Below, in pieces: positions 1 to 64,000 of a DNA stretch of 64,000 bases. Under the pieces are notes generated by a model that did not search any database, had not been told where the DNA came from, and was given only the letters and a program-made list of their open reading frames with translations. The position numbers were made by a program, and so were the translations under genes. This stretch comes from an uncultured Candidatus Saccharibacteria bacterium (GTDB lineage Bacteria; Patescibacteriota; Kazan-3B-28): the NCBI GenBank assembly GCA_964434605.1, contig CAYSVM010000002.1, positions 47 through 64,046 of the forward strand, read 5' to 3'. Each line of letters begins with the position of its first letter. Positions within the stretch are counted from its first letter, which is position 1.

Positions 1-257
1 ACTAAGATTTCCGATCAAAAAGATACCTTCTATACAAAAATGATAAGGATTAAAAATAGCGCATACAAGAAAATAAAATCATTCTTCGATAATAACGACG
101 CCGGTTGGCAGATTACCTTTATTAGTATTGGTTCCGCGCCGATACTTGCTAGTAGCCCTAGAAGCTCTAGGGATAGTTTCGGTGGCAGTGGACGATTTTC
201 GGGCGGAGGAGCTGATGGGGTGGTAGTGATGGTTGGTAAAAAGGTATAATTAGCTTC

Positions 258-866
258 GTGGATTTATTTACGACAGATTATCTGGTTGAGCTAATTAAAA
301 TAGTAGGGTACATAGGTATCTTTGCCATTGTCTTTGCCGAATCAGGACTGCTTGTAGGGTTCTTTCTCCCTGGAGATAGTTTGTTATTCACTGCGGGGTT
401 ACTTGCTTCGCAGGGATATTTTGACATCACTTGGTTAGTATCTCTTATTTTTATCGGTGCAGTTTTTGGAGATAATGTCGGATATGCTTTTGGTAGATCG
501 GTTGGCCCAAAAATATTCAGGCGTGAGGATTCCATCCTTTTCCACAAGAAGAATTTAGTTCGAGCTAGAGATTTCTATAAAAAATATGGTCCAATGACTA
601 TTGTCCTTGCCCGCTTTATGCCCGTAGTACGTACATTCGCTCCCATTGTTGCGGGAGTTGGGGAGATGAAATACAAAACATTTATGTTTTATAATATTTT
701 CGGTGGCTTCATTTGGAGCTTTGGTCTAACACTGTCTGGATATTATCTAGTAAAGATTATTCCAGGTGTTGAAAAATATGTTTCGTGGATAATTATTGGA
801 ATAATTGTCATCTCAGTCCTGCCGCCAATTTGGCATATACTAAAAGAACGATACTCAAAAAAGTAA
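258..866 (+). CDS. DedA/SNARE-associated family membrane protein
   Basis: 202 aa; N-terminal FAESGLLVGFFLPGDSLLFTAGLLA DedA signature and multiple TM segments. Confidence 0.8.
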   Translation: MDLFTTDYLVELIKIVGYIGIFAIVFAESGLLVGFFLPGDSLLFTAGLLASQGYFDITWLVSLIFIGAVFGDNVGYAFGRSVGPKIFRREDSILFHKKNLVRARDFYKKYGPMTIVLARFMPVVRTFAPIVAGVGEMKYKTFMFYNIFGGFIWSFGLTLSGYYLVKIIPGVEKYVSWIIIGIIVISVLPPIWHILKERYSKK

Positions 867-898
867 AATCTATAATGGAATGATTATAAGGAGACTTT

Positions 899-1309
899 AT
901 GAAGGGATTCGTCACCAATCTTAAACAAGAAACAACAACAAATAGCGATTTTCGCCGTGTGTTATATACAGGACATCACACCCAACTAGTGCTAATGACC
1001 CTTAACCCAGGTGAAGAAATTGGTTCCGAAGTTCATGCCACGATTGACCAATTCTTCTGTTTTGATGAAGGAGAAGGAAAAGTAGAAATAAATGGTGTAG
1101 AACATGAAGTAAGAGACGGATTTGGAGTAATCATTCCTGCTGGTGCAAAGCACAATGTAATCAACACCTCTATGGATAAGCTATTGAAGCTCTACACTCT
1201 TTACTCCCCCCCAGAACATATCGATGGTACTATCCGTGCTACAAAAGCAGATGCAATTGCCCAACCCGAAGAGTTTGACGGAAAAATTACTGAGTGGCCA
1301 ATAGACTAA
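899..1309 (+). CDS. cupin domain protein
   Basis: 136 aa; cupin beta-barrel motifs (G-x-E-x-G-x-E-V-H and GxxxxIPAGxxH); AGGAG RBS upstream. Confidence 0.6.
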   Translation: MKGFVTNLKQETTTNSDFRRVLYTGHHTQLVLMTLNPGEEIGSEVHATIDQFFCFDEGEGKVEINGVEHEVRDGFGVIIPAGAKHNVINTSMDKLLKLYTLYSPPEHIDGTIRATKADAIAQPEEFDGKITEWPID

Positions 1310-1363
1310 TAGTGTGCACACAACAGATTAGCTTGTATAATAAAAACGAGTAAATTTTGGTGT

Positions 1364-1783
1364 ATGGCAAAATCTAAACCAGCAGAGAGTACGGTTCGTA
1401 ACACAAACCAGTTGCATCATAAGAGTTTTGGTCCATTAGACAGAATAGCAATCTGGACTACTAACCATGTTGGAAGCATGGGGTTTTTTCTGTTAATCGT
1501 TTTATGGACTATCGGTTGGCTTGGTTGGAATACAATGGGACCCATTGAGTCCAGATTTGACCCTTATCCAGCTTTTGTTCTTTGGCTATTTATTTCCAAT
1601 ATGATTCAGATTATGTTGATGCCCCTCATTATGGTCGGACAAAACTTACAGAATCGTCATGCTGAATTGCGGGCTGATTCAGACTACAAAACCAACCTGC
1701 GAGCAGAAAAAGAAATTAGAGAGATTCTTTTCTATCTAAAAAAACACGATAAAATACTAGAACGAATTACACGTTCCAAGTAA
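1364..1783 (+). CDS. DUF1003-like small membrane protein
   Basis: 139 aa; two TM helices followed by a conserved charged C-terminus, as in the DUF1003 family. Confidence 0.5.
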   Translation: MAKSKPAESTVRNTNQLHHKSFGPLDRIAIWTTNHVGSMGFFLLIVLWTIGWLGWNTMGPIESRFDPYPAFVLWLFISNMIQIMLMPLIMVGQNLQNRHAELRADSDYKTNLRAEKEIREILFYLKKHDKILERITRSK

Positions 1784-1787
1784 ATTC

Positions 1788-2144
1788 ATGCGAAAATTTG
1801 CTCACAGTATTGTAAGTGCTGTAAGAGGAATTAGAGATCTGATTCGCACTCAGCCGAATTTTTGTATCGAGCTAGTTATTGCCATTCTCGCTTTGTGTGC
1901 AGCTTATGCATTTAATCTACGTGCCCTAGAACGCATAGCAGTAATAATGATCATACTCTTCGTACTAACTGCCGAAGCGGCTAATAGCGTACTAGAAAGC
2001 ATCCTAGATGGTGTTAGTAAGCACTACTCACCTAGATTTCGTATGGCAAAAGATATGCTTGCAGGAATCACTCTAATTGCCGCCATTGGCTCGATAATTA
2101 TTGGTGTAATTATCTTCTACCCCTACATAAAAGATTTGTTATGA
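1788..2144 (+). CDS. dgkA: diacylglycerol kinase / undecaprenol kinase (DgkA family)
   Basis: 118 aa; three TM segments and the ANSVLESILD motif typical of prokaryotic DAGK. Confidence 0.7.
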   Translation: MRKFAHSIVSAVRGIRDLIRTQPNFCIELVIAILALCAAYAFNLRALERIAVIMIILFVLTAEAANSVLESILDGVSKHYSPRFRMAKDMLAGITLIAAIGSIIIGVIIFYPYIKDLL

Positions 2145-3400
2145 CCAAGTTCATAATTCACAGCAGAAAACCTTTAAATGGTAAAGTAAAAATCGGTGGC
2201 GCTAAAAATGCAGTCTTACCATTAATGGCAGCCACTCTTTTAACAAACGAAACCTGTGAAATTCACAACACTCCAAACATTAGTGATGTAAAAGTTCTGA
2301 GTGAAATAATGACTGACTTGGGTTCAGTTATAACTCACAAAGGAGATGTCCTCACAATTGATAATAAAAATCTTCATTACGCCGAATTAGATTTTGAAAA
2401 ACTGCGCAAAATCCGTTCTTCTATTCTGATTATAGGACCAATGCTTGCACGCTTTGGACAAGCAAGATTTATCGAGCCGGGCGGATGTAAACTTGGCAAT
2501 CGTTCCATTGATACACATTTACATGCTTTTGAAACACTTGGAGCAAAAACTGAATTCGACGGTGAACGATATCATATAACTACAGATGGTTTCACAGGTA
2601 CACGAATGGTGTTGGATGAAATGAGTGTGACGGGAACCGCTAACGCAGTAATGTCAGCAGTTTTAGCTCACGGAACTACTGAAATACGACTTGCTGCCGC
2701 CGAACCAGAAAACATTAATCTTATGGAAGCATTAGTTTCTATGGGTGCCAAAATATCGGGTATAGGCACACACAATGTTGTAATTGAAGGAGTGTCAGAG
2801 CTTCATGGCGCCAGTATAACTGTAATCACTGACCGCATAGAAGCCGCGACTTTTGCTGTAGCAGCTGTTATTACCAACGGAGATTTGTTAATAGACGGAT
2901 ATATTCGTGACCACCAAGATGTTGTCACCCAAACACTTACCAATATAGGTGCTCACTATGAAATGCCTTCCGACCACGAAATTCATATTTTCCCTTCAGA
3001 TAATCTAAAAGCATTTAAAATTCGTACCGACATCTATCCAGGATTTCCGACTGATATGCAGGCATTATTTGGTGCGCTCATGACAAAAACAGAAGGCACC
3101 AGCTATATTCACGAAACAATGTATGACGGAAGATTGGCTTATCTAGAAGAACTGAATAAACTCGGTGCGAATTGTAAGATTTTGGATATACACCGAGCAG
3201 AAATTATTGGTCCAACCAATCTCCATGGTGCCGAAGTCACTTGTCCTGATATCCGCGGAGGCGCTGGGATACTGTTAGCCGCCCTTTCTGCAGATGGGGA
3301 AACTATTATCAACAACGCATATCCGCTTGAACGTGGCTATGCTGATATCAACATTCGTCTGCAAGCACTCGGAATAGATATAGAAAAACAGGAAGGCTAG
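2141..3400 (+). CDS. murA: UDP-N-acetylglucosamine 1-carboxyvinyltransferase
   Basis: 419 aa; N-terminal KVKIGGAKNAVLPLMAA motif and EPSP-synthase fold length; start overlaps the dgkA stop. Confidence 0.9.
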   Translation: MTKFIIHSRKPLNGKVKIGGAKNAVLPLMAATLLTNETCEIHNTPNISDVKVLSEIMTDLGSVITHKGDVLTIDNKNLHYAELDFEKLRKIRSSILIIGPMLARFGQARFIEPGGCKLGNRSIDTHLHAFETLGAKTEFDGERYHITTDGFTGTRMVLDEMSVTGTANAVMSAVLAHGTTEIRLAAAEPENINLMEALVSMGAKISGIGTHNVVIEGVSELHGASITVITDRIEAATFAVAAVITNGDLLIDGYIRDHQDVVTQTLTNIGAHYEMPSDHEIHIFPSDNLKAFKIRTDIYPGFPTDMQALFGALMTKTEGTSYIHETMYDGRLAYLEELNKLGANCKILDIHRAEIIGPTNLHGAEVTCPDIRGGAGILLAALSADGETIINNAYPLERGYADINIRLQALGIDIEKQEG

Positions 3401-3414
3401 AAACTTTCAACTCA

Positions 3415-3750
3415 ATCACCTAAAATAAAAATAGGTCGGGGGTAACTCTCGATCTACATTATGTTCAGGCTTGAAAGGAGGAGTGCATGGGAACCAAATC
3501 CTATGCAGTGGCGTCCGCTTCGGCGGGCCAATGTCCCTAAGCGGTCTTGTGCCGTTCGATCGACGAAACTTAACATTGTGGATGAAGGAGGTGATCCAAG
3601 TAAGGTAGGCAAGACTCCGATTATTGGTAACCAAAGACCATCTGCGAATAACAGAAGATCTCGTGGGTACATCCCCCGCCAAACTCTGCAACGGAGCCAT
3701 CCACAAGCGCCTCGTCGGTAATCTCGCTTGAACGCATCAAGGGGCGGCAT
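3415..3750 (+). ncRNA. candidate structured ncRNA, class unresolved (RNase P RNA or tmRNA-sized)
   Basis: ~335 nt with GC well above local background and many G/C runs. It has a UUCG-capped hairpin (gtccgcTTCGgcgggc) and a terminal GC hairpin (ggggcggcatccgtgtcgcccc). Only short overlapping ORFs occur on both strands. RNase P (GGAAAGUCC/ACAGAAnnnGGCUUA) and tmRNA (acceptor/T-arm, tag ORF) hallmarks were searched by eye and not convincingly found. Confidence 0.35.
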
Positions 3751-3898
3751 CCGTGTCGCCCCTAACTCTAAAATTTTTCGCTCCTAGTAATAGTTTTTAA
3801 TATTCCTATCTGTTGTAATCTGATTTTCTCCTAGACACCAGATAAGCATATCTGTACAATACCTCTGTGGTTATAAACGCTAACTAAAAGGAGTTCTC

Positions 3899-4096
3899 AT
3901 GGCTTTCAGCTACAAGAACAAGAAGGGTTCAACATATTTCTTGCACTCTAAGAATGTCACGCTCAAGGGCGGACGTAAGCAAACGATTTATTACTTCGGT
4001 AAGGAAATCAAAACTGGTGCCTGCGATGCAGTTCCAGCAGGTTACAAAGTAAAAGAGAGTGCTCGTACTGGTTTGCCAATTCTCTACAAAGGATAA
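3899..4096 (+). CDS. hypothetical small protein (65 aa)
   Basis: AAAAGGAG RBS 7 nt upstream; extended -10 (TGtACAAT) at ~3853-3861; lysine-rich, no recognisable domain. Confidence 0.45.
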   Translation: MAFSYKNKKGSTYFLHSKNVTLKGGRKQTIYYFGKEIKTGACDAVPAGYKVKESARTGLPILYKG

Positions 4097-4229
4097 TTCC
4101 TTTACTCAAATTCAATAACAAAACATCTGTTCATTTCGAGCGGATGTTTTTGTATGTTTGATTTTTGTTTAATAAGATGCCTAAAATAGCCAGACGGTAT
4201 TGTAACTTATTCTTCGGGAGGGCAAAACT

Positions 4230-4490
4230 GTGGCCAAAATAAAGGTACCGAGAAGCGTCGGTGAAGCAACGAGACTGCTCAGGGCGGCTGGGTACAAACC
4301 AGAACCAATGGGAGCATCTCGGAAGCATGTTCACTGGCGTCATCCCAAGCTACCTTTGGCGCCAGACTTAATCACGCCTAAAGGAGGAGCTAAGCACTCC
4401 GTTAGTTACAAGTGTGGATTCGACCTCAAAAGGATTCTGGAAGAAGCGAGAATTCAAATCGCCCTCCAAACTCCAGCAGAAGAGGATTGA
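4230..4490 (+). CDS. hicA: HicA-like (YcfA family) toxin-antitoxin mRNA interferase toxin
   Basis: 86 aa; pattern LLRAAGY..GASRKHVHWRHP...ITPKG..KH....LKRILEEA fits the HicA/YcfA dsRBD-like family (GSHHxxxHP core); followed by a strong terminator. Confidence 0.5.
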   Translation: MAKIKVPRSVGEATRLLRAAGYKPEPMGASRKHVHWRHPKLPLAPDLITPKGGAKHSVSYKCGFDLKRILEEARIQIALQTPAEED

Positions 4491-4505
4491 ACCTGTCATC
4501 ATCAA

Positions 4506-4540
4506 CAGCCGCTCCATCTGGGGCGGCTGAATCTTTTTTA
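4506..4540 (+). terminator. rho-independent terminator after hicA-like gene
   Basis: cagccgctccatctggggcggctg hairpin followed by aatctttttta. Confidence 0.7.
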
Positions 4541-4562
4541 TCGCTAATTTATTTCGACATGG

Positions 4563-4634
4563 TACCGCCACGGGGAGTCGAACCCCGGTTACAAGAATGA
4601 GAATCTTGCGTCCTAACCACTAGACGATGGCGGC
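4563..4634 (-). tRNA. tRNA-Glu (anticodon CUC)
   Basis: Reverse complement GCCGCCA-TC-GTCTAGTGGTTAGGAC-GCAAGATT[CTC]ATTCTTGT-AACC-GGGGTTCGACTCCCCG-TGGCGGT-A: 7-bp acceptor stem, cloverleaf, T-loop GTTCGAC. Confidence 0.9.
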
Positions 4635-4701
4635 TCATATTGATTATATCAAGCTAACATCTGTTCTTTTTGATACACTAGAAATGTAACTAAGTCCAGC
4701 T

Positions 4702-4956
4702 ATGGGGTTCGAAAATTTTTCTTTTCCACCTCAAGAATCTGGCGGGGGGACAACAGAAAAAGAGGAAACAGATACAAAAAACCCACCTCCGCTAGAGGAA
4801 TCCTTTGAAGGAATCTGTATAGTTGACTGCAATGGAGTCCATCTTCCAAAAGAAGTCCCACGAGACAAAGGAGTAACTATCTACATCGACCAAGAAGGAG
4901 TTACTCGCTACTCAAACAACCCAGCCATTAAGGAAGAAGAATCACATTGGCCCTAA
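4702..4956 (+). CDS. hypothetical protein (84 aa)
   Basis: ORF between tRNA-Glu and nfo; acidic low-complexity N-terminus; no recognisable domain; may be spurious. Confidence 0.3.
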   Translation: MGFENFSFPPQESGGGTTEKEETDTKNPPPLEESFEGICIVDCNGVHLPKEVPRDKGVTIYIDQEGVTRYSNNPAIKEEESHWP

Positions 4957-4966
4957 ACCCAAACAC

Positions 4967-5818
4967 ATGTTACTCGGATACCATGTATCAACTAGCGGAG
5001 GACTACACAAAGCATTTCAGGAAGCTGAAGCGCTAGAGTGTAGTGCTATCCAGATCTTTGTCGGCAGTCCCCAAACGTGGAACACACCAATTGTTTCTCC
5101 CAAAGAAGCGGAGAAATTCAAACAAGCATGGAAAAAATCCAAAGTTAAGAAGGTTTTGGTTCATTCTGCATATCTACCTAATCCAGCTAGCCACAAAACT
5201 ACTTTGCGAAATGTAAGTCTAAAGAAAATGAAGGAAGAGATCCGTATTGCCTGTGCTATTGGTGCAGATGGATACAACTTCCACTGTGGAAGCAACCAAG
5301 ACAGCACGATAGAAGGAATAAACCTTACTATCCAGACTCTAAATCGTCTAGCTGAACTAAGTGATAAAAAATATGCTATTCCGTTGATTATCGAAAATGA
5401 TGCTGGTGCCGGTAATAGAATAGGAGACACCATTGAAGAACTAGGTTTAATCTGGGAAGGAATAAAGAATAAAAAAAGATTTGGCTTCACTCTAGACACT
5501 TGCCATTTATTCGTTTCCGGTATTGATGTCCGCACAAAAAAAGATATTGATGACTTACTCGGAAAATTCGATAAACTGATTGGACTGAAATATCTCCAGT
5601 TTATTCACCTAAATGACGCTAAATTCGATCTCGGTTCCCGCAAAGACCGCCACGCTAACATTGGCGAAGGGTTTATCGGTCTAAACGCTTTCAAATACTT
5701 GGTTACCTCACCAAAGTTGAAAGATGTTGCCTTTATCCTAGAAACTCCTCGTACCGGCAACCTCAAAGAAGATCTAAAAGACATTCTCACCCTCAAGAAA
5801 CTCGCCAAGTCGAAATAA
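4967..5818 (+). CDS. nfo: endonuclease IV (AP endonuclease family 2, xylose-isomerase-like TIM barrel)
   Basis: 283 aa; MLLGYHVSTSGGL start, conserved His/Glu/Asp metal ligands (HSAYLPN, FHCG, IENDAG, HLND). Confidence 0.85.
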   Translation: MLLGYHVSTSGGLHKAFQEAEALECSAIQIFVGSPQTWNTPIVSPKEAEKFKQAWKKSKVKKVLVHSAYLPNPASHKTTLRNVSLKKMKEEIRIACAIGADGYNFHCGSNQDSTIEGINLTIQTLNRLAELSDKKYAIPLIIENDAGAGNRIGDTIEELGLIWEGIKNKKRFGFTLDTCHLFVSGIDVRTKKDIDDLLGKFDKLIGLKYLQFIHLNDAKFDLGSRKDRHANIGEGFIGLNAFKYLVTSPKLKDVAFILETPRTGNLKEDLKDILTLKKLAKSK

Positions 5819-5842
5819 AAAAAGTGATACAATAAATCTGTT

Positions 5843-6163
5843 ATGGACAATCAAGTTGTCAACGCCGTTACTGGCGCAGTAGCCGATCAAGCCAAACAAG
5901 CTGCTAATGCAGCTGCCAAAGGCATCTATGAGCGGCTTTTTGATGCATATCAGGGCTTTGTGGGCATCTTCCCTGAACAATATCAGTGGATCATCTCTTT
6001 GGTCCTTATTCTGGCGGTTGCCTCTTTTCTGTTCAAGCTCATCAAGAAGAATTGGCTCTGGCTAGTATTAGCAGTTGTCTTATTCCCGGGTCTTCTGCTT
6101 GTCTTGCAGAACTTCTTCAACTCTCTGGTAGCGCTTTTTATCGGGAAATCTATAGGCCAATAG
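5843..6163 (+). CDS. hypothetical membrane protein
   Basis: 106 aa; three predicted TM helices. Confidence 0.4.
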   Translation: MDNQVVNAVTGAVADQAKQAANAAAKGIYERLFDAYQGFVGIFPEQYQWIISLVLILAVASFLFKLIKKNWLWLVLAVVLFPGLLLVLQNFFNSLVALFIGKSIGQ

Positions 6164-6202
6164 TCTTCTTCGTAGCTTTTCCGCTAACCTCGTTTTTCTG
6201 AT

Positions 6203-7624
6203 ATGCTGGGGGAGATTTTAGATTACCTTATGTACGAAAACCGCACTCTCATCTCAGATACCCCAACCCTTGTCGGACAAACTGTCACCCTTTTTGGCTG
6301 GGTCCACAGTAAGCGGAATATGGGGAAGATTATCTTCATCGATCTTCGAGATGGATTTGGCTTAGTTCAAGTCGTTTTTGGCGACAATCCAAAACTTCAA
6401 GAACAAGCCGACAACCTCAAGCCTGAATCTGCTATTCGGCTTGTTGGCAAAGTAGTGGAAAGGGGAGAGCGGAATATTAACCCCAAGATTGTTACTGGAG
6501 GAATAGAAATCCAAGCCACTGAATTAGAGATACTGAACGAATCCACCACTCCACCATTTGAGATAGACCATGAAACAGTAGCAGACGAAGAAACTCGCCT
6601 AAAATACCGCTACTTAGATCTTCGTCACGAACGAATTCACCACAATTTACTAATGCGCCACCAGGTAATTAACTTTATTCGTAATTTCCTGAATGAACAC
6701 AAATTCATAGAGATAGAAACACCTCTTATGTCCGCCCCCACCCCTGAAGGTGCAAGAGATTTTTTGGTTCCAAGTCGTAAATACCAAGGAAGTTTCTATG
6801 CTCTTCCACAAGCTCCACAACAATACAAACAACTTCTAATGACTGCGTGTTTTGAGCGCTACTACCAAATTGCAAAATGTATGCGAGACGAGGACTTGCG
6901 GGGAGATCGACAACCGGAATTCACCCAACTAGATTTAGAAATGTCTTTTGTTGACCGTGAAGATATTATGAATCTAAACGAAACGTTGCTGATAGAATTA
7001 GTCCGAGTCTTGTATCCAAACAAAGTAATTTCTACCACTCCATTTCCTCGGTTAAGCTACCAGGAAGCAATGGAAAAATATGGTACAGACCGCCCTGATT
7101 TACGCAAGGACAAAACTAATCCAGACGAACTAGCTTTTTGTTGGATAGTGGATTTCCCGTTCTTCGAGAAAACAGACACAGGGTGGACGTTTACCCACAA
7201 TCCCTTCTCCGCACCTATGCCAGAACATATGGATGATTTACTCAACGAACGAAACATCGGGAAGATTATTGCTGCTCAATATGACATTACTTTGAATGGA
7301 AGTGAAATTGGTGGAGGAAGTATTCGGAACCACCAACCACAAGCCCTACTTTCTGCACTAAAGATTATGGGATATGACGAAACAAAAGCTCAAGCGGACT
7401 TTGGCCATATGCTAGAAGCATTCCAATATGGCGCTCCTCCACACGGTGGTATTGCCTGGGGATTAGATCGCTTGGTTATGCTTCTCCAAAACGAACCGAA
7501 TATCCGTGAAGTTATCGCTTTCCCCAAGACAGACAAAGGCCGTGATCCCATGATGGGCTCGCCTCGCGAAGTAGACTCCGCTACCCTGAATGAACTTGGT
7601 CTGTCCTTAAAAAAGAAAAAGTAG
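6203..7624 (+). CDS. aspS: aspartate--tRNA ligase, short archaeal/non-discriminating type
   Basis: 473 aa; class II aaRS motifs RLKYRYLDLR and FTQLDLEMSF..., OB-fold N-terminus; GatCAB is encoded in the same window. Confidence 0.85.
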   Translation: MLGEILDYLMYENRTLISDTPTLVGQTVTLFGWVHSKRNMGKIIFIDLRDGFGLVQVVFGDNPKLQEQADNLKPESAIRLVGKVVERGERNINPKIVTGGIEIQATELEILNESTTPPFEIDHETVADEETRLKYRYLDLRHERIHHNLLMRHQVINFIRNFLNEHKFIEIETPLMSAPTPEGARDFLVPSRKYQGSFYALPQAPQQYKQLLMTACFERYYQIAKCMRDEDLRGDRQPEFTQLDLEMSFVDREDIMNLNETLLIELVRVLYPNKVISTTPFPRLSYQEAMEKYGTDRPDLRKDKTNPDELAFCWIVDFPFFEKTDTGWTFTHNPFSAPMPEHMDDLLNERNIGKIIAAQYDITLNGSEIGGGSIRNHQPQALLSALKIMGYDETKAQADFGHMLEAFQYGAPPHGGIAWGLDRLVMLLQNEPNIREVIAFPKTDKGRDPMMGSPREVDSATLNELGLSLKKKK

Positions 7625-7625
7625 C

Positions 7626-8555
7626 GTGAATAGTCTTGCATTGCTATTAGTCTTTCTCCGGTTCTTCACCGGTACCCTAGATAGCCCCCAACAACAATTG
7701 TTAGGTGTCTTTAACATATTCTCTTCTAGCTACTCTGCTGTCGAATTCGCACAGAATATAAATTCCCTAATTGGTCCCATTCGAAATCTAAACTCAAAAG
7801 ATGTGGAACTCAATTCCAAAGCATCTATTATCATAGACACCGAAAGTAACCGAACTCTGTACTCCAAAAACGCAAACGAATCTCTACCCATCGCCTCCCT
7901 TACAAAAATAATGACCGCACTTGTAGCTCTGGATAGATTCGGTAGTCAGCTCAATACTGTTGCAACTGTTCCCGTAGAAGCAGTGAAAGTCACTGGCTCT
8001 AAAATGTCTTTATACGCCAATGAACGTATCACTATCTCAAACCTCCTAAAGGGTACTCTTATTGAATCCGCAAACGATGCCGCTACTACGCTAGCATATG
8101 CTACAGCAGATACTCCCAACCAATTCATCTCTCTAATGAACCAAAAAGCATCAGAGCTGGGACTCACCCAAACTCACTTTACTAATCCAGTCGGTTTTGA
8201 TGACCCCCAACACTACTCCACCGCCAAAGATCTTGCAGAACTCTCTCGCATCGCTATGGAAAACGAAACTTTTGCCAATATTGTTAAAATCTCTAAGACT
8301 ACCGTAAAAGACGTAAGTGGCAAATTTGTTCACCAGCTAAACACTACGAATAAACTGCTAGGACAGTTTGAGAATGTCATTGGGGTAAAGACCGGCACTA
8401 CAGATGAAGCAGGTGAGTCGCTAGTAGCTGCTGTAGAAGGAGATAGTGGCCAAAAGGTTATCGTGGTCCTACTAGATAGCCCAAACCGTTTCCAAGAGGG
8501 CAAAAAAGCGCTAGACTGGGCGCTCAAGGCATATTCTTGGATAGAACCCCTGTAG
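7626..8555 (+). CDS. D-alanyl-D-alanine carboxypeptidase (S11 serine peptidase, PBP5-like)
   Basis: 309 aa; active-site SLTK (SxxK) motif and SxN-like motif; N-terminal signal/anchor. Confidence 0.8.
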   Translation: MNSLALLLVFLRFFTGTLDSPQQQLLGVFNIFSSSYSAVEFAQNINSLIGPIRNLNSKDVELNSKASIIIDTESNRTLYSKNANESLPIASLTKIMTALVALDRFGSQLNTVATVPVEAVKVTGSKMSLYANERITISNLLKGTLIESANDAATTLAYATADTPNQFISLMNQKASELGLTQTHFTNPVGFDDPQHYSTAKDLAELSRIAMENETFANIVKISKTTVKDVSGKFVHQLNTTNKLLGQFENVIGVKTGTTDEAGESLVAAVEGDSGQKVIVVLLDSPNRFQEGKKALDWALKAYSWIEPL

Positions 8556-8562
8556 GTTAGAT

Positions 8563-9903
8563 ATGGAACACCATTTTCTCGTTGCTATCATCGGCCGTCC
8601 CAATGTCGGCAAATCCACCCTATTCAACCGCCTTATTGGCGAGAAAAAGGCTATTTTAGCCGAAGAACCCGGTACTACCAGAGATGTTCTTTTTGGAGAA
8701 GTAACTTGGAACAAGATTAGCTTTACTGTCGCAGATACTGCCGGTATTGAGCCAGACAACAAATCTGAACTCACTAAAAATGTTTTAGCTCAAACCAAAG
8801 TTGCCCTTGAATCTGCTGATCTCCTTTTATTCCTAGTAAATGCCAAAGAAGGAATTCACCCAGACGACCAAGAAGTTGCCCGTATGGCTCGTAAGCAAAA
8901 CAAGCCCATATTGCTACTAATAAACAAGACAGACAAAAAGGTAGATCCCGAAACACTAGCCGAATTCTATCGTCTTGGATTCAAACAAACATTTGAAACA
9001 GCTGGCACTACCGGCAAGGGAATTGGTGAAGTCCTAGATGAAACTGTATACCAGTTAAATAAGATCAAGAAGTCGAAAGCTAAAACAAAGTCTAGCCATC
9101 CAGTTGTTAAGGTAGCAATCCTTGGCCGCCCCAATGTCGGCAAATCTACCTTATTCAATAAACTAATTGGGAAAAATCGCAGTATTGTAAGCAAAGAAGC
9201 GGGAACTACCCGAGACACCATAGATGAGCAAATACTTTTCGAAAATCACATCCTAGAGTTCACAGATACTGCTGGTCTCCGTCGTCGTGGAAAGGTTGAG
9301 GTAGGAATAGAGAAATTTTCTGCCCTCAGAATGCTACGCGCTGCCCAATCCGCAGACATCTGTCTTCTTTTAATGGAAGCAGACGAAGGAGTTATTGCCC
9401 AAGACCAACATATTTTGGAAATTGTTTTGGAATTGGGTAAAAGTCCAATCCTCGTTATCAACAAATGGGATCTTGTTGAAAAAACACAGAAAATTACTGC
9501 CGAATACGACAAATACCTAGAACAAAAATACCGCTTTGCATCTTGGATACCAAAAATTTACATCTCCGCCCTTACTGGCCAGAGAGTAGATCGACTTAAG
9601 ACCCTGATTCTCTCCACCATGGAACTACGCCACACTCGAATTGCCGATGAAAAAATAAATTCTCTTATTCTCCAAGCGGCAACCGAACGTAGACCATTTG
9701 GGAAATACGCTATTCCCGTTATCCACTCTGCCCGTCAGACATCCACCAATCCACCAGTAATTGAAATGGTGGCAGATCGTCCTGAAGCACTCCACCACAC
9801 CTACCTGCGTTATTTAGAAAATAAGATTCGTGAAGTCTGGCCCCTTACAGGTGTTCCCATCCGATTCGCCCCTAGGGCAAAAGCTCGGCGAGTTAGGAAA
9901 TAA
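8563..9903 (+). CDS. der: ribosome-associated GTPase Der (EngA), tandem GTP-binding domains
   Basis: 446 aa; two G domains each with GRPNVGKSTLFN P-loop and DTAG motifs; KH-like C-terminus. Confidence 0.9.
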   Translation: MEHHFLVAIIGRPNVGKSTLFNRLIGEKKAILAEEPGTTRDVLFGEVTWNKISFTVADTAGIEPDNKSELTKNVLAQTKVALESADLLLFLVNAKEGIHPDDQEVARMARKQNKPILLLINKTDKKVDPETLAEFYRLGFKQTFETAGTTGKGIGEVLDETVYQLNKIKKSKAKTKSSHPVVKVAILGRPNVGKSTLFNKLIGKNRSIVSKEAGTTRDTIDEQILFENHILEFTDTAGLRRRGKVEVGIEKFSALRMLRAAQSADICLLLMEADEGVIAQDQHILEIVLELGKSPILVINKWDLVEKTQKITAEYDKYLEQKYRFASWIPKIYISALTGQRVDRLKTLILSTMELRHTRIADEKINSLILQAATERRPFGKYAIPVIHSARQTSTNPPVIEMVADRPEALHHTYLRYLENKIREVWPLTGVPIRFAPRAKARRVRK

Positions 9904-9982
9904 TAATATCGTCAGTCATTCCTAATCCTATCTTAGTGGTATAATACCCTTGTCATATCCTTTACCATCAAAGGAGGGCAAG

Positions 9983-10228
9983 ATGGCAGGTAAAAAAATC
10001 GGTAAAGTCGTACATTACTACGACAAGATTGGCGTCGCTATTATCGACTTAGCAGGCGACTTAAAATTAGGGGATACCGTCACTTTCAAAAAAGGTGAGG
10101 AAGAAAAGACCGAAACCATCGAGTCGATCCAAATTGAGCGGTCTGCTGTAGATTCCGCCAAAAAGGGAGATGTCGTTGGAATCAGGGTCAACGAACCGCT
10201 TAAAGAAGGTACTGAAGTCTACGCATAG
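9983..10228 (+). CDS. hypothetical small protein (beta-barrel-like, ~81 aa)
   Basis: AAGGAGG RBS directly upstream of ATG at 9983 (the ORF-track start at 9950 is upstream of the RBS); no confident family. Confidence 0.4.
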   Translation: MAGKKIGKVVHYYDKIGVAIIDLAGDLKLGDTVTFKKGEEEKTETIESIQIERSAVDSAKKGDVVGIRVNEPLKEGTEVYA

Positions 10229-10237
10229 AAAATCGGA

Positions 10238-10744
10238 ATGAGACTGATCATCGGACTCGGTAATCCAGGAAAGAAATACGAATCAACTCGCCATAACGCG
10301 GGCAGAATGGCAGTAGATTTGCTTGCCAAGAAACTAAACCTAAAATTCAAGAAACACACTCGTACTGAAACAGAGATAGCTTCCGGAAAAGAAATTATTG
10401 TTGCCAAACCTCTGACTTTCATGAATAATTCAGGTAGAGCCGTGGCGAAGGTGGCCAGATATTTCGGTATTCCTACCGAAGCGATTATTGTGATTTACGA
10501 CGATATCGATCTACCATTTGGAACCATTCGTTCTCGTACTACTGGTAGTAGTGGGGGACACAACGGCATGCAATCTGTTCTTGATAACCTAAAAACCAAT
10601 TCCATTGCTCGTATTCGAATCGGGGTCGGAAGACCCCCTTCAGATGCAAGTAACTACGTCCTAGAACCATTGAATAAAAAACAACTGGCCGAAATATCCA
10701 AGGTAATAGAAGAAGTAGTTGATTTGTTCCTGAAAGCAATGTAG
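10238..10744 (+). CDS. pth: peptidyl-tRNA hydrolase
   Basis: 168 aa; N-terminal LIIGLGNPGKKYESTRHNAG signature. Confidence 0.9.
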   Translation: MRLIIGLGNPGKKYESTRHNAGRMAVDLLAKKLNLKFKKHTRTETEIASGKEIIVAKPLTFMNNSGRAVAKVARYFGIPTEAIIVIYDDIDLPFGTIRSRTTGSSGGHNGMQSVLDNLKTNSIARIRIGVGRPPSDASNYVLEPLNKKQLAEISKVIEEVVDLFLKAM

Positions 10745-10989
10745 CTTGAATGAGCAAAAAGAAGGAGTGACCCTTCCTTTTGCCGTAACTCCCCAGACCT
10801 TTTTCGGTATCAGCCGTGAGGCATTTTACCAAGACCCTTATGTGAAATTTAATTTCGAAGGGTGGGATACCGATTGGAATAAGCAGGGAGAGCCTTATCT
10901 GCAAGCATCAGATTACAGATAAAGCCCTACTGCCTATTTCTCAATTTTCATTTCATTATACCAGAATAATTCATTTTCGTCAATAGATA

Positions 10990-13900
10990 GTGGACGAAGC
11001 ATTTTACCGGCTGCTGCTAGATAAATTTGCTCACACAGAGCATTTTCAAGAATTTCTTGCTACCGCCGGCACAAAATCTATCACTCTCACCGGGCTCAAC
11101 CAGTTTGGGCGAGTTTTAATGTTATCCGCTCTCCAAAAAGAACAACCAAAACCAATTGTTTTCATCACCAAAAACGAGCAAGAAGAGTTCAAAACCCAAA
11201 AGCTCCTGCAAGACCTCTTTGGAATAAAAGCAGAGGTATATCCTCCTCTTCGTTCAGACTCACTCAATCGCCAGGAATTCATCGCCAACTTCCAACAAAG
11301 AATGAGAGTGGGAAAAACCATGACTCATTCCAAAGCAATTACTATCTTCTCTAGCCGAAACTTAATTGAGCCATTAAGCATGCCCGCGACCAGCCTAAAG
11401 ATCTCGGTTGGTGAAGAATTGTCCCCAAACCAGCTTATAACCAACATTGTGGGACTAGGATTTGAACGCCAAACAAAAGTTTTTCAAGCTGGAGAAACTG
11501 CGAATAGGGGAGAGGTAGTGGATGTTTTCGCTCTGGGACAAGAAAATCCTTGGAGGATTACTTTTAGTGGGAATAAAATCGAACAAATCTATTCATTCGA
11601 TTCCATTGACGGAAAAAAAATAAGACAAGAACAGGAGATTGAGATTGGTGCTTTGAAAATAAAGAACTTTGCACCTACTTTTGTTGAATTCCTAGATGAC
11701 CACAAGCAAGACTATATCGTCATCATGGATCACACCGAAGACATTCTCCAGTCCCTCTATGAGATCTTTATGGCTAGTGAAAACGTAGGACTTGTAAGTT
11801 TGAACCAATCGCTAGATCGTCTTCCTCTGGTAAAAATAGAGACGATTGCTTCTGATGAAATCAAACAACTGAACTTCGAATTCATGACCCCACCCATCTA
11901 CGCTTCTCAGATAGATCGACTCACTAGAGACATTACCAAATATCTAAAAGAAGGTTGGCAGATCGGTATATCTACCGACAAAACTAAGTCCATAGAACAA
12001 ATCCTGAAAGAAGCAGATACTACTCCAGACAGCAATCCGGCAATACTCTCGTCTTCTTGTGGAATCGGAACTGTAAGCCCGAGCCTCAAACTTTTCCTTC
12101 TAACCGATGAAGAGATATTCTCCATTGTTACCCAAGTAAATACCAAAACTACCCAGAAACAGCAAAGAATGTTCATGGCAGAAATTCAGCGCGGAGATTA
12201 CATCGTCCACAACGACCACGGCATTGGCCGTCTACTAGACATTCAACGCATCGAACTAAATGGCATCGAAAGAGAATACCTGATTCTCGAATATGCCAAA
12301 GGTGATAAGCTATACGTTCCTATCGACCAGATAGACAAAATTAGCAAATATGTCTCGGTAGATGGACACGAACCCCAACTTACCCGCTTATCTAGTCAAT
12401 CTTGGAAACGAGTAATTAGTAAGATCCGTAAAGAATCTCACAAGTTTGCCAAAGAACTACTCGATCTCTATGCAAAACGGCAACTAAATAGTGGTATTAG
12501 TTTCGACTCCGATGAAATGTGGGAAAAAGCACTTGCTGATTCATTCGGATACCAAGAAACTCCCGACCAAGAAACTGTTATCAACGAAATCTTGGCAGAC
12601 ATGGAACAAGACAGACCCATGGATCGTCTGTTAGTTGCAGATGTGGGTTTTGGCAAAACAGAAGTTGCTATCCGAGCTGCCTTTAAAGCCGTTACCTCGG
12701 GATACCAAGTGGCCGTTCTTGCTCCCACTACCATTCTAGTAGAACAGCACTACAAAACTTTTATCGAACGACTCCAATCTTTTGATGTAAAAATCGCTGC
12801 CTTAAGTCGCTTTAAATCCAAAGCTGAACAAGACAAAATAGTTGCTCAAGTACGGTTAGGTGAGATAAATATTGTTATTGGCACCCACCGCCTTCTCTCT
12901 AAAGATATTCGTTTCAAGAACCTTGGCCTTATTATCATCGACGAAGAACAGCGCTTTGGTGTAGCCCACAAAGAAAAGCTCAAAATGCTCCGTAGCGAAG
13001 TAGATGTACTTTCTCTTACTGCCACCCCCATCCCACGTACTCTCAACCTAGCCCTCTCGGGCATTAGAGACATTAGCGTAATCGAAACTCCACCCACCAA
13101 CCGTCTTCCCATTATTACCACCGTTGTTCCATATGGGAGTAACACAATAAAAGAAGTAATAGAAAGGGAAGTAAGACGCAGCGGACAAGTATATTTCGTC
13201 CATAATCGTGTCCAAACAATAGATACTGTTCAGCACCGTCTAGAACAACTCATGCCCGAAGTAAAATTTGTTCATGCTCACGGGCAAATGGGAGAAAGAA
13301 TGCTAGCAAAAATAATGCAGGACTTTGATGCACACAAGTACGATGTACTAATTGCTTCCACGATTATTGAAAATGGTATTGATAACCCAAACGTAAACAC
13401 TCTAATTGTAGACGATGCCGGCAGATTCGGCCTATCCCAGCTTCACCAGCTCAGAGGCCGTATTGGACGTGGAAAGATCCAAGCCTACTCTGTATTCATG
13501 TATAACAAAGGCAAGATGTCAGAACGCGCTCTAGAACGACTCAAAACTATCCAGGAAAACACCGAACTAGGAAGCGGGTACAACATTGCCATGCGAGATA
13601 TGCAAATTCGTGGTGCTGGTGGAGTTCTGTCCAAACAACAACACGGACACATTACCGCTATTGGCTTGAGTCTCTATACCAAACTCATCAACAAAGCCGT
13701 AGATGAGCTTAGAAGTGGTCGTAAAATAGATGTTTCAGATGTTACCATCGACCTTCCTGTCAGCGCCTTCCTTCCAGTAAAATATGTAGATGCAGAAAGC
13801 CAACGCCTGAAGATCTACCAAACCCTAGGCATCATTGAAAACGAATCTTCTCTTACCGAAGAATTCAAACGAATAGAAGAAAACTACGGCAAGATGCCAG

Positions 13901-14205
13901 TCGAAGTAACAAACCTAAGAAAACTGCTCGAACTGAAACTAACAGCACTTGCCACCCAACTAATTACATCTATTACTGCACGTAACCTCAACCCCAGCAA
14001 CCTACCACCACTCTACTCCATTACCATCCAATTTACCCAGCCACCTAAACCAAAAACACTAGAGCCTGTAATAAAGTTACTTCCTAGTTTGCAAGTGGGG
14101 GAGAAAGATATCAAATTCAACCACACCGACATCTCTGGCGATTGGCTCGAAGCTCTTACAAAAATGGTTTCTCTCATTCATCCCAACGACAACGGCTCTA
14201 GTTGA
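10990..14205 (+). CDS. mfd: transcription-repair coupling factor
   Basis: 1071 aa; UvrB-homology N-terminus, RNAP-interaction domain, superfamily-2 helicase motifs (DVGFGKTEVA, DEEQRFG), TRCF C-terminal domain. Confidence 0.9.
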   Translation: MDEAFYRLLLDKFAHTEHFQEFLATAGTKSITLTGLNQFGRVLMLSALQKEQPKPIVFITKNEQEEFKTQKLLQDLFGIKAEVYPPLRSDSLNRQEFIANFQQRMRVGKTMTHSKAITIFSSRNLIEPLSMPATSLKISVGEELSPNQLITNIVGLGFERQTKVFQAGETANRGEVVDVFALGQENPWRITFSGNKIEQIYSFDSIDGKKIRQEQEIEIGALKIKNFAPTFVEFLDDHKQDYIVIMDHTEDILQSLYEIFMASENVGLVSLNQSLDRLPLVKIETIASDEIKQLNFEFMTPPIYASQIDRLTRDITKYLKEGWQIGISTDKTKSIEQILKEADTTPDSNPAILSSSCGIGTVSPSLKLFLLTDEEIFSIVTQVNTKTTQKQQRMFMAEIQRGDYIVHNDHGIGRLLDIQRIELNGIEREYLILEYAKGDKLYVPIDQIDKISKYVSVDGHEPQLTRLSSQSWKRVISKIRKESHKFAKELLDLYAKRQLNSGISFDSDEMWEKALADSFGYQETPDQETVINEILADMEQDRPMDRLLVADVGFGKTEVAIRAAFKAVTSGYQVAVLAPTTILVEQHYKTFIERLQSFDVKIAALSRFKSKAEQDKIVAQVRLGEINIVIGTHRLLSKDIRFKNLGLIIIDEEQRFGVAHKEKLKMLRSEVDVLSLTATPIPRTLNLALSGIRDISVIETPPTNRLPIITTVVPYGSNTIKEVIEREVRRSGQVYFVHNRVQTIDTVQHRLEQLMPEVKFVHAHGQMGERMLAKIMQDFDAHKYDVLIASTIIENGIDNPNVNTLIVDDAGRFGLSQLHQLRGRIGRGKIQAYSVFMYNKGKMSERALERLKTIQENTELGSGYNIAMRDMQIRGAGGVLSKQQHGHITAIGLSLYTKLINKAVDELRSGRKIDVSDVTIDLPVSAFLPVKYVDAESQRLKIYQTLGIIENESSLTEEFKRIEENYGKMPVEVTNLRKLLELKLTALATQLITSITARNLNPSNLPPLYSITIQFTQPPKPKTLEPVIKLLPSLQVGEKDIKFNHTDISGDWLEALTKMVSLIHPNDNGSS

Positions 14206-14245
14206 CCCCCAAAACCCTGCATGCTATTCTCCAACCAGTACCTTA

Positions 14246-14638
14246 ATGTTGAGAGGTGGAACTATTTTGCGCGTTATTATTACGACAAACCAAGATACCC
14301 TTGGAATTATTTGTTTTTTCCTTGGGCATCATAAAGATCTCCTCAATGCAGAGGAAGTTGTAATCACCCTAACGGGAAACAGGGTGATTATGGGAAAAAT
14401 CACGAAAGAAGCTGCGCCAAGTCAGCTTATCGTGACAACTCCCATCAACGACATGTTAAACCAGGAGATATGGGTGAGGATCTCCGACATTGTTCGCATC
14501 CAAGCGAAAAATGTCGATATCAGCATCCAACCGGGAACAGTAAGTAGTATCAAGTTCCCAATTGGATCAGATATCCTACCTCCACCTCCTCCTGGGAGAA
14601 AACATTTGGAAACAGATGAGCTTCCGTTTCCAAGATAA
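14246..14638 (+). CDS. hypothetical protein (130 aa)
   Basis: ORF with poly-Pro C-terminus; followed by terminator hairpin at 14655-14698. Confidence 0.35.
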   Translation: MLRGGTILRVIITTNQDTLGIICFFLGHHKDLLNAEEVVITLTGNRVIMGKITKEAAPSQLIVTTPINDMLNQEIWVRISDIVRIQAKNVDISIQPGTVSSIKFPIGSDILPPPPPGRKHLETDELPFPR

Positions 14639-14654
14639 CCCCCACCAACCGAGC

Positions 14655-14698
14655 AAAGGGCGCTAGACAGCAATGTCGGCGCCCTTTCCATTTCTCTT
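14655..14698 (+). terminator. rho-independent terminator
   Basis: aaagggcgc-(15 nt loop)-gcgcccttt hairpin then ccatttctctt. Confidence 0.6.
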
Positions 14699-14725
14699 GA
14701 CTGGAAGCATAAAATCTAGTAGTAT
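14697..14725 (+). promoter_or_regulatory. near-consensus sigma70 promoter (TTGACT-17-TAGTAT)
   Basis: -35 TTGACT at 14697-14702, 17-nt spacer, -10 TAGTAT at 14720-14725; drives the 14730-15270 unit. Confidence 0.6.
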
Positions 14726-14799
14726 CTAACCTATCTAAAGGTGCTTTTGCCTGGAGTACCTTGTACCTATAACTAGGAAATCTGCCAAAGGGGGCACGA

Positions 14800-15132
14800 A
14801 TGGAATTGGATGCTCGACTGCTGGTAACGAGAGCGCAAGCGATCGTAACTGGCAAAGAAGAAAAGGTCAATGTCCCCCTTCCCAAGGGAGGGGAACTGCA
14901 AATGTTTGTACTGGATAGTATATTCCTGTGTATGACAACAGAAAAAACAGGAAGACAGGTGCATAAGTATTCTGTACCTGTAAGCAATTTTTTCATGGAG
15001 GGCGTAAAGGAAAGCTTTACAGCTTTCCTAACAGAGTCCCTGAAGCAAAGGAACCCCGATGCTACAGTTCCCATATTGGTCATACCGATATGGAGACAGC
15101 GAAGCGGTCGGGGAGCCGATCGGTTCGACTAG
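14800..15132 (+). CDS. hypothetical protein (110 aa) inside a GC-rich promoter-to-terminator unit, or part of a ncRNA
   Basis: AAAGGGGG SD-like sequence 5 nt before ATG; protein has no recognisable family; the locus is unusually rich in G/C runs and hairpins, so coding status is uncertain. Confidence 0.3.
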   Translation: MELDARLLVTRAQAIVTGKEEKVNVPLPKGGELQMFVLDSIFLCMTTEKTGRQVHKYSVPVSNFFMEGVKESFTAFLTESLKQRNPDATVPILVIPIWRQRSGRGADRFD

Positions 15133-15224
15133 CTCTTCACCTCAGCACCATCAGGCAAGGTGCTGAAAGCCCCGGCGGAGGATTGGGTAGAGCCCCCTTC
15201 AAGTAGGGAAAGAAGGGGACAATC

Positions 15225-15270
15225 GGGGCTGAACGTGGTAGTAATACCACATCCAGCCCCTTTTCTTTGT
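15225..15270 (+). terminator. strong rho-independent terminator
   Basis: ggggctgaacgtggtagtaataccacatccagcccc perfect hairpin followed by ttttctttg. Confidence 0.8.
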
Positions 15271-15516
15271 GCAAATTATTTCAAATAAAAATACTGTAAT
15301 TGTCAAACAGTCCTCTAAGACCCAAGTAGGGGAGTTGGAATAACTTGGTAACTCAACAATTTTTACAACAATTATTAGAAACAAATAACAAACATCTATA
15401 TACAAAACAAATAGAACAAATTCAAAACTACAAAAACACTACCACCTCATTAGAATAGGCAACGTCGCACAATGTATCTTGTGCGACATTATATAAGGAG
15501 TACAGGAAGAAGCCCT

Positions 15517-15903
15517 CTAAGCCGGATCTACAGGGATTCTAAAATAATTGAATAACTTTTGCTTATCTTCCCCCTGAATACGACTACGAATTTTCCAATT
15601 TATTTTAGTTGCACTACTCCACACCACCGCCCTAGGCTCTATCTCCAATCTTCCGACCTCAGATACCTTTATAGCCAAATACAGGTCTTCTGGGGCAAAT
15701 AAAAGGCCTAGTTTCTGACTTAGTTGTACAAACGGTTCTAATCCTCCAATACTTTCATAAACCTCTGTTCTAATTGCAAAGTTTGCTCCCCAAAAATATT
15801 TGAACCGTTTTGGCGCATAAATATTTTTTAACCAAAAGAAATCTAGACTCATCAAAAAGGGCCTTAGGCCTCCTCGGAGCCAGACTCCCCCACCAACAGC
15901 CAA
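15517..15903 (-). pseudogene. truncated family-2 glycosyltransferase (C-terminal fragment only)
   Basis: 128 aa ORF; GANFAIRTEVYESIGGLEP resembles the GT2 (GA/NMAFRREvfe.vGGFde) C-terminal region. The N-terminal DXD-containing half is absent because an unrelated gene abuts at 15960. Confidence 0.5.
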
Positions 15904-15959
15904 AATTCCCTCCTATGTAATCTGGAAATTAGCCTCCAAAGCCAGTTTTTAGCCATAAT

Positions 15960-16484
15960 TTACCCCTCCGCCTGAATTACCGCATTCTCAATTGCCGCCC
16001 AATGTGAATCATCTATACCTTCAGGTATCAGAATAGTCACCTGGTCACCCGGAGTAAGTTTGAAATAGGTTACAGAAGCTAATAACACAGCGTAGGATTT
16101 TCCACCCGCTACCACTTTGTATTCATCATTCTCGTAAACTAGAGTACCAAGAAGTTTCTTGCGATCAACCGGACCAATTTGCTTGAAAACAAATGAACCA
16201 TCTTCTTGGATAGTTAGTTTCAACACATCCCCTACTACCAGCTTAGATTTACTAGCATAGTTAGCAGGAACTGGATATTTCTTGCCATCCTTATCCAACA
16301 TATATTGGCCATCAAATACGCCTTCTACAACATTACCTTCAGATTTCAGGTGCACGGCCTTACCCGTTACATCATCAAATTGGACACCCAACAGATCTGT
16401 TAGTACCTGCTTAGCGGTCGCCAAATTAGCAGTTGCCGTCTCCAACAACTGTTTCACCATTTCGATTTTAGATTTGTCTGCCAT
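15960..16484 (-). CDS. hypothetical protein (174 aa), last gene of the T4CP-like operon 1
   Basis: 43 nt downstream of the 807-aa ATPase on the same strand; no recognisable domain. Confidence 0.5.
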   Translation of the reverse strand: MADKSKIEMVKQLLETATANLATAKQVLTDLLGVQFDDVTGKAVHLKSEGNVVEGVFDGQYMLDKDGKKYPVPANYASKSKLVVGDVLKLTIQEDGSFVFKQIGPVDRKKLLGTLVYENDEYKVVAGGKSYAVLLASVTYFKLTPGDQVTILIPEGIDDSHWAAIENAVIQAEG

Positions 16485-16526
16485 TTTTATTTCCTTTCTT
16501 TTTTACTTGTATTTTAGCTGACGGAA

Positions 16527-18950
16527 TTATATCTCATTATCTGGTTCCTGTAAACCCCGACCAGGTAAACCAGTATTTTTCGCATACTTAATTCGCTCAC
16601 CTACTTGCATCTCCACAATTCTCTTATCTTTTCCAAATTTTAGGCGTGATAACTGCTTAATTGCCTCTCCAATCTTTATATTCGACTGTCCCATGGGAGC
16701 AGGTGCTTGAAGTGTAAATGGACGACTAGCCATACCGTCGATCATAAGTTTTACGTATGCATTCCTATTCTCTATGTTTATCAGATCATTCTGGCTTACA
16801 TCTGGTTCAAATTGTTTCCCAATCGTCTCTGCATCTGGTGCACCAATTGTGAAAGCAATTAGCGAACCAACGTTGCCAAATACAGCATCGCGAATCTTTT
16901 CTTCCAGCTGTGCTACAAACTGATGAGCAATAATAAGATTCAATCTGTATTTACGAGCTTCGGAGAGAATCGTTGCAATAGATTCAGTTGTAACATTCTG
17001 GAACTCATCGATATATAAATAGAAATCATTACGAGAATTCTCTGCCATATCTGCCCTAGAAAGTGCTGCCATCTGCATTTTGGATACGAGAATAAAACCA
17101 AGCAAGTTGCTATTTATTTCTCCAGTCAAACCTTTAGCTAGATTTACCAACAGAATTTTTTTGTTGTCCATCACCTCACGGATGTCGAAAGAACTCTTTG
17201 CTTGTCCGACAATATTCCGCATCATTTCGTTGCTGATAAATCGCCCAATTTTACTAATAATGTATGAGAACAACTCCCCTACCTGATTACTTTTTTCCGC
17301 TTGGGCAAACTCTTCTTTCCAAAAACGCAAAACTGTTGGATCTGTAACATTCACCAACTTTGCTTCCCTAAATGCCTTATCTGTGAAAACTCTTGGAATA
17401 TCTATCAACGTAGCACCTGTTTCATCTGCCAAAAGCAGTAACATTGCGTTACGCATATAGTGTTCAAAAATTGGTCCCACAATCCCAGAACTATTCGGAT
17501 CGAACAACTTATAAAATATGGCTATCATTTCAGACACCACTATATCCTTTTCTGCAGGTGTAGTTGCTTCCAGCAGGTTCAATCCCAATGGCCTACTAAT
17601 ATCTGGCGGATAGAAATGAATTACATCATCCACTCGTTCTTTTGGAATCCTTTGCAAGAGCCACTCAATCATATCTCCATGAGGGTCAATCACACACACT
17701 CCTTGGCCATCGATAATATCCTGGAATGCCATGTTCTGCATCCAAGTAGTTTTACCTGTACCAGTTTTACCAATTACATAGATATGTCTACGCCGATCAT
17801 CTGTTTCCATCCGAACCAGTTTTTCCATACCCCGGTAAACATTCTTACCGAGTAAAATCCCCTGTTTTGGTAAATTCTCTGGTGCAGGAAGCCTCTTTGC
17901 TTTCAACCAACGAATATTTGGAGTCTCTGTCTTTACTCCAGGCAAATGAAAAACTGTAGCCAACTCTTCTGTATTAAAAATAAATGAATTTCTAGGATCA
18001 CCAAACTGACGCAAGATATAGTCTTTCAAGACTTCCATCTCTGGATATTTCGCTACTGTCAAACCATTTAATTCGGGCGCATTGAACTGTAAAAAGCTGT
18101 CTATCAATGTTTTCAGATGACCCTTTGCTTGATTTTCATCCGGTGCAGTTGCAACCAACCGGATAACTGTTTCAAAACCAGATTTTGTTGCTTTAGTTTC
18201 AATTGCCCGGACAACATCTTCCTGTCCTGCAGTAATTTGCTTCTGTTCTGGTTGTTTTCCATCTTTACTGGTAGGTGTCACCAGCTCACCTAGCCCTTTC
18301 AAAACGCCTTCGCTAATAGATGAATTGGATTTTCCTTGCTGCAGGGTTTTTGCGACTGCATGCGCTTGTTTCGTCCATTTCTTGCCATCAATCGGTCTAA
18401 ACATTATCTGAATCCCCGCTCCTGCCCCCTGATCCGCCAGTTTACTCATTGCATTAGTAAGTGCCGAAAGTCCATCTATTTGCAAATTCGCATAAGTACG
18501 AATTGGGAAATAGTTTGGCTTCTTCAGCGTCAACTGGACGCTGGCAATCTTTGCATCTGACGGGAAAAAGTTCGGATATGGTGCCCTCTCAACGACCGCA
18601 TCTGGGTATTGGGAAGTAATTTGTTTTTCCAAAAAGTCTATCAAACTTACAGGTACAGTAGCATAAAAAGTAATCAATTCCTGTTCGGTAGCAATTTCAA
18701 AAGTCAGATGCCGATTCCCCACCGCATCTGCAATACCCGCCAGATTACTGAAAATAGTTTCCATTGGCGCAATAATCGCCTTAATATCCGGTGTCTGTCC
18801 TTCCTCTTTTGGCCGTGGGACTGCAATCATCAAATTCACCCGACTCCGTACGTCATCAGGTCCCCTCTTAGACTTCCTTTGTGATAACCAAAACCAACCG
18901 ATACCGGCCAAAACAATAACCACCCCCAATCCTAAATAAAAACCTGCCAT
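16527..18950 (-). CDS. type IV coupling protein-like ATPase (TrwB/TraD/VirD4 family), paralog 1
   Basis: 807 aa; one N-terminal TM helix and a ~390-aa N-domain. Walker A VIGKTGTGKTT is followed by VIDPHGDM (compare TrwB GTGKS...IVDPNGDM). Walker B YLYIDEFQN and a post-Walker-B HQFVAQL...GNVGSLIAF..DAET block match the TraG-D_C/T4CP pattern. ATG overlaps the stop of the upstream 126-aa gene (ATGA). Confidence 0.7.
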   Translation of the reverse strand: MAGFYLGLGVVIVLAGIGWFWLSQRKSKRGPDDVRSRVNLMIAVPRPKEEGQTPDIKAIIAPMETIFSNLAGIADAVGNRHLTFEIATEQELITFYATVPVSLIDFLEKQITSQYPDAVVERAPYPNFFPSDAKIASVQLTLKKPNYFPIRTYANLQIDGLSALTNAMSKLADQGAGAGIQIMFRPIDGKKWTKQAHAVAKTLQQGKSNSSISEGVLKGLGELVTPTSKDGKQPEQKQITAGQEDVVRAIETKATKSGFETVIRLVATAPDENQAKGHLKTLIDSFLQFNAPELNGLTVAKYPEMEVLKDYILRQFGDPRNSFIFNTEELATVFHLPGVKTETPNIRWLKAKRLPAPENLPKQGILLGKNVYRGMEKLVRMETDDRRRHIYVIGKTGTGKTTWMQNMAFQDIIDGQGVCVIDPHGDMIEWLLQRIPKERVDDVIHFYPPDISRPLGLNLLEATTPAEKDIVVSEMIAIFYKLFDPNSSGIVGPIFEHYMRNAMLLLLADETGATLIDIPRVFTDKAFREAKLVNVTDPTVLRFWKEEFAQAEKSNQVGELFSYIISKIGRFISNEMMRNIVGQAKSSFDIREVMDNKKILLVNLAKGLTGEINSNLLGFILVSKMQMAALSRADMAENSRNDFYLYIDEFQNVTTESIATILSEARKYRLNLIIAHQFVAQLEEKIRDAVFGNVGSLIAFTIGAPDAETIGKQFEPDVSQNDLINIENRNAYVKLMIDGMASRPFTLQAPAPMGQSNIKIGEAIKQLSRLKFGKDKRIVEMQVGERIKYAKNTGLPGRGLQEPDNEI

Positions 18951-18953
18951 TTA

Positions 18954-19334
18954 TTAATTATTTTCAGCCCCGTTATCACCCATAAACCTAGTTAGTTTAC
19001 CAGCTACTTCAGCTACTATATTACCCTTTACTGCTATATCAATCGTCTTTCGTAAATCAGCAACGGTCAAAATAGTCTGAGATGATTTCGAGCCTGGAGA
19101 CTCATTACTAGATTGCTGCTTGAAATACATTTCCGCTTCAGCATCCAGACCAGCCGTCATCTCGTTGAAACTCTCCGGATCTTGAAACTCAGTTGTCCCA
19201 CCAGATTCGGCGACTCTATTAAGTTTCTCTACTACCCCCCTTTCTTCTGACTTTGTAAGTTCCACACCGAATACCCCACCCGCTTGGGATTCTCTTCGTC
19301 TAATCCATTCTGGTGAAGGTTTTCTTTTGTTCAT
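18954..19334 (-). CDS. hypothetical protein (126 aa), translationally coupled to T4CP-like ATPase 1
   Basis: Stop overlaps the start of the 807-aa gene; consensus promoter immediately upstream; no recognisable domain. Confidence 0.5.
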   Translation of the reverse strand: MNKRKPSPEWIRRRESQAGGVFGVELTKSEERGVVEKLNRVAESGGTTEFQDPESFNEMTAGLDAEAEMYFKQQSSNESPGSKSSQTILTVADLRKTIDIAVKGNIVAEVAGKLTRFMGDNGAENN

Positions 19335-19368
19335 AAAGAATAATTTTAGTTTCTAATCTTATTTTTGT

Positions 19369-19397
19369 ATTATACCATACTTTTATTACAGTGTCAA
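19369..19397 (-). promoter_or_regulatory. consensus sigma70 promoter (TTGACA-17-TATAAT) for the 126aa/T4CP-like/174aa operon
   Basis: Minus strand reads TTGACActgtaataaaagtatggTATAAT; the -35 overlaps the last codons of gatB. Confidence 0.65.
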
Positions 19398-20792
19398 TAT
19401 CCTATTCAAAATATCCTGTGCCAGAGCGGGTTCTGCTTGTCCCTTACTCTTTGCCATTATTTGTCCCATTAGGAAGCCTTTTACCCGTTCATCCCCCGCT
19501 TTTACCTTAGCAACTATTTCAGGATTGTCATCAATTACTTGTTTCACTATCTTTTCTAAGTCTTCTTCGCTCAAAAACTTTAATTCACCAACTAATTCTG
19601 CAGGTGTCTTTTTGGTCTTTGTAATCAAGTCATAAAGTTTCTGTGCAGAACTTCCTGATAACTTATTCGCCATCACCACTCCAATAAAATCAGTAAATGT
19701 TTTTTCTCCCACAAATTCTTTCGGCAACCAGTTCGCCACTAGTATCGGATCAAAGTTGTTGTTCTCCGTCATTACATTCACAAGCTCTGCTAATTTATCC
19801 AAATCCTGCAATTCACTCACCCGTGCATATGGCAAACCAAATTCTTCCGCCTTCAATCGCAACGTAGACGGAAGTAGTGGTAAATCAGCACCAATTTCAT
19901 CAATCTTTTCTTTTCCTATCGTAATAGAAGGCAAATCAGGCTCTGGAAAGTACCTATAATCCACCGAACCTTCTTTGCTCCGCTGCGAAATAGTTGTGCT
20001 AGACTTTTCATCCCATCCTCGAGTCTCCATTTCAATCCGCTCACCTTTTTCGAGCATCTCTACTTGTCTTTCAATTTCATACCGAAGAGCCTGTTCCATA
20101 AAGCGGAACGAATTCATGTTCTTCACTTCCACCTTACTACCCAGGGCGTCTTGTCCCAGTGGTCGTACCGATACATTAGCATCCACCCTCATATGCCCCT
20201 TTTCCATATCCGCCCTAGATACACCTAGCATACGCACCACCCTTTGTAATTCCTGTAAGAATGCTCTAGCTTCTTCTGGTGATTTAATATCTGGCTCTGT
20301 CACAATCTCCATTAGTGGCGTACCACAACGATTCAAATCCACCAGAGTCGCATCTTTGGCATGTACTAATTTCCCCGCGTCTTCTTCCAAATGAATTCGA
20401 GTAATCCCAACCGAAAATTCTTTTTTCGTCTTTCTGTCCCCTGCTAAATAATCCACCTTCAGGTTGCCTTTTTCACCAACGGGATAAAAAAACTGTGAAA
20501 TCTGGTAACCCTTGGGAAGATCTGGGTAGAAATAATTCTTGCGATCGAATCTCTGCATGGGATTTATCGAACAACCTAGGGCAATTGCAGTTTTTATTCC
20601 CCAATCAATTGCCTGTTCATTCATTACCGGCAACACTCCGGGATATCCCATACATACAGGACAAACATGAATATTTGGTTCAACATTTTCTGAATTGTTA
20701 TCACAACGACAAAACATCTTGGATTTTGTATCCAATTGCACATGGATCTCTAGTCCTATCGTCGCCTCATATTTCTCTATCGCTGTATTCAT
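19386..20792 (-). CDS. gatB: Asp-tRNA(Asn)/Glu-tRNA(Gln) amidotransferase subunit B
   Basis: 468 aa; N-terminal YEATIGLEIHVQL and C-terminal GatB/YqeY domain. Confidence 0.9.
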   Translation of the reverse strand: MNTAIEKYEATIGLEIHVQLDTKSKMFCRCDNNSENVEPNIHVCPVCMGYPGVLPVMNEQAIDWGIKTAIALGCSINPMQRFDRKNYFYPDLPKGYQISQFFYPVGEKGNLKVDYLAGDRKTKKEFSVGITRIHLEEDAGKLVHAKDATLVDLNRCGTPLMEIVTEPDIKSPEEARAFLQELQRVVRMLGVSRADMEKGHMRVDANVSVRPLGQDALGSKVEVKNMNSFRFMEQALRYEIERQVEMLEKGERIEMETRGWDEKSSTTISQRSKEGSVDYRYFPEPDLPSITIGKEKIDEIGADLPLLPSTLRLKAEEFGLPYARVSELQDLDKLAELVNVMTENNNFDPILVANWLPKEFVGEKTFTDFIGVVMANKLSGSSAQKLYDLITKTKKTPAELVGELKFLSEEDLEKIVKQVIDDNPEIVAKVKAGDERVKGFLMGQIMAKSKGQAEPALAQDILNRILTL

Positions 20793-21208
20793 AACACTCT
20801 CAATTGCCTCAAACTATCTTTAAAAAATCTAATCGCTCTTTCTGCCTCATGCCGTGCCAATTTCGCATCCACCTCATGAGCCAAATGGTTACGTAACTTG
20901 TGTGCATCCCATGCCACCTGCACATTACTAAACAAATGCTTACTGTTTTTTAATCTCTCTCCCAAATTTGCACCAGATACATTCTTTAGAGTTAGCACAT
21001 AATCTAAAATCTTATCCGCTTCAAATACTGCCTTCACCCAAGACGCTTCTCTTTCATCTGCCATTAGCAACTCAACGTTATTCCAAAGCTCATGAATTTT
21101 TTGCCGTTCATTTTCAGAAATAAGCTGTCGCTTACCAGAAAGATAGAAAATAAGTCCAAATGCTATCCCGGCAATCACCAATACAACTAGCAAGAAATAG
21201 ATCATCAT
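20789..21208 (-). CDS. hypothetical membrane-anchored protein inserted between gatA and gatB
   Basis: 139 aa; N-terminal TM helix; start and stop overlap both neighbours by 4 nt. Confidence 0.5.
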
Positions 21209-22557
21209 CTTATTCTCTCGTAAGCATCTGCCACTTTTAATATGGTTGGTTCATCAAACTGCTTCCCCATAACCTGTAATCCCACCGGCATTCCATCCAC
21301 TTTTCCGCAAGGAACAGATATTGCCGGCAACCCCGCTAGACTTGCAGGAGTAGTAAGCAAATCCGCCTGATACATCTCTAAGGGATTGTCTGCCTTTTCG
21401 CCAATCTTGAATGCAATAGTTGGAGTAGTTGGTGAAAGTATTACATCCACTTTTTTGAAAGCCTCATCAAAATCTTGCTTAATAAGCGCCCTTACCCTTT
21501 GAGCCCTGTCATAATACGCATCCCTAAATCCCGCAGATAAAGTATATGTCCCAAGCATAATTCTCCTTTTCACTTCTGCACCAAACCCTTCTGCCCTTGT
21601 TGTGAAATACATCTTAATTAAATCTTCTACCTTGTCATCTGCACCAGTAGAAAGACCATACCGAACTCCATCATATCTACTTAAATTAGCCGAAACTTCT
21701 GCTGGCTGAATAATGTAATAAGTCGCCAATGCATATTTAGAATGTGGCAAACTAACTTCCACAATCTCCGCTCCCACATCTTTCAATTTACCTATCGCCT
21801 CATTAACTGCCTCCGCCACTTTTCCGTCCACCCCTTCTGCAAAATATTCTTTTGGTACGCCGATCTTTACGCCTTTCACATCCCCATCTAGAAATGCTAA
21901 ATAATCTGGAACAGAAATATCTACTGTTGTAGAATCATGTTCATCTTTCCCCGCAATTACCTGCAAAACTTTTGCTGCATCCAAAACCGTATTGGTAATT
22001 GGACCAATCCTATCCAAAGAGCTTGCCATTGCAACTAAACCATATCTGCTAACGCGACCATATGTTGGCATTAGCCCCACTACACCGCAAAAGCTGGCTG
22101 GCTGACGAATAGAACCACCTGTATCACTCCCTAATGCAAAAGGCACTATCCCAGCCGCTACCGCAGCCGCAGAACCACCCGAACTACCTCCTGGTACCCG
22201 AGTAGGATCAACTGGATTCTTTGTCGTTCCAAAAGCAGAATTCTCTGTCGAGGAACCCATAGCGAATTCATCTAAATTAAGCTTTCCCGCAATCCACGCT
22301 CCTGCCTCTTTCAGTTTTGTAATTACAGTTGCCTCGTACGGAGAAACAAATTTCTCCAACATTTTGGAAGCACAAGTGGTGGGATATTCTATCGTCGCAA
22401 TGTTGTCTTTAATAAAACAGGGCACACCCAATTCGCCTTTCCCTAACTTGCCCGCTTTATCCGCAATCGACAACAAAAAATGAAACTTCTTGTCTGCTTC
22501 TCTAGCGCCCTCAAGAAACTCTTCCAAATCTATCTTCTTCGCCTCTGCAATATCCAT
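21205..22557 (-). CDS. gatA: Glu-tRNA(Gln) amidotransferase subunit A
   Basis: 450 aa; amidase signature [14 protein letters not shown] and Ser-cisSer-Lys triad context. Confidence 0.9.
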
Positions 22558-22560
22558 ACC

Positions 22561-22872
22561 CTAATCTCTATTGAATACACTCTTCACTTTTATATACCCC
22601 TTCTCACTCGCAGGAGCTTGTTTCAAAAACTCTTCTCTGGTTATTTCACTTTTCTCAACATAGTCTCCTGCCATTACATTATTTAGTCCTGTAATCTGCC
22701 CACCCACACTAGAATCACCATCCACTGTATTCGTATCCACTTTCTGCAGTTCGCTTACATATCCCAAAACTGCCGACAACTCTTCGGCATACTTCTGGCT
22801 CTCTGCCTCACTTAGCTCGATCCGAGCTAACAGCGCGATATGCTCCACCTCTTCTTTTGGTAACCTATCCAT
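22561..22872 (-). CDS. gatC: Glu-tRNA(Gln) amidotransferase subunit C
   Basis: GatC core MDRLPKEEVEHIALLARIELSEAE...; start assigned to the internal Met (ORF-track ORF extends to 22977 through a non-GatC leader). Confidence 0.75.
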   Translation of the reverse strand: MDRLPKEEVEHIALLARIELSEAESQKYAEELSAVLGYVSELQKVDTNTVDGDSSVGGQITGLNNVMAGDYVEKSEITREEFLKQAPASEKGYIKVKSVFNRD

Positions 22873-22989
22873 ATGGCTATTATACCTGATAAAATTCCCC
22901 ATTACGGGAGCGGATTTCCCCCTTGCTCTCGGGGGGGTAGTGCTATATTGTAGGCGTATTGTAATCATCCAAACCAAAGGAGGTAACGG

Positions 22990-23727
22990 ATGAGAACCTT
23001 GAAATTGACAGTGGCGTTCATCGTCTTGATAGCGCTACTCTTTGCGGGATGGCTTGTAGCCTCCCACTCAACCACCCAACTGGCCTACACCAAATCGGCA
23101 AACACAAACCCAGTCATTGGCAAGACCGCAACAAGTCTTGCCACCAACCCTAACATGCCAAAGGGATTTGTAGATGTAATCTACAAAATCCCCGGCAAAC
23201 CAGCATGGCCAAGCCAGCTGAAGGAAGCGAACATATACATCAGCGTATATGTTCAAGGAAATCTGCCGGACACCCTGAAGAGTGATCCTGCCTTTGATGA
23301 TTTTTACACCCAAATTATGATTGGGCGTAACTATCAGGTGCTGAAGAGGGACGAACTCGATAGACCAATCCAGTACACTTTTACTGGAGGAAACTATCAG
23401 ATTAGAAGCGGTACACCATATCGCTTCGGTGGCGGGATACTACTGGAAATTCCGCCAGTAGTTGCCAGTGACGACCCCAATGTCGTTGGTAACTGGAACA
23501 ATCTCATCAACCGCGAGTGGTGGGATTATACAATGCGAGATCTAGACTCGTTCAAGCCCTACATCCTAAAGGCATCCAAGGATTGGGCAGGTCTGGCTGA
23601 TGTCCCGCATCGGCTAGCAGCGAGGACAATGATGGAACTAGCTAGGTCCATTGAACGTAAGCGCTTTACTGTAGCGTTTGGTGTTCAGGATGGACCACTT
23701 ATTGCAAAACCTCAACCAACAAGATGA
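22990..23727 (+). CDS. hypothetical secreted/anchored protein (245 aa)
   Basis: AAAGGAGG RBS; N-terminal signal/TM; GC visibly higher than neighbours; strong terminator follows at 23744-23780. Confidence 0.5.
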   Translation: MRTLKLTVAFIVLIALLFAGWLVASHSTTQLAYTKSANTNPVIGKTATSLATNPNMPKGFVDVIYKIPGKPAWPSQLKEANIYISVYVQGNLPDTLKSDPAFDDFYTQIMIGRNYQVLKRDELDRPIQYTFTGGNYQIRSGTPYRFGGGILLEIPPVVASDDPNVVGNWNNLINREWWDYTMRDLDSFKPYILKASKDWAGLADVPHRLAARTMMELARSIERKRFTVAFGVQDGPLIAKPQPTR

Positions 23728-23743
23728 ACCTTAGACAACCACC

Positions 23744-23780
23744 GCCCTAGCGCATCCGTGCGTTAGGGCTTTTTTATTTC
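23744..23780 (+). terminator. rho-independent terminator
   Basis: gccctagcgcatccgtgcgttagggc hairpin + ttttttatttc. Confidence 0.8.
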
Positions 23781-23797
23781 TTTTTCAATCTCAAAAA

Positions 23798-23826
23798 TTG
23801 ACACCCAGCCTAAAAATCTCTAATCT
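23798..23826 (+). promoter_or_regulatory. candidate sigma70 promoter (TTGACA-17-TAATCT)
   Basis: -35 perfect, -10 weak; upstream of the 23869 gene. Confidence 0.4.
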
Positions 23827-23868
23827 GAAGGTGATTATTGTACCCTACCAAGAAGGAGGACTACGCCG

Positions 23869-24318
23869 ATGAAGGTCTTTGTGCGAGACCTGCGAATCGA
23901 TGGAGTTACTGTCCATCGTAACCAAGACAAGGAAAGTAGCATAGGCATAGTAGCAGGAATGGACGATGGACGACGAACTGCAATAGTAAACGCAATTCGT
24001 AAACAAAAAGAAGTCGTATTCGAAATTTTTGGCACGTTAGGATGCCAAAACTTCGATTTCATCGGAGCACTCGAGAAGGTGCTCGACGAGATCGAGAGTT
24101 TCGGAAAGGCTCCGTGGGTAAACACTATCGTCATGCTTGACGATGTGGTAACCCGCGAGAGCTATGATCGCATTAAGATGCTTTTTCCAGAGTTCGAGCT
24201 CGAACCGAAGGAAAAAAGCATAACTATCGTCTCAACTAGGCGACAACCAATCATTTGGACTACCAAGTCCTTACGTGACAAGTTGTCGTTAGTCGCGACG
24301 GTATCTCCATCGGCCTAA
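23869..24318 (+). CDS. hypothetical protein (149 aa)
   Basis: AAGGAGG RBS; no recognisable family; elevated GC. Confidence 0.5.
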   Translation: MKVFVRDLRIDGVTVHRNQDKESSIGIVAGMDDGRRTAIVNAIRKQKEVVFEIFGTLGCQNFDFIGALEKVLDEIESFGKAPWVNTIVMLDDVVTRESYDRIKMLFPEFELEPKEKSITIVSTRRQPIIWTTKSLRDKLSLVATVSPSA

Positions 24319-24508
24319 CGGTCTCATCTGTTCTTTTCTTGCGCCGACTTTGGAGCAACTACCAGAGTCACGCAATATATACGACAACCCCCTGCCGAAA
24401 GGCGGGGGGTTTCCCTATGTCCAATATTATCCGCTCTGGAAGCTGATAATCTTGACATTTCTCCCTTTTAGGAGTAAGCTACCCATATCCTTTTACAGGA
24501 GGTACTTT

Positions 24509-24943
24509 ATGTCCCCTAGCGCAACCTTCTTAGTTTTGGGTTCGCTGCTGTGGGTTTTTGTAGCCCACTTTGCGTTATCAAGACTACATCACTGGTTTTT
24601 CCGAGTGATGTCAGTCTTCGCTCTCGGCAGCTTCTTCTGTCTGATATCCCAACATCGGCCAGAAGAAATGTCCCCACACATTTTGTGGGTCACGCCGCTT
24701 GTCGGTCTGATCATCGTACTCTGGAGTATGGTGATCCGACTGGACAAAAGAGCAATCATCAGTTTTCTCATTGGAGCACTGGTGATTGGTCTGGCCGTTT
24801 GGGCAACAAATGCCCAAACACAACCAGACTCGATAACATATCAGCTCCCCTCAAAACAGGAGCTGACAGCACCCGATCCTACTGAACCACCGGGCATTAG
24901 TAGAGTGTTTCTCTACAAAATGTACCATGGTGAAGATCAGTAG
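24509..24943 (+). CDS. hypothetical membrane protein (~144 aa)
   Basis: AGGAGG RBS before internal ATG at 24509 (the ORF-track start at 24350 lacks an RBS); four hydrophobic helices; terminator at 24978-25008. Confidence 0.45.
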   Translation: MSPSATFLVLGSLLWVFVAHFALSRLHHWFFRVMSVFALGSFFCLISQHRPEEMSPHILWVTPLVGLIIVLWSMVIRLDKRAIISFLIGALVIGLAVWATNAQTQPDSITYQLPSKQELTAPDPTEPPGISRVFLYKMYHGEDQ

Positions 24944-24977
24944 GCTGGTCGGGCTAGGAGGAAAGGTAGAAAGAATT

Positions 24978-25008
24978 AGCCCCGCACACGTTGTGGGGCT
25001 TTTCTCTT
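24978..25008. terminator. rho-independent terminator, likely bidirectional (island genes on + and ligA on -)
   Basis: agccccgcacacgttgtggggct hairpin followed by tttctctt on + and by aattctttc on -. Confidence 0.65.
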
Positions 25009-25015
25009 GTCTAAA

Positions 25016-29748
<4,733 letters not shown>

Positions 29749-29771
29749 TCTATTCCAAAAAATTTGTTAAA

Positions 29772-30908
29772 TTATTTCTCTTCCGAAACCAGGGTATAGC
29801 TATTTTTATCAACTCTACGAAATAACTTCTTATTCTGTAAATTAGCAATAACTGTATTCCTTTTTACTTCTCTATCCTTCAACACCGCTTCAATCACTTC
29901 TTCCACCGCTAGAGGTTTACCCGCTTGCTTCATTACCTTGATTATTACATCCGCAACCGCTCCTGGCTGGTACCCTTGTTCTCTAAGGGCATATATGCCT
30001 CTACCCACCAAGACGAACCTGGTATCACCAATAAGTTCATTATGCACCGTCCTACTCAATACCGTCTTCCCCCCAATAAACGTTTGGTTGATTGCATCAG
30101 CAATGTCTCTGAAATGCATTGGCTTTCCAAATTTCTGCAAAACAAGAAAGATTTTGTCACGTATCCTTTTTGGAACAACCGTTGGCCAAGCCACTAATCC
30201 CCACTCTCCACTTTCGGTCTGTGCTAACTTTGCTCCCACCAATAATATCCCATGAACAATACTCGGAGTAAGACGAGCACTATTGTCTGCATAAACTGGG
30301 GTATCTGTCAGTTTTCCCCACAATACATCTTCTGTTACTGGCTTACCTAGATTGACTAAAATCTTTTCTATTTCATCTAAAACTTTTATTACCAAGCCCA
30401 TAGAGGCATTCTTTTTTGCCCAACCAACATGGAACATATCTTCTTTGGGCAAACCAACTACATTGTTATCCAGCGCTACCGTTAAACGCAGGGCATTTAG
30501 TTCCGCTTCTCGTCTCTGATCATTCCCAATCTTAAAATATTCCGCTAATCCAGCCAGAGACATCACTCCTCCCATTTCTAAAAGATAGCTGTTTACAATC
30601 TTCAACAGTTTCGCCAAATCTTTAGTAGGCTTTTCTGCTAGTTTCTTTATTGCAGAATTCTCAACCTGACGAGCACGTTCTCTTGTAACACCAAACTTAG
30701 AACCGATCGCCTCTAAAGTAAGCTTATTGCCATCTTCTAATCCAAACCTTCCCAAGAGCACTTCCCTTTCCCGATCCTTTAGCGAATTAACAGCACTAAT
30801 TACAACCACTAATGGGTCCAGTGCTTCACGGGTCTTTTCCTCTTGTTCCACCATTATTGATTTAATGACGGAACTAGAATCTTCCTGGTTGTAGTTATCC
30901 TCCTCCAT
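29772..30908 (-). CDS. DNA-binding protein with sigma-70 region-4-like HTH and a C-terminal HARE-HTH-like domain
   Basis: 378 aa; LKDREREVLLGRFGLEDGNKLTLEAIGSKFGVTRERARQVENSAIKKL resembles sigma70 region 4. C-terminal MHFRDIADAINQ...TVLSRTVHNELIGDTRFVLVGRGIYALRE resembles the HARE-HTH / RNAP delta-subunit N-domain. First gene of an operon with T4CP-like paralog 2 and ligA. Confidence 0.55.
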   Translation of the reverse strand: MEEDNYNQEDSSSVIKSIMVEQEEKTREALDPLVVVISAVNSLKDREREVLLGRFGLEDGNKLTLEAIGSKFGVTRERARQVENSAIKKLAEKPTKDLAKLLKIVNSYLLEMGGVMSLAGLAEYFKIGNDQRREAELNALRLTVALDNNVVGLPKEDMFHVGWAKKNASMGLVIKVLDEIEKILVNLGKPVTEDVLWGKLTDTPVYADNSARLTPSIVHGILLVGAKLAQTESGEWGLVAWPTVVPKRIRDKIFLVLQKFGKPMHFRDIADAINQTFIGGKTVLSRTVHNELIGDTRFVLVGRGIYALREQGYQPGAVADVIIKVMKQAGKPLAVEEVIEAVLKDREVKRNTVIANLQNKKLFRRVDKNSYTLVSEEK

Positions 30909-30940
30909 CTAAATTCCTCTCACCCCCTTACAACTGTCCC

Positions 30941-30970
30941 GATTATATCATACAAGCCTTTATTTGTCAA
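30941..30970 (-). promoter_or_regulatory. consensus sigma70 promoter (TTGACA-18-TATAAT) for the HTH/T4CP-like/ligA operon
   Basis: Minus strand reads TTGACAaataaaaggcttgtatgaTATAAT, ~35 nt upstream of the 378-aa gene start. Confidence 0.65.
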
Positions 30971-31049
30971 CGAGCAAGAGTTTTTTCTGAAATTGTGGAT
31001 AACTCAAAAATCCTCTACCAGAGAGGAATATTTACCTATACCCCAGAGT

Positions 31050-31328
31050 TTACTGTACTAGATTGTCAAAAATATCCCTAAATTCCTTCACAATTTGGTT
31101 TTTGGTAGCCAAATCGCTAATCGAAGAATAGCGATCCAAAAGGGACTGCATCGTTACATAATCCTCTTTGGAAACTGAAATACTATTGGGAAGCTGAGCC
31201 AAATCTAATACCTGCGCACCAGCCCCTCCACTTAAGGATGACCAATATTGCGCTCCCAAAGCCAAAACACCCAGCACCACTACGATACCAGCAATCACCC
31301 CCGCCGATCTTATCGTCTTGTCATTCAC
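31050..31328 (-). CDS. hypothetical small membrane-anchored protein (92 aa)
   Basis: N-terminal TM helix; no family. Confidence 0.4.
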   Translation of the reverse strand: MNDKTIRSAGVIAGIVVVLGVLALGAQYWSSLSGGAGAQVLDLAQLPNSISVSKEDYVTMQSLLDRYSSISDLATKNQIVKEFRDIFDNLVQ

Positions 31329-31384
31329 TCCCCTATGTTAGCCCAAAATTCCAGAAGAGCAAATTACATGTGTACAATTAGAAT

Positions 31385-31774
31385 ATGTCCAAACATGCTT
31401 CTCTCAAGAATACGGAGAAAATAAAAGTAGTCCCAAAGATTTGGGGAGAAGAACGTTGGATCCACAATGACAAACTTTATTGCGGAAAATTATTAATCGT
31501 GAAAAAAGGGAAACACTGTAGCCTGCACTACCACAAACTAAAAACCGAAACCTTCTACGTTACAAAAGGAAAAATTAAAGTTGAACTAACCGATCTAAAA
31601 AATGCCAAAATCAATCCACCAATCATCCGAGAAACCTTTATCCTAAAAACTGGAGATGCAATTATCCTGCACCCCAAAGACGTGCATCGCTTTACTGCAC
31701 TAACTCCTACTGCACAAATCTTCGAATTTTCCACTCAACATTTCGACAGCGACAGCCACCGAATTGCCATCTAA
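31385..31774 (+). CDS. cupin domain protein
   Basis: 129 aa; cupin motifs (KIWGEERW..., HYH, ILHPKDVHRF). Confidence 0.55.
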   Translation: MSKHASLKNTEKIKVVPKIWGEERWIHNDKLYCGKLLIVKKGKHCSLHYHKLKTETFYVTKGKIKVELTDLKNAKINPPIIRETFILKTGDAIILHPKDVHRFTALTPTAQIFEFSTQHFDSDSHRIAI

Positions 31775-33600
31775 CCCAAAGCTCGCTTGATGCGTAATGC
31801 CCGCTCTTTCCCGATTATTCGGGCAATTTCTGATGCATTTGCTCTTTTGACTGCCGCCATGGAACCGAATGTTTTTATCAACTTTTTGCGCGTTACCGCC
31901 CCAACTCCAGAAACTTTTTCTATTCCCGATGATGTCATCCGTTTTTTGCGAAGACTAGTGTGATAAGTAATCGCAAAGCGATGAACTTCGTCGCGAATAT
32001 TTTGCAATAAAATTTTAGTTGGTGAATTATCAGGTAAAATTTCTATTTTCCCGCTTGGCAAAACTAAATCATCCTTTGCTTTTGTTCGGCTATGACTTCC
32101 CTTTGCAATTCCAATCACTATTACCTTAAAGCCCTCCAAAGCCTTTGTAATTGTGCTAATTTGCCCCTTCCCTCCGTCAATCAGCACCACGTCTGGTAAG
32201 TTCGCGAATTTATCATCACCCTTCTGGTGAGCGAATCTTCTTTGTAAAATCTCCGCCAGACTAGCGAAATCATTGGGACCAGTCACAGTCTTTATCTTGA
32301 AACGGCGATATTGTTTTTTATCCAACTGACCTTTTTCCCACACCACCATTGCACCAACTGAATCTGTTCCCTGGAGATTGGAAATATCATATGCTTCGAC
32401 TCGCTCCAGTTTCTTCAATTTCAAAATATTCTTTAACCCCTCCACTCCTTCGGTGAAAACTAACTTTTCCAATTTCCACTTTCCGGAAATTTGATTGAAC
32501 TTCATCTGTGCGTTTGATCCCGCCAACCTGACAATTGCTCTCTGCCGCCCTTTCGTGGGAACAATTATTTCAATTCTTTTTCCTGTTTTATCCTTTAACC
32601 ACTTTTCAAAACTCTTTGTGCTTTCAATCTCCTCGGGTAATAAAATAGTTTTTGGTAAATCGGCTGCTCCTTCGTAATAGTCTCTCAAAAATCCCTCTAA
32701 AATCTCTGGAATTTCTGTTTCGTATTTTGTATTAACCGCATATTGCTGTTGATTTAGCAACTTACCTGATCGAATCTGCAATAGTATCACCATTGCTTTA
32801 TTCAATGACCTTGCCACACCAATTGCATCCTCGCTAACCGACAAATTGGTTTTTACCACGCTTTGTCTTTCGTTGATTGCTTCAATTGCCCTCAAGCCAT
32901 CTCGAATTTTCGCCGCCCGCTCGTATTCCTTGTTCCCAGACAATCTCTGCATCTCCTGTTTGAGCTGTTTGATAACCAATTCATAGTTGCCGTGCAAAAA
33001 TCGCACTACCTGATCTATGGTTTTGTGATAATCTTTTGATTTTACTTTCCCGACACATACTCCCGGACAAATTTTTAGGTGATAGTTTAAACAAGCTCTA
33101 TTCTGCCCCTTCTTCAAACTAGCCGAGGTAATCGGATGAGTAGCACTGCACAAAGGAAATATTCTCTTGATTAGCCTTAATCCTTCGTACACCTGCCCCG
33201 AAGTCGCATATGGCCCAAAGTATTTCGCTCCATCTTTGGAAACTCTTCTTGCTAATAAAATTTGGGGGAATTCTTCATTTACAGTAATTCGAATATATAA
33301 ATAGTTTTTATCATCCCGCATTATGATGTTGAATTGCGGTCTGTGTTTTTTAATCAACTCGTTTTCGAGTAGAAACGCTTCTGTTTCGCTGTTCACCGTA
33401 ATAGTCTCGATTTTGTGAACCCTCTCCATTAGAGCAACTGTCTTTGGTGACTTGTCCTGTTTGGAAAAATAACTAGCTAACCTTTTCTTAATATTCTTCG
33501 CCTTTCCTACATAGATGACTTTGCCCGCTTTATCTTTCATCAAATACACTCCCGGCTTAGTCGGAGCATTCTTCAAAACTAATTTTGCATTAATTGCCAT
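31771..33600 (-). CDS. uvrC: excinuclease ABC subunit C
   Basis: 609 aa; GIY-YIG N-terminus (KPGVYLMKD..IYVGKAKNIKKRL), UvrBC-interaction region, RNase H-like and HhH C-terminus. Confidence 0.9.
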   Translation of the reverse strand: MAINAKLVLKNAPTKPGVYLMKDKAGKVIYVGKAKNIKKRLASYFSKQDKSPKTVALMERVHKIETITVNSETEAFLLENELIKKHRPQFNIIMRDDKNYLYIRITVNEEFPQILLARRVSKDGAKYFGPYATSGQVYEGLRLIKRIFPLCSATHPITSASLKKGQNRACLNYHLKICPGVCVGKVKSKDYHKTIDQVVRFLHGNYELVIKQLKQEMQRLSGNKEYERAAKIRDGLRAIEAINERQSVVKTNLSVSEDAIGVARSLNKAMVILLQIRSGKLLNQQQYAVNTKYETEIPEILEGFLRDYYEGAADLPKTILLPEEIESTKSFEKWLKDKTGKRIEIIVPTKGRQRAIVRLAGSNAQMKFNQISGKWKLEKLVFTEGVEGLKNILKLKKLERVEAYDISNLQGTDSVGAMVVWEKGQLDKKQYRRFKIKTVTGPNDFASLAEILQRRFAHQKGDDKFANLPDVVLIDGGKGQISTITKALEGFKVIVIGIAKGSHSRTKAKDDLVLPSGKIEILPDNSPTKILLQNIRDEVHRFAITYHTSLRKKRMTSSGIEKVSGVGAVTRKKLIKTFGSMAAVKRANASEIARIIGKERALRIKRALG

Positions 33601-33824
33601 GTTTTCAAATACAGCCCTTTCCAGACTCTCCGTCCTAGAGAAGCCTCTATGTACCGGAAGAGCTGGAAAGGGCGAGGGAGTTGGTGACTCTCGAAAAGAA
33701 TTGGTAGTAAAGCGCGCACGGCTTAGAACGCGTTAAAGACAATAAAAAAAATCGAGAGTCACGAAAATAAGGAGCTATACATAAACTGTACTCCCTTCTT
33801 ACCTGTTATTATGCCCCCAGTCAA

Positions 33825-36653
33825 TTACTTCAGAACTTTCACCAGATATTGACCGGTATAAGACCCCTTTGTCTTAGCAACTTGTTCTGGTGTACCTTCT
33901 GCCACTATCTTCCCCCCTAAATCTCCACCTTCTGGACCCAAATCCAATATCCAATCTGCTGTTTTTATTACATCCAAATTGTGTTCAATCACCACTACCG
34001 AATTACCTTTATCCACCAACCGATGCAAAACATCTAATAGTTTTTTGGTGTCTTCAAAATGCAAACCAGTTGTCGGCTCATCTAAAATATACAAAGTTTT
34101 TCCCGTTGCCCTACGAGAAAGTTCTGTCGCCAATTTTACCCGTTGTGCTTCTCCTCCTGAAAGCTGTGTTGCCGGCTGACCAAGCTTGATATATCCCAGT
34201 CCTACTTCCTGTAAAGTATCCAACTTATTCTTAATCGCAGGAATGTTAGCAAAAAAATCTGCAGCATCGTCTACTGTAAGATCCAAAACATCTGCAATGT
34301 TTTTTCCTTTGTAATGAATAGATAAAGTTTCCTGGTTGTATCTTCTCCCCTCACAGACATCACAAGGCACATATACATCTGGCAAAAAGTGCATCTCAAT
34401 TTTATTTACTCCATCTCCCCGACAGTTTTCACATCTACCACCCTTTACGTTGAAAGAAAATCTTCCCTGTTTGTAACCACGCATTTTAGACTCTGGCAGC
34501 TGAGTAAACAAATCTCGAATATATGTAAAAAGACCAGTATATGTAGCCGGATTACTCCTAGGACTTCTACCAATGGGAGACTGATCGATACTAATTACTT
34601 TATCCAAGTAATTGATTCCCTCAATCGACTTATGTTCTCCCGGTTGTTCGTGAGCACCATAGAAGTCTTTTGCCAAACGTTTAGCCAAGATCTCGTTGAT
34701 TAGAGTAGACTTTCCTGAACCAGATAACCCTGTTACACAAACAAAAGACTGTAACGGAAATCTCGCATCTAGATCCTTTAGATTGAATTCAGAAGCTCCT
34801 TTTATCTCCAACCACTTTCCGTTCGGAGTACGCCTCTTCTTTGGCACCTCAATTTTCCTAGTTCCTGCAAGATATTGGCCAGTAAGAGACTTCTTGTTCT
34901 TGGCAACTTGTTCGGGTGTACCTTCTGCTACTATCTCCCCTCCCTGCTTGCCCGCATATGGACCGACATCTATTACCCAATTACTTGAACGAATTGTTTC
35001 TTCGTCGTGTTCCACTACCAACACTGTATTACCCAAATCTCGCAAACCCATTAGTGTTTGAATAAGCCGACGGTTATCGTGCTGATGCAACCCAATAGAT
35101 GGTTCATCTAGAATGTATATAACACCACTCAACCCCGAACCAATTTGGGTAGCAAGCCGAATTCTCTGAGCTTCTCCACCAGAAAGCGTGTTTGCAGAAC
35201 GATCCAGTGTCAAATATTCCAATCCCACATTACGCAAGAATCCCAAACGCTCCGATACTTCTTTCAGAACCTGCTTTACTATTAACTTATCTTGTACAGA
35301 TAATTTGAGATCGATAAAAAAATCTGCTGCCTCTCGAATCGGAAGCTTTGCCACATCCACAATCGATCTGTCTCCCACTGTAACTGCTAAAACTTCTGGC
35401 TTCAATCGACTGCCATGACATTCTGGACAGAGTTTGCTTGTCATATACTGCTCTATTTCCGCCCTAATGAAATCCGAATCAGTTTCCCTGTAGCGACGCA
35501 TGAGGTTCGGAATAACCCCTTCAAACTTCACCACATACTCGTTTGTTTTCCCATGGGGCGTTTGGTACTGCACCACCACCTCTTCTTCTCCACTTCCATA
35601 CAAAACAATATCTAATGCTCTCTTATCTAGTTTTTCTACTGGTATGTTGATATCAAATTTAAACTTTCTTGCCACTGCTTCCAATATCCTGTTATTCCAT
35701 CCTCCTCCGCTAACCATGTGCACTCCCCATGGACGAATTGCTCCTTCAGAAATGCTTAGTTTTTTATTCGGTATCAAAAGATCTGGATCCAGTTCTAGCG
35801 TTACGCCCAATCCAGTACATTTCGGACAAGCACCATGTGGACTATTGAAAGAAAAATGCCGTGGTTCAAATTCCGGAATACTGATATCACATTTCGGACA
35901 TGCCAAGCTTTCCGAAAAGAACCAATCGTCTGTGCCATTAGAAACCTTCAACTTCCCCTCCCCTAACCGAAGAGCTGTTTCCACCGAATCAGCCAACCGA
36001 GTGCGAGTATCCTGACTTGTATCAGACAAATCCAAGCGATCAATCACCGCTTCAATCGTGTGTTTCTTGTTCTTATCCAATTCAATCTTCTCATCCAACT
36101 CATATATATTCCCATCCACTCTTACTCTCACGTACCCACTCTTTTTAAGATCTACTAGTTCCTGCTTGTATTCCCCTTTTCGATCTGAAATAACTGGTGC
36201 CAGAATAACGGCATTATTTATCTTCAACCCCAAAACCTGCGCCAAAATCTGGTCTATACTCTGCCTCATCACCGCCTTTCCACACTTTGGACAGTGCGGA
36301 ACCCCTATCCGGGCATAGAGCAAACGCATGTAATCATATATCTCCGTAATCGTCCCAACTGTTGAACGTGGATTAGACGATGAAGATTTTTGGTCTATGG
36401 AAATTGCAGGAGAAAGTCCCTCTATACTATCCACATCTGGCTTATTGGTAAGCCCTAAAAACTGCCTGGCATAGGCAGACAAGCTTTCCACATATCTCCT
36501 ATGTCCTTCTGCATAGATGGTATCAAAAGCAAGTGAACTCTTTCCTGAGCCGGACATTCCAGTAATAGTAACCAACTGGTTCTTTGGAATCTTAACATCG
36601 ACACCCTTAAGATTGTGCTCGCGTGCCCCACGAACCTCGATATAGTCTTTCAT
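33825..36653 (-). CDS. uvrA: excinuclease ABC subunit A
   Basis: 942 aa; two ABC ATPase modules ([20 protein letters not shown]), Zn-finger cysteine pairs, LSGGEAQR signatures. Confidence 0.95.
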
Positions 36654-36859
36654 AAATTATTGAAAACCTCCCAACCTCCGTAATCACCCTAATCCTATCT
36701 TCAACACCAAAGATATTGGTCTTATATGCTATCGTTTCCCGTAATACCTCCAGGTACAGGAGGCGTCCTCCCACCTCCACCCCCACCGGAAGAAGGTGGT
36801 TTAACAGGAGTTGTCTTAGAGGGAGCCGAATTAGAGGGTACTGTTGAACTATTATCCGT

Positions 36860-37321
36860 TTAAGTAGAACCGTAATCAGTAGTAATGGTAATAGGACGAA
36901 TAAACCGGCTAAATATGTCTTGGAAAAAACCTCCACCTCTCCCGCACTCTCCAACAAAGAACGGAGCCATTATGATCAACAAAATTCCCGTTAATGCTGC
37001 AACTATCATCTCCTTAGCAGCACTAATTCCTCCCAATCCTTCTTTTCCTCCACTGCTACCCATTGAAGTAGCATACACTACTCCGGCCAACATAATCATT
37101 AGTACCGCCAAAGCACCAATCACCGCTCCTGCATATCCAACCGCTCCACAAACGTAATCATTGAACGTCATCGACGTCGTTGAACTAACTGCATTGGGAT
37201 TAGGATTAGCACTAGCCAGTTGCAATACTATAAACAAACCGCTGACTACCAAAACAGCCCAATATCCCTTCAGCAACCACCCTACCCATCCTAATTTTCC
37301 TTTGCCTTTCTTTTTAGGCAT
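36860..37321 (-). CDS. hypothetical membrane protein with pilin-like topology (153 aa)
   Basis: Basic N-terminus (PKKKGKGK), signal-anchor plus two adjacent hydrophobic helices (topology reminiscent of VirB2/TrbC pilins, weak). The same frame continues after the TAA stop into a 44-codon Pro/Gly-rich tail. Confidence 0.4.
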   Translation of the reverse strand: MPKKKGKGKLGWVGWLLKGYWAVLVVSGLFIVLQLASANPNPNAVSSTTSMTFNDYVCGAVGYAGAVIGALAVLMIMLAGVVYATSMGSSGGKEGLGGISAAKEMIVAALTGILLIIMAPFFVGECGRGGGFFQDIFSRFIRPITITTDYGST

Positions 37322-37384
37322 AACTCTAAGGATTACTTACGGGTGAATTATACCCGAAATCCCCGTAGTCATCAAGCCTTGTCC

Positions 37385-39586
37385 CTAGCTCTTCTCCTCA
37401 TACCCGCATTCAGTACAAACTGGATAACCTTTCTTAATTGGTTTTGTCATCAGACTTCCGCAGGTTGGACACTTTTCTGACACAGGCTCATCCCATGCTG
37501 CAAAATCACATTTCGGATAATTACTGCACCCATAGAATATCTTTCCCCTTTTAGTTCTGCGAACCACCACATCGCCTTCCTTACACTTCGGACAAGCCAT
37601 CCGAATAGTTGGAGTATTGATATTCTCAACATGTTTGCAAGTCGGATAATTGCTACATCCATAGAATGGACCAAATCTTCCATTCTTTTTTACCATTGGT
37701 GCACCACACTTCTCACATTTCTTATCCGTAACTTCCACCTCACTTTTTCCCTCCCCATTCAAAGGCTCCGTATATTTACACTTGGGAAAACCAGAGCATG
37801 CCAAAAACTTTCCAAATCTTCCCGTCTTTATTACCATCGGTTCACCACATTTAACACACTTCTTGTCTGTAACCTCATCTTCTGCAGTTTGTTTAGCCAC
37901 TTCTTTATCCTTTAATTTAATTTGTTCAATAAACGGTTCATAAAATTCTTTTATTACCGGCATCCATTCTTTCTTCCCCTCAGCAATCTCATCTAGATCG
38001 TCTTCCATCCGAGCAGTGAAGCTGTAATCTACAATATTGGGAAAATGTTCCACTAAGAAATCATTTACAAGCATTCCTACTTCCTGTGGAACCAAAGCCT
38101 TTTTCACTTTCTTGATATACCCCCTAACACCCAAAGTAACAATAGTTGGTGCATAAGTGGAAGGTCTTCCAATTCCCATCTTTTCCATCTGTTTCACCAA
38201 TGCTGCTTCGGTATATCTTGCCGGTGGTTCGGTAAAATGCTGAGTAGGCACCACTCCCATGAGTTTTAATAATTCATCTGTCAAAACTTTTGGCAAAACA
38301 TTTTCTTGGAATGGCCATTTATCAAAAACTTTTGCAAAGCCAGGAAAAACAACTGTTGCCCCATTTGCTTTACTCTCAATAACTCCAGACTTAACCACCA
38401 CTTCTTGAGTACGAATTTGAGCTGAATTCATCTGACAAGCTATCATCCTCTGCCAAATCAGCCTATACAACTTGAATTGGTCTTCGCTTACTCTCCCCTT
38501 AATTTGCTCTGGAATTACTTGGGGTTGAGCAGGACGAATTGCTTCATGAGCTTCTTGTGCGCCACGAGATTTGGTTTTGTAAAACCTTGGTTTCTCTGGT
38601 AAGTATTCTTTACCAAACATTTTTTCAATCACTCCTCTGGCCGAATTTACTACTGACATCGCCAGATTAGTGGAATCTGTACGCATATAGGTAATTAAAC
38701 CAACTGGTCCACTCCCATCTATATCCACACCCTCGTACAACTGTTGAGCAATCGTCATTGTCTTCTTCACTCCAAATCCCAATTGAATACCCGCTTGTTG
38801 TTGCAAAGTAGAAGTAGTGAATGGTGCTGCCGGATGACGTTCCCGTTCTTCTTCTTTAATCTCCACAATTTTGTGTTCACTCGCATCTTCCAGTAACTTC
38901 GCCACTCTTTTAGCATCTGCCTCGCTAACGAGTACCGGATCTTTACCATTTTCTTTTGCAACCATTGCTACAAGCTTGTCTCCTCCAGAGGTTTTGAAAT
39001 CTGTTTCAATCGTCCAATATTCCTGCGGATTAAACGCCTCTATTTCCCTTTCTCTTTCCACTAAAATCCTAAGTGCAACTGATTGCACGCGACCTGCAGA
39101 AAGCCTTCTAAAGATTTTGCGCCACAAAAGAGGACTAAGTTTGTATCCGACTAGCCTATCTAAAACCCGACGTGCTTGCTGAGCATCTACCAAATGCAAG
39201 TCTATGGAGCGAGTATGACTAAAAGCTTCTTTTACTGCTTCGGGAGTAATCTCATGAAATGCTACCCTCTTTATCTTGCTATCTGGGGCCTTTAAGACAC
39301 CTTGCACATGCCAACCTATTGCTTCTCCTTCACGGTCTTCGTCAGTAGCCAGATATATTGTTTCCGCTTTTTCCGCCAATTCCTTCAGCTTGGTGACTGT
39401 TTTGCGACTAGCAGTAGGAATTACATATTCTGGTTTGTAATTGTTTTCTGTATCTACTCCCAACTTTGACTTCGGCAAATCTCGAACATGACCATATGAT
39501 GCCTCTACTCGATACCCAGATCCCAAAATCTTGGCAATGGTTTTTGCCTTAGTAGGAGATTCTACTATTACTAAATTATCTTTCAT
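37385..39586 (-). CDS. topA: DNA topoisomerase I with C-terminal zinc-ribbon repeats
   Basis: 733 aa; Toprim N-terminus (LVIVESPTKAKTI), active-site region, several C4 zinc ribbons (CxxC...CxxC) at the C-terminus. Confidence 0.9.
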   Translation of the reverse strand: MKDNLVIVESPTKAKTIAKILGSGYRVEASYGHVRDLPKSKLGVDTENNYKPEYVIPTASRKTVTKLKELAEKAETIYLATDEDREGEAIGWHVQGVLKAPDSKIKRVAFHEITPEAVKEAFSHTRSIDLHLVDAQQARRVLDRLVGYKLSPLLWRKIFRRLSAGRVQSVALRILVEREREIEAFNPQEYWTIETDFKTSGGDKLVAMVAKENGKDPVLVSEADAKRVAKLLEDASEHKIVEIKEEERERHPAAPFTTSTLQQQAGIQLGFGVKKTMTIAQQLYEGVDIDGSGPVGLITYMRTDSTNLAMSVVNSARGVIEKMFGKEYLPEKPRFYKTKSRGAQEAHEAIRPAQPQVIPEQIKGRVSEDQFKLYRLIWQRMIACQMNSAQIRTQEVVVKSGVIESKANGATVVFPGFAKVFDKWPFQENVLPKVLTDELLKLMGVVPTQHFTEPPARYTEAALVKQMEKMGIGRPSTYAPTIVTLGVRGYIKKVKKALVPQEVGMLVNDFLVEHFPNIVDYSFTARMEDDLDEIAEGKKEWMPVIKEFYEPFIEQIKLKDKEVAKQTAEDEVTDKKCVKCGEPMVIKTGRFGKFLACSGFPKCKYTEPLNGEGKSEVEVTDKKCEKCGAPMVKKNGRFGPFYGCSNYPTCKHVENINTPTIRMACPKCKEGDVVVRRTKRGKIFYGCSNYPKCDFAAWDEPVSEKCPTCGSLMTKPIKKGYPVCTECGYEEKS

Positions 39587-39666
39587 TCTCTATTACTTGC
39601 TTTTACTTCGGGCACAAAAGAGTTATAAACGATTTACTCCACTTCCGTCAAATCAACTTGAATATT

Positions 39667-40350
39667 TTACCCAATTATCTCCACTACATCACTAGGTCTA
39701 AGAACTGGTTTTGCCCCTTCGGCAATGAGCTGATTGGGACCCATCGACATTAGACTAGTTACTGGTCCTGGCACCGCCAATACCTCGCGATTATAATCCA
39801 AACCGAGGTTTGCAGTAATAAGTGCACCGCTTCTCTCCCCCGCTTCCACCACCACAATCTTCTGACTTAGACCAGCAATTATCCTGTTCCTCTCGGGAAA
39901 ATGATGCTTCAAAGGCTCTGCAAGAGGTGGATACTCCGAAATTAACACTCCTCCCTTTCTCAAAATATCCTGCGCCAGTTTTCGATGCTCTCTAGGGTAA
40001 ATAGATGCATCATCTAGGCCAGAACCAAGAACTGCCACCGTAATCCCTTCCTTGCGCAAGGCCGCTTTATGTGCCGCTGCATCAATCCCATAAGCCAATC
40101 CTGAAACTATTACACACTGTTTTGCAATGATTTCGACTAGTTGGGTAGCGATTTGCAACCCATACGCTGTGGGTTTGCGTGTTCCAACAACTGCAACAAC
40201 TTCTTTTTGCTTGTCCCAATTAAGATTCCCCCTGACATATAAAATAGCTGGAGGATCTGCTATCTCCCGCAAACTTTGGGGATATTCATCATCGTTGATG
40301 CTAATTTGACGAATGTCTGTTGCAACTTCCATATCTTTTTCAGAATACAT
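39667..40350 (-). CDS. dprA: DNA processing protein DprA (Smf), short form
   Basis: 227 aa; Rossmann-fold DprA core GLAYGIDAAAHKAAL...GSGLD. Confidence 0.8.
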   Translation of the reverse strand: MYSEKDMEVATDIRQISINDDEYPQSLREIADPPAILYVRGNLNWDKQKEVVAVVGTRKPTAYGLQIATQLVEIIAKQCVIVSGLAYGIDAAAHKAALRKEGITVAVLGSGLDDASIYPREHRKLAQDILRKGGVLISEYPPLAEPLKHHFPERNRIIAGLSQKIVVVEAGERSGALITANLGLDYNREVLAVPGPVTSLMSMGPNQLIAEGAKPVLRPSDVVEIIG

Positions 40351-40362
40351 ATAATAATGTAG

Positions 40363-40890
40363 ATGAGTAAACCCAAACCTTTTACCAACAGCTTTTGGGG
40401 CATTGTCGTTGTACTGATAATTGCTATCGTCATGCTAGGTGTTGCCAACTACCGTGGCTACCGGGCAGGATTCAATATTCCCTTTACTTCCATTACTGCC
40501 GAACAAGCCAAACCTTCTAAAACAGAACCCAACACCGCCTACCTATTTACTAGCCAAGTAGAGCTTGAGAGCATCTGTGATCCTCTTGATAACAATCCAA
40601 TAAACTGGGATAAACAAGTAGCCTTAGGATATACTATCACCAACCCAAGCAGTGGTTACCAGCTCAGTCTTTTATCCGTTCGCCGCCAAAGTAACACGAT
40701 AGACATTCGCTACCACCGTACCACTCCCGAAGACAACCCAGATACTGTATATACTCAAGTTGTATCCCATCCCATAATCCTAGCAGTAGTCGACCGCACT
40801 AAGCTTATTGCATCCAGCGAACTAGTGGTAAACTTCATTGTTAACGAGACCACAACAGAAACATTAAAAGTCCCACCAAATAAGATCTAA
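40363..40890 (+). CDS. hypothetical membrane-anchored protein (175 aa)
   Basis: N-terminal TM then soluble domain; no family. Confidence 0.45.
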   Translation: MSKPKPFTNSFWGIVVVLIIAIVMLGVANYRGYRAGFNIPFTSITAEQAKPSKTEPNTAYLFTSQVELESICDPLDNNPINWDKQVALGYTITNPSSGYQLSLLSVRRQSNTIDIRYHRTTPEDNPDTVYTQVVSHPIILAVVDRTKLIASSELVVNFIVNETTTETLKVPPNKI

Positions 40891-40893
40891 TAT

Positions 40894-41919
40894 ATGCCTT
40901 TAGATATCTCTATCAACTCAATCTTCAAAATCTTAGCCGTCCTACTCGGCCTCTGGTTTTTGTTTGTAATTAGAGATGTAATCGCCATCATCTTTGCTTC
41001 TGTTATTGTTGCTGCCGCTCTCTCTCCTGTGATTGACGGAATGGCAAAGAGAAAAATTCCCCGTATCCTCACCATCCTTTTGCTGTATTTGGTTATTATC
41101 GCCTTCTTTGGCGCACTGATATATTTCATCCTTCCTCCTGCCATTACCCAGCTACGACAACTAGCAGACCAATTACCGAACTACTTCTCGTACTTCAACA
41201 ACTTCATCAACAACCTCCGTGAATTCGGCATTGAAAACCATCTCATCAATGACTCTCAATCCAGTCTGAATGCTGTTTCCAATTTCCTGAATAACTTTAC
41301 TAGCAATATTTTCAACACTACCAAAGGCTTCATCAGTGGCTTTACTGCTGTCCTTACTGTATTTGTGCTGAACCTCTATCTACTACTGGATGAAAATGGA
41401 ATCAAAAAGTTTTTTGTAGCCCTACTGCCACTCAAACAAAAGAACCAGATTGTTACTATTTCCCACAAAGTAGGTGCTGGACTGGGAGCATGGCTAAGAG
41501 GACAGCTGCTTCTCGGTATTCTCGTCGGCATATTAGTCTATGCTGGATTGGTGATTATCGGGGTACCTTATGCTTTAACTCTTGCCCTACTGGCTGGAGT
41601 ACTGGAAATTATTCCTATTATCGGACCCATTCTCTCTGCTATTCCCGCTATCCTGATCGCTCTAAGCATTAGCCCCACTATGGCATTGGTAGTAACTGGA
41701 TTCTACGTATTAGTACAAGAACTGGAAAACAAGCTTCTGGTACCAAAAGTAATGCAACGGACTGTTGGTTTGCATCCCGTCACTATTATTATTGTTCTTC
41801 TTATCGGTGCCAAACTAATGGGCGTACTAGGAATTCTTTTGGCCGTTCCCGTCGCTTCTGTTTTCTACATCATCCTCAAAGAGTGGGGTGGTCTTTCCCG
41901 CACAACTAAAACAAAATAA
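40894..41919 (+). CDS. AI-2E family transporter (UPF0118/PerM)
   Basis: 341 aa; 7-8 TM helices and conserved C-terminal region typical of AI-2E/YhhT. Confidence 0.75.
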   Translation: MPLDISINSIFKILAVLLGLWFLFVIRDVIAIIFASVIVAAALSPVIDGMAKRKIPRILTILLLYLVIIAFFGALIYFILPPAITQLRQLADQLPNYFSYFNNFINNLREFGIENHLINDSQSSLNAVSNFLNNFTSNIFNTTKGFISGFTAVLTVFVLNLYLLLDENGIKKFFVALLPLKQKNQIVTISHKVGAGLGAWLRGQLLLGILVGILVYAGLVIIGVPYALTLALLAGVLEIIPIIGPILSAIPAILIALSISPTMALVVTGFYVLVQELENKLLVPKVMQRTVGLHPVTIIIVLLIGAKLMGVLGILLAVPVASVFYIILKEWGGLSRTTKTK

Positions 41920-41920
41920 G

Positions 41921-43897
41921 TTATTTTTGTTGACGCAAAAACTCCACCCGATCTCGAATCTGTGCAGCTTTTTCAAATTCTAAGTTGCATGCCGCTAGAT
42001 CCATCTCGTCTTCCAACTGACGGATGATTGCATCTATTTCTTCTGCATTAGCCTGCTTCCTAAACTTATTCAGTTCCTTCTCTTCCGGAACATCTTCATA
42101 TTCCTGCTTGTGAATCGTCTTTATTTCTTTGACGATGGACTTTGGTGTAATCTTATTCTTCTTATTAAACTCAACCTGCTTTTCCCGACGTCTACTGGAT
42201 TCATCTATTGCCCTTTGCATCGAACCGGTAATATGATCCGCATACATAATGACTCTCCCATCTAAGTGCCGAGCTGCCCTACCGAATGTCTGAATAAGTG
42301 CGGTATCTGAACGCAGAAACCCTTCTTTATCCGCATCTAGTATTGCAACCAGGGAAACTTCTGGGAGATCTAATCCTTCACGAAGAAGATTGATACCCAC
42401 CAACACATCATATTTCCCGAGCCTCAAATCCCGCAGAATATCTATTCGCTCCAAAGTCTCCACATCTGAATGCAAATACTGCACCTTTGTCCCCGCTTCT
42501 TGCAGGAAAGTAGTAAGATCTTCTGCCATCTTTTTAGTGAGTGTTGTAACCAACACCCTTTGTTTCTTTTTTACTCTCTTCTGAATTTCCTCCATTAGAT
42601 CGTCTATCTGCCCATCTATTGGTCTAATCTCCACTTCTGGGTCCAATAGTCCTGTTGGGCGAACAATCTGCTCCACTACTTGCTTACTTCTCCGTAACTC
42701 TTCTTGCCCTGGGGTAGCCGAAACATATATTACTTGGCTTATTAGTTTTTCAAATTCATCCTCCCGCAAAGGACGGTTGTCGAAAGCACTAGGCAATCTA
42801 AACCCGTGTTCCACCAAAACTTCTTTTCTTGCCCTGTCTCCGTTGTACATCCCTCTAATCTGGGGAACGGTCATATGGGATTCATCTATGAACATCAGAA
42901 AATCATCTGGGAAGTAGTGCAACAAAGTAGCTGGAGGACTTCCTGCTTCCCTCCCATCCATATATCTAGAATAGTTTTCAATTCCCGACACATATCCGAC
43001 CGTCTGCAACATTTCGACGTCATAATTAGTTCTTTGTTCCAATCTTTGCGCTTCTAATAGCTTCTCTCTTCCCTTCAGCTCTACCAATCTCTCCTTCAAT
43101 TCTTCTTGAATGTTCTTTACCGCATCCTTCAGCTTATCTTGCGGTGTAACAAAATGTTTGGCAGGGAAAATAACTACTTCCTTCGGCTCCTCTAAGACTT
43201 CTCCTGTCAGATATTCCATCTTCCGGATGCGAGTAAGCTTATCTCCAAAGAATTCCAGCCTGTAGGCATGTTCTGCGTAGGAGGGAAATATCTCTACTAC
43301 TTCTCCTCTTACTCGAAAAGTACTCCGAACAAGATTCATATCGTTCCGGCTGTATTGAATGTTGGTTAGCTGCAACAGAAGCTTCTCCCGCTTGTATTCT
43401 TTGCCTGTTTTCAGTTCAATACTCAAATTCTGGTACACTTCCGGATTGCCAAGGCCATATATACAAGAGACTGAAGCAATAATAATTACATCTTTCCTAG
43501 TAAGCAGTGCTTCTGTTGCCGCATTACGAAGTCTGTCTATTTCATCATTTATGGACGCATCCTTGGCAATGTATGTGTCTGTCTGCGGAATGTATGCTTC
43601 TGGCTGGTAGTAATCGTAATACGAGACAAAATAATGCACCGCATTGTCTGGAAAGTATTCCCTGAATTCACTGGCTAACTGCGCTGCCAAAGTTTTGTTG
43701 TGGGCAATGACCAAAGTCGGCTTCTGAATTTTCTCAATGACATTCGCCATTGTGAAAGTCTTTCCCGAACCCGTTACCCCCAGCAGTGTCTGCTCCCTAT
43801 ATTTCTTATTCAAACCCGAAACCAACGCCAAAATCGCCTCTGGTTGGTCTCCCGCAGGCTTTAGCTTTGATACTATTTTGAACTTGCTTTTCGCCAT
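41921..43897 (-). CDS. uvrB: excinuclease ABC subunit B
   Basis: 658 aa; helicase motifs ([12 protein letters not shown]), beta-hairpin region, C-terminal UVR domain ([15 protein letters not shown]). Confidence 0.95.
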
Positions 43898-44511
43898 TTT
43901 TCGATTTTACCGTGATTGCCCGAAAGCAATATTTTTGGAACCTTATGCCCCTCAAAAACTTCTGGACGAGTGTATTGCGGATGTTCTAAATTATTCCCTT
44001 CTGAAAAACTCTCATATTTAACAGAATCAGGATGATGTAAAACATTGGGTAGCAACCTTGCTACCGACTCCATTACCGTCAACGCCCCCAACTCTCCTCC
44101 CATTAGAACAAAATCCCCGATAGATAGTTTCTCATCTATGTAATACTTGATTCTCTCATCCACCCCTTCATATCTTCCACACACAAACACCAATTCTTCG
44201 TAACTAGATAATCTCTTCACTTCTTTCTGGGTAAATCTCTTCCCCCTTGGATCTAGTAAGATAATTCTTCTCTTTTTCTTTGCTTTAGTAACAAACTTTA
44301 TCGCTTTCACCAAAGGATCTATTTTCATCACCAGTCCTGCTCCTCCGCCATACGGCATATCATCCACTGTCTGATGTCTATCTTTTGCAAACTTTCTAGG
44401 TGTTATTGTTCTTAGCTCAACTTGTTTCTTCTTTAAAGCTCGAGACAGAATCCCTTCTTTAAAATAATCCTCGATAAGCTGCGGAAAAATTGTAATTACA
44501 GTAAATTTCAT
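43873..44511 (-). CDS. trmD: tRNA (guanine37-N1)-methyltransferase
   Basis: 212 aa; SPOUT-fold TrmD signature (VITIFPQL..., YEGVDERI); 3' end overlaps uvrB start by 25 nt. Confidence 0.9.
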
Positions 44512-44574
44512 ACTCCTATCTTATCAAAAGCCCCCGAAAGTTCGGGAGCTTTCGTTTAAAGTCAAATTGTATCC

Positions 44575-44922
44575 TTACTCTTCAGCGATTTCTTTCAGAT
44601 CGTCCTTGGTTGTGGTTTCTGGCATATCGACACCGTTGTCTTCCGGCAAATCAACATGCTTCTTACCACCAGTACCACCTTCTGGTTCCATAATCTTCAA
44701 GTTCACCCGAGAGTGGTTCTGCGCACCCAAGACCCGCAACAATGTACGTACTGCTTTAGCGGTACGACCATCTTTGCCGATAATCTTACCCATATCTGCT
44801 GGGTCTACACCCAACTCAAGCAAGACACCCATCTCGTCAACGCTCCTCTTTACAACAACCTTGTCTGGATTGTCGACTATAGCTTTTACCACGTATTCCA
44901 CAAATTCCTGATCGCGTTCCAT
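44575..44922 (-). CDS. KH-domain RNA-binding protein (YlqC/UPF0109 family)
   Basis: 115 aa; KH fold GKIIGKDGRTAKAVRTLL; between rpsP and trmD as in the canonical operon. Confidence 0.75.
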   Translation of the reverse strand: MERDQEFVEYVVKAIVDNPDKVVVKRSVDEMGVLLELGVDPADMGKIIGKDGRTAKAVRTLLRVLGAQNHSRVNLKIMEPEGGTGGKKHVDLPEDNGVDMPETTTKDDLKEIAEE

Positions 44923-44951
44923 AGCTTTCCTACTATTTACTTATATGACTA

Positions 44952-45428
44952 TTATTTCTCACTTGTTTCGGTATCCTCCGCCGGAGCTTCTTCGGCTGGT
45001 GCAGACTCTTCTACTGGCACTTCTGCCACAACCGAGGCTTCTTCAACTGCTACTTCTTCTTCAGGAGCCTCTTCAGAAGGGACTTCTGCTTGTTCTGGAG
45101 CAGGAGCAACTTCTACTGGCTTGTTAGCAACCTCTAGCTTAGCTTGCGCTTTCTTCTTTGGTTTAGCCTCTGCATGCAAATGCACTGGAAGTTCAAAACC
45201 CTGTCCATTCAATAGCTTAGCCACCGTATTGGAAGGCAAAGCTCCCTTAGATAGCCAGCCTTGCACTTTTTCTTTATCGAAAACAAACGGCTTACTTTCA
45301 GCCGCAGGCTCATAGTGACCGAGAATCTCGACCACTTTTCCATCTAATTTTTCGCCCTGCTCGGCAGCCACCAGACGGTATTTAGGCTGGTTGCGACGCC
45401 CAGTACGGACTAAACGGAGTACTAACAA
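44952..45428 (-). CDS. rpsP: 30S ribosomal protein S16 with ~75-aa C-terminal low-complexity extension
   Basis: 158 aa; N-terminus MLVLRLVRTGRRNQPKYRLVAAE... is canonical S16; A/E/P/V-rich tail. Confidence 0.9.
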   Translation of the reverse strand: MLVLRLVRTGRRNQPKYRLVAAEQGEKLDGKVVEILGHYEPAAESKPFVFDKEKVQGWLSKGALPSNTVAKLLNGQGFELPVHLHAEAKPKKKAQAKLEVANKPVEVAPAPEQAEVPSEEAPEEEVAVEEASVVAEVPVEESAPAEEAPAEDTETSEK

Positions 45429-45481
45429 AGCATTTCAGCTTATCTGATATACATAGGGCATTCTAGCTGTAACCTCCCCCC

Positions 45482-45510
45482 TTGTCAAGCCACTTCAAAT
45501 CCCATATAAT
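45482..45510 (+). promoter_or_regulatory. sigma70 promoter (TTGTCA-17-TATAAT) for rpmF, near-leaderless
   Basis: -10 ends 9 nt before the rpmF ATG at 45520. Confidence 0.55.
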
Positions 45511-45519
45511 GCCCCTTGT

Positions 45520-45801
45520 ATGTCAGCACAACCAAAGAAGAAAATCAGCAAAGTACGGGGCAAGACTCGTAGAGCCCACCAGCATCCCACCATGCCTACC
45601 TTAGGCGTGTGTGCCAAATGCAAGACAAAGAAACCAGCCCATATGGCCTGTCCTGAATGTGGCTACTACGGAAAAGCTAAGGTTCTAAACACCAAAGCAG
45701 ACAAGAAGATTGCCCAGGCATTGAAGTTGCAAGCAAAAGCTGAGAAGGACAAAAAGATTGCCGAAGCAAAAGCAAAGAAATCTGAAGCAAAAAAAATCTG
45801 A
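45520..45801 (+). CDS. rpmF: 50S ribosomal protein L32 with lysine-rich C-terminal extension
   Basis: 93 aa; L32 core with CAKC...CPECG zinc ribbon; KA-rich tail. Confidence 0.8.
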   Translation: MSAQPKKKISKVRGKTRRAHQHPTMPTLGVCAKCKTKKPAHMACPECGYYGKAKVLNTKADKKIAQALKLQAKAEKDKKIAEAKAKKSEAKKI

Positions 45802-45840
45802 TAAGTAGTTTTTTATCTCTCAATCTGGTAAATTGTAGCC

Positions 45841-46290
45841 ATGGCATCTAACCGCCATTTCGCCCGCATCCTAGTGATGCAAGCACTCTATGAACTTCAA
45901 CAGCGTGACGCTGCTGATTTATTGGAAATCATCAAGCGCCACTTAGAAAAACATGAGTTCGAAGAAAACAATCTTACCTTCATTCACAAACTCTCTGCTG
46001 GTCTTACCAAACACTTAGAAGATATCGACCAAGTAATCACTGTTTCCGCACCGGAATGGCCGATCCCCCAAATTGCCCAAGTAGATCTGGCTATTCTTCG
46101 TCTGGCAATCTTCGAACTGCTCTTCGACGACGAAGTTCCTCCAAAGGCCGTAATCAACGAAGCGGTAGAACTCGCTAAATCATTTGGAGGAGAAAACTCC
46201 AGCAAGTTCGTAAATGGAGTACTGGGCACTGTCTTTCGTAACTCTACCAAATACAATCCGGAAACTGATGAAAAAACTCCTCGCCAATAA
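45841..46290 (+). CDS. nusB: transcription antitermination factor NusB
   Basis: 149 aa; ARILVMQALYELQ NusB signature. Confidence 0.85.
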   Translation: MASNRHFARILVMQALYELQQRDAADLLEIIKRHLEKHEFEENNLTFIHKLSAGLTKHLEDIDQVITVSAPEWPIPQIAQVDLAILRLAIFELLFDDEVPPKAVINEAVELAKSFGGENSSKFVNGVLGTVFRNSTKYNPETDEKTPRQ

Positions 46291-46298
46291 CTCCCCAT

Positions 46299-46979
46299 AT
46301 GTCTAATCTAGCTTCTTTACAGAAACAAATTGGTGTTAAGTTCAAAGACTTGTCCCTCTACGAACAAGCTTTTACTCATCGGTCTTACATCAACGAACAC
46401 TCAGATGCCACTGGCCACAACGAACGGCTAGAGTTCCTGGGAGATGCTGTAGTAGAGCTACTTGTTACCCAATTCTTGTACAACAAATTTCCCGAAAAGC
46501 CCGAAGGAGAACTAACCAACCTTCGCGCCGCTTTAGTTCGCAGAAATACCCTAAGTGAAGTCGGCAAAGAACTTGGATTCGAAGAATACCTTAGAATGAG
46601 CAAAGGAGAAGAACGGAATGACGGCAAAGCAAAATCCATGATTATCTCCAATGCAGCAGAAGCATTCGTTGGAGCCTTGTTCCTAGATCTAGGACTTTCT
46701 GCAGTTGAGAAATTCGTAAACAAATTCCTTCTACCTCGTCTGGAAGATATTGTTGCCGGTGAGTCTCACATTGATGCAAAAAGTAAGTTTCAGGAAATAA
46801 TCCAAGAACGCCAAGGCTCTACTCCCTATTACAAGACGGAAGATGTTTCAGGACCCGACCATGACCGAATCTTTGTTGTTGGCGTATATGTCGACGACAA
46901 GTTGATTACCAAAGGCGAAGGCAAGAGCAAAAGAGAAGCAGAGACCAATGCTGCTTCTGCCGCTCTGAAGACTCTCTAA
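46299..46979 (+). CDS. rnc: ribonuclease III
   Basis: 226 aa; RNase III signature ERLEFLGDAVVEL and C-terminal dsRBD. Confidence 0.9.
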   Translation: MSNLASLQKQIGVKFKDLSLYEQAFTHRSYINEHSDATGHNERLEFLGDAVVELLVTQFLYNKFPEKPEGELTNLRAALVRRNTLSEVGKELGFEEYLRMSKGEERNDGKAKSMIISNAAEAFVGALFLDLGLSAVEKFVNKFLLPRLEDIVAGESHIDAKSKFQEIIQERQGSTPYYKTEDVSGPDHDRIFVVGVYVDDKLITKGEGKSKREAETNAASAALKTL

Positions 46980-46988
46980 AAAACTGTT

Positions 46989-47966
46989 TTAAGTTATATT
47001 CCAGCTATCTTCGCTGTTTTTTATTTTAACAGGAAGAGAAAATCCTGCCGCTCTCTTGTGTCCACCCCCTCCCATCAATCGTGCCAATTTGTTTACATCC
47101 ACCTTATCACTCTGAGTTCGTAGACTTCCCTTAAGTTCCCCTTCTGGTGTCTCAGATAACAACAATGAAAAATTCAAATCAGGCACAGTATTAATAAGAT
47201 TCACCAATCCCTCCACATCTTCTTTGGTAGTACCAGTTGCTTCTAGATCTTTATTGGTAATTACAGAGATAGTTGCTTTCAATTCATCGTCGTAACGCAT
47301 TCTTTTCAGCACAATCCCCCACAACTTCAATCGCTCTACTCTTTTCCCAATGTATATATGCTGTGCAATCAAACTAATATTGCCTCCTCTGGCAACTAAA
47401 TCTGAAGCAATTTCAAGTGTCTTCTTAGAAGTATTGGGATGCTGAAAAGAGCCAGTATCGAAACTGATACCAGTAAGCAAACAAGTTGCAATTTCTCTGG
47501 TAATGATTTCCCCCCAAGCATTCAATAAATCATACACCATCTCCGAAGTAGAAGATGTCGTCGTGTCTCTATAAGTGAGACCTGTAAGAAAATCTCCCGC
47601 CTGATGATGATCTATCACCACCAACTTCTTTGGCCAATCTATTCGCAATCCATCTTCTTCAAACCACCCAGTCCGCGACCACCCTCCGCAATCTAGCAAT
47701 ACTACGGTATCAAAATCTCTTGGCTCAAAGCTATCTTGAATCTTGAAATAGTAAGGCAAATAAGAAAAAACTTGCGGTATCAATCCATCAGCCGCCATCA
47801 CTACATTAAGTCCCCACTTTTCCGTTAGCACACCATAAAGCCCAATCATACTTCCGAGGGCATCTCCATCAGGATTGAGATGGACCGTCAGTAAGATCTT
47901 CTTCGCCCCCTGTAATATCTCCTTTATCTCCCGAGCTAGTGTTTCCATGACTTCTAAGCGTACCAA
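46989..47966 (-). CDS. nrnA: DHH-family phosphoesterase (NrnA-like oligoribonuclease/pAp phosphatase)
   Basis: 325 aa; DHH motifs (HLNPDGDALGS, DHH) and DHHA1 GGGH at the C-terminus; the true start may be the internal Met at ~47951. Confidence 0.8.
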   Translation of the reverse strand: MVRLEVMETLAREIKEILQGAKKILLTVHLNPDGDALGSMIGLYGVLTEKWGLNVVMAADGLIPQVFSYLPYYFKIQDSFEPRDFDTVVLLDCGGWSRTGWFEEDGLRIDWPKKLVVIDHHQAGDFLTGLTYRDTTTSSTSEMVYDLLNAWGEIITREIATCLLTGISFDTGSFQHPNTSKKTLEIASDLVARGGNISLIAQHIYIGKRVERLKLWGIVLKRMRYDDELKATISVITNKDLEATGTTKEDVEGLVNLINTVPDLNFSLLLSETPEGELKGSLRTQSDKVDVNKLARLMGGGGHKRAAGFSLPVKIKNSEDSWNIT

Positions 47967-48294
47967 AGATATCTAAAATCCGAAAAGTGCTCTCGGGATC
48001 CGAAAGTTTCAGCTCTATTTCAGGAAAACGACGCAACTCTATCTTAGTTGCTAATTCTTTCTTCAATTCACCAAGATGTTTCTTCACAACCTCGAATTGG
48101 TGTTGTGCTTTTTCTTTCACCCACGGACTAAGACTTATCCAGATCTCTATATGATGCAAATCTGGAGAAACAAAAACTTGATCCACTAAAGGCAATACAT
48201 TTACTCCCCAATCTTGACCATATTCAACAAAAAACTCCGCTGTTGCTGCGTGAACTACTGACGCCAATCTCTCTTGTCTTAGATTTTTGTCCAT
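47869..48294 (-). CDS. rbfA: ribosome-binding factor A
   Basis: 141 aa; RbfA KH-like core; downstream of infB as in the canonical nusA-infB-rbfA arrangement; 3' end overlaps nrnA. Confidence 0.8.
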   Translation of the reverse strand: MDKNLRQERLASVVHAATAEFFVEYGQDWGVNVLPLVDQVFVSPDLHHIEIWISLSPWVKEKAQHQFEVVKKHLGELKKELATKIELRRFPEIELKLSDPESTFRILDIFGTLRSHGNTSSGDKGDITGGEEDLTDGPSQS

Positions 48295-48300
48295 TAAAAG

Positions 48301-50058
48301 TTATATCAGCTTGGCCTTGCGGTAATCTACTTTTACAAACTCAGCCACATCATCTGGCTGTATTTTTGCAGATGTCGCTATCAAGAACCCAAAGTCCGTA
48401 CCAGGAGTAGCTTCTCCTACCTCTTCAGCTATGTGCTTGATAAGCTTTACCGTGCCTTCTCCCACCTCTTCTTCCCCTCGCGTAAACCTTACCACGTTCC
48501 CAATAGTAATCCGACCAGACACCACCTTCATCCCTACAATCTTTTCGTTTCTGTCATCACGGAAAATTTTTAGCACTGTAGCTTTACCTACCTGGGTCTC
48601 AACTTTTTCTGGCTCAATTGATTCCAGTAATATCTTGGTAAGATCATCGGTGAGATTGTAGATGATATCGTAAGTTAGAATCTGAATCTTATCCTTCTTC
48701 GCCATACTTGCAGCAGAGGGAGCTACATCTACCTTAAAACCAACTACAATAGCCTTCTCACCTTCGGCTGCTAATACATCTGATTCGCTAATATTCCCAA
48801 TCCCTTCCGAAATTATCTTTATCTCCCCCTTGTCTGTTCGAATCTTTGCTAATTGGTTTTTTATCGCCTCCAGGGAACCTTGCATATCTGCTTTCAACAC
48901 CACCGCAATTTGAGATGAACGAGATGCACGAATCTGTGCAGTAAGTTTGGAAAGGTCTGAAGAAGTTACAGAAATCCGTCGTGCCGTTGCCTGCTTTGCT
49001 TTACTCATTGCCAGCTCTCTTGCTATCTTCTCATTCTCCACTACCTCGAATAGTTCTCCTGCATTTGGCATTACCCCAAACCCTGTCACTCTAACCGGAA
49101 CCGAAGGACCGGCTTCTTTTACCCTCTTTCCGAGATAGTCTTCCATAGATTTTACTTTGCCCGCCCTAACTCCAACTACAAATGCATCTCCAATCCTAAG
49201 TGTCCCATTGTGCACTAAGAGAGTAGCGGTATATCCCACTTTAGGATCATGTTTGGTTTCAATAACAAACCCAGATGCAGATGCTTGCTTTTGTGCTTTC
49301 AATTCTTGCAAATCTGCTGTGAGCAAAACTAAGTCTAATAATTCATCTACTCCTTCTCCAGACTTTGCTGAAACTCCCACAATTACATCCTTCCCTCCCC
49401 ATTTTTCTGTAATAATATTGTGCGCTGCTAATTCCTGTTCGACTCGCTGGATATTCGCCTCTGGTCTATCTATCTTCGTGATTGCTGTAACAATGGGAAC
49501 GTTTGCTGCCCGAGCCAGTTCTATTGCTTCAATAGTCTGTGGCTTTATCCCCTCATCTGCTGCTACCACCAGAATTACCACATCTGTAACCTTGGCTCCT
49601 TGTGCTCTAATAGCGGAAAACGCTTCATGTCCCGGAGTATCTAGGAAAGTAATCTTACGTCCTTTGAATTCTGCCTGATACGCCCCAATATGCTGGGTGA
49701 TACCACCAGATTCTTTCTCGGTAATCTTGGTCTTACGAATGTAGTCTAGAAGTGAAGTCTTTCCATGATCTACATGACCCATAACAGTTACAATAGGTGA
49801 CCTTGGTTCTCCTGTCTCCACTCGCTTCAGTTCTGGAGTAAGAGAAGAAACATCTTCTTCTCTAGGTGAGACATCGTAGCCGAGATCATCTGCAACGATT
49901 GCTGCAGTTTCAAAATCTATATTGTCATTAATAGTCGCCAACACACCGTTGGACAAAAGTTGCTTTATTACCACCGTAACCGGCACACTGAAAGACTCCG
50001 CCAGTTCATTGACGGTCATAAGACCCGGTAAAATTATCTTTTTCTTCTCTTCGTTCAT
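48301..50058 (-). CDS. infB: translation initiation factor IF-2 (short N-terminus)
   Basis: 585 aa; G domain VTVMGHVDHGKTSLLD, DTPGHEAF, IF2 beta-barrel domains. Confidence 0.9.
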   Translation of the reverse strand: MNEEKKKIILPGLMTVNELAESFSVPVTVVIKQLLSNGVLATINDNIDFETAAIVADDLGYDVSPREEDVSSLTPELKRVETGEPRSPIVTVMGHVDHGKTSLLDYIRKTKITEKESGGITQHIGAYQAEFKGRKITFLDTPGHEAFSAIRAQGAKVTDVVILVVAADEGIKPQTIEAIELARAANVPIVTAITKIDRPEANIQRVEQELAAHNIITEKWGGKDVIVGVSAKSGEGVDELLDLVLLTADLQELKAQKQASASGFVIETKHDPKVGYTATLLVHNGTLRIGDAFVVGVRAGKVKSMEDYLGKRVKEAGPSVPVRVTGFGVMPNAGELFEVVENEKIARELAMSKAKQATARRISVTSSDLSKLTAQIRASRSSQIAVVLKADMQGSLEAIKNQLAKIRTDKGEIKIISEGIGNISESDVLAAEGEKAIVVGFKVDVAPSAASMAKKDKIQILTYDIIYNLTDDLTKILLESIEPEKVETQVGKATVLKIFRDDRNEKIVGMKVVSGRITIGNVVRFTRGEEEVGEGTVKLIKHIAEEVGEATPGTDFGFLIATSAKIQPDDVAEFVKVDYRKAKLI

Positions 50059-50133
50059 AAAAAATGACTGCTAAAGATGTTGCTAGCAGCCATGCAATTT
50101 TATTTTACTCCGAAATCTTCTTTCGAAGTATTT

Positions 50134-51453
50134 TTATTGCTTTTCCATAACCGAGATAATTTTGGCTGCTGTAGTTTCACCGATTCCAGGCAGTGCCACC
50201 AATTCTTCTTTGGTTTTGCCTACTAAACCGGCTTTGTTTTCAATTCCTGCCCCCTTCAACTTCTTAATAACCGCTGCTGTCAAACCAAGTTCCTTAAGAT
50301 CACTTGTTTCCTCTTCTCTCTTCTCCTTTGCTACCGGCTTCTGCAATTCCTTCAAACTCAAACCCAACCTATGACTCTCGGCACCCAAGTCGATAATCTT
50401 CAACTTCAGCTTGTCTCCTGTTTTCACAATAGTGCTTGGATCTACCACATGTTCGTGTGAGAGTTCAGAGATATGAATTAGGCCATCTACACCACCTTCT
50501 ACCTCAACAAACACACCAAATAACATGATCTGAGTTACCTTGCCCACAACTTCCTGTCCCACCCTGAAGTTCTGGATAGTAGTAAGCCAAGGATTAGCTT
50601 CCAACCGTTTCATCGACAAAGATATCTTATCTGCATCAATAGCAATAACCTGCACTCTTACTGTATCTCCCACCTTGGCAAAATTGCTTGGATGATCCAC
50701 CTTACCCCAACTAATTTCGGAAATATGGACTAATCCTTCTAGCTTTCCAAGAGAAACAAAGATCCCAAAATCTACAATTCCACTAATTGTCCCTTCCAAA
50801 ATGTCATCCACCTTGATATCTGAAACTAGTTCATCAAACTCACCCTTACGTGCAACCTTTTCCGAGAAAATAAGCTTACTAGTACTTTTATCTAAATCTA
50901 ATACTTTTACTTCCAGCATCTGACCTTCGAACTTCGAAAGCCTACTCAAAATCTCATCCTTGTCGCTACCTACTCTGGGATAGTGCTCTGGGGCAAGCTG
51001 GCTAACTGGCAAGAAGCCTCTCAAGCCATCTGCTTCTACAATAAGCCCTCCTCGGTTCGCTTCTACCACCTTTACACCAAACACCTCATCCCTTGCCATA
51101 CGCTCCTGTAATGCATCCCACCCTTGGTTTTCCAAAGCATCTCGAAGACTCAAGATCATGAAGCCTTCATCATTTTCTGGCATTAAAACTGAAGCAGTCA
51201 CCCTGTCTCCCACCTTGTAGTCTGGAGCAGAGATACCTTCTTCCGCTAATTCTTTGTTACTAATAATTCCAACAAAATGGCCATCATCAATGTCCACCCA
51301 AATCCGATTCTTGGTCATCGCAGTAACCTCACCAGCCACCAGATCTCCTGCCTGGTAGATTTTCAAACCATCACCCGAGTCATCGAGGTATTTTGCGAAG
51401 GCTGTCTTTGCACCTTTGGGAGTTGCCCCATCGGAGACTTTCGTCTTGACCAT
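50134..51453 (-). CDS. rpsA: 30S ribosomal protein S1-like (four S1 domains + C-terminal HhH)
   Basis: 439 aa; repeated S1 OB-fold motifs (GxV...G.FV..) and C-terminal helix-hairpin-helix. Confidence 0.8.
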   Translation of the reverse strand: MVKTKVSDGATPKGAKTAFAKYLDDSGDGLKIYQAGDLVAGEVTAMTKNRIWVDIDDGHFVGIISNKELAEEGISAPDYKVGDRVTASVLMPENDEGFMILSLRDALENQGWDALQERMARDEVFGVKVVEANRGGLIVEADGLRGFLPVSQLAPEHYPRVGSDKDEILSRLSKFEGQMLEVKVLDLDKSTSKLIFSEKVARKGEFDELVSDIKVDDILEGTISGIVDFGIFVSLGKLEGLVHISEISWGKVDHPSNFAKVGDTVRVQVIAIDADKISLSMKRLEANPWLTTIQNFRVGQEVVGKVTQIMLFGVFVEVEGGVDGLIHISELSHEHVVDPSTIVKTGDKLKLKIIDLGAESHRLGLSLKELQKPVAKEKREEETSDLKELGLTAAVIKKLKGAGIENKAGLVGKTKEELVALPGIGETTAAKIISVMEKQ

Positions 51454-51491
51454 ATCTATTGGTTAGCTGATATAACACGCGGATATTGCCC

Positions 51492-51520
51492 ACTATAAAG
51501 GAGTACGAAAGCCCCGTCAA
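51492..51520 (-). promoter_or_regulatory. sigma70 promoter (TTGACG-17-TATAGT) for rpsA
   Basis: Minus strand reads TTGACGgggctttcgtactccttTATAGT, ~40 nt upstream of the rpsA ATG. Confidence 0.55.
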
Positions 51521-51754
51521 CCCCGCTTCCCCTTCCTCTCTTCCCATAACCACAGATTATCCGCCCCCACAGCTAAAATACCTATTGGCAACCCCAGCCT
51601 CCCTTTTATACACCCCAAACACATCACTCCCCATGGGGAAAGGAGGATGCACCATTGGACGACTCAGGATAACTCCCCCAATAACTCACGGGAGTACGAC
51701 TACCACGGAGGTGGCACCTATATTGTTGGATTTGTAAGTTTGGTTAGTATCCGA

Positions 51755-51805
51755 GGTTTACCAAAACCAAGAGGGCGCATCAGAGCGCCCCTTTAAACTT
51801 TTTAT
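51755..51805. terminator. bidirectional rho-independent terminator
   Basis: gggcgc-atcaga-gcgccc hairpin, flanked by T-tracts on both strands (cuuggUUUUgg on -, cuuuaaacUUUUUaUUU on +). Confidence 0.7.
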
Positions 51806-51815
51806 TTCCCGAAAG

Positions 51816-52229
51816 TTATTTCTTCAAATATCTCTTCAGATACTTATCTCTCTCCTGCCCAGAAACTTTACTCGCTCTTTTGGCAGGAAAATCGAATTTG
51901 GCGTATTTAATCATCAATCCAATCTGAACTAAAACATAAACTACTAACAATGCAGCCCACAACCGCCAAGAGAAGTATTTTATTCCTTCATAACGAAATC
52001 CTAACCACAAGAGTCCTAGCCAGCCGACAACATTAGCAGTCGCTGCTGAACGCAAAGCTAATTGCCGTTGTAGAAACTGCAATTTTTTTGTTCGGCGAGG
52101 AACAACCTGTCCTCCAATTATCATTAACACCAATAGAACAAGAATTACCCAGTATCCCCAACCCAAGAACATCATCGACAAATTACTGTCGAAATAATAA
52201 GTCCAATCAAAAATATTTAGAATATTCAT
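51816..52229 (-). CDS. hypothetical membrane protein (137 aa)
   Basis: Three to four TM helices; basic C-terminus. Confidence 0.45.
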   Translation of the reverse strand: MNILNIFDWTYYFDSNLSMMFLGWGYWVILVLLVLMIIGGQVVPRRTKKLQFLQRQLALRSAATANVVGWLGLLWLGFRYEGIKYFSWRLWAALLVVYVLVQIGLMIKYAKFDFPAKRASKVSGQERDKYLKRYLKK

Positions 52230-52233
52230 ATTG

Positions 52234-55077
52234 TTATCTTAATTTTCTTCTTACAAATCCTTTTGGCTGTGCTTTTTTAACTTTCAATCTTGGAGTTGCT
52301 TTTCCTGTCGCTTTTTTAGTTAGCTTACGAGAAGTAAATGCTGTCTTCTTAGGAGCCACTTTCTTTGCTGATCTTGCAGGAGACAAAACTTTTTTCTTGA
52401 AAACAGGAGCAGCTTTTTTAACCACCCGTTTCACTACTGGTTTTGCAAGCGGTTTCTTCACTACTTTTTTAACCACTTCTACTGGCTCTGCTTTTTTAGT
52501 TGGTTTCTTTTCAGTCTCTTCGGAAGTTTCTTCCACTACTTCAGCTTCACTCACATCTATCTTCGGCAACTTTGCTAATTCCTGTTCTGTCATTTCTTCA
52601 TTGGGATTAGTCAGCTTTCCATCTGCCTCTTCCATGAATAGAACAGTAAAGGATGCAACCCTATCTGAATCCGTTTTCATCCGCATCAGACGAACACCTT
52701 GTGTTGCTCTTCCCAAAGTCGGCACACTCTTTAAAGGTAAGCGAATAATCTGTCCTCCAGTAGAAGTAACAATTACATCTGCTACTAAAGTTCTTTCAAC
52801 TAGCTTTGCACCAATAACTTTGCCTGTCTTAGCAGTTACTTGCATCGTCTTTATCCCCACTCCTCCCCTATGCTGCAAAGTATATTGAGACAATAAAGTT
52901 TGTTTACCTAGTCCATTAGCTGACATTACAAACAAAGCTGACGGAATTCCCTTACGAGCCACGTCTGCACCAATTACCTCGTCTCCTTTGCGTAATTTAA
53001 TTGCCCGAACTCCACGAGTGGAACGGCCTAATGGACGTGCATCACTTTCTTTGAATTTAATCGACTGCCCATCTTGAGTGACAATCATTACTTCATCTTC
53101 ATTCTGGCTCTTGCGTACCCACTTCAATTCATCTCCTTCATCTAGTTTAATGGCGATCAAACCGTTACTTCGGATATTCGCATAAGCCGCAGTAGCAGTT
53201 TTCTTAATCACCCCTTGTTTGGTAATCATTACAAAATCACCAGTCCAAGATTTCTCTGGCATTGCCAACAACGCAGTCACTTTTTCTTCCGGTGCTAGTT
53301 GAATCACATTTACTGCCGCTGTTCCGCGAGCAATCCGAGAAGCTTGGGGAATTTCAAATACTTTTTGACGAAAAACTCTTCCTCTGTTAGTAAAGAAAAG
53401 AATATCATCATGATTCTTGGCAACCTGAATTGTCGAAATCTGGTCTTCCTCTTTGGTGGTCATCCCAATCACCCCTTTGCCACCTCTTCTCTGAGTTCTG
53501 TATTCGCTAATCGATTGGCGTTTAATATAGTTGCCTACCGACATGGTCACCACCACTTCTTCATTGGGAATAAGATCCATGTCTGTAAAGTCACCAACTG
53601 TTTTTCCACTTAACTGTGTCCGACGCTTGTCTCCATAGCGATCCTTCATCTCACCACATTCTTTTCTAATAATTGCATCTATCTTCTTTGGATCTTTCAA
53701 AATAGATCTGAGTTCTGCAATGAGCTTCTGTTTCTCAACATATTCGTCCTCAACCTTTTTCCGCTCCAATCCGGCCAAAGCAGACAAACGCATCTCTAAA
53801 ATCGCTGATGCTTGAATTTCTGTCAGCTTGAACTTCTTCATTAAGTTCACATGTGCTTCTTCTTTGGTTGCAGACTTCTTAATGGTTGAAATTACTGCAT
53901 CTAGGTTATCTAGCGCTATTTTCAACCCTTCTAAGATATGTGCTCTCTCCTCTGCCTTATTCAGCTCAAACTGTGTCCTTCTGCGCACCACTACTCTTCT
54001 GTGATTCAAAAACTCCATCAACGCTTCTTTGAGCGTAAAAACTTTTGGCTGAATACCATTTTCCAATGCCAACAAATTTACATGGAAAGAAGACTGCAGG
54101 GGAGTTAGCTTAAACAATTGATTCAAAATCTTTTTAGGGTACGCATCCTTACGCAAGTCCGCCACCACTCGAATTCCTTCGCGATCTGACTCATCTCGAA
54201 GATCTGAAATCCCAACTAATTTCTTTTCCTTCACCAGTTCTGCAATCTTTGCCACCAATTCCGCTTTGTTTACCTGGTATGGTAGTTCGGAGACAACGAT
54301 TTGGTACGCATTACCATTCTCCACAATCTCCGCAACTGCTCGCATTACCACTTTGCCCTTGCCCGTTGCATATGCTTCACGGATATCTTTGGGATTGAAT
54401 ATAATCCCACCGGTTGGAAAGTCTGGACCTGGAATAAACTCCATCAGCTTATCTACATCAACATCTTCGTTATCTATTAGATGCATTACTGCATCCATAA
54501 TTTCACTTAAGTTATGCGGAGGAATATTGGTCGCCATTCCCACCGCAATACCCATTGCACCATTCAAAAGAAGTTGGGGAATCTTTGCCGGCAAAACATC
54601 CGGTTCTTTCTTTGTATTAGAATAGTTGTCTCTAAAATCTACAGTATCTTTATCTAAATCAGCCAATACTTCTTCGGCAATGGCAGTCATCCGAGATTCG
54701 GTGTATCGCATAGCAGCCGCACCATCTCCATCTACCGAACCAAAGTTTCCCTGACCATCTACTAATGGATAGCGCATACTCCACGGCTGAGCCAAACGCA
54801 CCAATGTGTCATATACCGCTACATCACCATGCGGATGGTAAAAAGCAATCACACCACCTACTACTTCAGCACTTTTCCTAAACTTTACGTTATGCCGTAA
54901 CCCGGATTCGCCCATGGCAAACAAGATCCTCCTATGCACTGGCTTCATGCCATCTCGTACATCTGGAAGGGCTCTGGCCACAATTACGCTCATTGCATAA
55001 TCCAAATACGACTGCCTCATTTCAGCATCTATGAGCCGTAAGTTCACTTTCCCAATATTGTTTTCGCTATCTGCCAT
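52234..55077 (-). CDS. gyrA: DNA gyrase subunit A with ~100-aa lysine-rich C-terminal tail
   Basis: 947 aa; N-terminal gyrase A core (active-site Tyr region RRILFAMGESG...), six beta-pinwheel CTD repeats, then a K/A/P/V-rich histone-H1-like tail. Confidence 0.95.
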   Translation of the reverse strand: MADSENNIGKVNLRLIDAEMRQSYLDYAMSVIVARALPDVRDGMKPVHRRILFAMGESGLRHNVKFRKSAEVVGGVIAFYHPHGDVAVYDTLVRLAQPWSMRYPLVDGQGNFGSVDGDGAAAMRYTESRMTAIAEEVLADLDKDTVDFRDNYSNTKKEPDVLPAKIPQLLLNGAMGIAVGMATNIPPHNLSEIMDAVMHLIDNEDVDVDKLMEFIPGPDFPTGGIIFNPKDIREAYATGKGKVVMRAVAEIVENGNAYQIVVSELPYQVNKAELVAKIAELVKEKKLVGISDLRDESDREGIRVVADLRKDAYPKKILNQLFKLTPLQSSFHVNLLALENGIQPKVFTLKEALMEFLNHRRVVVRRRTQFELNKAEERAHILEGLKIALDNLDAVISTIKKSATKEEAHVNLMKKFKLTEIQASAILEMRLSALAGLERKKVEDEYVEKQKLIAELRSILKDPKKIDAIIRKECGEMKDRYGDKRRTQLSGKTVGDFTDMDLIPNEEVVVTMSVGNYIKRQSISEYRTQRRGGKGVIGMTTKEEDQISTIQVAKNHDDILFFTNRGRVFRQKVFEIPQASRIARGTAAVNVIQLAPEEKVTALLAMPEKSWTGDFVMITKQGVIKKTATAAYANIRSNGLIAIKLDEGDELKWVRKSQNEDEVMIVTQDGQSIKFKESDARPLGRSTRGVRAIKLRKGDEVIGADVARKGIPSALFVMSANGLGKQTLLSQYTLQHRGGVGIKTMQVTAKTGKVIGAKLVERTLVADVIVTSTGGQIIRLPLKSVPTLGRATQGVRLMRMKTDSDRVASFTVLFMEEADGKLTNPNEEMTEQELAKLPKIDVSEAEVVEETSEETEKKPTKKAEPVEVVKKVVKKPLAKPVVKRVVKKAAPVFKKKVLSPARSAKKVAPKKTAFTSRKLTKKATGKATPRLKVKKAQPKGFVRRKLR

Positions 55078-55161
55078 ATTTATCTAAAATACTTGTTTGG
55101 TATCATTCACTCAATACGCTTCATCAGCGTTTCTCCCCCATGCTAATCCTCTCACTCTCTC

Positions 55162-56196
55162 TTATCCCTGTTTTCCCCAGTCATCTATAAGCCAAGCTTC
55201 TCCCTGCTTCAACAACCCAAATTCCCAAATCTCCGTCACTGTTTTCTCGTCTGGCGTCTTCTTTTCTAATTGTCCTACTATCGTTGCTTTACTCAAGTCC
55301 TCTGGAACAGTTGTATTAGTCACTCTAAATCCGGTAACATCCGAAGATTCTTCCACCACTACGGGACTAAAATCCTTTTTTGCACCAGTAGTAAGCTTGG
55401 CAGACATTCCCTCTGCATCCCTGTTCCCCCATGCCTGCACGAACTGAGCTACTGCTTGTTCCGATGCCTGTTTCACCGCATTCTGCTGTTCTGTCATTGT
55501 CCTATTCTCTCCAATCTTCTTACCCAGTAATGCATCTAAGTCTGCTGGGATACTGAAAATTGATCTCGAAAGTTTTGCTTCAACAATCCCATTTCCTGCT
55601 AGAAGCAGTTCGTCATATGACTTGGAAGCTTGTTCTCCTGCAGCCTTCAAACTATCTAAATCTTTTTTGTCTGTAATATCTACTGCTCTTCCCATTATTT
55701 GTTTCAATGCCAGTAGCATTGCACTATAGTCTTCCAAGAAACTACTCAACTTACTGGCAGCAGTACTAGCCTTGATATTCAATCCTGTCACTGCCTTGAT
55801 GTCATACAGTCCATCTCTAACAGACTGATTTGTAGTATTTACCACCTGCACGACCGATCCACTACTGGTATCTCCGAGTTTATCGAAGGTATCTATCCTA
55901 TCTAATCGAGTGAGCAAAATATTAGTATCTGCGACCGTATCACTCCAAATTTGTTTCAACTTTTTTTCACCAGCCGTACCTTGGCTCTGGAAAGTGTAGT
56001 AATAGTAGGAAGCAAGTCCTCCTACTAAAACGATAATGATCCCACCAAAAATAGTGAGCAATAAACCCAGCGTTTTTGGACGACGATAACGCTTCATTTC
56101 TTTGGTTTCTGCCTCTATTTCTTCGGCCTCGTTATCAGTGATTTCTTCCTCGAACTTCATCCTCTCTACTATATCTGAAAAACTCCCCTTTTTCAA
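55162..56196 (-). CDS. hypothetical membrane-anchored protein (344 aa)
   Basis: Acidic N-terminus, one TM helix, large extracytoplasmic domain; no family. Confidence 0.45.
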   Translation of the reverse strand: MKKGSFSDIVERMKFEEEITDNEAEEIEAETKEMKRYRRPKTLGLLLTIFGGIIIVLVGGLASYYYYTFQSQGTAGEKKLKQIWSDTVADTNILLTRLDRIDTFDKLGDTSSGSVVQVVNTTNQSVRDGLYDIKAVTGLNIKASTAASKLSSFLEDYSAMLLALKQIMGRAVDITDKKDLDSLKAAGEQASKSYDELLLAGNGIVEAKLSRSIFSIPADLDALLGKKIGENRTMTEQQNAVKQASEQAVAQFVQAWGNRDAEGMSAKLTTGAKKDFSPVVVEESSDVTGFRVTNTTVPEDLSKATIVGQLEKKTPDEKTVTEIWEFGLLKQGEAWLIDDWGKQG

Positions 56197-56227
56197 GACA
56201 GTTTTACTTGTTCAAAAAAGCGAAAAA

Positions 56228-57022
56228 TCAGACTCTTTTCGTCTCCTCCAGAGCTTCTCGCATAAACCGTGCTATCTGTCTGCTTACAGCCGGTTTAATC
56301 CCCCTAGTATCTGCATGACGACTAAGTACTCGCATGATTTTTCCATAAGGAAAAATCTCCATAAAATCTGTCTCATTCTTTCTTAATACAAATGGATCCG
56401 AAACTTTGTCTCTAGTATTTAAAAGCAATGCCGGAACTTGCGCAAACCTATACTTCACAATCCAATCTTGACGTAAGATGTATCCCATCCGAATAGCATT
56501 AATGGTCTGCTTGAGCGAACTATCTTTGGCATAAAATTTAGCGTAACCAAAACTAAACTGCCACACAAACTTTAGCGACTGGACTATCGTCACCATCATC
56601 CTCCGAGTATGCCTATCTAGTGTCGCACCGAAACCTAACTCAACTTGTGAACGGAGAGTAAGATTAGTCGGTTCAAAAGGCGTAGACATAGCCACAAACG
56701 CAACTAATCGCACTCCCACCCCATGCTTACGCCAATAACGTGCCAAAAGATATGCCACAGTACCCCCAAAAGACATCCCTAATAAAATAACTTGTTTGTA
56801 TCCCAGCCTCTTTACCGCACTAGTTGCAGTTTGGTAGAGATCGTAGATATCAATATCCTTATCCGGATAACGAAATTCGAATACATCACCAAAGCGAGAA
56901 AAAAGATTAGCTTCCCCCATAAGATCCGAATAAGTGGGGATAAGCCCCGGAAACATCAAGACAGCCGTATCCGCACGACGATTTCTCTTTTTCACTAATT
57001 GAAAACACAACTGCTTCGGCAT
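56228..57022 (-). CDS. alpha/beta hydrolase fold protein
   Basis: 264 aa; nucleophile elbow GMSFGG (GxSxG). Confidence 0.6.
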   Translation of the reverse strand: MPKQLCFQLVKKRNRRADTAVLMFPGLIPTYSDLMGEANLFSRFGDVFEFRYPDKDIDIYDLYQTATSAVKRLGYKQVILLGMSFGGTVAYLLARYWRKHGVGVRLVAFVAMSTPFEPTNLTLRSQVELGFGATLDRHTRRMMVTIVQSLKFVWQFSFGYAKFYAKDSSLKQTINAIRMGYILRQDWIVKYRFAQVPALLLNTRDKVSDPFVLRKNETDFMEIFPYGKIMRVLSRHADTRGIKPAVSRQIARFMREALEETKRV

Positions 57023-57024
57023 TA

Positions 57025-57546
57025 CTATTTATCCAACCTGCGTAGTCTAACCGCTGTTACCAACGCTGATGTAAAAATAACTGCCCCAACTACACAGCTA
57101 GTAAACTGCGGAATTCCAAAATATCCCGGTACACATCCAAGATTACAAACTTGGTCTCTATACAATCTCCCTAATTCATAACCATAATTGCCCCAGGCAA
57201 ATATTGCACCAAGACCAAGAAGCCAAATCAACCTATATTGACTCGCTTTACTGTAATCTATTCGCAAAGTAATTGACCACACCAAACCAACCAAGAAGAA
57301 TACAAAACCCCAGAAACATGGAGTAAGCAATGGATTCCACAAACTATCTGGAATCCGTACCACCATCCACGAACCGCCTACTGCAAAATACCGTATAACC
57401 TCATTTACCAAATTATACCCAGCAAAAATGACACCAACCAGCAAGAAGAAATTTTGCAAAACTAATAATTCTCTTTTCATAAACCGATTATACCAAACAT
57501 ACAAAACGGCCCGATAACTCGAGCCGTTTTGAATATATAAGTTCAC
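57025..57546 (-). CDS. hypothetical polytopic membrane protein (173 aa)
   Basis: Four to five TM helices, paired Cys residues. Confidence 0.4.
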   Translation of the reverse strand: MNLYIQNGSSYRAVLYVWYNRFMKRELLVLQNFFLLVGVIFAGYNLVNEVIRYFAVGGSWMVVRIPDSLWNPLLTPCFWGFVFFLVGLVWSITLRIDYSKASQYRLIWLLGLGAIFAWGNYGYELGRLYRDQVCNLGCVPGYFGIPQFTSCVVGAVIFTSALVTAVRLRRLDK

Positions 57547-57807
57547 TGAAGAAATAAAACTATTTCTTCTTAGCTTTCTTCTTGGCTTTCTTCTTTCCTG
57601 CCATGTTTTGGGTCCCCATGAACTTAATTGTTATAACATCTCTAATTATTAGCTCTCTATTCCATAAGTCAATAACCCTGAATGGGGATAAATCAAAAAC
57701 TATTATTCCCAAATTTTATCCCCCGTTTTCCACTTCCAAAAAGGAAAATATCCAGATTTCCCACCTCTCAAAAAACATTGACTGGAAAAAGATTTTTGCC
57801 TACCTAA

Positions 57808-57993
57808 CTAATATGAAGTTTCTACCAAACAAAACTCTCCCAAAGTAGGGAGAGAAAGAAGATAGTAGCGACGACCAGCAAACCACCAGTTGTCATTCCA
57901 CCTGTCATCGTTGCGGTTCACGTTCACGTTCCGCTCGTCGTTCCAGCGGTTGAAGGCAAACTTATCATGCAACATACCATCCATTGTCACCAC
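57808..57993 (-). pseudogene. diverged partial copy of the C-terminus of the 58296-58913 gene
   Basis: 61-aa ORF NRWNDERNVNVNRNDDRWNDNWWFAGRR aligns at ~70% identity with the last 30 aa of the 58296-58913 product (HRWLGERDVNVNRNDDKWDYSWWFAGRRQ). ~100 nt of DNA similarity; reading frame not terminated at the same place. Confidence 0.5.
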
Positions 57994-58295
57994 CCCTTGA
58001 ATAAGCTCTTAGGGTTGAATTTTATTTGACATCTATAATGCCTTGATATCTTGCACCAAGTATCTTCTATTTTTTAAGCTTCATACCTCACACTGCTTGC
58101 AACCTTGATCACAAGCACTCTGGAGAATTATGAATACTGGGTTCGGCAGTCAGGAACCGTAATCCCTGTCATATTCGCCTAGTTCCAGATACATCTTACC
58201 AAATTCAGATATATTAAAAGCCCCCGCATTTCTGCGGAGGCAGGACCAAGGACAAAGGATCCAAAAGACCCAAGTGTCCAAGGTCCAAAGGTGAT

Positions 58296-58913
58296 TTACT
58301 GGCGACGGCCAGCAAACCACCAGCTGTAATCCCACTTGTCATCGTTGCGGTTCACGTTCACGTCCCGCTCGCCGAGCCAGCGGTGGAAGGCAATGTAGAG
58401 ACAGTTACCGTTGGCGTCCTTCCAGTAGGTGGCGTTAGGGTGGTCATCAGCGAAACCCGGGTTAGCGGCGTTGAAAGCCGCCAAATCATCCGGATAGGCT
58501 AGGACCAAACCGTGTTTGGCCAACAGGTCGTTCACTTCGGAGCTGGTCCGAATGCGGTCGCTCTTCACAAAGAAGAGCTCAACCTCATCACCCTTGCCAC
58601 GTGGCATGGTGGCAAGTACATCTCGGTTGATGTACTGTTTACAACCAGTAGCCGCAATGACCTGCTGGGGAGTCAGGGAACAATCAACCTTGACCACATA
58701 AGAAACAAGGTCAACTACTGCCTTAACTGCACCCACAACCTTAGGACAGCCCGCCTTAAGGTAATCCACAAGGTTGGTGCGCTTCTCACGACTACCGATG
58801 AGCATTTTGACATGCTCTAGCGTAGCTCCCGCCTTAAACATAAGACGGAAAAATTTACCGATCGTGCCCATCATTTTACTGATGTCTTCGAGGGTTGCGA
58901 TGGTTTTATCCAT
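58296..58913 (-). CDS. hypothetical protein (205 aa), GC-rich, adjacent to tRNA-Gln
   Basis: AAGGAGG RBS before ATG at 58913; GC clearly above local average; conserved C-terminal motif NVNVNRNDDKW..WWFAGRR shared with the upstream fragment; terminator-like hairpin ccgcagaaatgcgg + U tract downstream. Confidence 0.55.
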   Translation of the reverse strand: MDKTIATLEDISKMMGTIGKFFRLMFKAGATLEHVKMLIGSREKRTNLVDYLKAGCPKVVGAVKAVVDLVSYVVKVDCSLTPQQVIAATGCKQYINRDVLATMPRGKGDEVELFFVKSDRIRTSSEVNDLLAKHGLVLAYPDDLAAFNAANPGFADDHPNATYWKDANGNCLYIAFHRWLGERDVNVNRNDDKWDYSWWFAGRRQ

Positions 58914-59065
58914 CGGATGCCTCCTTTTAAAGATCAAGTGGTTGATATAGGGGTGCTAATAACAGATTACGACCCCTCCACTTACTACCACGAAAGTAGC
59001 ATGAAAAAACACTCTTGTAAAGAGTTTTGTAGCTCTGGAAGCTAATTTTATTCACTGGCTGGGGC

Positions 59066-59140
59066 GGCAGGGATCGGACCTGCGAATCACGGGACCAAAA
59101 CCCGTTGCCTTACCACTTGGCTACGCCCCAATGTTACCCA
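59066..59140 (-). tRNA. tRNA-Gln (anticodon UUG), CCA encoded
   Basis: Reverse complement TGGGGCG-TA-GCCAAGTGGTAAGGC-AACGGGTT[TTG]GTCCCGT-GATTC-GCAGGTCCGATCCCTGC-CGCCCCA-G-CCA; 75 nt cloverleaf. Confidence 0.9.
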
Positions 59141-59142
59141 GA

Positions 59143-59586
59143 TTATACCCCAATAATCTGCAGAGCAATTTGTCTTTCGCGTGATCTATCCAATTCTATA
59201 GCAAACACTCTCTGCCACCCACCCAACTGTAATTTCCCCCCGACTACGTTTAATAGTACTGAAGTAGGTAAGTGTAAGGCCTTATTATGCGCATGGCCAT
59301 TAGCACATTCGTCATCACACATATTTACTGTTCTTAAATCAAAATTGTCATGAGCATATTCTCGAGACTCGGGCGCCAGTTCCTCTAGAGTCTTTTTCAT
59401 ATCTGAAATAAGCAATGGTTCAGATTCATTTACAATCACCGCCATTGTCGTATGTAAGCTTTGGATGTTCACTAAACCATCAGTTATTCCGCTCTCTGTT
59501 ATCTTTTCCCGCACCCTGTCTGTGATATCAATAAAATCTAAAGTTGCAGCGCTTTGAATGCCCACCAGCTGACTGATGATTCTCAT
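59143..59586 (-). CDS. YjbQ/UPF0047 family protein (secondary thiamine-phosphate synthase-like)
   Basis: 147 aa; conserved ITD.V......SGI..GL.......HTT......NE and GGW/TWQ-like C-terminal motifs. Confidence 0.7.
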   Translation of the reverse strand: MRIISQLVGIQSAATLDFIDITDRVREKITESGITDGLVNIQSLHTTMAVIVNESEPLLISDMKKTLEELAPESREYAHDNFDLRTVNMCDDECANGHAHNKALHLPTSVLLNVVGGKLQLGGWQRVFAIELDRSRERQIALQIIGV

Positions 59587-59663
59587 GATAAATAGGTTAC
59601 CGCAAAATCACTTTTTGTAAATCCCCTTAACTCCCCTTCTTCTCTTTAGTAGTATTTAGACAG

Positions 59664-59949
59664 TTGACTAAATATCTAACTATGGCTATCAAGGAAGTAT
59701 CCCTAGCGTTCAAAGCTCTCTCTGATCCCACTCGACGAGAAATCATTAAGAAACTAAAGTCTCGCAATCTAACCCCTAGTGAGTTGGGTCTCCACTTCCC
59801 TATCTCCCCCCTCCCTATCTCACCACTTAGGCATCTTGAAATCTGCCAACCTCATCACTTCCGAAAAACAAGGACAAAATATTATTTATTCACCAAACAC
59901 TACTGTTTTCTACAAAATATTAAATGACTTTATGGAAGAATTCAAATAA
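59664..59949 (+). pseudogene. ArsR/SmtB-family transcriptional regulator with a +1 frameshift in a C6 homopolymer
   Basis: Frame A gives the ArsR N-terminus (ALSDPTRREIIKKL...LTPSELGLHFPIS). Frame B continues SHHLGILKSANLITSEKQGQNIIYS...MEEFK, the ArsR recognition helix/wing. The frames join if the C run at 59806-59811 is 5 rather than 6 nt. Confidence 0.6.
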
Positions 59950-59998
59950 TATGCGTATAATTCCCTTTAATTTGAGGACTGAATGGTTTTCTTGGCTA

Positions 59999-60265
59999 AT
60001 GATTCTGCCTGTTATTGTCATTGCAATTTACGCTTATCTCCTGCTACCAGACAAAGTTCCTTCACACTGGAATATGTCTGGACAAATTGATTGATGGACT
60101 TCCCGCAATGGACATGCTTTTGGGATCGGTGGATTGCTCTTTATTACTTCTCCCTTCATCCCCACTCCATATAACTTTTACTTACCACTAATTGGAATCT
60201 TACTTGCCGCATTTCTTCTTATCTCGATGTCTTTTATTTGGTTCAAACAAAAGAATAATAAGTAA
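59999..60265 (+). pseudogene. DUF1648/SdpI-like small membrane protein with an in-frame TGA at 60092-60094
   Basis: MILPVIVIAIYAYLLLPDKVPSHWNMSGQID*WTSRNGHAFGIGGLLFITSPF...; family members read D-R-W-G at this point, so CGA to TGA nonsense is the likely change. Confidence 0.55.
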
Positions 60266-60291
60266 CATATATTAGATATAATTTTTTACCT

Positions 60292-60489
60292 ATGACAGAA
60301 TTCATTCTCGACAACACTTGGGTCATTTGGTTAGCAGTATTGTGGACACTTCCATGGAAGGCAGTTGCCTTATGGAAATCTGCCAGAGCCAACCAAGTTT
60401 GGTGGTTTATCTTCCTGATGATCATCAACACCTTGGGATTGCTGGAAATCCTTTACATCTTCGTGTTTGCTCCGAAAGATAAAAAATAA
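60292..60489 (+). CDS. hypothetical small membrane protein (65 aa)
   Basis: Two TM helices, Trp-rich. Confidence 0.4.
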   Translation: MTEFILDNTWVIWLAVLWTLPWKAVALWKSARANQVWWFIFLMIINTLGLLEILYIFVFAPKDKK

Positions 60490-60555
60490 CTTTTACCGAT
60501 AGGTAAATAAAAAGCCCAGCGCATTCTAGTGCTGGGCTAATTGTAATCCCAAAAA

Positions 60556-61506
60556 CTAATTCAGGTAAATCGTCAACGGGAAACAAACTCTCCCAACTCC
60601 GTGATAAAACCTCTGCAGAGCACTTGCCGGTTCAGTTATTGGTATAATCGGATTCTTGCTTTCTTGAGAAAATACAGTATCAAAAGTAGCACACAGCTCA
60701 TAAGCCGCAGCTCCTGTTACTCTGTATTCAAACCTTTGCTTGGTTACGGGGTCAATCAAACCATCTGGAACGATATACACATTAGGATCGGCAATCAGCT
60801 GATCAAAGTCGGTGGGTAATTGCTGATGCCCGGGACCACCCCTGAATCCATAGTAATTTTGAATAGCAGATTGAATATTAGAAAGTCTCTCCACCCTAGT
60901 ATTATCTAGTCTCTCTAATCTTCTTTGGGTGGGACTGCCGATGATAAAGAAACTTCCTATCACCGCCCCTGCCACTACTACAAAAACCACCCATTCAAAT
61001 ATCTTGAATCCAAGACCTGCTTTGGGTTCATAATGTTCGCCATATTTTCTAAGATGCCACCACTGATACCCCAATACCGCAAAAGCAATCACCAAAGTAA
61101 TAAAGGTATTGATAATAAACCTTGTTGCTAATGCTCCATTCAGAAAACCAATAAATAGCTGAATTATCTGCCAAATAATAATCAGAATCACCGCTACCAT
61201 AGTGATGTACAAAAGCCAGTTCCTTACTCCCGAATCAGATTTCATTTTTCCCGACTTCAACATCTTGTTAGCAACTACATTGAGATAAGTAAATATCGGG
61301 AAGCCAATCAGTGTAGCTGCCATAAACCCAATCACCATTTCATCCGACATTGGGAATGCACCTGTATTCTGCAATGCATCGGGCAAGAAATATGCCACAA
61401 TGGCCTTCAGCAGAAAATTCATTCCAATACTAGAAATCAGGAGTGTAGCATAACTCAAGAGATAAACGAACCCATCTCTAGCATAGTTGTACTTCTTCTC
61501 CTCCAT
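60556..61506 (-). CDS. hypothetical membrane protein (316 aa)
   Basis: Four to five N-terminal TM helices plus C-terminal soluble domain with two Cys. Confidence 0.45.
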   Translation of the reverse strand: MEEKKYNYARDGFVYLLSYATLLISSIGMNFLLKAIVAYFLPDALQNTGAFPMSDEMVIGFMAATLIGFPIFTYLNVVANKMLKSGKMKSDSGVRNWLLYITMVAVILIIIWQIIQLFIGFLNGALATRFIINTFITLVIAFAVLGYQWWHLRKYGEHYEPKAGLGFKIFEWVVFVVVAGAVIGSFFIIGSPTQRRLERLDNTRVERLSNIQSAIQNYYGFRGGPGHQQLPTDFDQLIADPNVYIVPDGLIDPVTKQRFEYRVTGAAAYELCATFDTVFSQESKNPIIPITEPASALQRFYHGVGRVCFPLTIYLN

Positions 61507-61613
61507 GTGTTAATTATACACCTGAACATTCCCACCTAACCCAATAAATAAAAAAACCACCTTTAACCTAGGTGGTTAGTCCGATTTAAATCGGATAGGG
61601 GACGAGATAGTAC

Positions 61614-61814
61614 TCATGGCCCAAACACCTTGATGAGCACTATCTCGCCCAAAATGTAGGCGAGAAGAAGCCATCCCATAGCCCGCATAATGACCATTGG
61701 TGGCTGGTTCTCGGTTTTCTTCTTAATTACATTAAGGGCGGCAAAACCGAGAGCCAGCCATGCCACCATGATGACAAAAAAAGTGTCCATCATACGATCC
61801 TCCTTCAAAGCCAA
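61614..61814 (-). CDS. hypothetical small membrane protein (66 aa)
   Basis: Two TM helices. Confidence 0.35.
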   Translation of the reverse strand: MALKEDRMMDTFFVIMVAWLALGFAALNVIKKKTENQPPMVIMRAMGWLLLAYILGEIVLIKVFGP

Positions 61815-61997
61815 CCTCTGTAGTTCAATTTTGGTGTCCCTAGAAAGTTCCCTAGTTAGTTGGCAAAGAACAGTCCACAGGAATTAGTTGTATCGCACAA
61901 TAAAAAACTGTCAAGAGTTTTATTGCTCTGGATGCGAGTTTTTCTTCCCCATTAAGTCAGACCTACAACTTCTTCTTCAATACTGCAAAAGAAATAC

Positions 61998-63350
61998 TTA
62001 TCCTCTAAATATTCGAGGACCTCCCGAGGTATCTTCTATGATGTAGCCTTTTGACGCACTTACTTTACGAATATCATCGGCTTTTTTCCAGTCTTTTGCT
62101 TTGCGAGCTTTTTCTCGCTCCGCCACCAATTTTTTGATCTCTACTGGAATTGCAGACGGTTTGTAATCTTTCAATCCCAAACCTAAGACTTTATCAAAAT
62201 CAAGCAAAGTTGCCTGTTTATCCGCCAAAGATTTTTTAGATTTCACCAAATCCCATACCACTGCTAACACCTTGGACATATTTAGATCATCATTGAGCGC
62301 TAATAAAAACTTCTTCTTATAAGTTTGATCTACTTTCCCATCACTTTTCTTTTCACTAAATACTGCTCGTAACTTATTCAAAGAATTTCCTGCGCCATCC
62401 AGTGCCAATTTAGAAAAGTTAAGCTTCTGCCTATAATGGCTAGAAATTGCCAAATACCTAAATGCCATTGGTTCAATTCCTTGTTGTATTAAATCAGAAA
62501 GAGTAAAAAAGTTGTCAGCACTTTTTGCCATCTTCGCTCCATTGACCACCATAAACGCATTGTGCACCCAATAATTGGCTAATGGTTTTCCATATGCCGC
62601 TTCGCTCTGTGCAATCTCATCATTATGATGTGTCGCAATATGATCCTCTCCTCCGGTATGAATATCAAACGGTTGTCCAAGCTCTTTGGTTGAAATTGCC
62701 GAACACTCAATATGCCATCCGGGATATCCCACCCCCCATGGAGATTTCCACTCCTGCTGTCGCTTTTCTCCCAAAGAGAATTTCCACAACGCAAAGTCCG
62801 TTTCCCGCTTTTTCTCTTTACTATGCACTATCCGTGCCTTACCAGCGCTAACACTTCCCAACTTCCCATATCCCTTGAATTTTACAGTATCGAAATAGAT
62901 GCCGTCAGAAGTTTTGTATGTATATCCTTTTTTCTCTAGTTTCTTAATTAAATCAATTTGTTCTTTTATATACTTACTCGCCCATGCAAACTTCATCGGC
63001 AATTCTATATTCAGTTGCTTAATATCTTTCACAAACTGATCCGCGTAAAACTTAGTAATTTCACTTGCCTTTTTGTGTTCTTTCCTTGCTTCTTGTTCCA
63101 CTTTGTCTTCGCCACTATCTGCATCCGATGTCAGATGTCCAACATCTGTAATGTTCATGACAGACTTCACCTTGTATCCGTTGTATTCCAAAGCCCTACG
63201 CAATATATCTTCCGCCAAATACGCCCTAAGGTTTCCTATATGCGCATACTGATACACTGTCGGCCCACAAGTGTACATTGAAATCTGACCTTTCTTCAAA
63301 GGCTTTATTTCCTGCTTCGTTCGACCTAGTGTGTTGAATATCTTTATCAT
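61998..63350 (-). CDS. cysS: cysteine--tRNA ligase
   Basis: 450 aa; class I HIGH (HIGN) and KMSKS (KMAKS) motifs, Zn-binding Cys, MYTCGPTVY start. Confidence 0.9.
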   Translation of the reverse strand: MIKIFNTLGRTKQEIKPLKKGQISMYTCGPTVYQYAHIGNLRAYLAEDILRRALEYNGYKVKSVMNITDVGHLTSDADSGEDKVEQEARKEHKKASEITKFYADQFVKDIKQLNIELPMKFAWASKYIKEQIDLIKKLEKKGYTYKTSDGIYFDTVKFKGYGKLGSVSAGKARIVHSKEKKRETDFALWKFSLGEKRQQEWKSPWGVGYPGWHIECSAISTKELGQPFDIHTGGEDHIATHHNDEIAQSEAAYGKPLANYWVHNAFMVVNGAKMAKSADNFFTLSDLIQQGIEPMAFRYLAISSHYRQKLNFSKLALDGAGNSLNKLRAVFSEKKSDGKVDQTYKKKFLLALNDDLNMSKVLAVVWDLVKSKKSLADKQATLLDFDKVLGLGLKDYKPSAIPVEIKKLVAEREKARKAKDWKKADDIRKVSASKGYIIEDTSGGPRIFRG

Positions 63351-64000
63351 TGAGATAAATGTAATTTAAATACTTTGGGGAATAACAATCTACCATCTAC
63401 CACTACTGCACCCAGAAGAACCATCATCCCTCCGACAATATTATTAGAAGTTAGAGTCTCATGCAGAAAAATAACCGAGAGAACAGCGACCTGAATTATC
63501 ATAGTATTACTTAAAATACAAACTTCTATTACCCGTAACTTATCCAAAATTGAATTCCACATCAATGCCCCAAATGCAAATATTAACGCCACCGCCAAAA
63601 TACCTACTAGTAAGCGACTATCCCAAATTATTTGCGGCATCCCATCCATTAATAAACCTACTGGTACCAAAATCATTGCCCCTACTCCGCTACCAACAAG
63701 AGCCACCGGCAAACTCACATCTTTTTTATGCGCCTTAGCGATTACTCGATTGACAGAAGCGTGAAATGCATAAGCCACCTCTGCTAAAAGCAATAACCCC
63801 ACTCCAAACAAGGTTCCACCCAAAACTTGATTACCCATAAACACGACTACGCCTGCAGCCAATAACCCTATCCCAAAATATTGTTCTAAATGTGGTCGTT
63901 CTTTCAGCAAAATATTAGACATTAACACTGCAAAAACAATATTTGTCGAAGCAATCAAACCAGCAGTAGCACCAGTAACATACTGTAAACCTACTATTAT
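63347..64000 (-). CDS. EamA/DMT-family transporter, 5'-partial at window edge
   Basis: 203+ aa of polytopic membrane protein with EamA-like repeat; the ORF runs off the window end. Confidence 0.5.
   Translation of the reverse strand: MIVGLQYVTGATAGLIASTNIVFAVLMSNILLKERPHLEQYFGIGLLAAGVVVFMGNQVLGGTLFGVGLLLLAEVAYAFHASVNRVIAKAHKKDVSLPVALVGSGVGAMILVPVGLLMDGMPQIIWDSRLLVGILAVALIFAFGALMWNSILDKLRVIEVCILSNTMIIQVAVLSVIFLHETLTSNNIVGGMMVLLGAVVVDGRLLFPKVFKLHLSQ

Follow-up and report, generated by a model that had tools for sequence, protein, structure and literature searches.

Stem-loops at the ends of bacterial messengers can stabilise them, as do the 5'UTR hairpin of Escherichia coli ompA, the Bacillus subtilis aprE and ermC leaders and the 3' hairpins of intrinsic terminators. 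In mRNAs of the hok/sok type, a fold-back of the 5' end onto the 3' end (fbi/tac) holds the message inert, and the encoded toxin is a hydrophobic peptide of about 50 amino acids. Phage morons are single genes of deviant composition that bring their own promoter and terminator and are inserted between conserved genes. Large noncoding RNAs such as OLE, GOLLD, ROOL and raiA occupy promoter-terminator units of several hundred nucleotides, with an excess of structure and a higher G+C content than their surroundings.

The locus analysed here, in a 64,000-nucleotide stretch of DNA (the window), resembles each of these systems in part. It has the unit length, the structure excess and the elevated G+C of the large noncoding RNAs, but it matches no covariance model, its ORF is under purifying selection and the structure of its central 330 nt is not conserved. 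As in the mRNA stabilisers, the predicted 5' end is followed, no more than about 10 nt away, by a stable stem-loop, and the 3' end is closed by a strong hairpin with a GNRA cap; both hairpins keep compensatory changes, and a stabilising function is predicted for them by analogy. The 5' and 3' loops are, in addition, conserved and mutually complementary, which to our knowledge is not required of a simple stabiliser. The likeness to hok/sok lies in a compact, highly structured mRNA whose 5' leader, near the Shine-Dalgarno (SD) sequence, is complementary to the 3' end, whereas the product is a soluble protein of 110 residues. Like a moron, the gene is a one-gene promoter-terminator unit with G+C above that of its neighbours, placed between core genes, and several such units occur in the window; unlike a moron, it sits in a bacterial chromosome without prophage context and is syntenic across its clade. 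From comparison with related loci, 14697-15268 is probably one monocistronic unit, which would encode a small, clade-restricted and very fast-evolving cytoplasmic protein between folded, conserved untranslated regions.

A coding frame under purifying selection downstream of mfd

The predicted unit runs from a sigma-70-type promoter through a leader of ~68 nt, with a stem-loop near its 5' end, to the SD and ATG, and from the coding sequence (CDS) through a structured 3'UTR of ~90 nt to a GNRA-capped intrinsic terminator (Table 1). Its 5' boundary is a hairpin that closes the unit of an upstream 130-aa ORF. This hairpin is 100% conserved in the related locus L002, and an analogous GC hairpin directly precedes the promoter in L040, L041 and L005.

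Table 1. Predicted features of the unit and its borders, in window positions
Feature	Position	Strand	Description or basis
Terminator-like hairpin AAAGGGCGC...GCGCCCTTT	14655..14687	+	Perfect 9-bp inverted repeat
Sigma-70-type promoter	14696..14725	+	-35 TTGACT 14697-14702, 17-nt spacer, -10 TAGTAT 14720-14725
5'UTR stem-loop	14738..14762	+	Stem AAGGUGCU/AGUACCUU; conserved loop with UGCCUGG (14748-14754)
UC(C/U)GCC box (14781-14786) and Shine-Dalgarno GGGGG (14790-14794)	14781..14794	+	Conserved in alignments
CDS, 110-aa lineage-restricted protein	14800..15132	+	Syntenic homologues, HMM search, dN/dS, frame test, AF2
3'UTR hairpin P1	15142..15166	+	Perfect 8-bp stem UCAGCACC/GGUGCUGA, loop AUCAGGCAA
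Purine-rich (GGN)-type motif GGCGGAGGAUUGGGUAG	15174..15190	+	Consensus of relatives GGCGGAGGUAGGGUAG
3'UTR hairpin P2 CCCCUUC/GAAGGGG	15194..15218	+	Perfect 7 bp
Intrinsic terminator	15225..15268	+	Stems GGGGCUG/CAGCCCC and GUGGUA/UACCAC, GNRA tetraloop GUAA, then UUUUCUUU
Conserved noncoding block AAATTATTTCAAATAAAAATACTGTAATTGTCAAAC ... CCAAGTAGGGGAGT	15271..15336		TTGACA on minus strand

The initial annotation had described a GC-rich stretch between a consensus promoter and a perfect 36-nt terminator. The TTGACT-17-TAGTAT promoter is present at 14697-14725, but it agrees with the consensus at 9 of 12 positions, and the region has about as many equally good matches as chance predicts (6 found, 5.2 expected). 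What makes it credible is its invariance in relatives rather than its match score: the block CTTGACTGGAAGC (14696-14708) does not vary, and the columns CTTGACTG..AGC are identical in all eight aligned loci. The block is single-copy within the window, and a regular-expression search found it also in L036, there as the promoter of another gene. The terminator hairpin (15225-15260) with its following U-tract TTTTCTTT is real and conserved in six loci; it is imperfect, the 16-nt arms being 88% complementary around a 3x3 internal loop, because of which a simple terminator scanner missed it. Elevated G+C applies to 15000-15300 only (0.52-0.56), the CDS standing at 0.47 and the flanks at about 0.41-0.46.

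The 110-aa ORF previously noted at 14800-15132 lies behind a GGGGG SD, which is found 5-12 nt ahead of a conserved ATG in six loci. The ORF recurs after mfd in at least six contigs of related Patescibacteria (Kazan-3B-28-like): a homologue directly follows mfd in L002, L004, L005, L032/33 and L040, and L041 also carries one. The syntenic ORF of L003 is of uncertain membership, resting on its position and on a profile that included L003 itself, with a non-significant blastp comparison. Mfd proteins of the clade that shares this slot are 76-97% identical. Thus, of the earlier proposal of a horizontally acquired small gene, the small gene stands and the horizontal acquisition does not, the same post-mfd slot being occupied across the clade.

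Between the window and L002, every indel inside the ORF is a multiple of three (each of 3 nt). Differences fall on the three codon positions as 34/36/62, and pN of 0.31 and pS of 0.72 give a dN/dS of 0.16. An antisense ORF had been noted as equally long; it exists (177 aa, 14550-15083) and is in fact longer than the sense ORF. Since this frame shares its third positions with the sense frame, the open-frame test and not the codon-position pattern settles the strand. The sense frame has no stop in seven loci, while the co-phased antisense frame is fully open in the window and L002 alone and is broken by 1-8 stops elsewhere, in the more distant relatives. Blastp scores were also higher for the sense than for the antisense translation in pairs with a significant match. 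In general, a third-position test cannot tell which of two co-phased, antiparallel frames is the coding one. Comparison of the loci therefore shows that 14800-15132 is the coding frame and is under purifying selection; its translation is predicted. Clear protein homologues with a coding pattern of substitution, which the initial annotation would have taken as the mark of a gene, are both found, and neither ORFs on both strands nor a strong, hairpin-rich fold need speak against a coding region.

Hairpin excess in small orphan genes

The hairpin richness that first drew attention to the stretch is genuine and far above chance. The 546-nt unit (14730-15275) folds at -215.8 kcal/mol, compared with -166 kcal/mol for dinucleotide shuffles (z -6.4, and -7.7 in a re-run). 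The unit has 5.5 perfect Watson-Crick hairpins of at least 7 bp per kb, a density ~10 times that of core genes (0.3-0.8/kb); shuffles have about 0.5/kb. All three local hairpins singled out earlier are present. The limits then set for the dense zone were too narrow: it begins at ~14250, includes the upstream 130-aa ORF and has counterparts elsewhere in the window.

Within the CDS these hairpins are not maintained. When its minimum-energy pairs were projected onto L002, the closest relative, 40% of the changed pairs could still pair, against a null of 41%. Pairs of the 130-aa ORF and of the pairwise-aligned 3'UTR, projected in the same way, were likewise conserved no better than chance; for the 3'UTR this null reflects the poor pairwise alignment, as a five-sequence alignment did show covariation. 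Covariation, proposed earlier as a check, is thus present in the untranslated regions (5' hairpin and 3'UTR) and at chance level in the CDS. By these comparisons the CDS hairpins are shown to be real yet lineage-specific, with no conserved RNA fold. REP- or MITE-like elements were considered and rejected, the hairpin sequences being unrelated to each other and direct-repeat families absent.

The same excess, on both strands, was found in about seven small family-less ORFs of the window and in no core gene, so that it appears to characterise orphan genes across the genome. It is made up of inverted repeats that are short, perfect and mostly Watson-Crick. The ORFs in these hairpin islands match no Pfam family, and each has its own promoter and terminator. 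Folding z-scores were -4 to -11 for the orphan genes versus near 0 for core genes; folding of the islands was far above shuffles on both strands, with 4-11% G-U pairs, and an intergenic tract at 33590-33830 showed the same excess. Although their sequences turn over, homologues of the 110-aa family keep excess structure (z -1.8 to -8.3 versus -0.2 to -2.3 in control genes). The sense z-score is below the antisense z-score in 7 of 8 family CDSs and 5 of 7 islands.

One source of such repeats is template switching during replication, which gives rise to RNA stems as well as to perfect inverted repeats (Lavi et al. 2018, PMC5941160; Monttinen and Loytynoja 2022, PMC8794818). The repeats described in those studies resemble the ones seen here in being short, perfect and Watson-Crick, unrelated in sequence, present on both strands and turned over between relatives; here, however, certain small orphan coding genes, and not RNA genes or intergenic DNA, carry them at ~10-fold density. 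The orphan-gene excess looks like the product of template-switch mutation or of selection for stable mRNA. The CDS hairpins would arise mainly where weakly constrained DNA undergoes template-switch (quasi-palindrome) mutation, and selection for stable mRNA perhaps reinforces them. A search for a direct signature of template switching reconstructed no individual event.

Selection could also be the whole cause, with orphan mRNAs adapted at the RNA level to be generically structured, for half-life or for resistance to nucleases or toxins. The somewhat better folding of the sense strand also fits RNA-level selection, and the recurrence of the excess in homologues and the separate promoter and terminator of each island gene agree with it. 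Yet individual pairs are not maintained, the intergenic tract is equally rich, and good folding of both strands with few G-U pairs indicates inverted repeats at the DNA level; we regard purely RNA-level adaptation as possible though somewhat unlikely.

Conserved ends of the transcript

Unlike the CDS hairpins, the terminal noncoding parts (promoter, 5' hairpin, 3'UTR helices and terminator) are shown by alignment of the loci to be conserved with compensatory changes. The 5' stem-loop forms in 5 of 6 folded loci and is absent from the minimum-energy fold of L002. Two of its pairs covary in the alignment and the folds of relatives: pair 4 is U-A in the window and L005, U-G in L002 and C-G in L040, L041 and L004, and pair 5 varies among G-U, G-C and A-U. 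The loop is invariant in five loci.

The 3'UTR folds with z-scores of -2.2 to -8.9 in six loci and has no Rfam match. The stem of P1 is wholly different in L005 (ACACCCC/GGGGUGU), where the loop AYCAGGCA is kept. The GGN motif was matched by regular expression in L002, L005, L040 and L041. P2 is longer in relatives and encloses an extra hairpin, the window having a reduced 3'UTR that lacks P3; compensatory double changes affect 7 of the 8 P2 helix pairs in the alignment. Over the whole 3'UTR alignment, 88.5% of cells are paired compared with 42-49% when partners are slid, and double-sided changes occur in 12 of 30 pairs, a level reached by none of 500 shuffles, in a sample of 5-6 sequences (from 5-8 related loci in existence) whose structure was derived from the same alignment. 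In the terminator, the tetraloop is GCAA in relatives, four pairs are compensatory, and the loop motif is present in L002, L004, L005, L040 and L041. RNAalifold also gave an alternative helix in which the 5' arm of P1 pairs with GGUAGGGU, with a C-G, U-G, U-A series. The stem-loops at the two ends would protect the mRNA from decay starting at either end.

The 5' hairpin loop UGCCUGG is complementary over 7 nt to the P1 loop CCAGGCA (its CAGGCA at 15152-15157), a match noticed post hoc; it is kept in five loci, and in L004 both elements are lost together. Global 5'UTR-3'UTR duplex energy was no better than that of shuffles in 5 of 6 loci, a null that is uninformative about a specific loop-loop match. 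A second, 6-nt match (UCCGCC/GGCGGA) is at chance expectation. The complementary loops may join the mRNA ends and tune translation or decay.

These features could mean that the transcript has two functions and that the 3'UTR (15133-15268) is its main selected element, acting as a 3'UTR-derived sRNA or as a cis switch. By analogy with hok-type fold-back, P1 would pair alternatively with GGUAGGGU, and the 5' and 3' loops would kiss. The RNA could not be the only product, because the protein is under purifying selection. Such a function would account for a 3'UTR architecture whose loop and single-stranded motifs are kept while its stems covary, for the alternative helix, for the 7-nt complementarity with its joint loss in L004 and for noncoding ends conserved above the CDS. 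On the other hand, the window 3'UTR is reduced, the sample is small, the duplex-energy test was not significant, and there is no sign of processing or of a separate promoter. We consider this extension of the mRNA reading unlikely.

Beyond the terminator, 15271-15480 is 90% identical to L002, compared with about 69% at Mfd fourfold sites. L040 and L004 also keep the 15271-15336 block, and GTAGGGGAGT occurs in all six loci. The decayed glycosyltransferase described earlier beside the unit was confirmed: the ORF at 15517-15903 (minus strand) is a C-terminal remnant of a GT2 enzyme that is intact (278 aa) in L004.

The protein family and what the locus may mean

The protein evolves very fast, being 45% identical where Mfd is 97% identical; similarity within the family is detectable at 27-51% identity. 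Fourfold-site divergence is 58% in the CDS versus 31% in mfd and 19-20% in the flanks, and the sequences compared show that the CDS and 3'UTR change faster than neutral sites of the adjoining mfd. The members share a motif, [KR]YS[VI]P..F, and their tree, in which L002 is closest, is roughly congruent with the Mfd tree. That the protein belongs to no recognisable family, as first stated, was borne out by Pfam, NCBIfam, PADLOC, PHROGs and a PDB-sequence profile, none of which gave a match (PADLOC and PHROGs searched with five family members, none at E<0.1). Word-indexed protein searches returned family members only, and an exhaustive HMM search found only this small family, adding two real members (P0007 and P0008); a repeat protein from the same search (P0006) is probably spurious.

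AF2 models contain an alpha-beta4-alpha core (residues 5-82) and a disordered RG-rich tail. The core is the same for two homologues (pLDDT 72.5 in the short form and 84-94 in the matching domain of the long form, the N-terminal half of which is modelled at low confidence). Foldseek placed MRP1/MRP2 first for both independent models and PURA fourth for the long form; these Whirly/PUR-like matches are weak (E 0.014-0.2, TM <=0.36, none at E<=0.001). The models seem to share a beta-beta-beta-beta-alpha module with Trypanosoma brucei MRP1/MRP2 and human PURA, to which the 110-aa family has no sequence similarity, and the gene has a conserved GGN-rich motif in its own 3'UTR. A small protein of this modelled, Whirly/PUR-like shape may bind nucleic acids, and the purine-rich GGCGGAGGUAGGGUAG motif in the 3'UTR of its message might be what it recognises.

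Rapid divergence also raises the question of a conflict-type locus (immunity, anti-defence or toxin-antitoxin-like), made hypervariable by diversifying selection or by allele exchange between conserved flanks. The fourfold divergence fits, as does the variable cargo of the mfd-p174 interval, which differs in L036 and L038 and in L036 places another gene behind the same promoter; there is also a second fast-evolving small ORF upstream of the 110-aa gene. But dN/dS is 0.16 and not above 1, PADLOC and PHROGs were negative, the protein tree roughly follows Mfd, and the product is neither a small hydrophobic toxin nor encoded by a diversity-generating retroelement (DGR), which makes such a locus improbable. 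A DGR target was rejected in the absence of adenine-specific mutation and of a template repeat: the window holds no second copy of the variable body, and substitutions are spread over all four bases. A type I toxin-antitoxin system of the hok/sok kind was rejected as well, the product being a 110-aa soluble alpha/beta protein and no antisense promoter passing the scan; the Rfam match to sok is at chance level (13 bits versus a gathering score of 59, E 4.8). A phage origin found no support: viral contigs scanned for the GGN motif and for the promoter block matched at the chance level, the single promoter match lying inside an unrelated gene.

The Rfam/Infernal check suggested at the outset (RNase P, tmRNA, ROOL/GOLLD/OLE) yielded no family at the gathering threshold for the unit: the 64-kb window gave two tRNAs only, the best scores in 14200-15600 were 10-18 bits (E >=3), and four homologous loci gave nothing at E<=0.5. 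ARAGORN found no tmRNA, and the region contains no tRNA. A large structured noncoding RNA spanning the whole ~540-nt unit (OLE/GOLLD/ROOL-like or new), with an accidental ORF, would explain the extreme folding z-score, the equally long antisense ORF in the window and L002, the protein without known family and the ends conserved better than the ORF, but it is hardly credible given a sense ORF intact in seven loci where the antisense is broken, in-frame indels, third-position excess, 27-51% protein identity, a consistent AF2 fold, CDS pairs not kept beyond chance and the negative Rfam search. On comparative evidence, the hairpin-rich stretch is the mRNA of a small protein-coding gene and not a large noncoding RNA, which removes a false lead for annotation.

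For a poorly known CPR clade, the gene brings to light a family of small proteins not described before, together with conserved architecture in the UTRs. A larger picture, which we put forward tentatively and rate as quite unlikely, links a class of orphan genes built of inverted repeats to a self-closing mRNA bound by its own product. An autoregulatory RNA-protein module would result if the 5' and 3' loops kiss and a Whirly/PUR-like product binds its own message at the GGN-rich motif in the 3'UTR. The class, with its densely packed, fast-turnover perfect inverted repeats, would mean that such genes are born or evolve under a regime of their own, with template switching, selection for ultra-stable mRNAs, or both as the driving force. 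If the hairpin excess of orphan genes is general in reduced symbiotic genomes, it would bear on the origin of genes and on mRNA stability under a minimal RNA-decay machinery.

Coding status and genomic setting of the unit

The window comes from a Patescibacteria genome; its closest relatives in public data are MAGs that carry the label Patescibacteria, Saccharibacteria or class Kazan-3B-28. The initial annotation of the unit was largely correct in its observations, and wrong in the first of its two proposals, a large structured non-coding RNA: the ORF is conserved as a coding frame, hairpins within it are not conserved, no Rfam family was matched in the unit or in homologous loci, and no tmRNA was detected. 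Related loci were recovered by anchoring on mfd and a conserved 174-aa neighbour protein. In L002, L004, L005, L032/33 and L040, mfd is followed by a co-oriented ORF of 110-231 aa, and in L003 by a syntenic 130-aa ORF; an exhaustive HMM search added P0007 and P0008, whose genes lie in L040 and L041 respectively. The family proteins have a common [KR]YS[VI]P..F motif and a G/R-rich C-terminus. Between the window and L002, every indel within the ORF has a length divisible by three, differences at the three codon positions number 34/36/62 and dN/dS is 0.16. Third codon positions coincide in the sense frame and the long antisense ORF, so differences by codon position do not tell which strand is coding; the strand was assigned by a frame test across seven loci. 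The sense frame was open in 7/7 loci, and the antisense frame contained 1-8 stops in loci other than the window and L002; blastp scores of the sense frame exceeded those of the antisense frame wherever a pair matched significantly. AF2 predicted the same alpha-beta4-alpha core in two homologues, with a pLDDT of 72.5 in the short form and 84-94 in the matching domain of the long form. The 110-aa ORF is a protein-coding gene. The other proposal, a horizontally acquired small gene, holds as to the small gene, which has long been resident in the clade and is not a recent acquisition.

Positions of features in the window
Feature	Position	Strand	Remark
mfd	10990-14205		upstream neighbour of the unit
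130-aa ORF	14246-14638		hairpin-dense small ORF
Promoter	14697-14725	plus	TTGACT-17-TAGTAT
5'UTR stem-loop	14738-14762	plus	loop UGCCUGG kept
110-aa ORF	14800-15132	plus	preceded by GGGGG; hairpin-dense small ORF
3'UTR hairpin P1	15142-15166	plus
3'UTR helix P2	15194-15218	plus
Terminator	15225-15268	plus	hairpin and U-tract
A-rich tract	15271-15500		non-coding, 3' of terminator
Hairpin	15461-15490		found in every related locus
GT2 glycosyltransferase gene, truncated	15517-15903	minus	downstream neighbour of the unit
807-aa protein gene	16527-18950	minus	coupling-protein domains
Hairpin-dense island	22985-25010		between gatC-like and ligA genes
Hairpin-dense small ORF	22990-23727
Hairpin-dense small ORF	23869-24318
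Hairpin-dense small ORF	24350-24943
Gene with structured leader	31771-33600	minus
Structured leader	33590-33830		upstream of the preceding gene
SNORA48 match	57723-57853	minus	sub-threshold
Hairpin-dense small ORF	58296-58937
Hairpin-dense tract	61500-62000		'intergenic'
Hairpin-dense small ORF	61614-61814	minus	59-66 aa

The neighbouring GT2 glycosyltransferase gene is decayed as described, retaining the C-terminal 128 aa and lacking the catalytic N-terminal half; it is intact in L004 and disrupted differently in L003 and L005. The 807-aa protein beyond it bears the type IV coupling-protein domains T4SS-DNA_transf, TrwB_AAD_bind and TraG-D_C, and its gene adjoins that of the 174-aa protein, which is of unknown function. 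Across relatives the interval between mfd and the 174-aa protein is a variable hotspot, filled in L038 by ~5 kb of unrelated genes (L038 6531-11577).

Divergence and possible function of the protein

Searches of Pfam, NCBIfam, PADLOC, PHROGs and PDB sequences gave no match for the 110-aa protein, and its rate of evolution is very high. The L002 homologue is 45% identical to the window protein, compared with 97% for Mfd; the homologues in L040, L041 and L005 are 27-34% identical, compared with 86-91% for Mfd in L005 and L040. Among fourfold sites at conserved residues, the share that differs between the window and L002 is 58% in the gene, 31% in mfd and 19-20% in the ORFs on either side of the gene; the coding sequence is thus a hotspot of divergence, near-neutral sites included. 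Such unevenness suggests local hypermutation, or old alleles whose flanks have recombined. A DGR target was ruled out by the lack of both an adenine bias and a template repeat. Foldseek returned weak matches only: T. brucei MRP1/MRP2 ranked first for both models, and human PURA fourth for the long form. The predicted structures offer a Whirly/PUR-like nucleic-acid binder as a lead rather than as an established result.

Conservation of the RNA ends

The promoter and the ORF with GGGGG ahead of it lie where first annotated. The promoter, termed consensus, matches at 9/12 positions, which on its own is at chance level here (6 found, 5.2 expected). Eight loci share its conserved block CTTGACTGGAAGC, and in their promoter/5'-end alignment all rows agree over the columns reading CTTGACTG..AGC. 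The same invariant block drives a different gene in L036, encoding a 1156-aa repeat-rich secreted protein (L036 5117-8680, minus strand). The 5'UTR stem-loop has two covarying pairs, U-A/U-G/C-G and G-U/G-C/A-U. In the 3'UTR, hairpin P1 keeps its loop AYCAGGCA on stems that are completely different between loci, followed by a conserved GGCGGAGGUAGGGUAG motif, helix P2 with 7/8 pairs compensatory, and a terminator capped by a GNRA tetraloop. This terminator is a strong hairpin with a U-tract, its arms 88% complementary and so short of the perfect pairing first ascribed to it. In a five-sequence 3'UTR alignment 88.5% of cells pair, compared with 42-49% when partners are slid, and double-sided changes occur at 12 pairs, reached by 0/500 shuffles. 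The conserved parts of the unit are its RNA ends.

In five loci, 7 nt of the conserved 5' loop are complementary to the conserved 3' loop (UGCCUGG/CCAGGCA), and L004 is without both loops. A kissing interaction between them is a hypothesis from this complementarity, which was noticed post hoc and on which a global test of duplex energy gave no information. The further match UCCGCC/GGCGGA is so short that chance may account for it.

Beyond the terminator, the A-rich tract is ~90% identical to L002, compared with ~69% at mfd fourfold sites. It includes TTGACA (minus strand) and GTAGGGGAGT, the latter present in 6/6 related loci.

Hairpin-dense orphan genes across the window

The GC-richness noted for the unit is real within 15000-15300 and confined to that stretch. 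The 546-nt unit folds with an MFE of -215.8 kcal/mol, compared with ~-166 in dinucleotide shuffles (z -6.4; -7.7 on re-run), and its minus strand at z -5.7. Perfect Watson-Crick hairpins of at least 7 bp occur at 5.5/kb, compared with ~0.5/kb in shuffles; mfd, ligA and the T4CP-like gene have 0.3-0.8/kb. Family coding sequences reach sense-strand z values of -1.8 to -8.3 (control genes, -0.2 to -2.3), the excess being usually stronger on the sense strand. When window MFE pairs of the coding sequence were projected onto L002, 40% of changed pairs were still pairable, compared with 41% in a permutation null, and the reciprocal projection likewise gave no conservation beyond chance. The coding-sequence hairpins are not a conserved fold.

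A folding scan of the whole window gave a sharply bimodal distribution of ORF z values: seven small ORFs have means of -3 to -7 and ~38 others -1.7 to +0.75. Pfam returned no family for the six of the seven that were scanned (all except the 66-aa ORF at 61614-61814), and each one inspected has its own promoter-like and terminator sequences. In the hairpin-dense islands the folding advantage over shuffles is large on both strands and G-U pairs are few, which points to DNA-level inverted repeats. Published work shows that such repeats are created and perfected by template switching during replication (PMC5941160, PMC8794818). The excess may alternatively stem from selection for stable mRNA, which is compatible with template switching.

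The zone containing the unit starts at ~14250 and takes in the upstream 130-aa ORF, which is family-less and equally hairpin-dense (z -9.8 plus, -8.0 minus), with homologues in L002 (81% identical) and L005 and none in L004 and L040; its true start is likely a TTG ~20 nt downstream, after GAGGTGG. The window's strongest island is the one between the gatC-like and ligA genes (both strands at z -6 to -11; 5.9 perfect inverted repeats/kb); its three small ORFs, of 245, 149 and ~197 aa, are without a family, and a promoter-like sequence and terminator hairpins are visible. On its minus strand the 'intergenic' tract (plus-strand z -6.8) holds an ORF that resembles a membrane protein with two TM segments and has both a strong GGAGG SD and a terminator. 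The structured leader contains two perfect 10-bp stems, CCCTTTCCAG/CTGGAAAGGG and GTGACTCTCG/CGAGAGTCAC, and has no Rfam match at gathering score. The match to eukaryotic SNORA48 (29 bits, gathering 50; E 0.005) is almost certainly chance and marks a folded region.

The unit is a monocistronic gene of an ordinary kind, with UTR structures that are probably regulatory or stabilising. Its interest lies in a possible 5'-3' loop-loop closure combined with a possible autoregulatory RNA-binding product, and in the apparent genome-wide class of hairpin-dense orphan genes.

Follow-up and report, generated by a model that had tools for sequence, protein, structure and literature searches.

The closest described systems to the two ATPases considered here, par1 and par2, are the coupling proteins known as T4CPs, among them TrwB of R388, TraD of F, VirD4, DotL and Cag-beta, which are the top sequence matches among solved structures. 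T4CPs and par1/par2 have in common a RecA-like motor with Walker A, DPxGD and Walker B motifs and an all-helical insertion, a TraG-D_C block, and membrane anchoring. They differ in that T4CPs have a two-TM N-terminal domain, whereas par1 and par2 have one TM helix and a 320-aa VirB4-like domain, stand without a relaxase or an adjacent T4SS, and are core chromosomal genes representing two ancient paralogs. The genes of Cag-beta and CagZ adjoin each other. Small partner proteins are likewise encoded alongside T4CPs, and Cag-beta and its regulator CagZ have been solved together in 8dol.

Other relatives, here termed DUF8128-type homologs, are found on the B. subtilis plasmid NZ_CP032854 (WP_121549396.1), in Bacillus phage SPO1 (gp27.4) and phage G (gp156), and, in a split form, on Natrinema plasmids. 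These mobile homologs share both the N-domain and the motor over 75-88% of the query at 20-28% identity, and they adjoin MOB_C/Replic_Relax relaxases, VirB4, TcpC and TcpE, none of which accompany par1 or par2. Downstream of the B. subtilis plasmid homolog come Replic_Relax, which corresponds to MOB_C (PMC5357655), TcpC, TcpE and a VirB4-like AAA_10 protein; in SPO1, the gene after gp27.4 is gp27.3, which encodes a Replic_Relax protein. Haloarchaea, in contrast to par1/par2, have the N-domain as a separate ORF; on a Natrinema plasmid this standalone DUF8128 ORF (hhalign probability 99.5%) adjoins a T4CP and a conjugal transfer protein.

In Patescibacteria, a recent survey counted 5,713 T4CP homologues in 2,918 of 3,035 genomes, with 148 of them near virB4 and almost no relaxases, and suggested exaptation for these homologues dispersed away from virB4 (Quinonero-Coronel 2025, PMC12102498). 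VirB4, nested in MPF_FATA, was reported in 2,417 of the same 3,035 assemblies, and some of those in Table S3 have a t4cp1 match and no VirB4 (PMC12102498). Nearly all ultra-small Patescibacteria carry the par1/par2 family as core chromosomal genes. As the literature already records this family (PMC12102498) and Pfam already has its N-domain as DUF8128, an earlier sequence-only reading of this DNA overstated its case in suggesting that the system may be undescribed.

Both genes lie in a 64-kb window, i.e., the whole stretch of DNA that was analysed, with the following features:

15960..16484, minus strand: p174, a 174-aa ORF, 42 nt downstream of par1
16526..16554, minus strand: promoter-like site ahead of p174, overlapping the end of par1 (TTTACA-17-TATAAT, 11/12)
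16527..18950, minus strand: par1, an 807-aa membrane-anchored ATPase of the par1-type clade
16701..17858, minus strand: par1 ATPase core, residues about 365-750
17895..18860, minus strand: par1 N-domain, Pfam DUF8128, residues 31-352, with a VirB4/TrwK N-terminal-domain-like fold
18870..18947, minus strand: par1 N-terminal TM helix, residues 2-27 (AF2 helix at 2-27)
18954..19334, minus strand: p126, a 126-aa small charged protein without a TM helix
19369..19397, minus strand: predicted promoter for p126-par1, perfect 12/12 TTGACA-17-TATAAT, extended -10 TG
25016..26998, minus strand: ligA, starting 8 nt downstream of par2
27007..29748, minus strand: par2, a 913-aa membrane-anchored ATPase of the par2-type clade, with a TM helix
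27379-28551, minus strand: par2 ATPase, residues about 400-790
28594-29589, minus strand: par2 DUF8128, residues about 54-385
Within par2, minus strand: charged C-terminal tail, residues 791-913
29772..30908, minus strand: hare378, 378 aa, 23 nt upstream of par2
30942..30970, minus strand: promoter ahead of hare378-par2(-ligA), perfect 12/12 TTGACA-17-TATAAT, extended -10 TG

BLASTP shows the two ORFs to be paralogs (E 1e-179), with 39% identity over 768 aa, and each has a single N-terminal TM helix and the motifs attributed to them earlier. Basic residues follow the helix in both, and for par1 the positive-inside rule predicts that the remainder of the protein is cytoplasmic. The N-domain that had been put at ~390 aa exists and measures about 320 aa. 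The par1 core comprises Walker A (GKTGTGKTT; GKSGTGKST in par2), the DPHGD block (VIDPHGDM; VVDPHGEY in par2), which the family profile aligns to IVDPNGDM of TrwB, an all-helical insertion (about 465-595), Walker B DEFQN (FYLYIDEFQN, with a ten-residue counterpart in par2), and a TraG-D_C-like block (AHQFVAQL...GNVGSLIAF; AHQYIAQL...GNVGTLVAF in par2).

Judged by its sequence, this core is T4CP-like, as had been proposed. Both proteins pass the Pfam gathering thresholds for T4SS-DNA_transf, TrwB_AAD_bind, DUF87 and TraG-D_C, weakly, at 24-37 bits, and in NCBIfam the TraD and VirD4 models rank first, with a T4CP-family score of 53 bits versus a cut-off of 366. The family profile searched against solved structures finds TrwB (E 2.9e-8) and DotL (5e-6), ranks HerA much lower and lists no VirB4 chain, and Foldseek superposes the motor half on TrwB with TM 0.62-0.67 at 18% identity. 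In hhalign the entire motor (274 columns) aligns to F TraD, versus only 62 columns around Walker A for F TraC, and PHROG 5156 is matched by both proteins over almost their full length. VirB4/TrwK differ in that the par1/par2 motor sequence is nearer to T4CPs, VirB4 profiles barely register (TIGR00929, 20 bits versus 643), and par1/par2 have their own TM helix; moreover, related Patescibacteria genomes have a separate, bona fide VirB4 besides this family. HerA, FtsK and CedB belong to the same ATPase superfamily and give weak profile matches, but par1 and par2 lack a HAS-barrel, an FtsK alpha or gamma domain and a nuclease partner, and score far under the cut-offs.

In the relatives, par1-type and par2-type genes separate cleanly into two clades, and a long contig has a single gene from each; both clades are ancient, orthologous across Patescibacteria and accompanied by a partner of their own. 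The arrangements small protein-par1(-p174) and (topA..)-HARE-par2 recur across classes, and par1-p174-HARE-par2 is contiguous in L028, L031, L085 and L088. On the par1 side, the p126 ORF ends in TAA-TAA-ATG, 3 nt before par1, and a small same-strand ORF lies upstream of 68 of 84 par1-type genes at a median gap of 10 nt; homology between ORFs in this position is below detection by sequence across lineage groups. The product of p174, which occurs at +1 to +3 of 26 of 79 par1-type genes, has an N-terminal helix followed by a beta-rich stretch whose signature in the family alignment is VPANYASKSKLVxGDxLKLTI..DGSFIFKQIGP, and is without a match in Pfam, NCBIfam, PADLOC, PHROG or PDB. On the par2 side, hare378 combines sigma-70 region 4 (residues 40-91; Sigma70_r4) with a HARE-HTH domain (253-310), and 32 of 55 assessable par2-type loci have a HARE protein upstream of the ATPase gene.

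Of the neighbors emphasized in the sequence-only reading, the small ORF, p174 and the HARE protein are conserved in relatives, but gatCAB and ligA are not: their adjacency is seen only in four Kazan-type relatives among 160 related loci, and no gatB or ligA match stands beside par1 or par2 in the other 156. Fragments of gatA and gatC are nearby in L150, and in L001-L004 par2 and ligA are separated by further genes. In the window, par1 does adjoin the gatCAB cluster but not as part of its transcript; p126-par1 has its own promoter, with the -35 element within the last codons of gatB. The textbook promoter claimed for each operon is borne out by two perfect 12/12 sites, both with a spacer of 17, where our own arithmetic gives a chance expectation of ~0.006 perfect sites in this 16-kb stretch. 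The sigma70_r4/HARE-HTH protein before par2 and ligA 8 nt after it were correctly described, and ligA is probably co-transcribed with par2; since it was seen linked to par2 only in Kazan relatives, ligA counts as a passenger and not as a conserved component.

We give about an even chance to par1 and par2 being a domesticated, relaxase-less coupling-protein module, probably serving the patescibacterial T4SS, and "domesticated T4CP" is a fair label for them. They would be anciently duplicated, chromosomally fixed descendants of a T4CP from monoderm and archaeal conjugation systems, of the type with a VirB4-like N-terminal domain (DUF8128) that is normally paired with a MOB_C (Replic_Relax) relaxase. 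One TM helix would anchor each protein, with the DUF8128 domain and the VirD4-type motor on the cytoplasmic side, and both are presumably hexameric, by analogy with TrwB and VirB4. Loss of the relaxase would have left a substrate-recruitment (Dtr-like) module, composed on the par1 side of the upstream small charged protein, plus p174 in many lineages, and on the par2 side of the sigma-region-4 and HARE-HTH DNA-binding protein. Their likeliest job would be that of ATP-driven substrate receptors or energisers for a patescibacterial T4SS encoded elsewhere in the genome, onto which they may dock through the VirB4-like N-domain; epibiotic growth depends on this apparatus.

Southlakia epibionticum, from another Patescibacteria class, carries Tn-seq calls that bear on this proposal. 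From gene order and gene lengths, not sequence, we infer that SEML1_0142 is the par1-type and SEML1_0293 the par2-type ortholog: SEML1_0142 (with 0141) and SEML1_0293 (with 0294) reproduce the gene order and sizes of Saccharimonadia par1-type and par2-type loci, the former as small ORF-ATPase-two minus-strand genes-gyrB, and the annotations agree (TraM-recognition and T4SS DNA-binding proteins; sigma70_r4 and HARE-HTH). The T4SS cluster is essential, SEML1_0141, SEML1_0142 and SEML1_0294 (sigma4-HARE) are called ES, and SEML1_0293 is called NE (PMC10633639 Table S1); both ATPase genes are flagged as core, Patescibacteria-enriched families (Wang et al.). Several observations speak against a T4SS role, i.e., cells can do without the par2-type gene but not without the T4SS, T4SS genes are unlinked in the window and in 159 of 160 related loci, as are most homologues (148 of 5,713 near virB4), and a T4CP homologue is present in ~500 more assemblies than VirB4, an excess that MAG incompleteness could explain.

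A T4SS-independent DNA translocase, to which we attach a low but appreciable probability, would consist of membrane-anchored hexamers that import or export DNA or else process it at the membrane; for example, it could supply the missing motor for DNA uptake in natural transformation, the HARE-HTH/sigma4 protein then replacing the relaxase as DNA-recognition adaptor. The recurring neighbors (dnaX, gyrB, gyrA, topA, dprA) are DNA-metabolism genes, a further point against a T4SS role: dnaX or gyrB plus gyrA adjoin par1-type genes, and the proximity dprA-topA-..-HARE-par2 is seen in the window, in S. epibionticum (SEML1_0298, 0296, 0294, 0293) and in ~17 metagenome loci. However, dprA-topA adjacency is common in bacteria generally, and the linkage to gatCAB and ligA was seen only in Kazan relatives. 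The name ComFA is absent from the S. epibionticum annotation tables and none of the par2-type gene, comEC and dprA is essential, whereas the par1-type gene is essential and competence is not, and no channel partner is found among the nearby genes. The NCBIfam likeness to the archaeal DNA importers CedB and CedD is weak (23-36 bits versus cut-offs of 600-700), and, although the homologues are commoner than VirB4, their nearest characterised relatives operate with T4SS channels.

It is rather improbable that par1 and par2 are HerA/FtsK-like motors for chromosome maintenance, with a role at the membrane in segregation, repair or resolution and no relation to secretion. DUF87, the HerA central domain, is above its Pfam threshold, HerA structures are among the Foldseek matches, the PADLOC HerA and mad8 models match the motor half, DPAM places the SEML1_0142 motor in an FtsK ECOD domain, and replication/repair genes (uvrABC, mfd, ligA, topA, gyrA) are near in the window. 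Against this, the N-domain is VirB4-like, with no HAS-barrel, the FtsK_SpoIIIE Pfam model has no match, there is no nuclease partner, NurA-like or otherwise, the profile search places HerA far below TrwB, and S. epibionticum has a canonical essential FtsK, SEML1_0096.

Finally, an integrated conjugative element, prophage or defence island happening to fall in the window is a highly implausible reading, effectively refuted, despite the homologs on plasmids and phages and the PADLOC mad8 match, by uniform GC (0.40-0.45) and continuous skew across the region, 64 kb without integrase, relaxase, VirB4 or phage gene, distant tRNAs, a gene order kept in relatives at 70-79% identity, the spread of both clades over Patescibacteria classes with conserved partners, and the core status of the S. 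epibionticum genes (Wang et al.).

With uniform GC, conserved synteny and only housekeeping genes around par1/par2 in the window, the locus is not a mobile element, and the sequence-only reading was right that it is not conjugative, as it was about the T4CP-like core. Its statement that T4SS and relaxase genes are missing holds for the window only, where the roughly 45 ORFs tested include no gene for VirB4, a relaxase, an integrase or any further T4SS component, and tblastn queries with plasmid VirB4, TcpC and Replic_Relax find none either: the Kazan assemblies GCA_003484385.1 and GCA_003531415.1, which share the window synteny (L003, L004), are VirB4-positive (PMC12102498 Table S1). A T4SS link is also favored by a third clade of relatives, where the homolog in L159 adjoins PrgI/VirB3-like, VirB4-like and M23 peptidase genes.

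Two ORFs of the window, here called par1 and par2, are clear paralogs (39% identity over 768 aa, E 1e-179), and their translations contain all the motifs quoted for them in the sequence-only reading. Walker A is GKTGTGKTT in par1 and GKSGTGKST in par2, the DPHG block is VIDPHGDM and VVDPHGEY, and Walker B is LYIDEFQN and LYVDEFQN, respectively, while the block HQ..AQL....GNVG.L.AF is present in both. Each N-terminus consists of one hydrophobic helix with basic residues after it, from which the positive-inside rule predicts a cytoplasmic location for most of both proteins. The two promoters announced for this region were also recovered, as perfect sites at the starts of the units; we calculate that a scan of 16 kb would yield about 0.006 such matches by chance, and the two sites predict transcript starts near 19362 and 30935. 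The features are as follows:

16527-18950, minus strand: par1, 807 aa
27007-29748, minus strand: par2, 913 aa
19397-19369, minus strand: promoter TTGACA-17-TATAAT, perfect, extended -10 TG, ahead of the 126-aa gene, with its -35 in the last gatB codons
30970-30942, minus strand: promoter TTGACA-17-TATAAT, perfect, extended -10 TG, ahead of the 378-aa gene

The 126-aa and 174-aa ORFs that flank par1 are termed p126 and p174, and the latter has an 11/12 promoter-like site ahead of it. The p126-par1 junction reads TAA-TAA-ATG, and the promoter placement together with the tight junctions indicates that these two genes form a unit of their own beside the gat cluster, rather than lying inside it as was first proposed. 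The second transcription unit is probably composed of hare378 (the 378-aa gene, encoding a sigma-region-4 plus HARE-HTH protein), par2, and ligA, separated by gaps of 23 and 8 nt.

Regarding the family to which these proteins belong, both exceed the thresholds of the Pfam models T4SS-DNA_transf, TrwB_AAD_bind, DUF87, and TraG-D_C, weakly (24-37 bits), with a margin over the gathering scores of just 2-17 bits for T4SS-DNA_transf, TrwB_AAD_bind, and TraG-D_C; the NCBIfam TraD, VirD4, and TraG models all remain far under their cut-offs (best SXT_TraD, 53 bits vs 366). In a confident AlphaFold2 model of par1 (78 homologs, pLDDT 88), the motor half is predicted to be a nucleotide-binding domain of RecA type that resembles TrwB and is interrupted by an all-alpha domain; Foldseek aligns this modeled half to TrwB with a TM of 0.62-0.67 (normalised to TrwB length), 18% identity, and E about 1e-13, and a helical block occupies residues 465-595, between Walker A and Walker B. 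When the family profile was compared with solved structures, TrwB and DotL were matched, HerA was far behind, and no VirB4 chain was listed in this search of the PDB. At the level of profile alignments, the whole motor aligns to F TraD, and F TraC aligns only around Walker A.

The N-terminal half is of another kind. In type IV coupling proteins (T4CPs), the N-terminal TM domain typically has two helices and directly precedes the motor; here, a single helix and a 320-aa cytoplasmic VirB4-like domain are found instead. The family has a VirB4-type N-terminal domain, and the full-length par1 model aligns to TrwK/VirB4, whereas the VirB4 profile TIGR00929, whose cut-off is 643, reaches only 20.4 and 14.9 bits, and Pfam CagE_TrbE_VirB and AAA_10 find no match in par1 or par2. 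All 240 homologs listed, 45-100% identical to the window proteins, carry PF26449 (DUF8128, the Pfam name of this N-domain), and it is by this annotation of the homologs, not by their own scores, that par1 and par2 are assigned to the proteins combining DUF8128 with a TraD/DUF87-type ATPase; the N-domain profile recovers 4,928 representative clusters. On the basis of the Foldseek and profile alignments, par1 and par2 join a VirB4-type N-domain with a VirD4-type motor. The proposed affinity with T4CPs, as opposed to HerA, FtsK, or VirB4, therefore holds for the motor but not for the whole architecture, half of which is VirB4-like. As a separate observation, the motors (16701-17858 and 27379-28551) match the PADLOC model mad8, which represents a component of the MADS defence system, with 76 and 57 bits, more than any Pfam T4CP model reaches there.

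The spread of this architecture was traced by tblastn in phage and plasmid sequences, and the combination of N-domain and motor was found in Bacillus phages G, SPO1, and CP-51 and in 284 plasmid records, whose hosts include Bacillus, Streptomyces, Staphylococcus, Clostridium, haloarchaea, and Sulfolobus. Moreover, PHROG 5156, to which no function is assigned, matches both paralogs over nearly their full length (E 1e-82 and 3e-86). Downstream of the homolog on a B. subtilis plasmid come a Replic_Relax protein, TcpC, TcpE, and an AAA_10 ATPase of VirB4-like type, and in SPO1 the gene after gp27.4 is gp27.3, whose Replic_Relax product has been annotated with replication initiation by nicking. The MOB_C relaxases are the counterpart of Replic_Relax (PMC5357655); they are the commonest among the rare relaxases of Patescibacteria, and a t4cp gene lies near 39 of those relaxase genes (PMC12102498). 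On a Natrinema plasmid (L167:6890-11102) the N-domain is a separate ORF of 375 aa (hhalign probability 99.5%, E 9e-23) that overlaps the start of the T4CP gene, next to a large conjugal transfer protein; as it stands alone on haloarchaeal plasmids, the DUF8128 N-domain is a module separable from the motor. Because the combination of VirB4 N-domain and VirD4 motor is common to Bacillus plasmids and phages and to haloarchaeal plasmids, it is relevant to the evolution of coupling proteins from VirB4. A third, shorter clade of relatives was also found, with a member of 728 aa (L159:1752-10196) that adjoins, in divergent orientation, a PrgI/VirB3-like protein, a VirB4-like ATPase with P-loop_TraG and AAA_10 domains, and an M23 peptidase; it is one of the rare T4SS-linked copies. 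The phages concerned are large lytic Bacillus phages, in which the DUF8128 plus motor protein adjoins a MOB_C-like Replic_Relax nickase (SPO1, L166:92636-95356) or a protein annotated as VirB-like (phage G, L168, gp155-gp156).

Within Patescibacteria, several long contigs apparently hold one close homolog of each paralog, to judge by contigs of equal length, and the par1 and par2 clades are cleanly separated in a neighbour-joining tree (205 sequences), the rooting of which with mobile-element outgroups was ambiguous. Gene neighbourhoods were sampled at 160 loci, 80 of par1 type (species genomes) and 80 of par2 type (metagenomes), and the partner genes recur in position. A small same-strand ORF (median 145 aa, median gap 10 nt) lies immediately 5' of 68 of the 84 par1-type genes with a complete upstream neighbour; a p174 homolog occurs within three genes downstream in 26/79 loci; and the sigma-region-4 plus HARE-HTH protein precedes the par2-type gene in 32 of 55 assessable loci, with topA somewhat further 5' in about 17. 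In sequence, the small upstream proteins form at least four groups that show no similarity to one another (hhalign probabilities under 1% in all comparisons between lineage groups) and give no sign of common ancestry. Frequent neighbours of par1-type genes are dnaX and cysS, or gyrB and gyrA in Saccharimonadia. The genes are contiguous in the order par1-p174-HARE-par2 at four loci (L028, L031, L085, L088) and as par1-p174-par2 at four (L086, L087, L091, L162), and par2 immediately follows par1 at six (L006, L020, L089, L090, L093, L147), which suggests one ancestral module.

The p174 profile has no match among solved structures, and neither hare378 nor p174 shows a relation to Replic_Relax relaxases. 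Region 4 of hare378 (29772-30908, minus strand) matches that of primary sigma factors (SigA/RpoD) with E about 6e-17, on a par with many real sigma factors, and regions 2 and 3 are missing. At eleven loci (L129, L134-L136, L139, L142-L144, L146, L148, L149) the par2-type gene, translated with table 11, falls into neighbouring ORFs of about 450 and 570 aa, which probably reflects UGA-recoding lineages (code 25) and not true splits.

Patescibacteria, which live epibiotically on other cells, account for a large part of bacterial diversity. The family is not undescribed, as had been thought possible: it is already catalogued, though uncharacterised, in the survey of Quinonero-Coronel et al. 2025, which makes the basic observation less surprising. 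That survey reports 5,713 VirD4-type homologues in 2,918/3,035 Patescibacteria genomes, only 148 of them near virB4, against a total of 109 relaxases, and raises their exaptation as a possibility; VirB4, nested in MPF_FATA, is present in 2,417 genomes (PMC12102498). Its Table S1 lists as VirB4-positive both Kazan assemblies that hold the loci L003 and L004 (PMC12102498), and, since these loci have the synteny of the window, the genome of the window very probably encodes a T4SS elsewhere too.

In addition, the Tn-seq data of Wang et al. 2023 on the transformable species Southlakia epibionticum, whose putative par1-type and par2-type orthologs we identify by synteny and length, report as essential SEML1_0141 (139 aa), SEML1_0142 (1019 aa), and SEML1_0294 (sigma70_r4 plus HARE-HTH), and as non-essential SEML1_0293 (921 aa, with topA and dprA nearby); SEML1_0142, SEML1_0293, and SEML1_0294, but not SEML1_0141, are marked there as belonging to core, Patescibacteria-enriched families (PMC10633639). 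The order SEML1_0141-SEML1_0142, two minus-strand genes, gyrB is exactly the Saccharimonadia par1-type layout of the recovered loci. The non-essential t4cp of the 2025 paper seems to be SEML1_0293 only, and, many Table S3 genomes having a single t4cp1 match (PMC12102498), we infer that the t4cp1 profile often fails to detect the par1-type paralog. As the likely ortholog SEML1_0294 is essential, hare378 may act with RNA polymerase independently of par2.

The original observation is thus confirmed and its interpretation partly supported. The best-supported reading, to which we give an even chance, is that par1 and par2 represent a domesticated, relaxase-less coupling-protein (Dtr-like) module most likely serving the patescibacterial T4SS. 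The module would have its origin in monoderm and archaeal conjugation systems of the MOB_C and MPF_FATA type, the duplication would predate the divergence of the Patescibacteria classes, each copy retaining its own adaptor, and the module would feed or energise the T4SS, for which the N-domain, being VirB4-like, is a plausible docking surface. Genetic ties are scarce, with no relaxase or T4SS in the 64 kb and T4SS neighbours at 1/160 related loci (L159). This T4SS (SEML1_0006-0019) is essential in the one species tested by Tn-seq, S. epibionticum (PMC10633639), and the clades with their partners, the putative essentiality, and the VirB4-like N-domain offer testable handles on its substrate and coupling ATPase. 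The dispersed "T4CP homologues" resolve into two ancient clades that differ in their conserved partners, and one clade, with its small partner, is likely to be essential. Our literature search returned nothing on DUF8128, the SEML1 locus tags, or HARE-HTH in Patescibacteria, and in the literature searched we found no mention of a VirB4-like N-domain, of two clades with conserved partners, of a link to essentiality, or of kinship with MOB_C-associated elements.

A T4SS-independent DNA translocase, which we regard as unlikely, would fit the DNA-metabolism genes found as neighbours and the presence of homologues in more assemblies than VirB4; the adjacency to gatCAB and ligA, first taken as wiring, was found in only four of the sampled relatives, all of Kazan type. 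Equally doubtful is a self-contained, relaxase-free membrane translocation system independent of the T4SS, made of par1, par2, p174, the sigma4-HARE-HTH protein, and the small acidic partner; it would be universal among Patescibacteria and essential in part, and in it a conjugative coupling protein that retained a VirB4-like N-domain (a possible VirB4-VirD4 intermediate) would have taken on the transport of DNA or some other macromolecule in the service of epibiotic life. A maintenance motor of the HerA/FtsK type is improbable: generic DUF87 alone passes among the HerA-related models, the N-domain is VirB4-like instead of a HAS-barrel, NF040819 scores 15.8 bits against 970, and Pfam detects no FtsK/SpoIIIE motor or gamma domain. 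Replacement of FtsK was likewise discarded, as S. epibionticum has a separate, canonical, essential FtsK.

Very improbable, finally, is a mobile-element origin of this locus, and a mobile element or defence island was dismissed given the flat GC content of the window, its tRNA positions (two tRNAs being the only Rfam matches), and its lack of mobile-element genes. As claimed from the outset, the 64 kb contain no T4SS or relaxase and the locus is not a conjugative element: the tested ORFs include no VirB4, relaxase, integrase, or phage gene, and tblastn found nothing when VirB4, TcpC, and Replic_Relax proteins of plasmids served as queries. The remaining ORFs tested are all housekeeping genes (among them mfd, pth, der, gatCAB, ligA, uvrA, uvrB, uvrC, topA, dprA, infB, an S1-domain protein, gyrA, cysS, trmD, and rnc) or lack a Pfam match, and the closest homologs of par1 and par2 are labeled candidate division Kazan or Patescibacteria. 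The locus is chromosomal.

Other parts of the window deserve mention. Between gatA and gatB, and sharing 4 nt with either gene, lies an ORF (20789-21208, minus strand) for a protein of 139 aa with a TM helix at its N-terminus; it keeps this position in the Kazan relatives L001-L004 and belongs to no Pfam family, with faint N-terminal similarity to EzrA and ATP-synthase b only. Between gyrA and tRNA-Gln (55162-58937, minus strand), ORFs of 344, 264, 173, and 213 aa stand in a row, none with a Pfam match. Between mfd and p174 (14246-15903), ORFs overlap on both strands with no Pfam or Rfam match, and one of 128 aa (15517-15903) may be a gene remnant, as it resembles the C-terminal part of the GT2 glycosyltransferase found there in L001.

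Follow-up and report, generated by a model that had tools for sequence, protein, structure and literature searches.

Introduction

Diversity-generating retroelements (DGRs) rewrite the end of a target gene by error-prone reverse transcription, and their prototype is the mtd-avd-TR-brt element of Bordetella phage BPP-1. It combines an invariant template repeat (TR) with a variable repeat (VR) that closes the gene of a ligand-binding protein; mutagenesis is at adenines, Avd acts as partner, and the TR lies in structured RNA with a stem-loop directly on its 3' side. DGRs of CPR/Patescibacteria are reportedly the subject of work by Paul and colleagues from 2017. A 'CPR set' of DGRs was defined by Wu et al. 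2018 (PMC5758913), and Roux et al. 2021 (PMC8144416) describe a DGR clade 2 as restricted to Patescibacteria, with targets that lack recognisable domains. Incomplete cassettes and remote targets are handled by DGRscan/MyDGR (PMC6602519; PMC5758913) and are noted by Roux et al. (PMC8144416).

Here we analysed a 64-kb stretch of DNA (the window; 64,000 nucleotides of contig CAYSVM010000002.1) from an uncultured Candidatus Saccharibacteria bacterium, in which a GC-rich gene and a nearby 61-aa ORF had been taken for a gene and its diverged partial paralog. The locus belongs to a clade of retroelements that CPR bacteria are already known to carry. We consider it probable that this copy is a cassette of the CPR/Patescibacteria clade which has lost its reverse transcriptase (RT) and Avd, and that its VR is now frozen.

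Complete relatives of the locus resemble the described CPR DGRs in their cellular CPR hosts, small targets lacking recognisable domains, VR at the extreme C-terminus, AAC-rich TR, adenine-specific mismatches, Avd-type gene and RT with DGR motifs, and their RTs may belong to DGR clade 2. The window copy differs in having neither RT nor Avd and more non-adenine mismatches than any intact element sampled. Shared features with BPP-1 are those listed above, whereas gene order and orientation differ: elements of the window type carry avd after the TR and on the opposite strand. Where BPP-1 has the avd coding sequence before the TR, the window type has a 230-nt non-coding structured domain and a promoter-like box; where BPP-1 has a GC-rich IMH and a hairpin after the VR, the window type has a YTTRG repeat array and a terminator. 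The BPP-1 host is a phage, while the window-type element is cellular. Incomplete and remote-target DGRs are alike in showing a VR/TR pair or a lone VR without an adjacent RT, but where remote targets have been described, it is the VR that is distant and the TR remains beside the RT, whereas in the window the TR remains beside the VR and the RT is what is lacking.

Results

The VR/TR repeat pair

A 97-nt direct repeat links the 3' end of the 205-aa gene with the 61-aa ORF (Table 1). The two minus-strand copies align without gaps, agree at 85 of 97 positions (87.6%), start 434 nt apart and share 71% protein identity over 31 aa, so the similarity reported in the earlier note is genuine. The repeat sequence was found not to be low-complexity. 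The arrangement of gene and repeat recurs wherever a related locus contains a TR, so chance does not explain the match. The earlier opinion that the repeat is no assembly artefact also stands.

Table 1. Features of the locus, in the order of minus-strand transcription (positions within the window)
Feature	Position	Strand	Remark
tRNA-Gln(ttg)	59056..59130	-	found by ARAGORN and Rfam; neighbour, outside the element
DGR target (variable-protein) gene, 205 aa	58296..58913	-	VR at its 3' end
Variable repeat (VR)	58297..58393	-	last 32 codons and stop of the 205-aa gene
Adenine-mismatch core of VR	58324-58385	-	part of VR 58297..58393
YTTRG short-repeat array (CTTTGG, CCTTGG, ACTTGG ...)	58244..58294	-	directly 3' of VR; candidate target-side DNA element
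Intrinsic-terminator-like hairpin, ending target gene transcript	58220..58241	-	9-bp stem with 7 GC pairs, then TTTT
Extended -10 promoter-like element TGGTAAGAT	58193..58201	-	putatively for TR RNA; conserved position
Structured RNA domain (~230 nt), 5' part of DGR RNA	57964..58189	-	5' of TR
Template repeat (TR)	57863..57959	-	AAC/AAT-rich, adenine-biased mismatches, position as in relatives' TRs
61-aa ORF, mechanical	57808..57993	-	TR in the reading frame of the VR; not a gene
Stem-loop and U-run	57835..57856	-	directly 3' of TR; candidate Avd-binding stem-loop and/or TR RNA terminator
AT-rich gap	57547..57834	-	site of avd and RT in complete relatives; no remnant detectable

Seven of the 12 VR/TR mismatches fall at TR adenines (p=0.013), as do seven of the nine inside the core, and the bias is one-sided, with seven adenines on the TR side versus one on the VR side. 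Non-adenine mismatches number two inside the mutagenised core and two to three at the 3' boundary. Taken alone, the pair has modest statistical support. In usual practice DGR VR/TR pairs are called at 75-80% adenine mismatches, and the window pair, with an adenine share of 0.58, lies below this level; the median of 42 unique RT-bearing pairs is 0.97, none being at or below 0.60.

The codons of the TR add to this picture. Eight of the 32 codons aligned to the VR are AAC or AAT, and 17 of the 34 tabulated codons (residues 172-205) carry A at position 1 or 2, matching the hypervariable columns of the protein family. Family column entropy is 2.50 bits where the TR codon has A at position 1 or 2, versus 0.83 bits elsewhere. 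The conserved, Trp/Arg-framed C-terminus, suspected in the earlier note to be a targeting or recombination-prone module, is indeed a special module of DNA exchange and corresponds to the VR. Moreover, the offset of the TR from a spacer motif (+105 to +245) is the same as that of the TRs in about 90 metagenome loci sharing this motif, whose mismatches are almost only at adenines.

Pfam gave no match for the 61-aa ORF. Upstream of the TR this frame crosses the structured RNA domain, a part where related loci carry insertions and deletions, as in non-coding sequence. Judged from sequence features, the ORF is the non-coding template repeat of a DGR and not a diverged paralog.

The target protein and its family

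The 205-aa protein, identical to P0001 of an NCBI record, consists of an N-terminal helical region (residues 1-67) and a conserved C-terminal domain (residues 68-205) that ends in the VR. Neither a Pfam search nor a PDB sequence profile search found a match or relative for it. Its own family is large: clustered at 50% identity, it comprises 1269 clusters with a cut-off of E<=1e-3 and 945 with one of E<=1e-10. The refuting condition of the earlier note, a lack of further members anywhere, therefore does not hold, although no second one was found elsewhere in the 64-kb window. The AlphaFold model has a pLDDT of 96-98 for residues 71-205, and its highest-probability Foldseek matches, weak in E value (0.06-0.4), are C-type lectin-like domains. 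The C-terminal domain may be C-type-lectin-like, as far as the predicted model indicates. The gene is indeed GC-rich (0.53 versus 0.42 for the window).

Non-coding elements between and beside the repeats

Between the repeats, within approximately 330 nt, lie a terminator, an extended -10 promoter-like element and a structured RNA domain of 230 nt. Directly after the VR lies the YTTRG array, with eight matches within 75 nt in the window. The density after the VR averages 4.7 matches per 75 nt over 94 loci, compared with 2.0 after the TR, 0.07 inside the genes and a background of 0.77; the array may be a target-site element. The terminator-like hairpin occurs at the equivalent post-VR position in related loci as well. 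TGnTAnAAT is conserved at the promoter-like site across an alignment of 95 loci, where the key positions show A at 0.85, A at 0.78 and T at 0.77 and are preceded by TG, a pattern which suggests promoter activity for the TR RNA.

RNAalifold on 95 loci gave 53 pairs for the 5' domain, 95.6% of them canonical versus 39-46% in shifted controls, and 38 of the 53 show compensatory changes. The window keeps 50 of these pairs and matches the domain over its full length with an nhmmer score of 182 bits, within the range of 151-274 in 50 RT-bearing loci. A 39-nt motif of the domain (58037-58075) matches one viral and at least 120 metagenome stretches. Rfam 15 holds no family for the domain. The Rfam RT-16 RNA (RF03019) matched just 5' of the TR at 24.5 bits (gathering score 50, E 0.79); it was absent from L001-L008 and from the small-database searches of L005, L018 and L014, and was treated as chance. 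The SNORA48 and NrrF matches in the window were likewise taken as chance.

On the other side of the TR, the stem-loop has a 7-bp stem and a dG of -13.1 (family median -14.9), and is conserved with covariation in 96 loci. It may bind Avd, a candidate role beside which we cite Handa et al. Hence the TR is flanked by structured RNA on both sides, as expected of a DGR member.

Complete relatives and a decay series

In complete relatives, bAvd (PF22296, E 1e-9 to 1e-10) is encoded on the opposite strand between the TR and the RT, and the RT (RVT_1) carries NLTSQ...YADD motifs; both lie at fixed distances from the spacer motif. The RT directly follows the TR in L005, L007, L008, L011 and about 50 metagenome loci. 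Hosts given in the records are Saccharibacteria, Vogelbacteria, Kaiserbacteria, Paceibacterota and Wildermuthbacteria. Relatives of the same architecture have 92-100% adenine mismatches, with 21 of 21 in one locus; the counts for related loci are 12/12 (L001), 14/14 (L005), 9/10 (L007) and 12/13 (L008).

Other relatives form a decay series. The RT is frameshifted or truncated in the first cassette of L020 and in L055, is reduced to C-terminal stubs in L002, L001, L069, L078 and L114, and is wholly gone in L041, L132 and L026. RT-truncated loci resemble the window in adenine share (L055 0.36, L069 0.69). At least two internal non-adenine mismatches also occur in 5 of 50 RT-bearing loci.

The missing RT and Avd

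No DGR-type RT was found in the 64-kb window by a YxDD motif scan or by tblastn with a 115-aa RT fragment and a full RT, and no Avd was found there by tblastn with Avd queries; the RT and Avd queries gave nothing below E=0.5 against the whole window. Neither gene was found in 5.6 kb further right on a Logan contig identical to the window, which brings the RT-free DNA around the cassette to about 70 kb. The search thus covered 64 kb of the contig, which is 128 kb long and belongs to an incomplete genome, plus these 5.6 kb. An 88-aa plus-strand ORF (57582-57848) was considered as an Avd remnant and showed no similarity to Avd. The earlier note had described a remnant islet with no integrase: a remnant is the probable state, but the mobilising enzyme that it lacks is a reverse transcriptase.

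Compared with a profile built from 56 complete elements, the window is homologous only as far as profile position 89, which lies just past the stem-loop that follows the TR. L132 and L026, like the window independent loci that lack an RT, lose homology at this one site too, beyond the stem-loop and U-run.

Apart from the one analysed here, the sole assembly of the organism is that of SRR11582139 in Logan. Its contigs, reached through the UPF0047 and hydrolase proteins, are 100% identical to the window in the flanks; one breaks off at 59089, inside the tRNA, and the other at 57932, inside the TR, leaving the VR outside. As this assembly is fragmented in general, the break points are not readable as VR heterogeneity. 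The best DNA identity of the locus to any related locus compared is only 69-79%.

Discussion

A complete element of this type runs from a target gene with a 3' VR through a terminator, a putative promoter, a structured RNA of about 230 nt, the TR and a stem-loop to avd (opposite strand) and the RT. RT-Avd reverse-transcribes the TR RNA with random nucleotides going in opposite template adenines, and the cDNA takes the place of the VR, a process that would re-randomise about 10-15 codons of the C-terminal domain of the 205-aa protein. In the window, the avd-RT segment appears to have been deleted with a break just 3' of the stem-loop. The VR would then have frozen, and the VR and TR would have drifted apart, leaving the four to five non-adenine mismatches. 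A cassette recently orphaned and now decaying is the most likely state. We infer that the RT was lost fairly recently, given that no damage is seen in the RNA domain, in the reading frame of the TR or in the target ORF. DGR finders that are centred on the RT would overlook such a locus, which lacks an RT and shows an adenine bias under the usual thresholds.

Alternatively, the cassette could still be active as a 'satellite', an RT-Avd encoded elsewhere reverse-transcribing the TR RNA and keeping the VR diversifying. We regard this as rather unlikely. The RT could sit outside the DNA covered, and the literature recognises DGRs that act on remote targets (PMC8144416). The preserved base pairs, the promoter-like box, the open TR frame and the stem-loop would fit use in trans as well as recent loss. 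The shared end of homology in the window, L132 and L026 resembles a module boundary. RT-less cassettes with 92-100% adenine mismatches exist (L001, L042, L132, L072 and L078); L020 has two tandem cassettes with an intact RT in the second alone, and no RT accompanies the pair of target-plus-spacer cassettes that stand in tandem in L072. Against continued activity, the adenine share of the window is under that of all 42 intact pairs, homing would have erased the mismatches in the core and at the 3' boundary, and only 7 of the 22 core adenines differ versus a mean of 56%. Within about 70 kb there is no RT. Also, the RNA beyond the stem-loop is all gone, yet RNA downstream of the TR is described as essential for priming in the BPP-1 element. 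The wider notion that RT-less cassettes are a functional organisation, in which one RT-Avd diversifies several self-contained units in trans within a tiny CPR genome, seems to us rather doubtful. Each such unit would run from a target gene with its VR and YTTRG array through a promoter, the 230-nt structured RNA and the TR to the stem-loop. If it were true, the 5' structured domain would be the RNA-side and the post-VR array the DNA-side recognition element of this DGR clade.

Far less probable is a partial gene duplication, or a recombination between paralogs, that left a diverged pseudogene fragment beside the gene, as the earlier note proposed. A shorter in-frame copy of the C-terminus does lie 434 nt downstream, and some mismatches are not at adenines. 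But the mismatches are biased to the adenines of one copy, whose codons are AAC-rich, and this copy lies inside a conserved unit of promoter, structured RNA, TR and stem-loop. The DNA between the copies is conserved structured RNA and not decayed coding sequence, and the window holds no other family member. Further, the spacing of the repeats is constant at 415-434 nt in homologous loci, and more than 100 loci, whose target proteins differ, share the arrangement and its linkage to Avd and RT.

A remnant islet that entered at the tRNA-Gln 3' end and carried the GC-rich gene as cargo is very improbable: the ATG of the 205-aa gene does lie 143 nt downstream of the tRNA and its GC content is above that of the genome, but no integrase-like ORF exists between 57000 and 59600, the window has no second copy of the tRNA 3' 23 nt (up to three mismatches allowed) that could mark an island boundary, the neighbours are housekeeping genes (gyrA, rpsA-like S1, infB, uvrA/B, topA and cysS), tRNA genes are missing from the covered flanks of most of 34 related loci, and the GC excess over flanks is a family-wide property (16 of 16 loci, whatever the context), which removes it as island evidence.

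With the locus read as an orphaned DGR cassette, an apparent 'odd paralog' becomes a recognisable system. For work on CPR DGRs, the analysis provides a strongly covarying RNA domain with a promoter-like box before the TR, absent from Rfam, and a conserved YTTRG array directly after the VR which may mark the target site. It also indicates repeated loss of RT and Avd in the clade, which leaves VR/TR cassettes behind in all stages of decay. Should some of the orphans be served in trans, the DGR target repertoires of CPR genomes would be underestimated.

The repeat pair

The 205-aa gene, which an earlier note had placed in no known family, indeed gave no Pfam match, and the repeat reported at its 3' end was recovered. 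The gene's last 97 nt and a downstream copy, 434 nt apart, align without gaps at 85 of 97 positions; their translations show 71% similarity over 31 residues, and the repeated sequence is not of low complexity. About 330 nt without a convincing ORF on the minus strand separate the gene from the 61-aa ORF. The hallmark of a diversity-generating retroelement (DGR) is a pair of repeats: an AAC-rich template repeat (TR) and, at the 3' end of a gene, a variable repeat (VR) in which other bases take the place of the TR adenines. Read in frame, the downstream copy gives FNRWNDERNVNVNRNDDRWNDNWWFAGRR, with 8 AAC/AAT codons among the 32 aligned to the gene. Adenine stands on the downstream side in 7 of the 12 mismatches (p=0.013, given an adenine content of 25% in that copy) and on the gene side in only one; in the interval delimited by the outermost adenine mismatches the figure is 7/9. 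The window by itself only suggests a TR in the downstream copy and a VR in the gene copy.

Features of the cassette and its surroundings in the window
Feature	Position	Strand	Remark
tRNA-Gln(ttg)	59056-59130	minus
205-aa ORF, target gene	58296-58913	minus	no Pfam match
VR	58297-58393	minus	last 97 nt of the 205-aa gene
YTTRG repeat array	58244-58294	minus	directly after the stop codon
Terminator-like hairpin	58220-58241	minus
Extended -10 box	58193-58201	minus	TGGTAAGAT, fits conserved TGnTAnAAT
Structured RNA domain	57964-58189	minus	53 predicted pairs
Spacer motif	58037-58075		39 nt
Mechanical 61-aa ORF	57808-57993	minus
TR	57863-57959	minus	downstream repeat copy
Conserved stem-loop, then U-run	57835-57856	minus
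Lysine-rich ORF	57560-57604	minus	MAGKKKAKKKAKKK
Membrane-protein gene	57025-57546		unrelated
Large ATPase	27007-29748	minus	coupling-protein / HerA-like
Large ATPase	16527-18950	minus	coupling-protein / HerA-like

Related loci and the target protein family

Close relatives of the target protein are few. A profile search for further family members yielded 1269 clusters (50% identity). Their members, all about 200 aa long and lacking annotation, come from CPR records, Paceibacterota and Wildermuthbacteria among them. The homolog loci, some of them found by scanning GTDB species representatives (MAGs of Saccharibacteria, Vogelbacteria and Kaiserbacteria), repeat the gene-repeat arrangement of the window, and their mismatches are nearly confined to TR adenines (12/12 in locus L001, 14/14 in L005, 9/10 in L007 and 12/13 in L008). 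Two genes lie behind the TR in L005, L007, L008 and L011: a bAvd-like accessory gene (PF22296, opposite strand) and a reverse transcriptase (RT) of 325-400 aa with the DGR hallmark motifs …GNLTSQLLVN…RYADDF…. By comparison with these loci, the repeat pair is assigned as the VR and TR of a DGR.

Mean entropy is 2.50 bits for family columns in which the first or second position of the TR codon is an adenine, and 0.83 bits for the other C-terminal columns, which form the W, R, V, W, WWFAG frame. Together with the DGR layout of the relatives, this split therefore identifies the shared C-terminal motif as an invariant scaffold and the supposed partial paralog, the 61-aa ORF, as the TR. The motif noticed earlier is real and conserved, but it belongs to a DGR variable region rather than to paralogs. 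An AlphaFold model of the target protein (51-sequence alignment) has a confident C-terminal domain (residues 71-205, pLDDT 96-98) and a helical N-terminal region of lower certainty.

Two relatives showed further peculiarities. The closest homolog (57% identity) lies in L003, which has no TR; an exact 25-nt direct repeat (863-887 and 1464-1488) surrounds about 600 nt directly 3' of the gene, and the downstream genes (HTH_20, DUF1648/SdpI) resemble window genes at 59664-60265. The family member at 9827-10447 of L009, an archaeal MAG labelled Methanoregula sp., has a GC content of 0.61 against 0.375 in its flanks, and neither TR nor RT lies within 10 kb; it could reflect horizontal transfer or a binning error.

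Element anatomy and structured RNA

The VR-TR spacer is conserved at the DNA level even among loci that share only 40-48% identity in their target proteins. Hits to its 39-nt motif comprise at least 120 metagenome stretches, mostly from groundwater samples, and one IMG/VR contig. In the metagenome loci the parts stand at fixed offsets from this motif, independent of the target protein: VR at -400 to -200, TR at +105 to +245, Avd at +215 to +650 on the opposite strand and RT at +620 to +1650. Mismatches in about 90 VR/TR pairs of such loci fall almost exclusively at adenines. A viral-classed contig (L012, IMGVR_UViG_3300042876_001093, 9680-12249) carries the same motif, Avd and RT; one TR there matches two VRs, located at -1258 and -344 relative to the motif, with 22-24 mismatches at adenines in either pair. 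The RT-less locus L014 has the motif and, at the expected place of the TR, a near-perfect hairpin of about 36 bp (1330-1405).

Pairs of the structured RNA domain are 95.6% canonical over 95 loci, versus 39-46% with shifted partners, and 38 pairs show compensatory double changes; no Rfam 15 family matched it. We infer that a separate TR RNA, about 350 nt long, would be transcribed in the window from its own putative promoter. For the Bordetella phage element it was recently shown that the RNA flanking the TR on either side wraps around RT-Avd and that Avd is bound by a stem-loop immediately 3' of the TR.

YTTRG occurs 8 times in the 75 nt after the VR in the window and 4.7 times on average in the family, compared with 0.77 per 75 nt in the background; the figure is 2.0 downstream of the TR and 0.07 within the genes. 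The array after the VR comprises 4-8 repeats (CTTTGG/CCTTGG/CCTTAG) about 8-9 nt apart, whatever the target protein. It recurs at this position in about 90 loci, among them L007 (1995-2060), L028 and L048, exceeding the background 6-fold and being far scarcer behind the TR. By analogy with the phage IMH/hairpin, it may be a target-site marker.

Absence of RT and Avd

No RT was detected in the 64 kb by a YxDD scan, and tblastn with an RT fragment and the relatives' full-length RT/Avd gave nothing better than E=0.5. The 5.6 kb to the right of the window, read on a 100%-identical Logan contig, likewise contain no RT. Homology to a profile built from the nucleotide sequences of 56 complete elements ends at profile position 89, directly behind the stem-loop with its U-run. 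An AT-rich stretch of 290 nt without matches follows, and beyond it lies the membrane-protein gene. A tiny lysine-rich ORF sits in this gap just upstream of that gene.

The relatives cover every intermediate state of loss. RT is frameshifted or truncated in the first cassette of L020 and in L055; only a C-terminal RT stub persists in L002 (115 aa), L001 (~50 aa), L069, L078 and L114, and only an Avd tail in L042 and L072; neither gene is left in L041/L037, L132 and L026. In L072 (1-2244), target gene and spacer form two tandem copies, both ending in the last ~30 avd codons only, with no RT in the available part.

Decay or service in trans

The window cassette is probably a recently orphaned, drifting remnant. 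Adenines account for 0.58 of its mismatches against a median of 0.97 in 42 unique RT-bearing pairs, none of which is at or below 0.60; among the tabulated loci only the RT-truncated L055 is lower. Two non-adenine mismatches lie in the mutagenised core and 2-3 more at the 3' boundary, which favours decay because a homing event would overwrite them. Only 7/22 core adenines are changed (mean, 56%), and all sequence 3' of the stem-loop, a region essential in the phage system, is lost.

That the cassette is still used, served in trans by an RT elsewhere, seems rather unlikely, although several features point that way. The window keeps 50 of the 53 RNA-domain pairs and scores 182 bits, within the 151-274 of intact elements; the promoter-like box, TR frame, stem-loop and target ORF are all intact. 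Three independent orphans (window, L132 and L026) share the same end point, purely adenine mismatches persist in several orphans, and tandem cassettes with one shared intact RT are known, as in L020. That contig carries two tandem cassettes (3934-8150), the second complete. The first retains spacer, TR, Avd and the defective RT (aa 2-157), and 84% of the mismatches in its VR/TR pair are still at adenines, so a single RT may act on both TRs.

No relative close enough to date the RT loss was found, the best DNA identity among the fetched loci being 69-79%. Logan contigs of SRR11582139, 100% identical to the window, end at 57932 (L134, in the TR) and 59089 (L133, in tRNA-Gln); the cassette falls on other contigs, and the exact target protein is not on record from that assembly. 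As the assembly is fragmented throughout, these breaks are not readable as VR heterogeneity.

A remnant islet at tRNA-Gln, as proposed earlier, was rejected: the 3' end of the tRNA has no second copy within the window and no att-like repeat was found, the absence of an integrase was confirmed, the flanks are housekeeping genes (gyrA, S1, infB, uvrB, topA, uvrA, cysS), and GC richness is a family trait rather than islet evidence, since target genes are GC-richer than their flanks in 16/16 family loci (+0.003 to +0.23). Most of the 34 related loci with available flanks have no tRNA there. A CPR-typical DUF5671 protein is also encoded near the cassette, and the two large ATPases match TrwB_AAD_bind, T4SS-DNA_transf and DUF87, that is, type IV secretion coupling-protein / HerA-like domains.

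Place among known DGRs

The locus is a DGR of a kind already catalogued in CPR bacteria (PMC8144416; PMC5758913). The class is known; this instance, without RT and Avd, is a new, degenerate member that standard pipelines anchored on the RT would miss. The 5' RNA domain with its covarying pairs, the extended -10 box, post-VR YTTRG array and recurrent loss series may be new descriptions, and they are properties of the clade rather than of the window.
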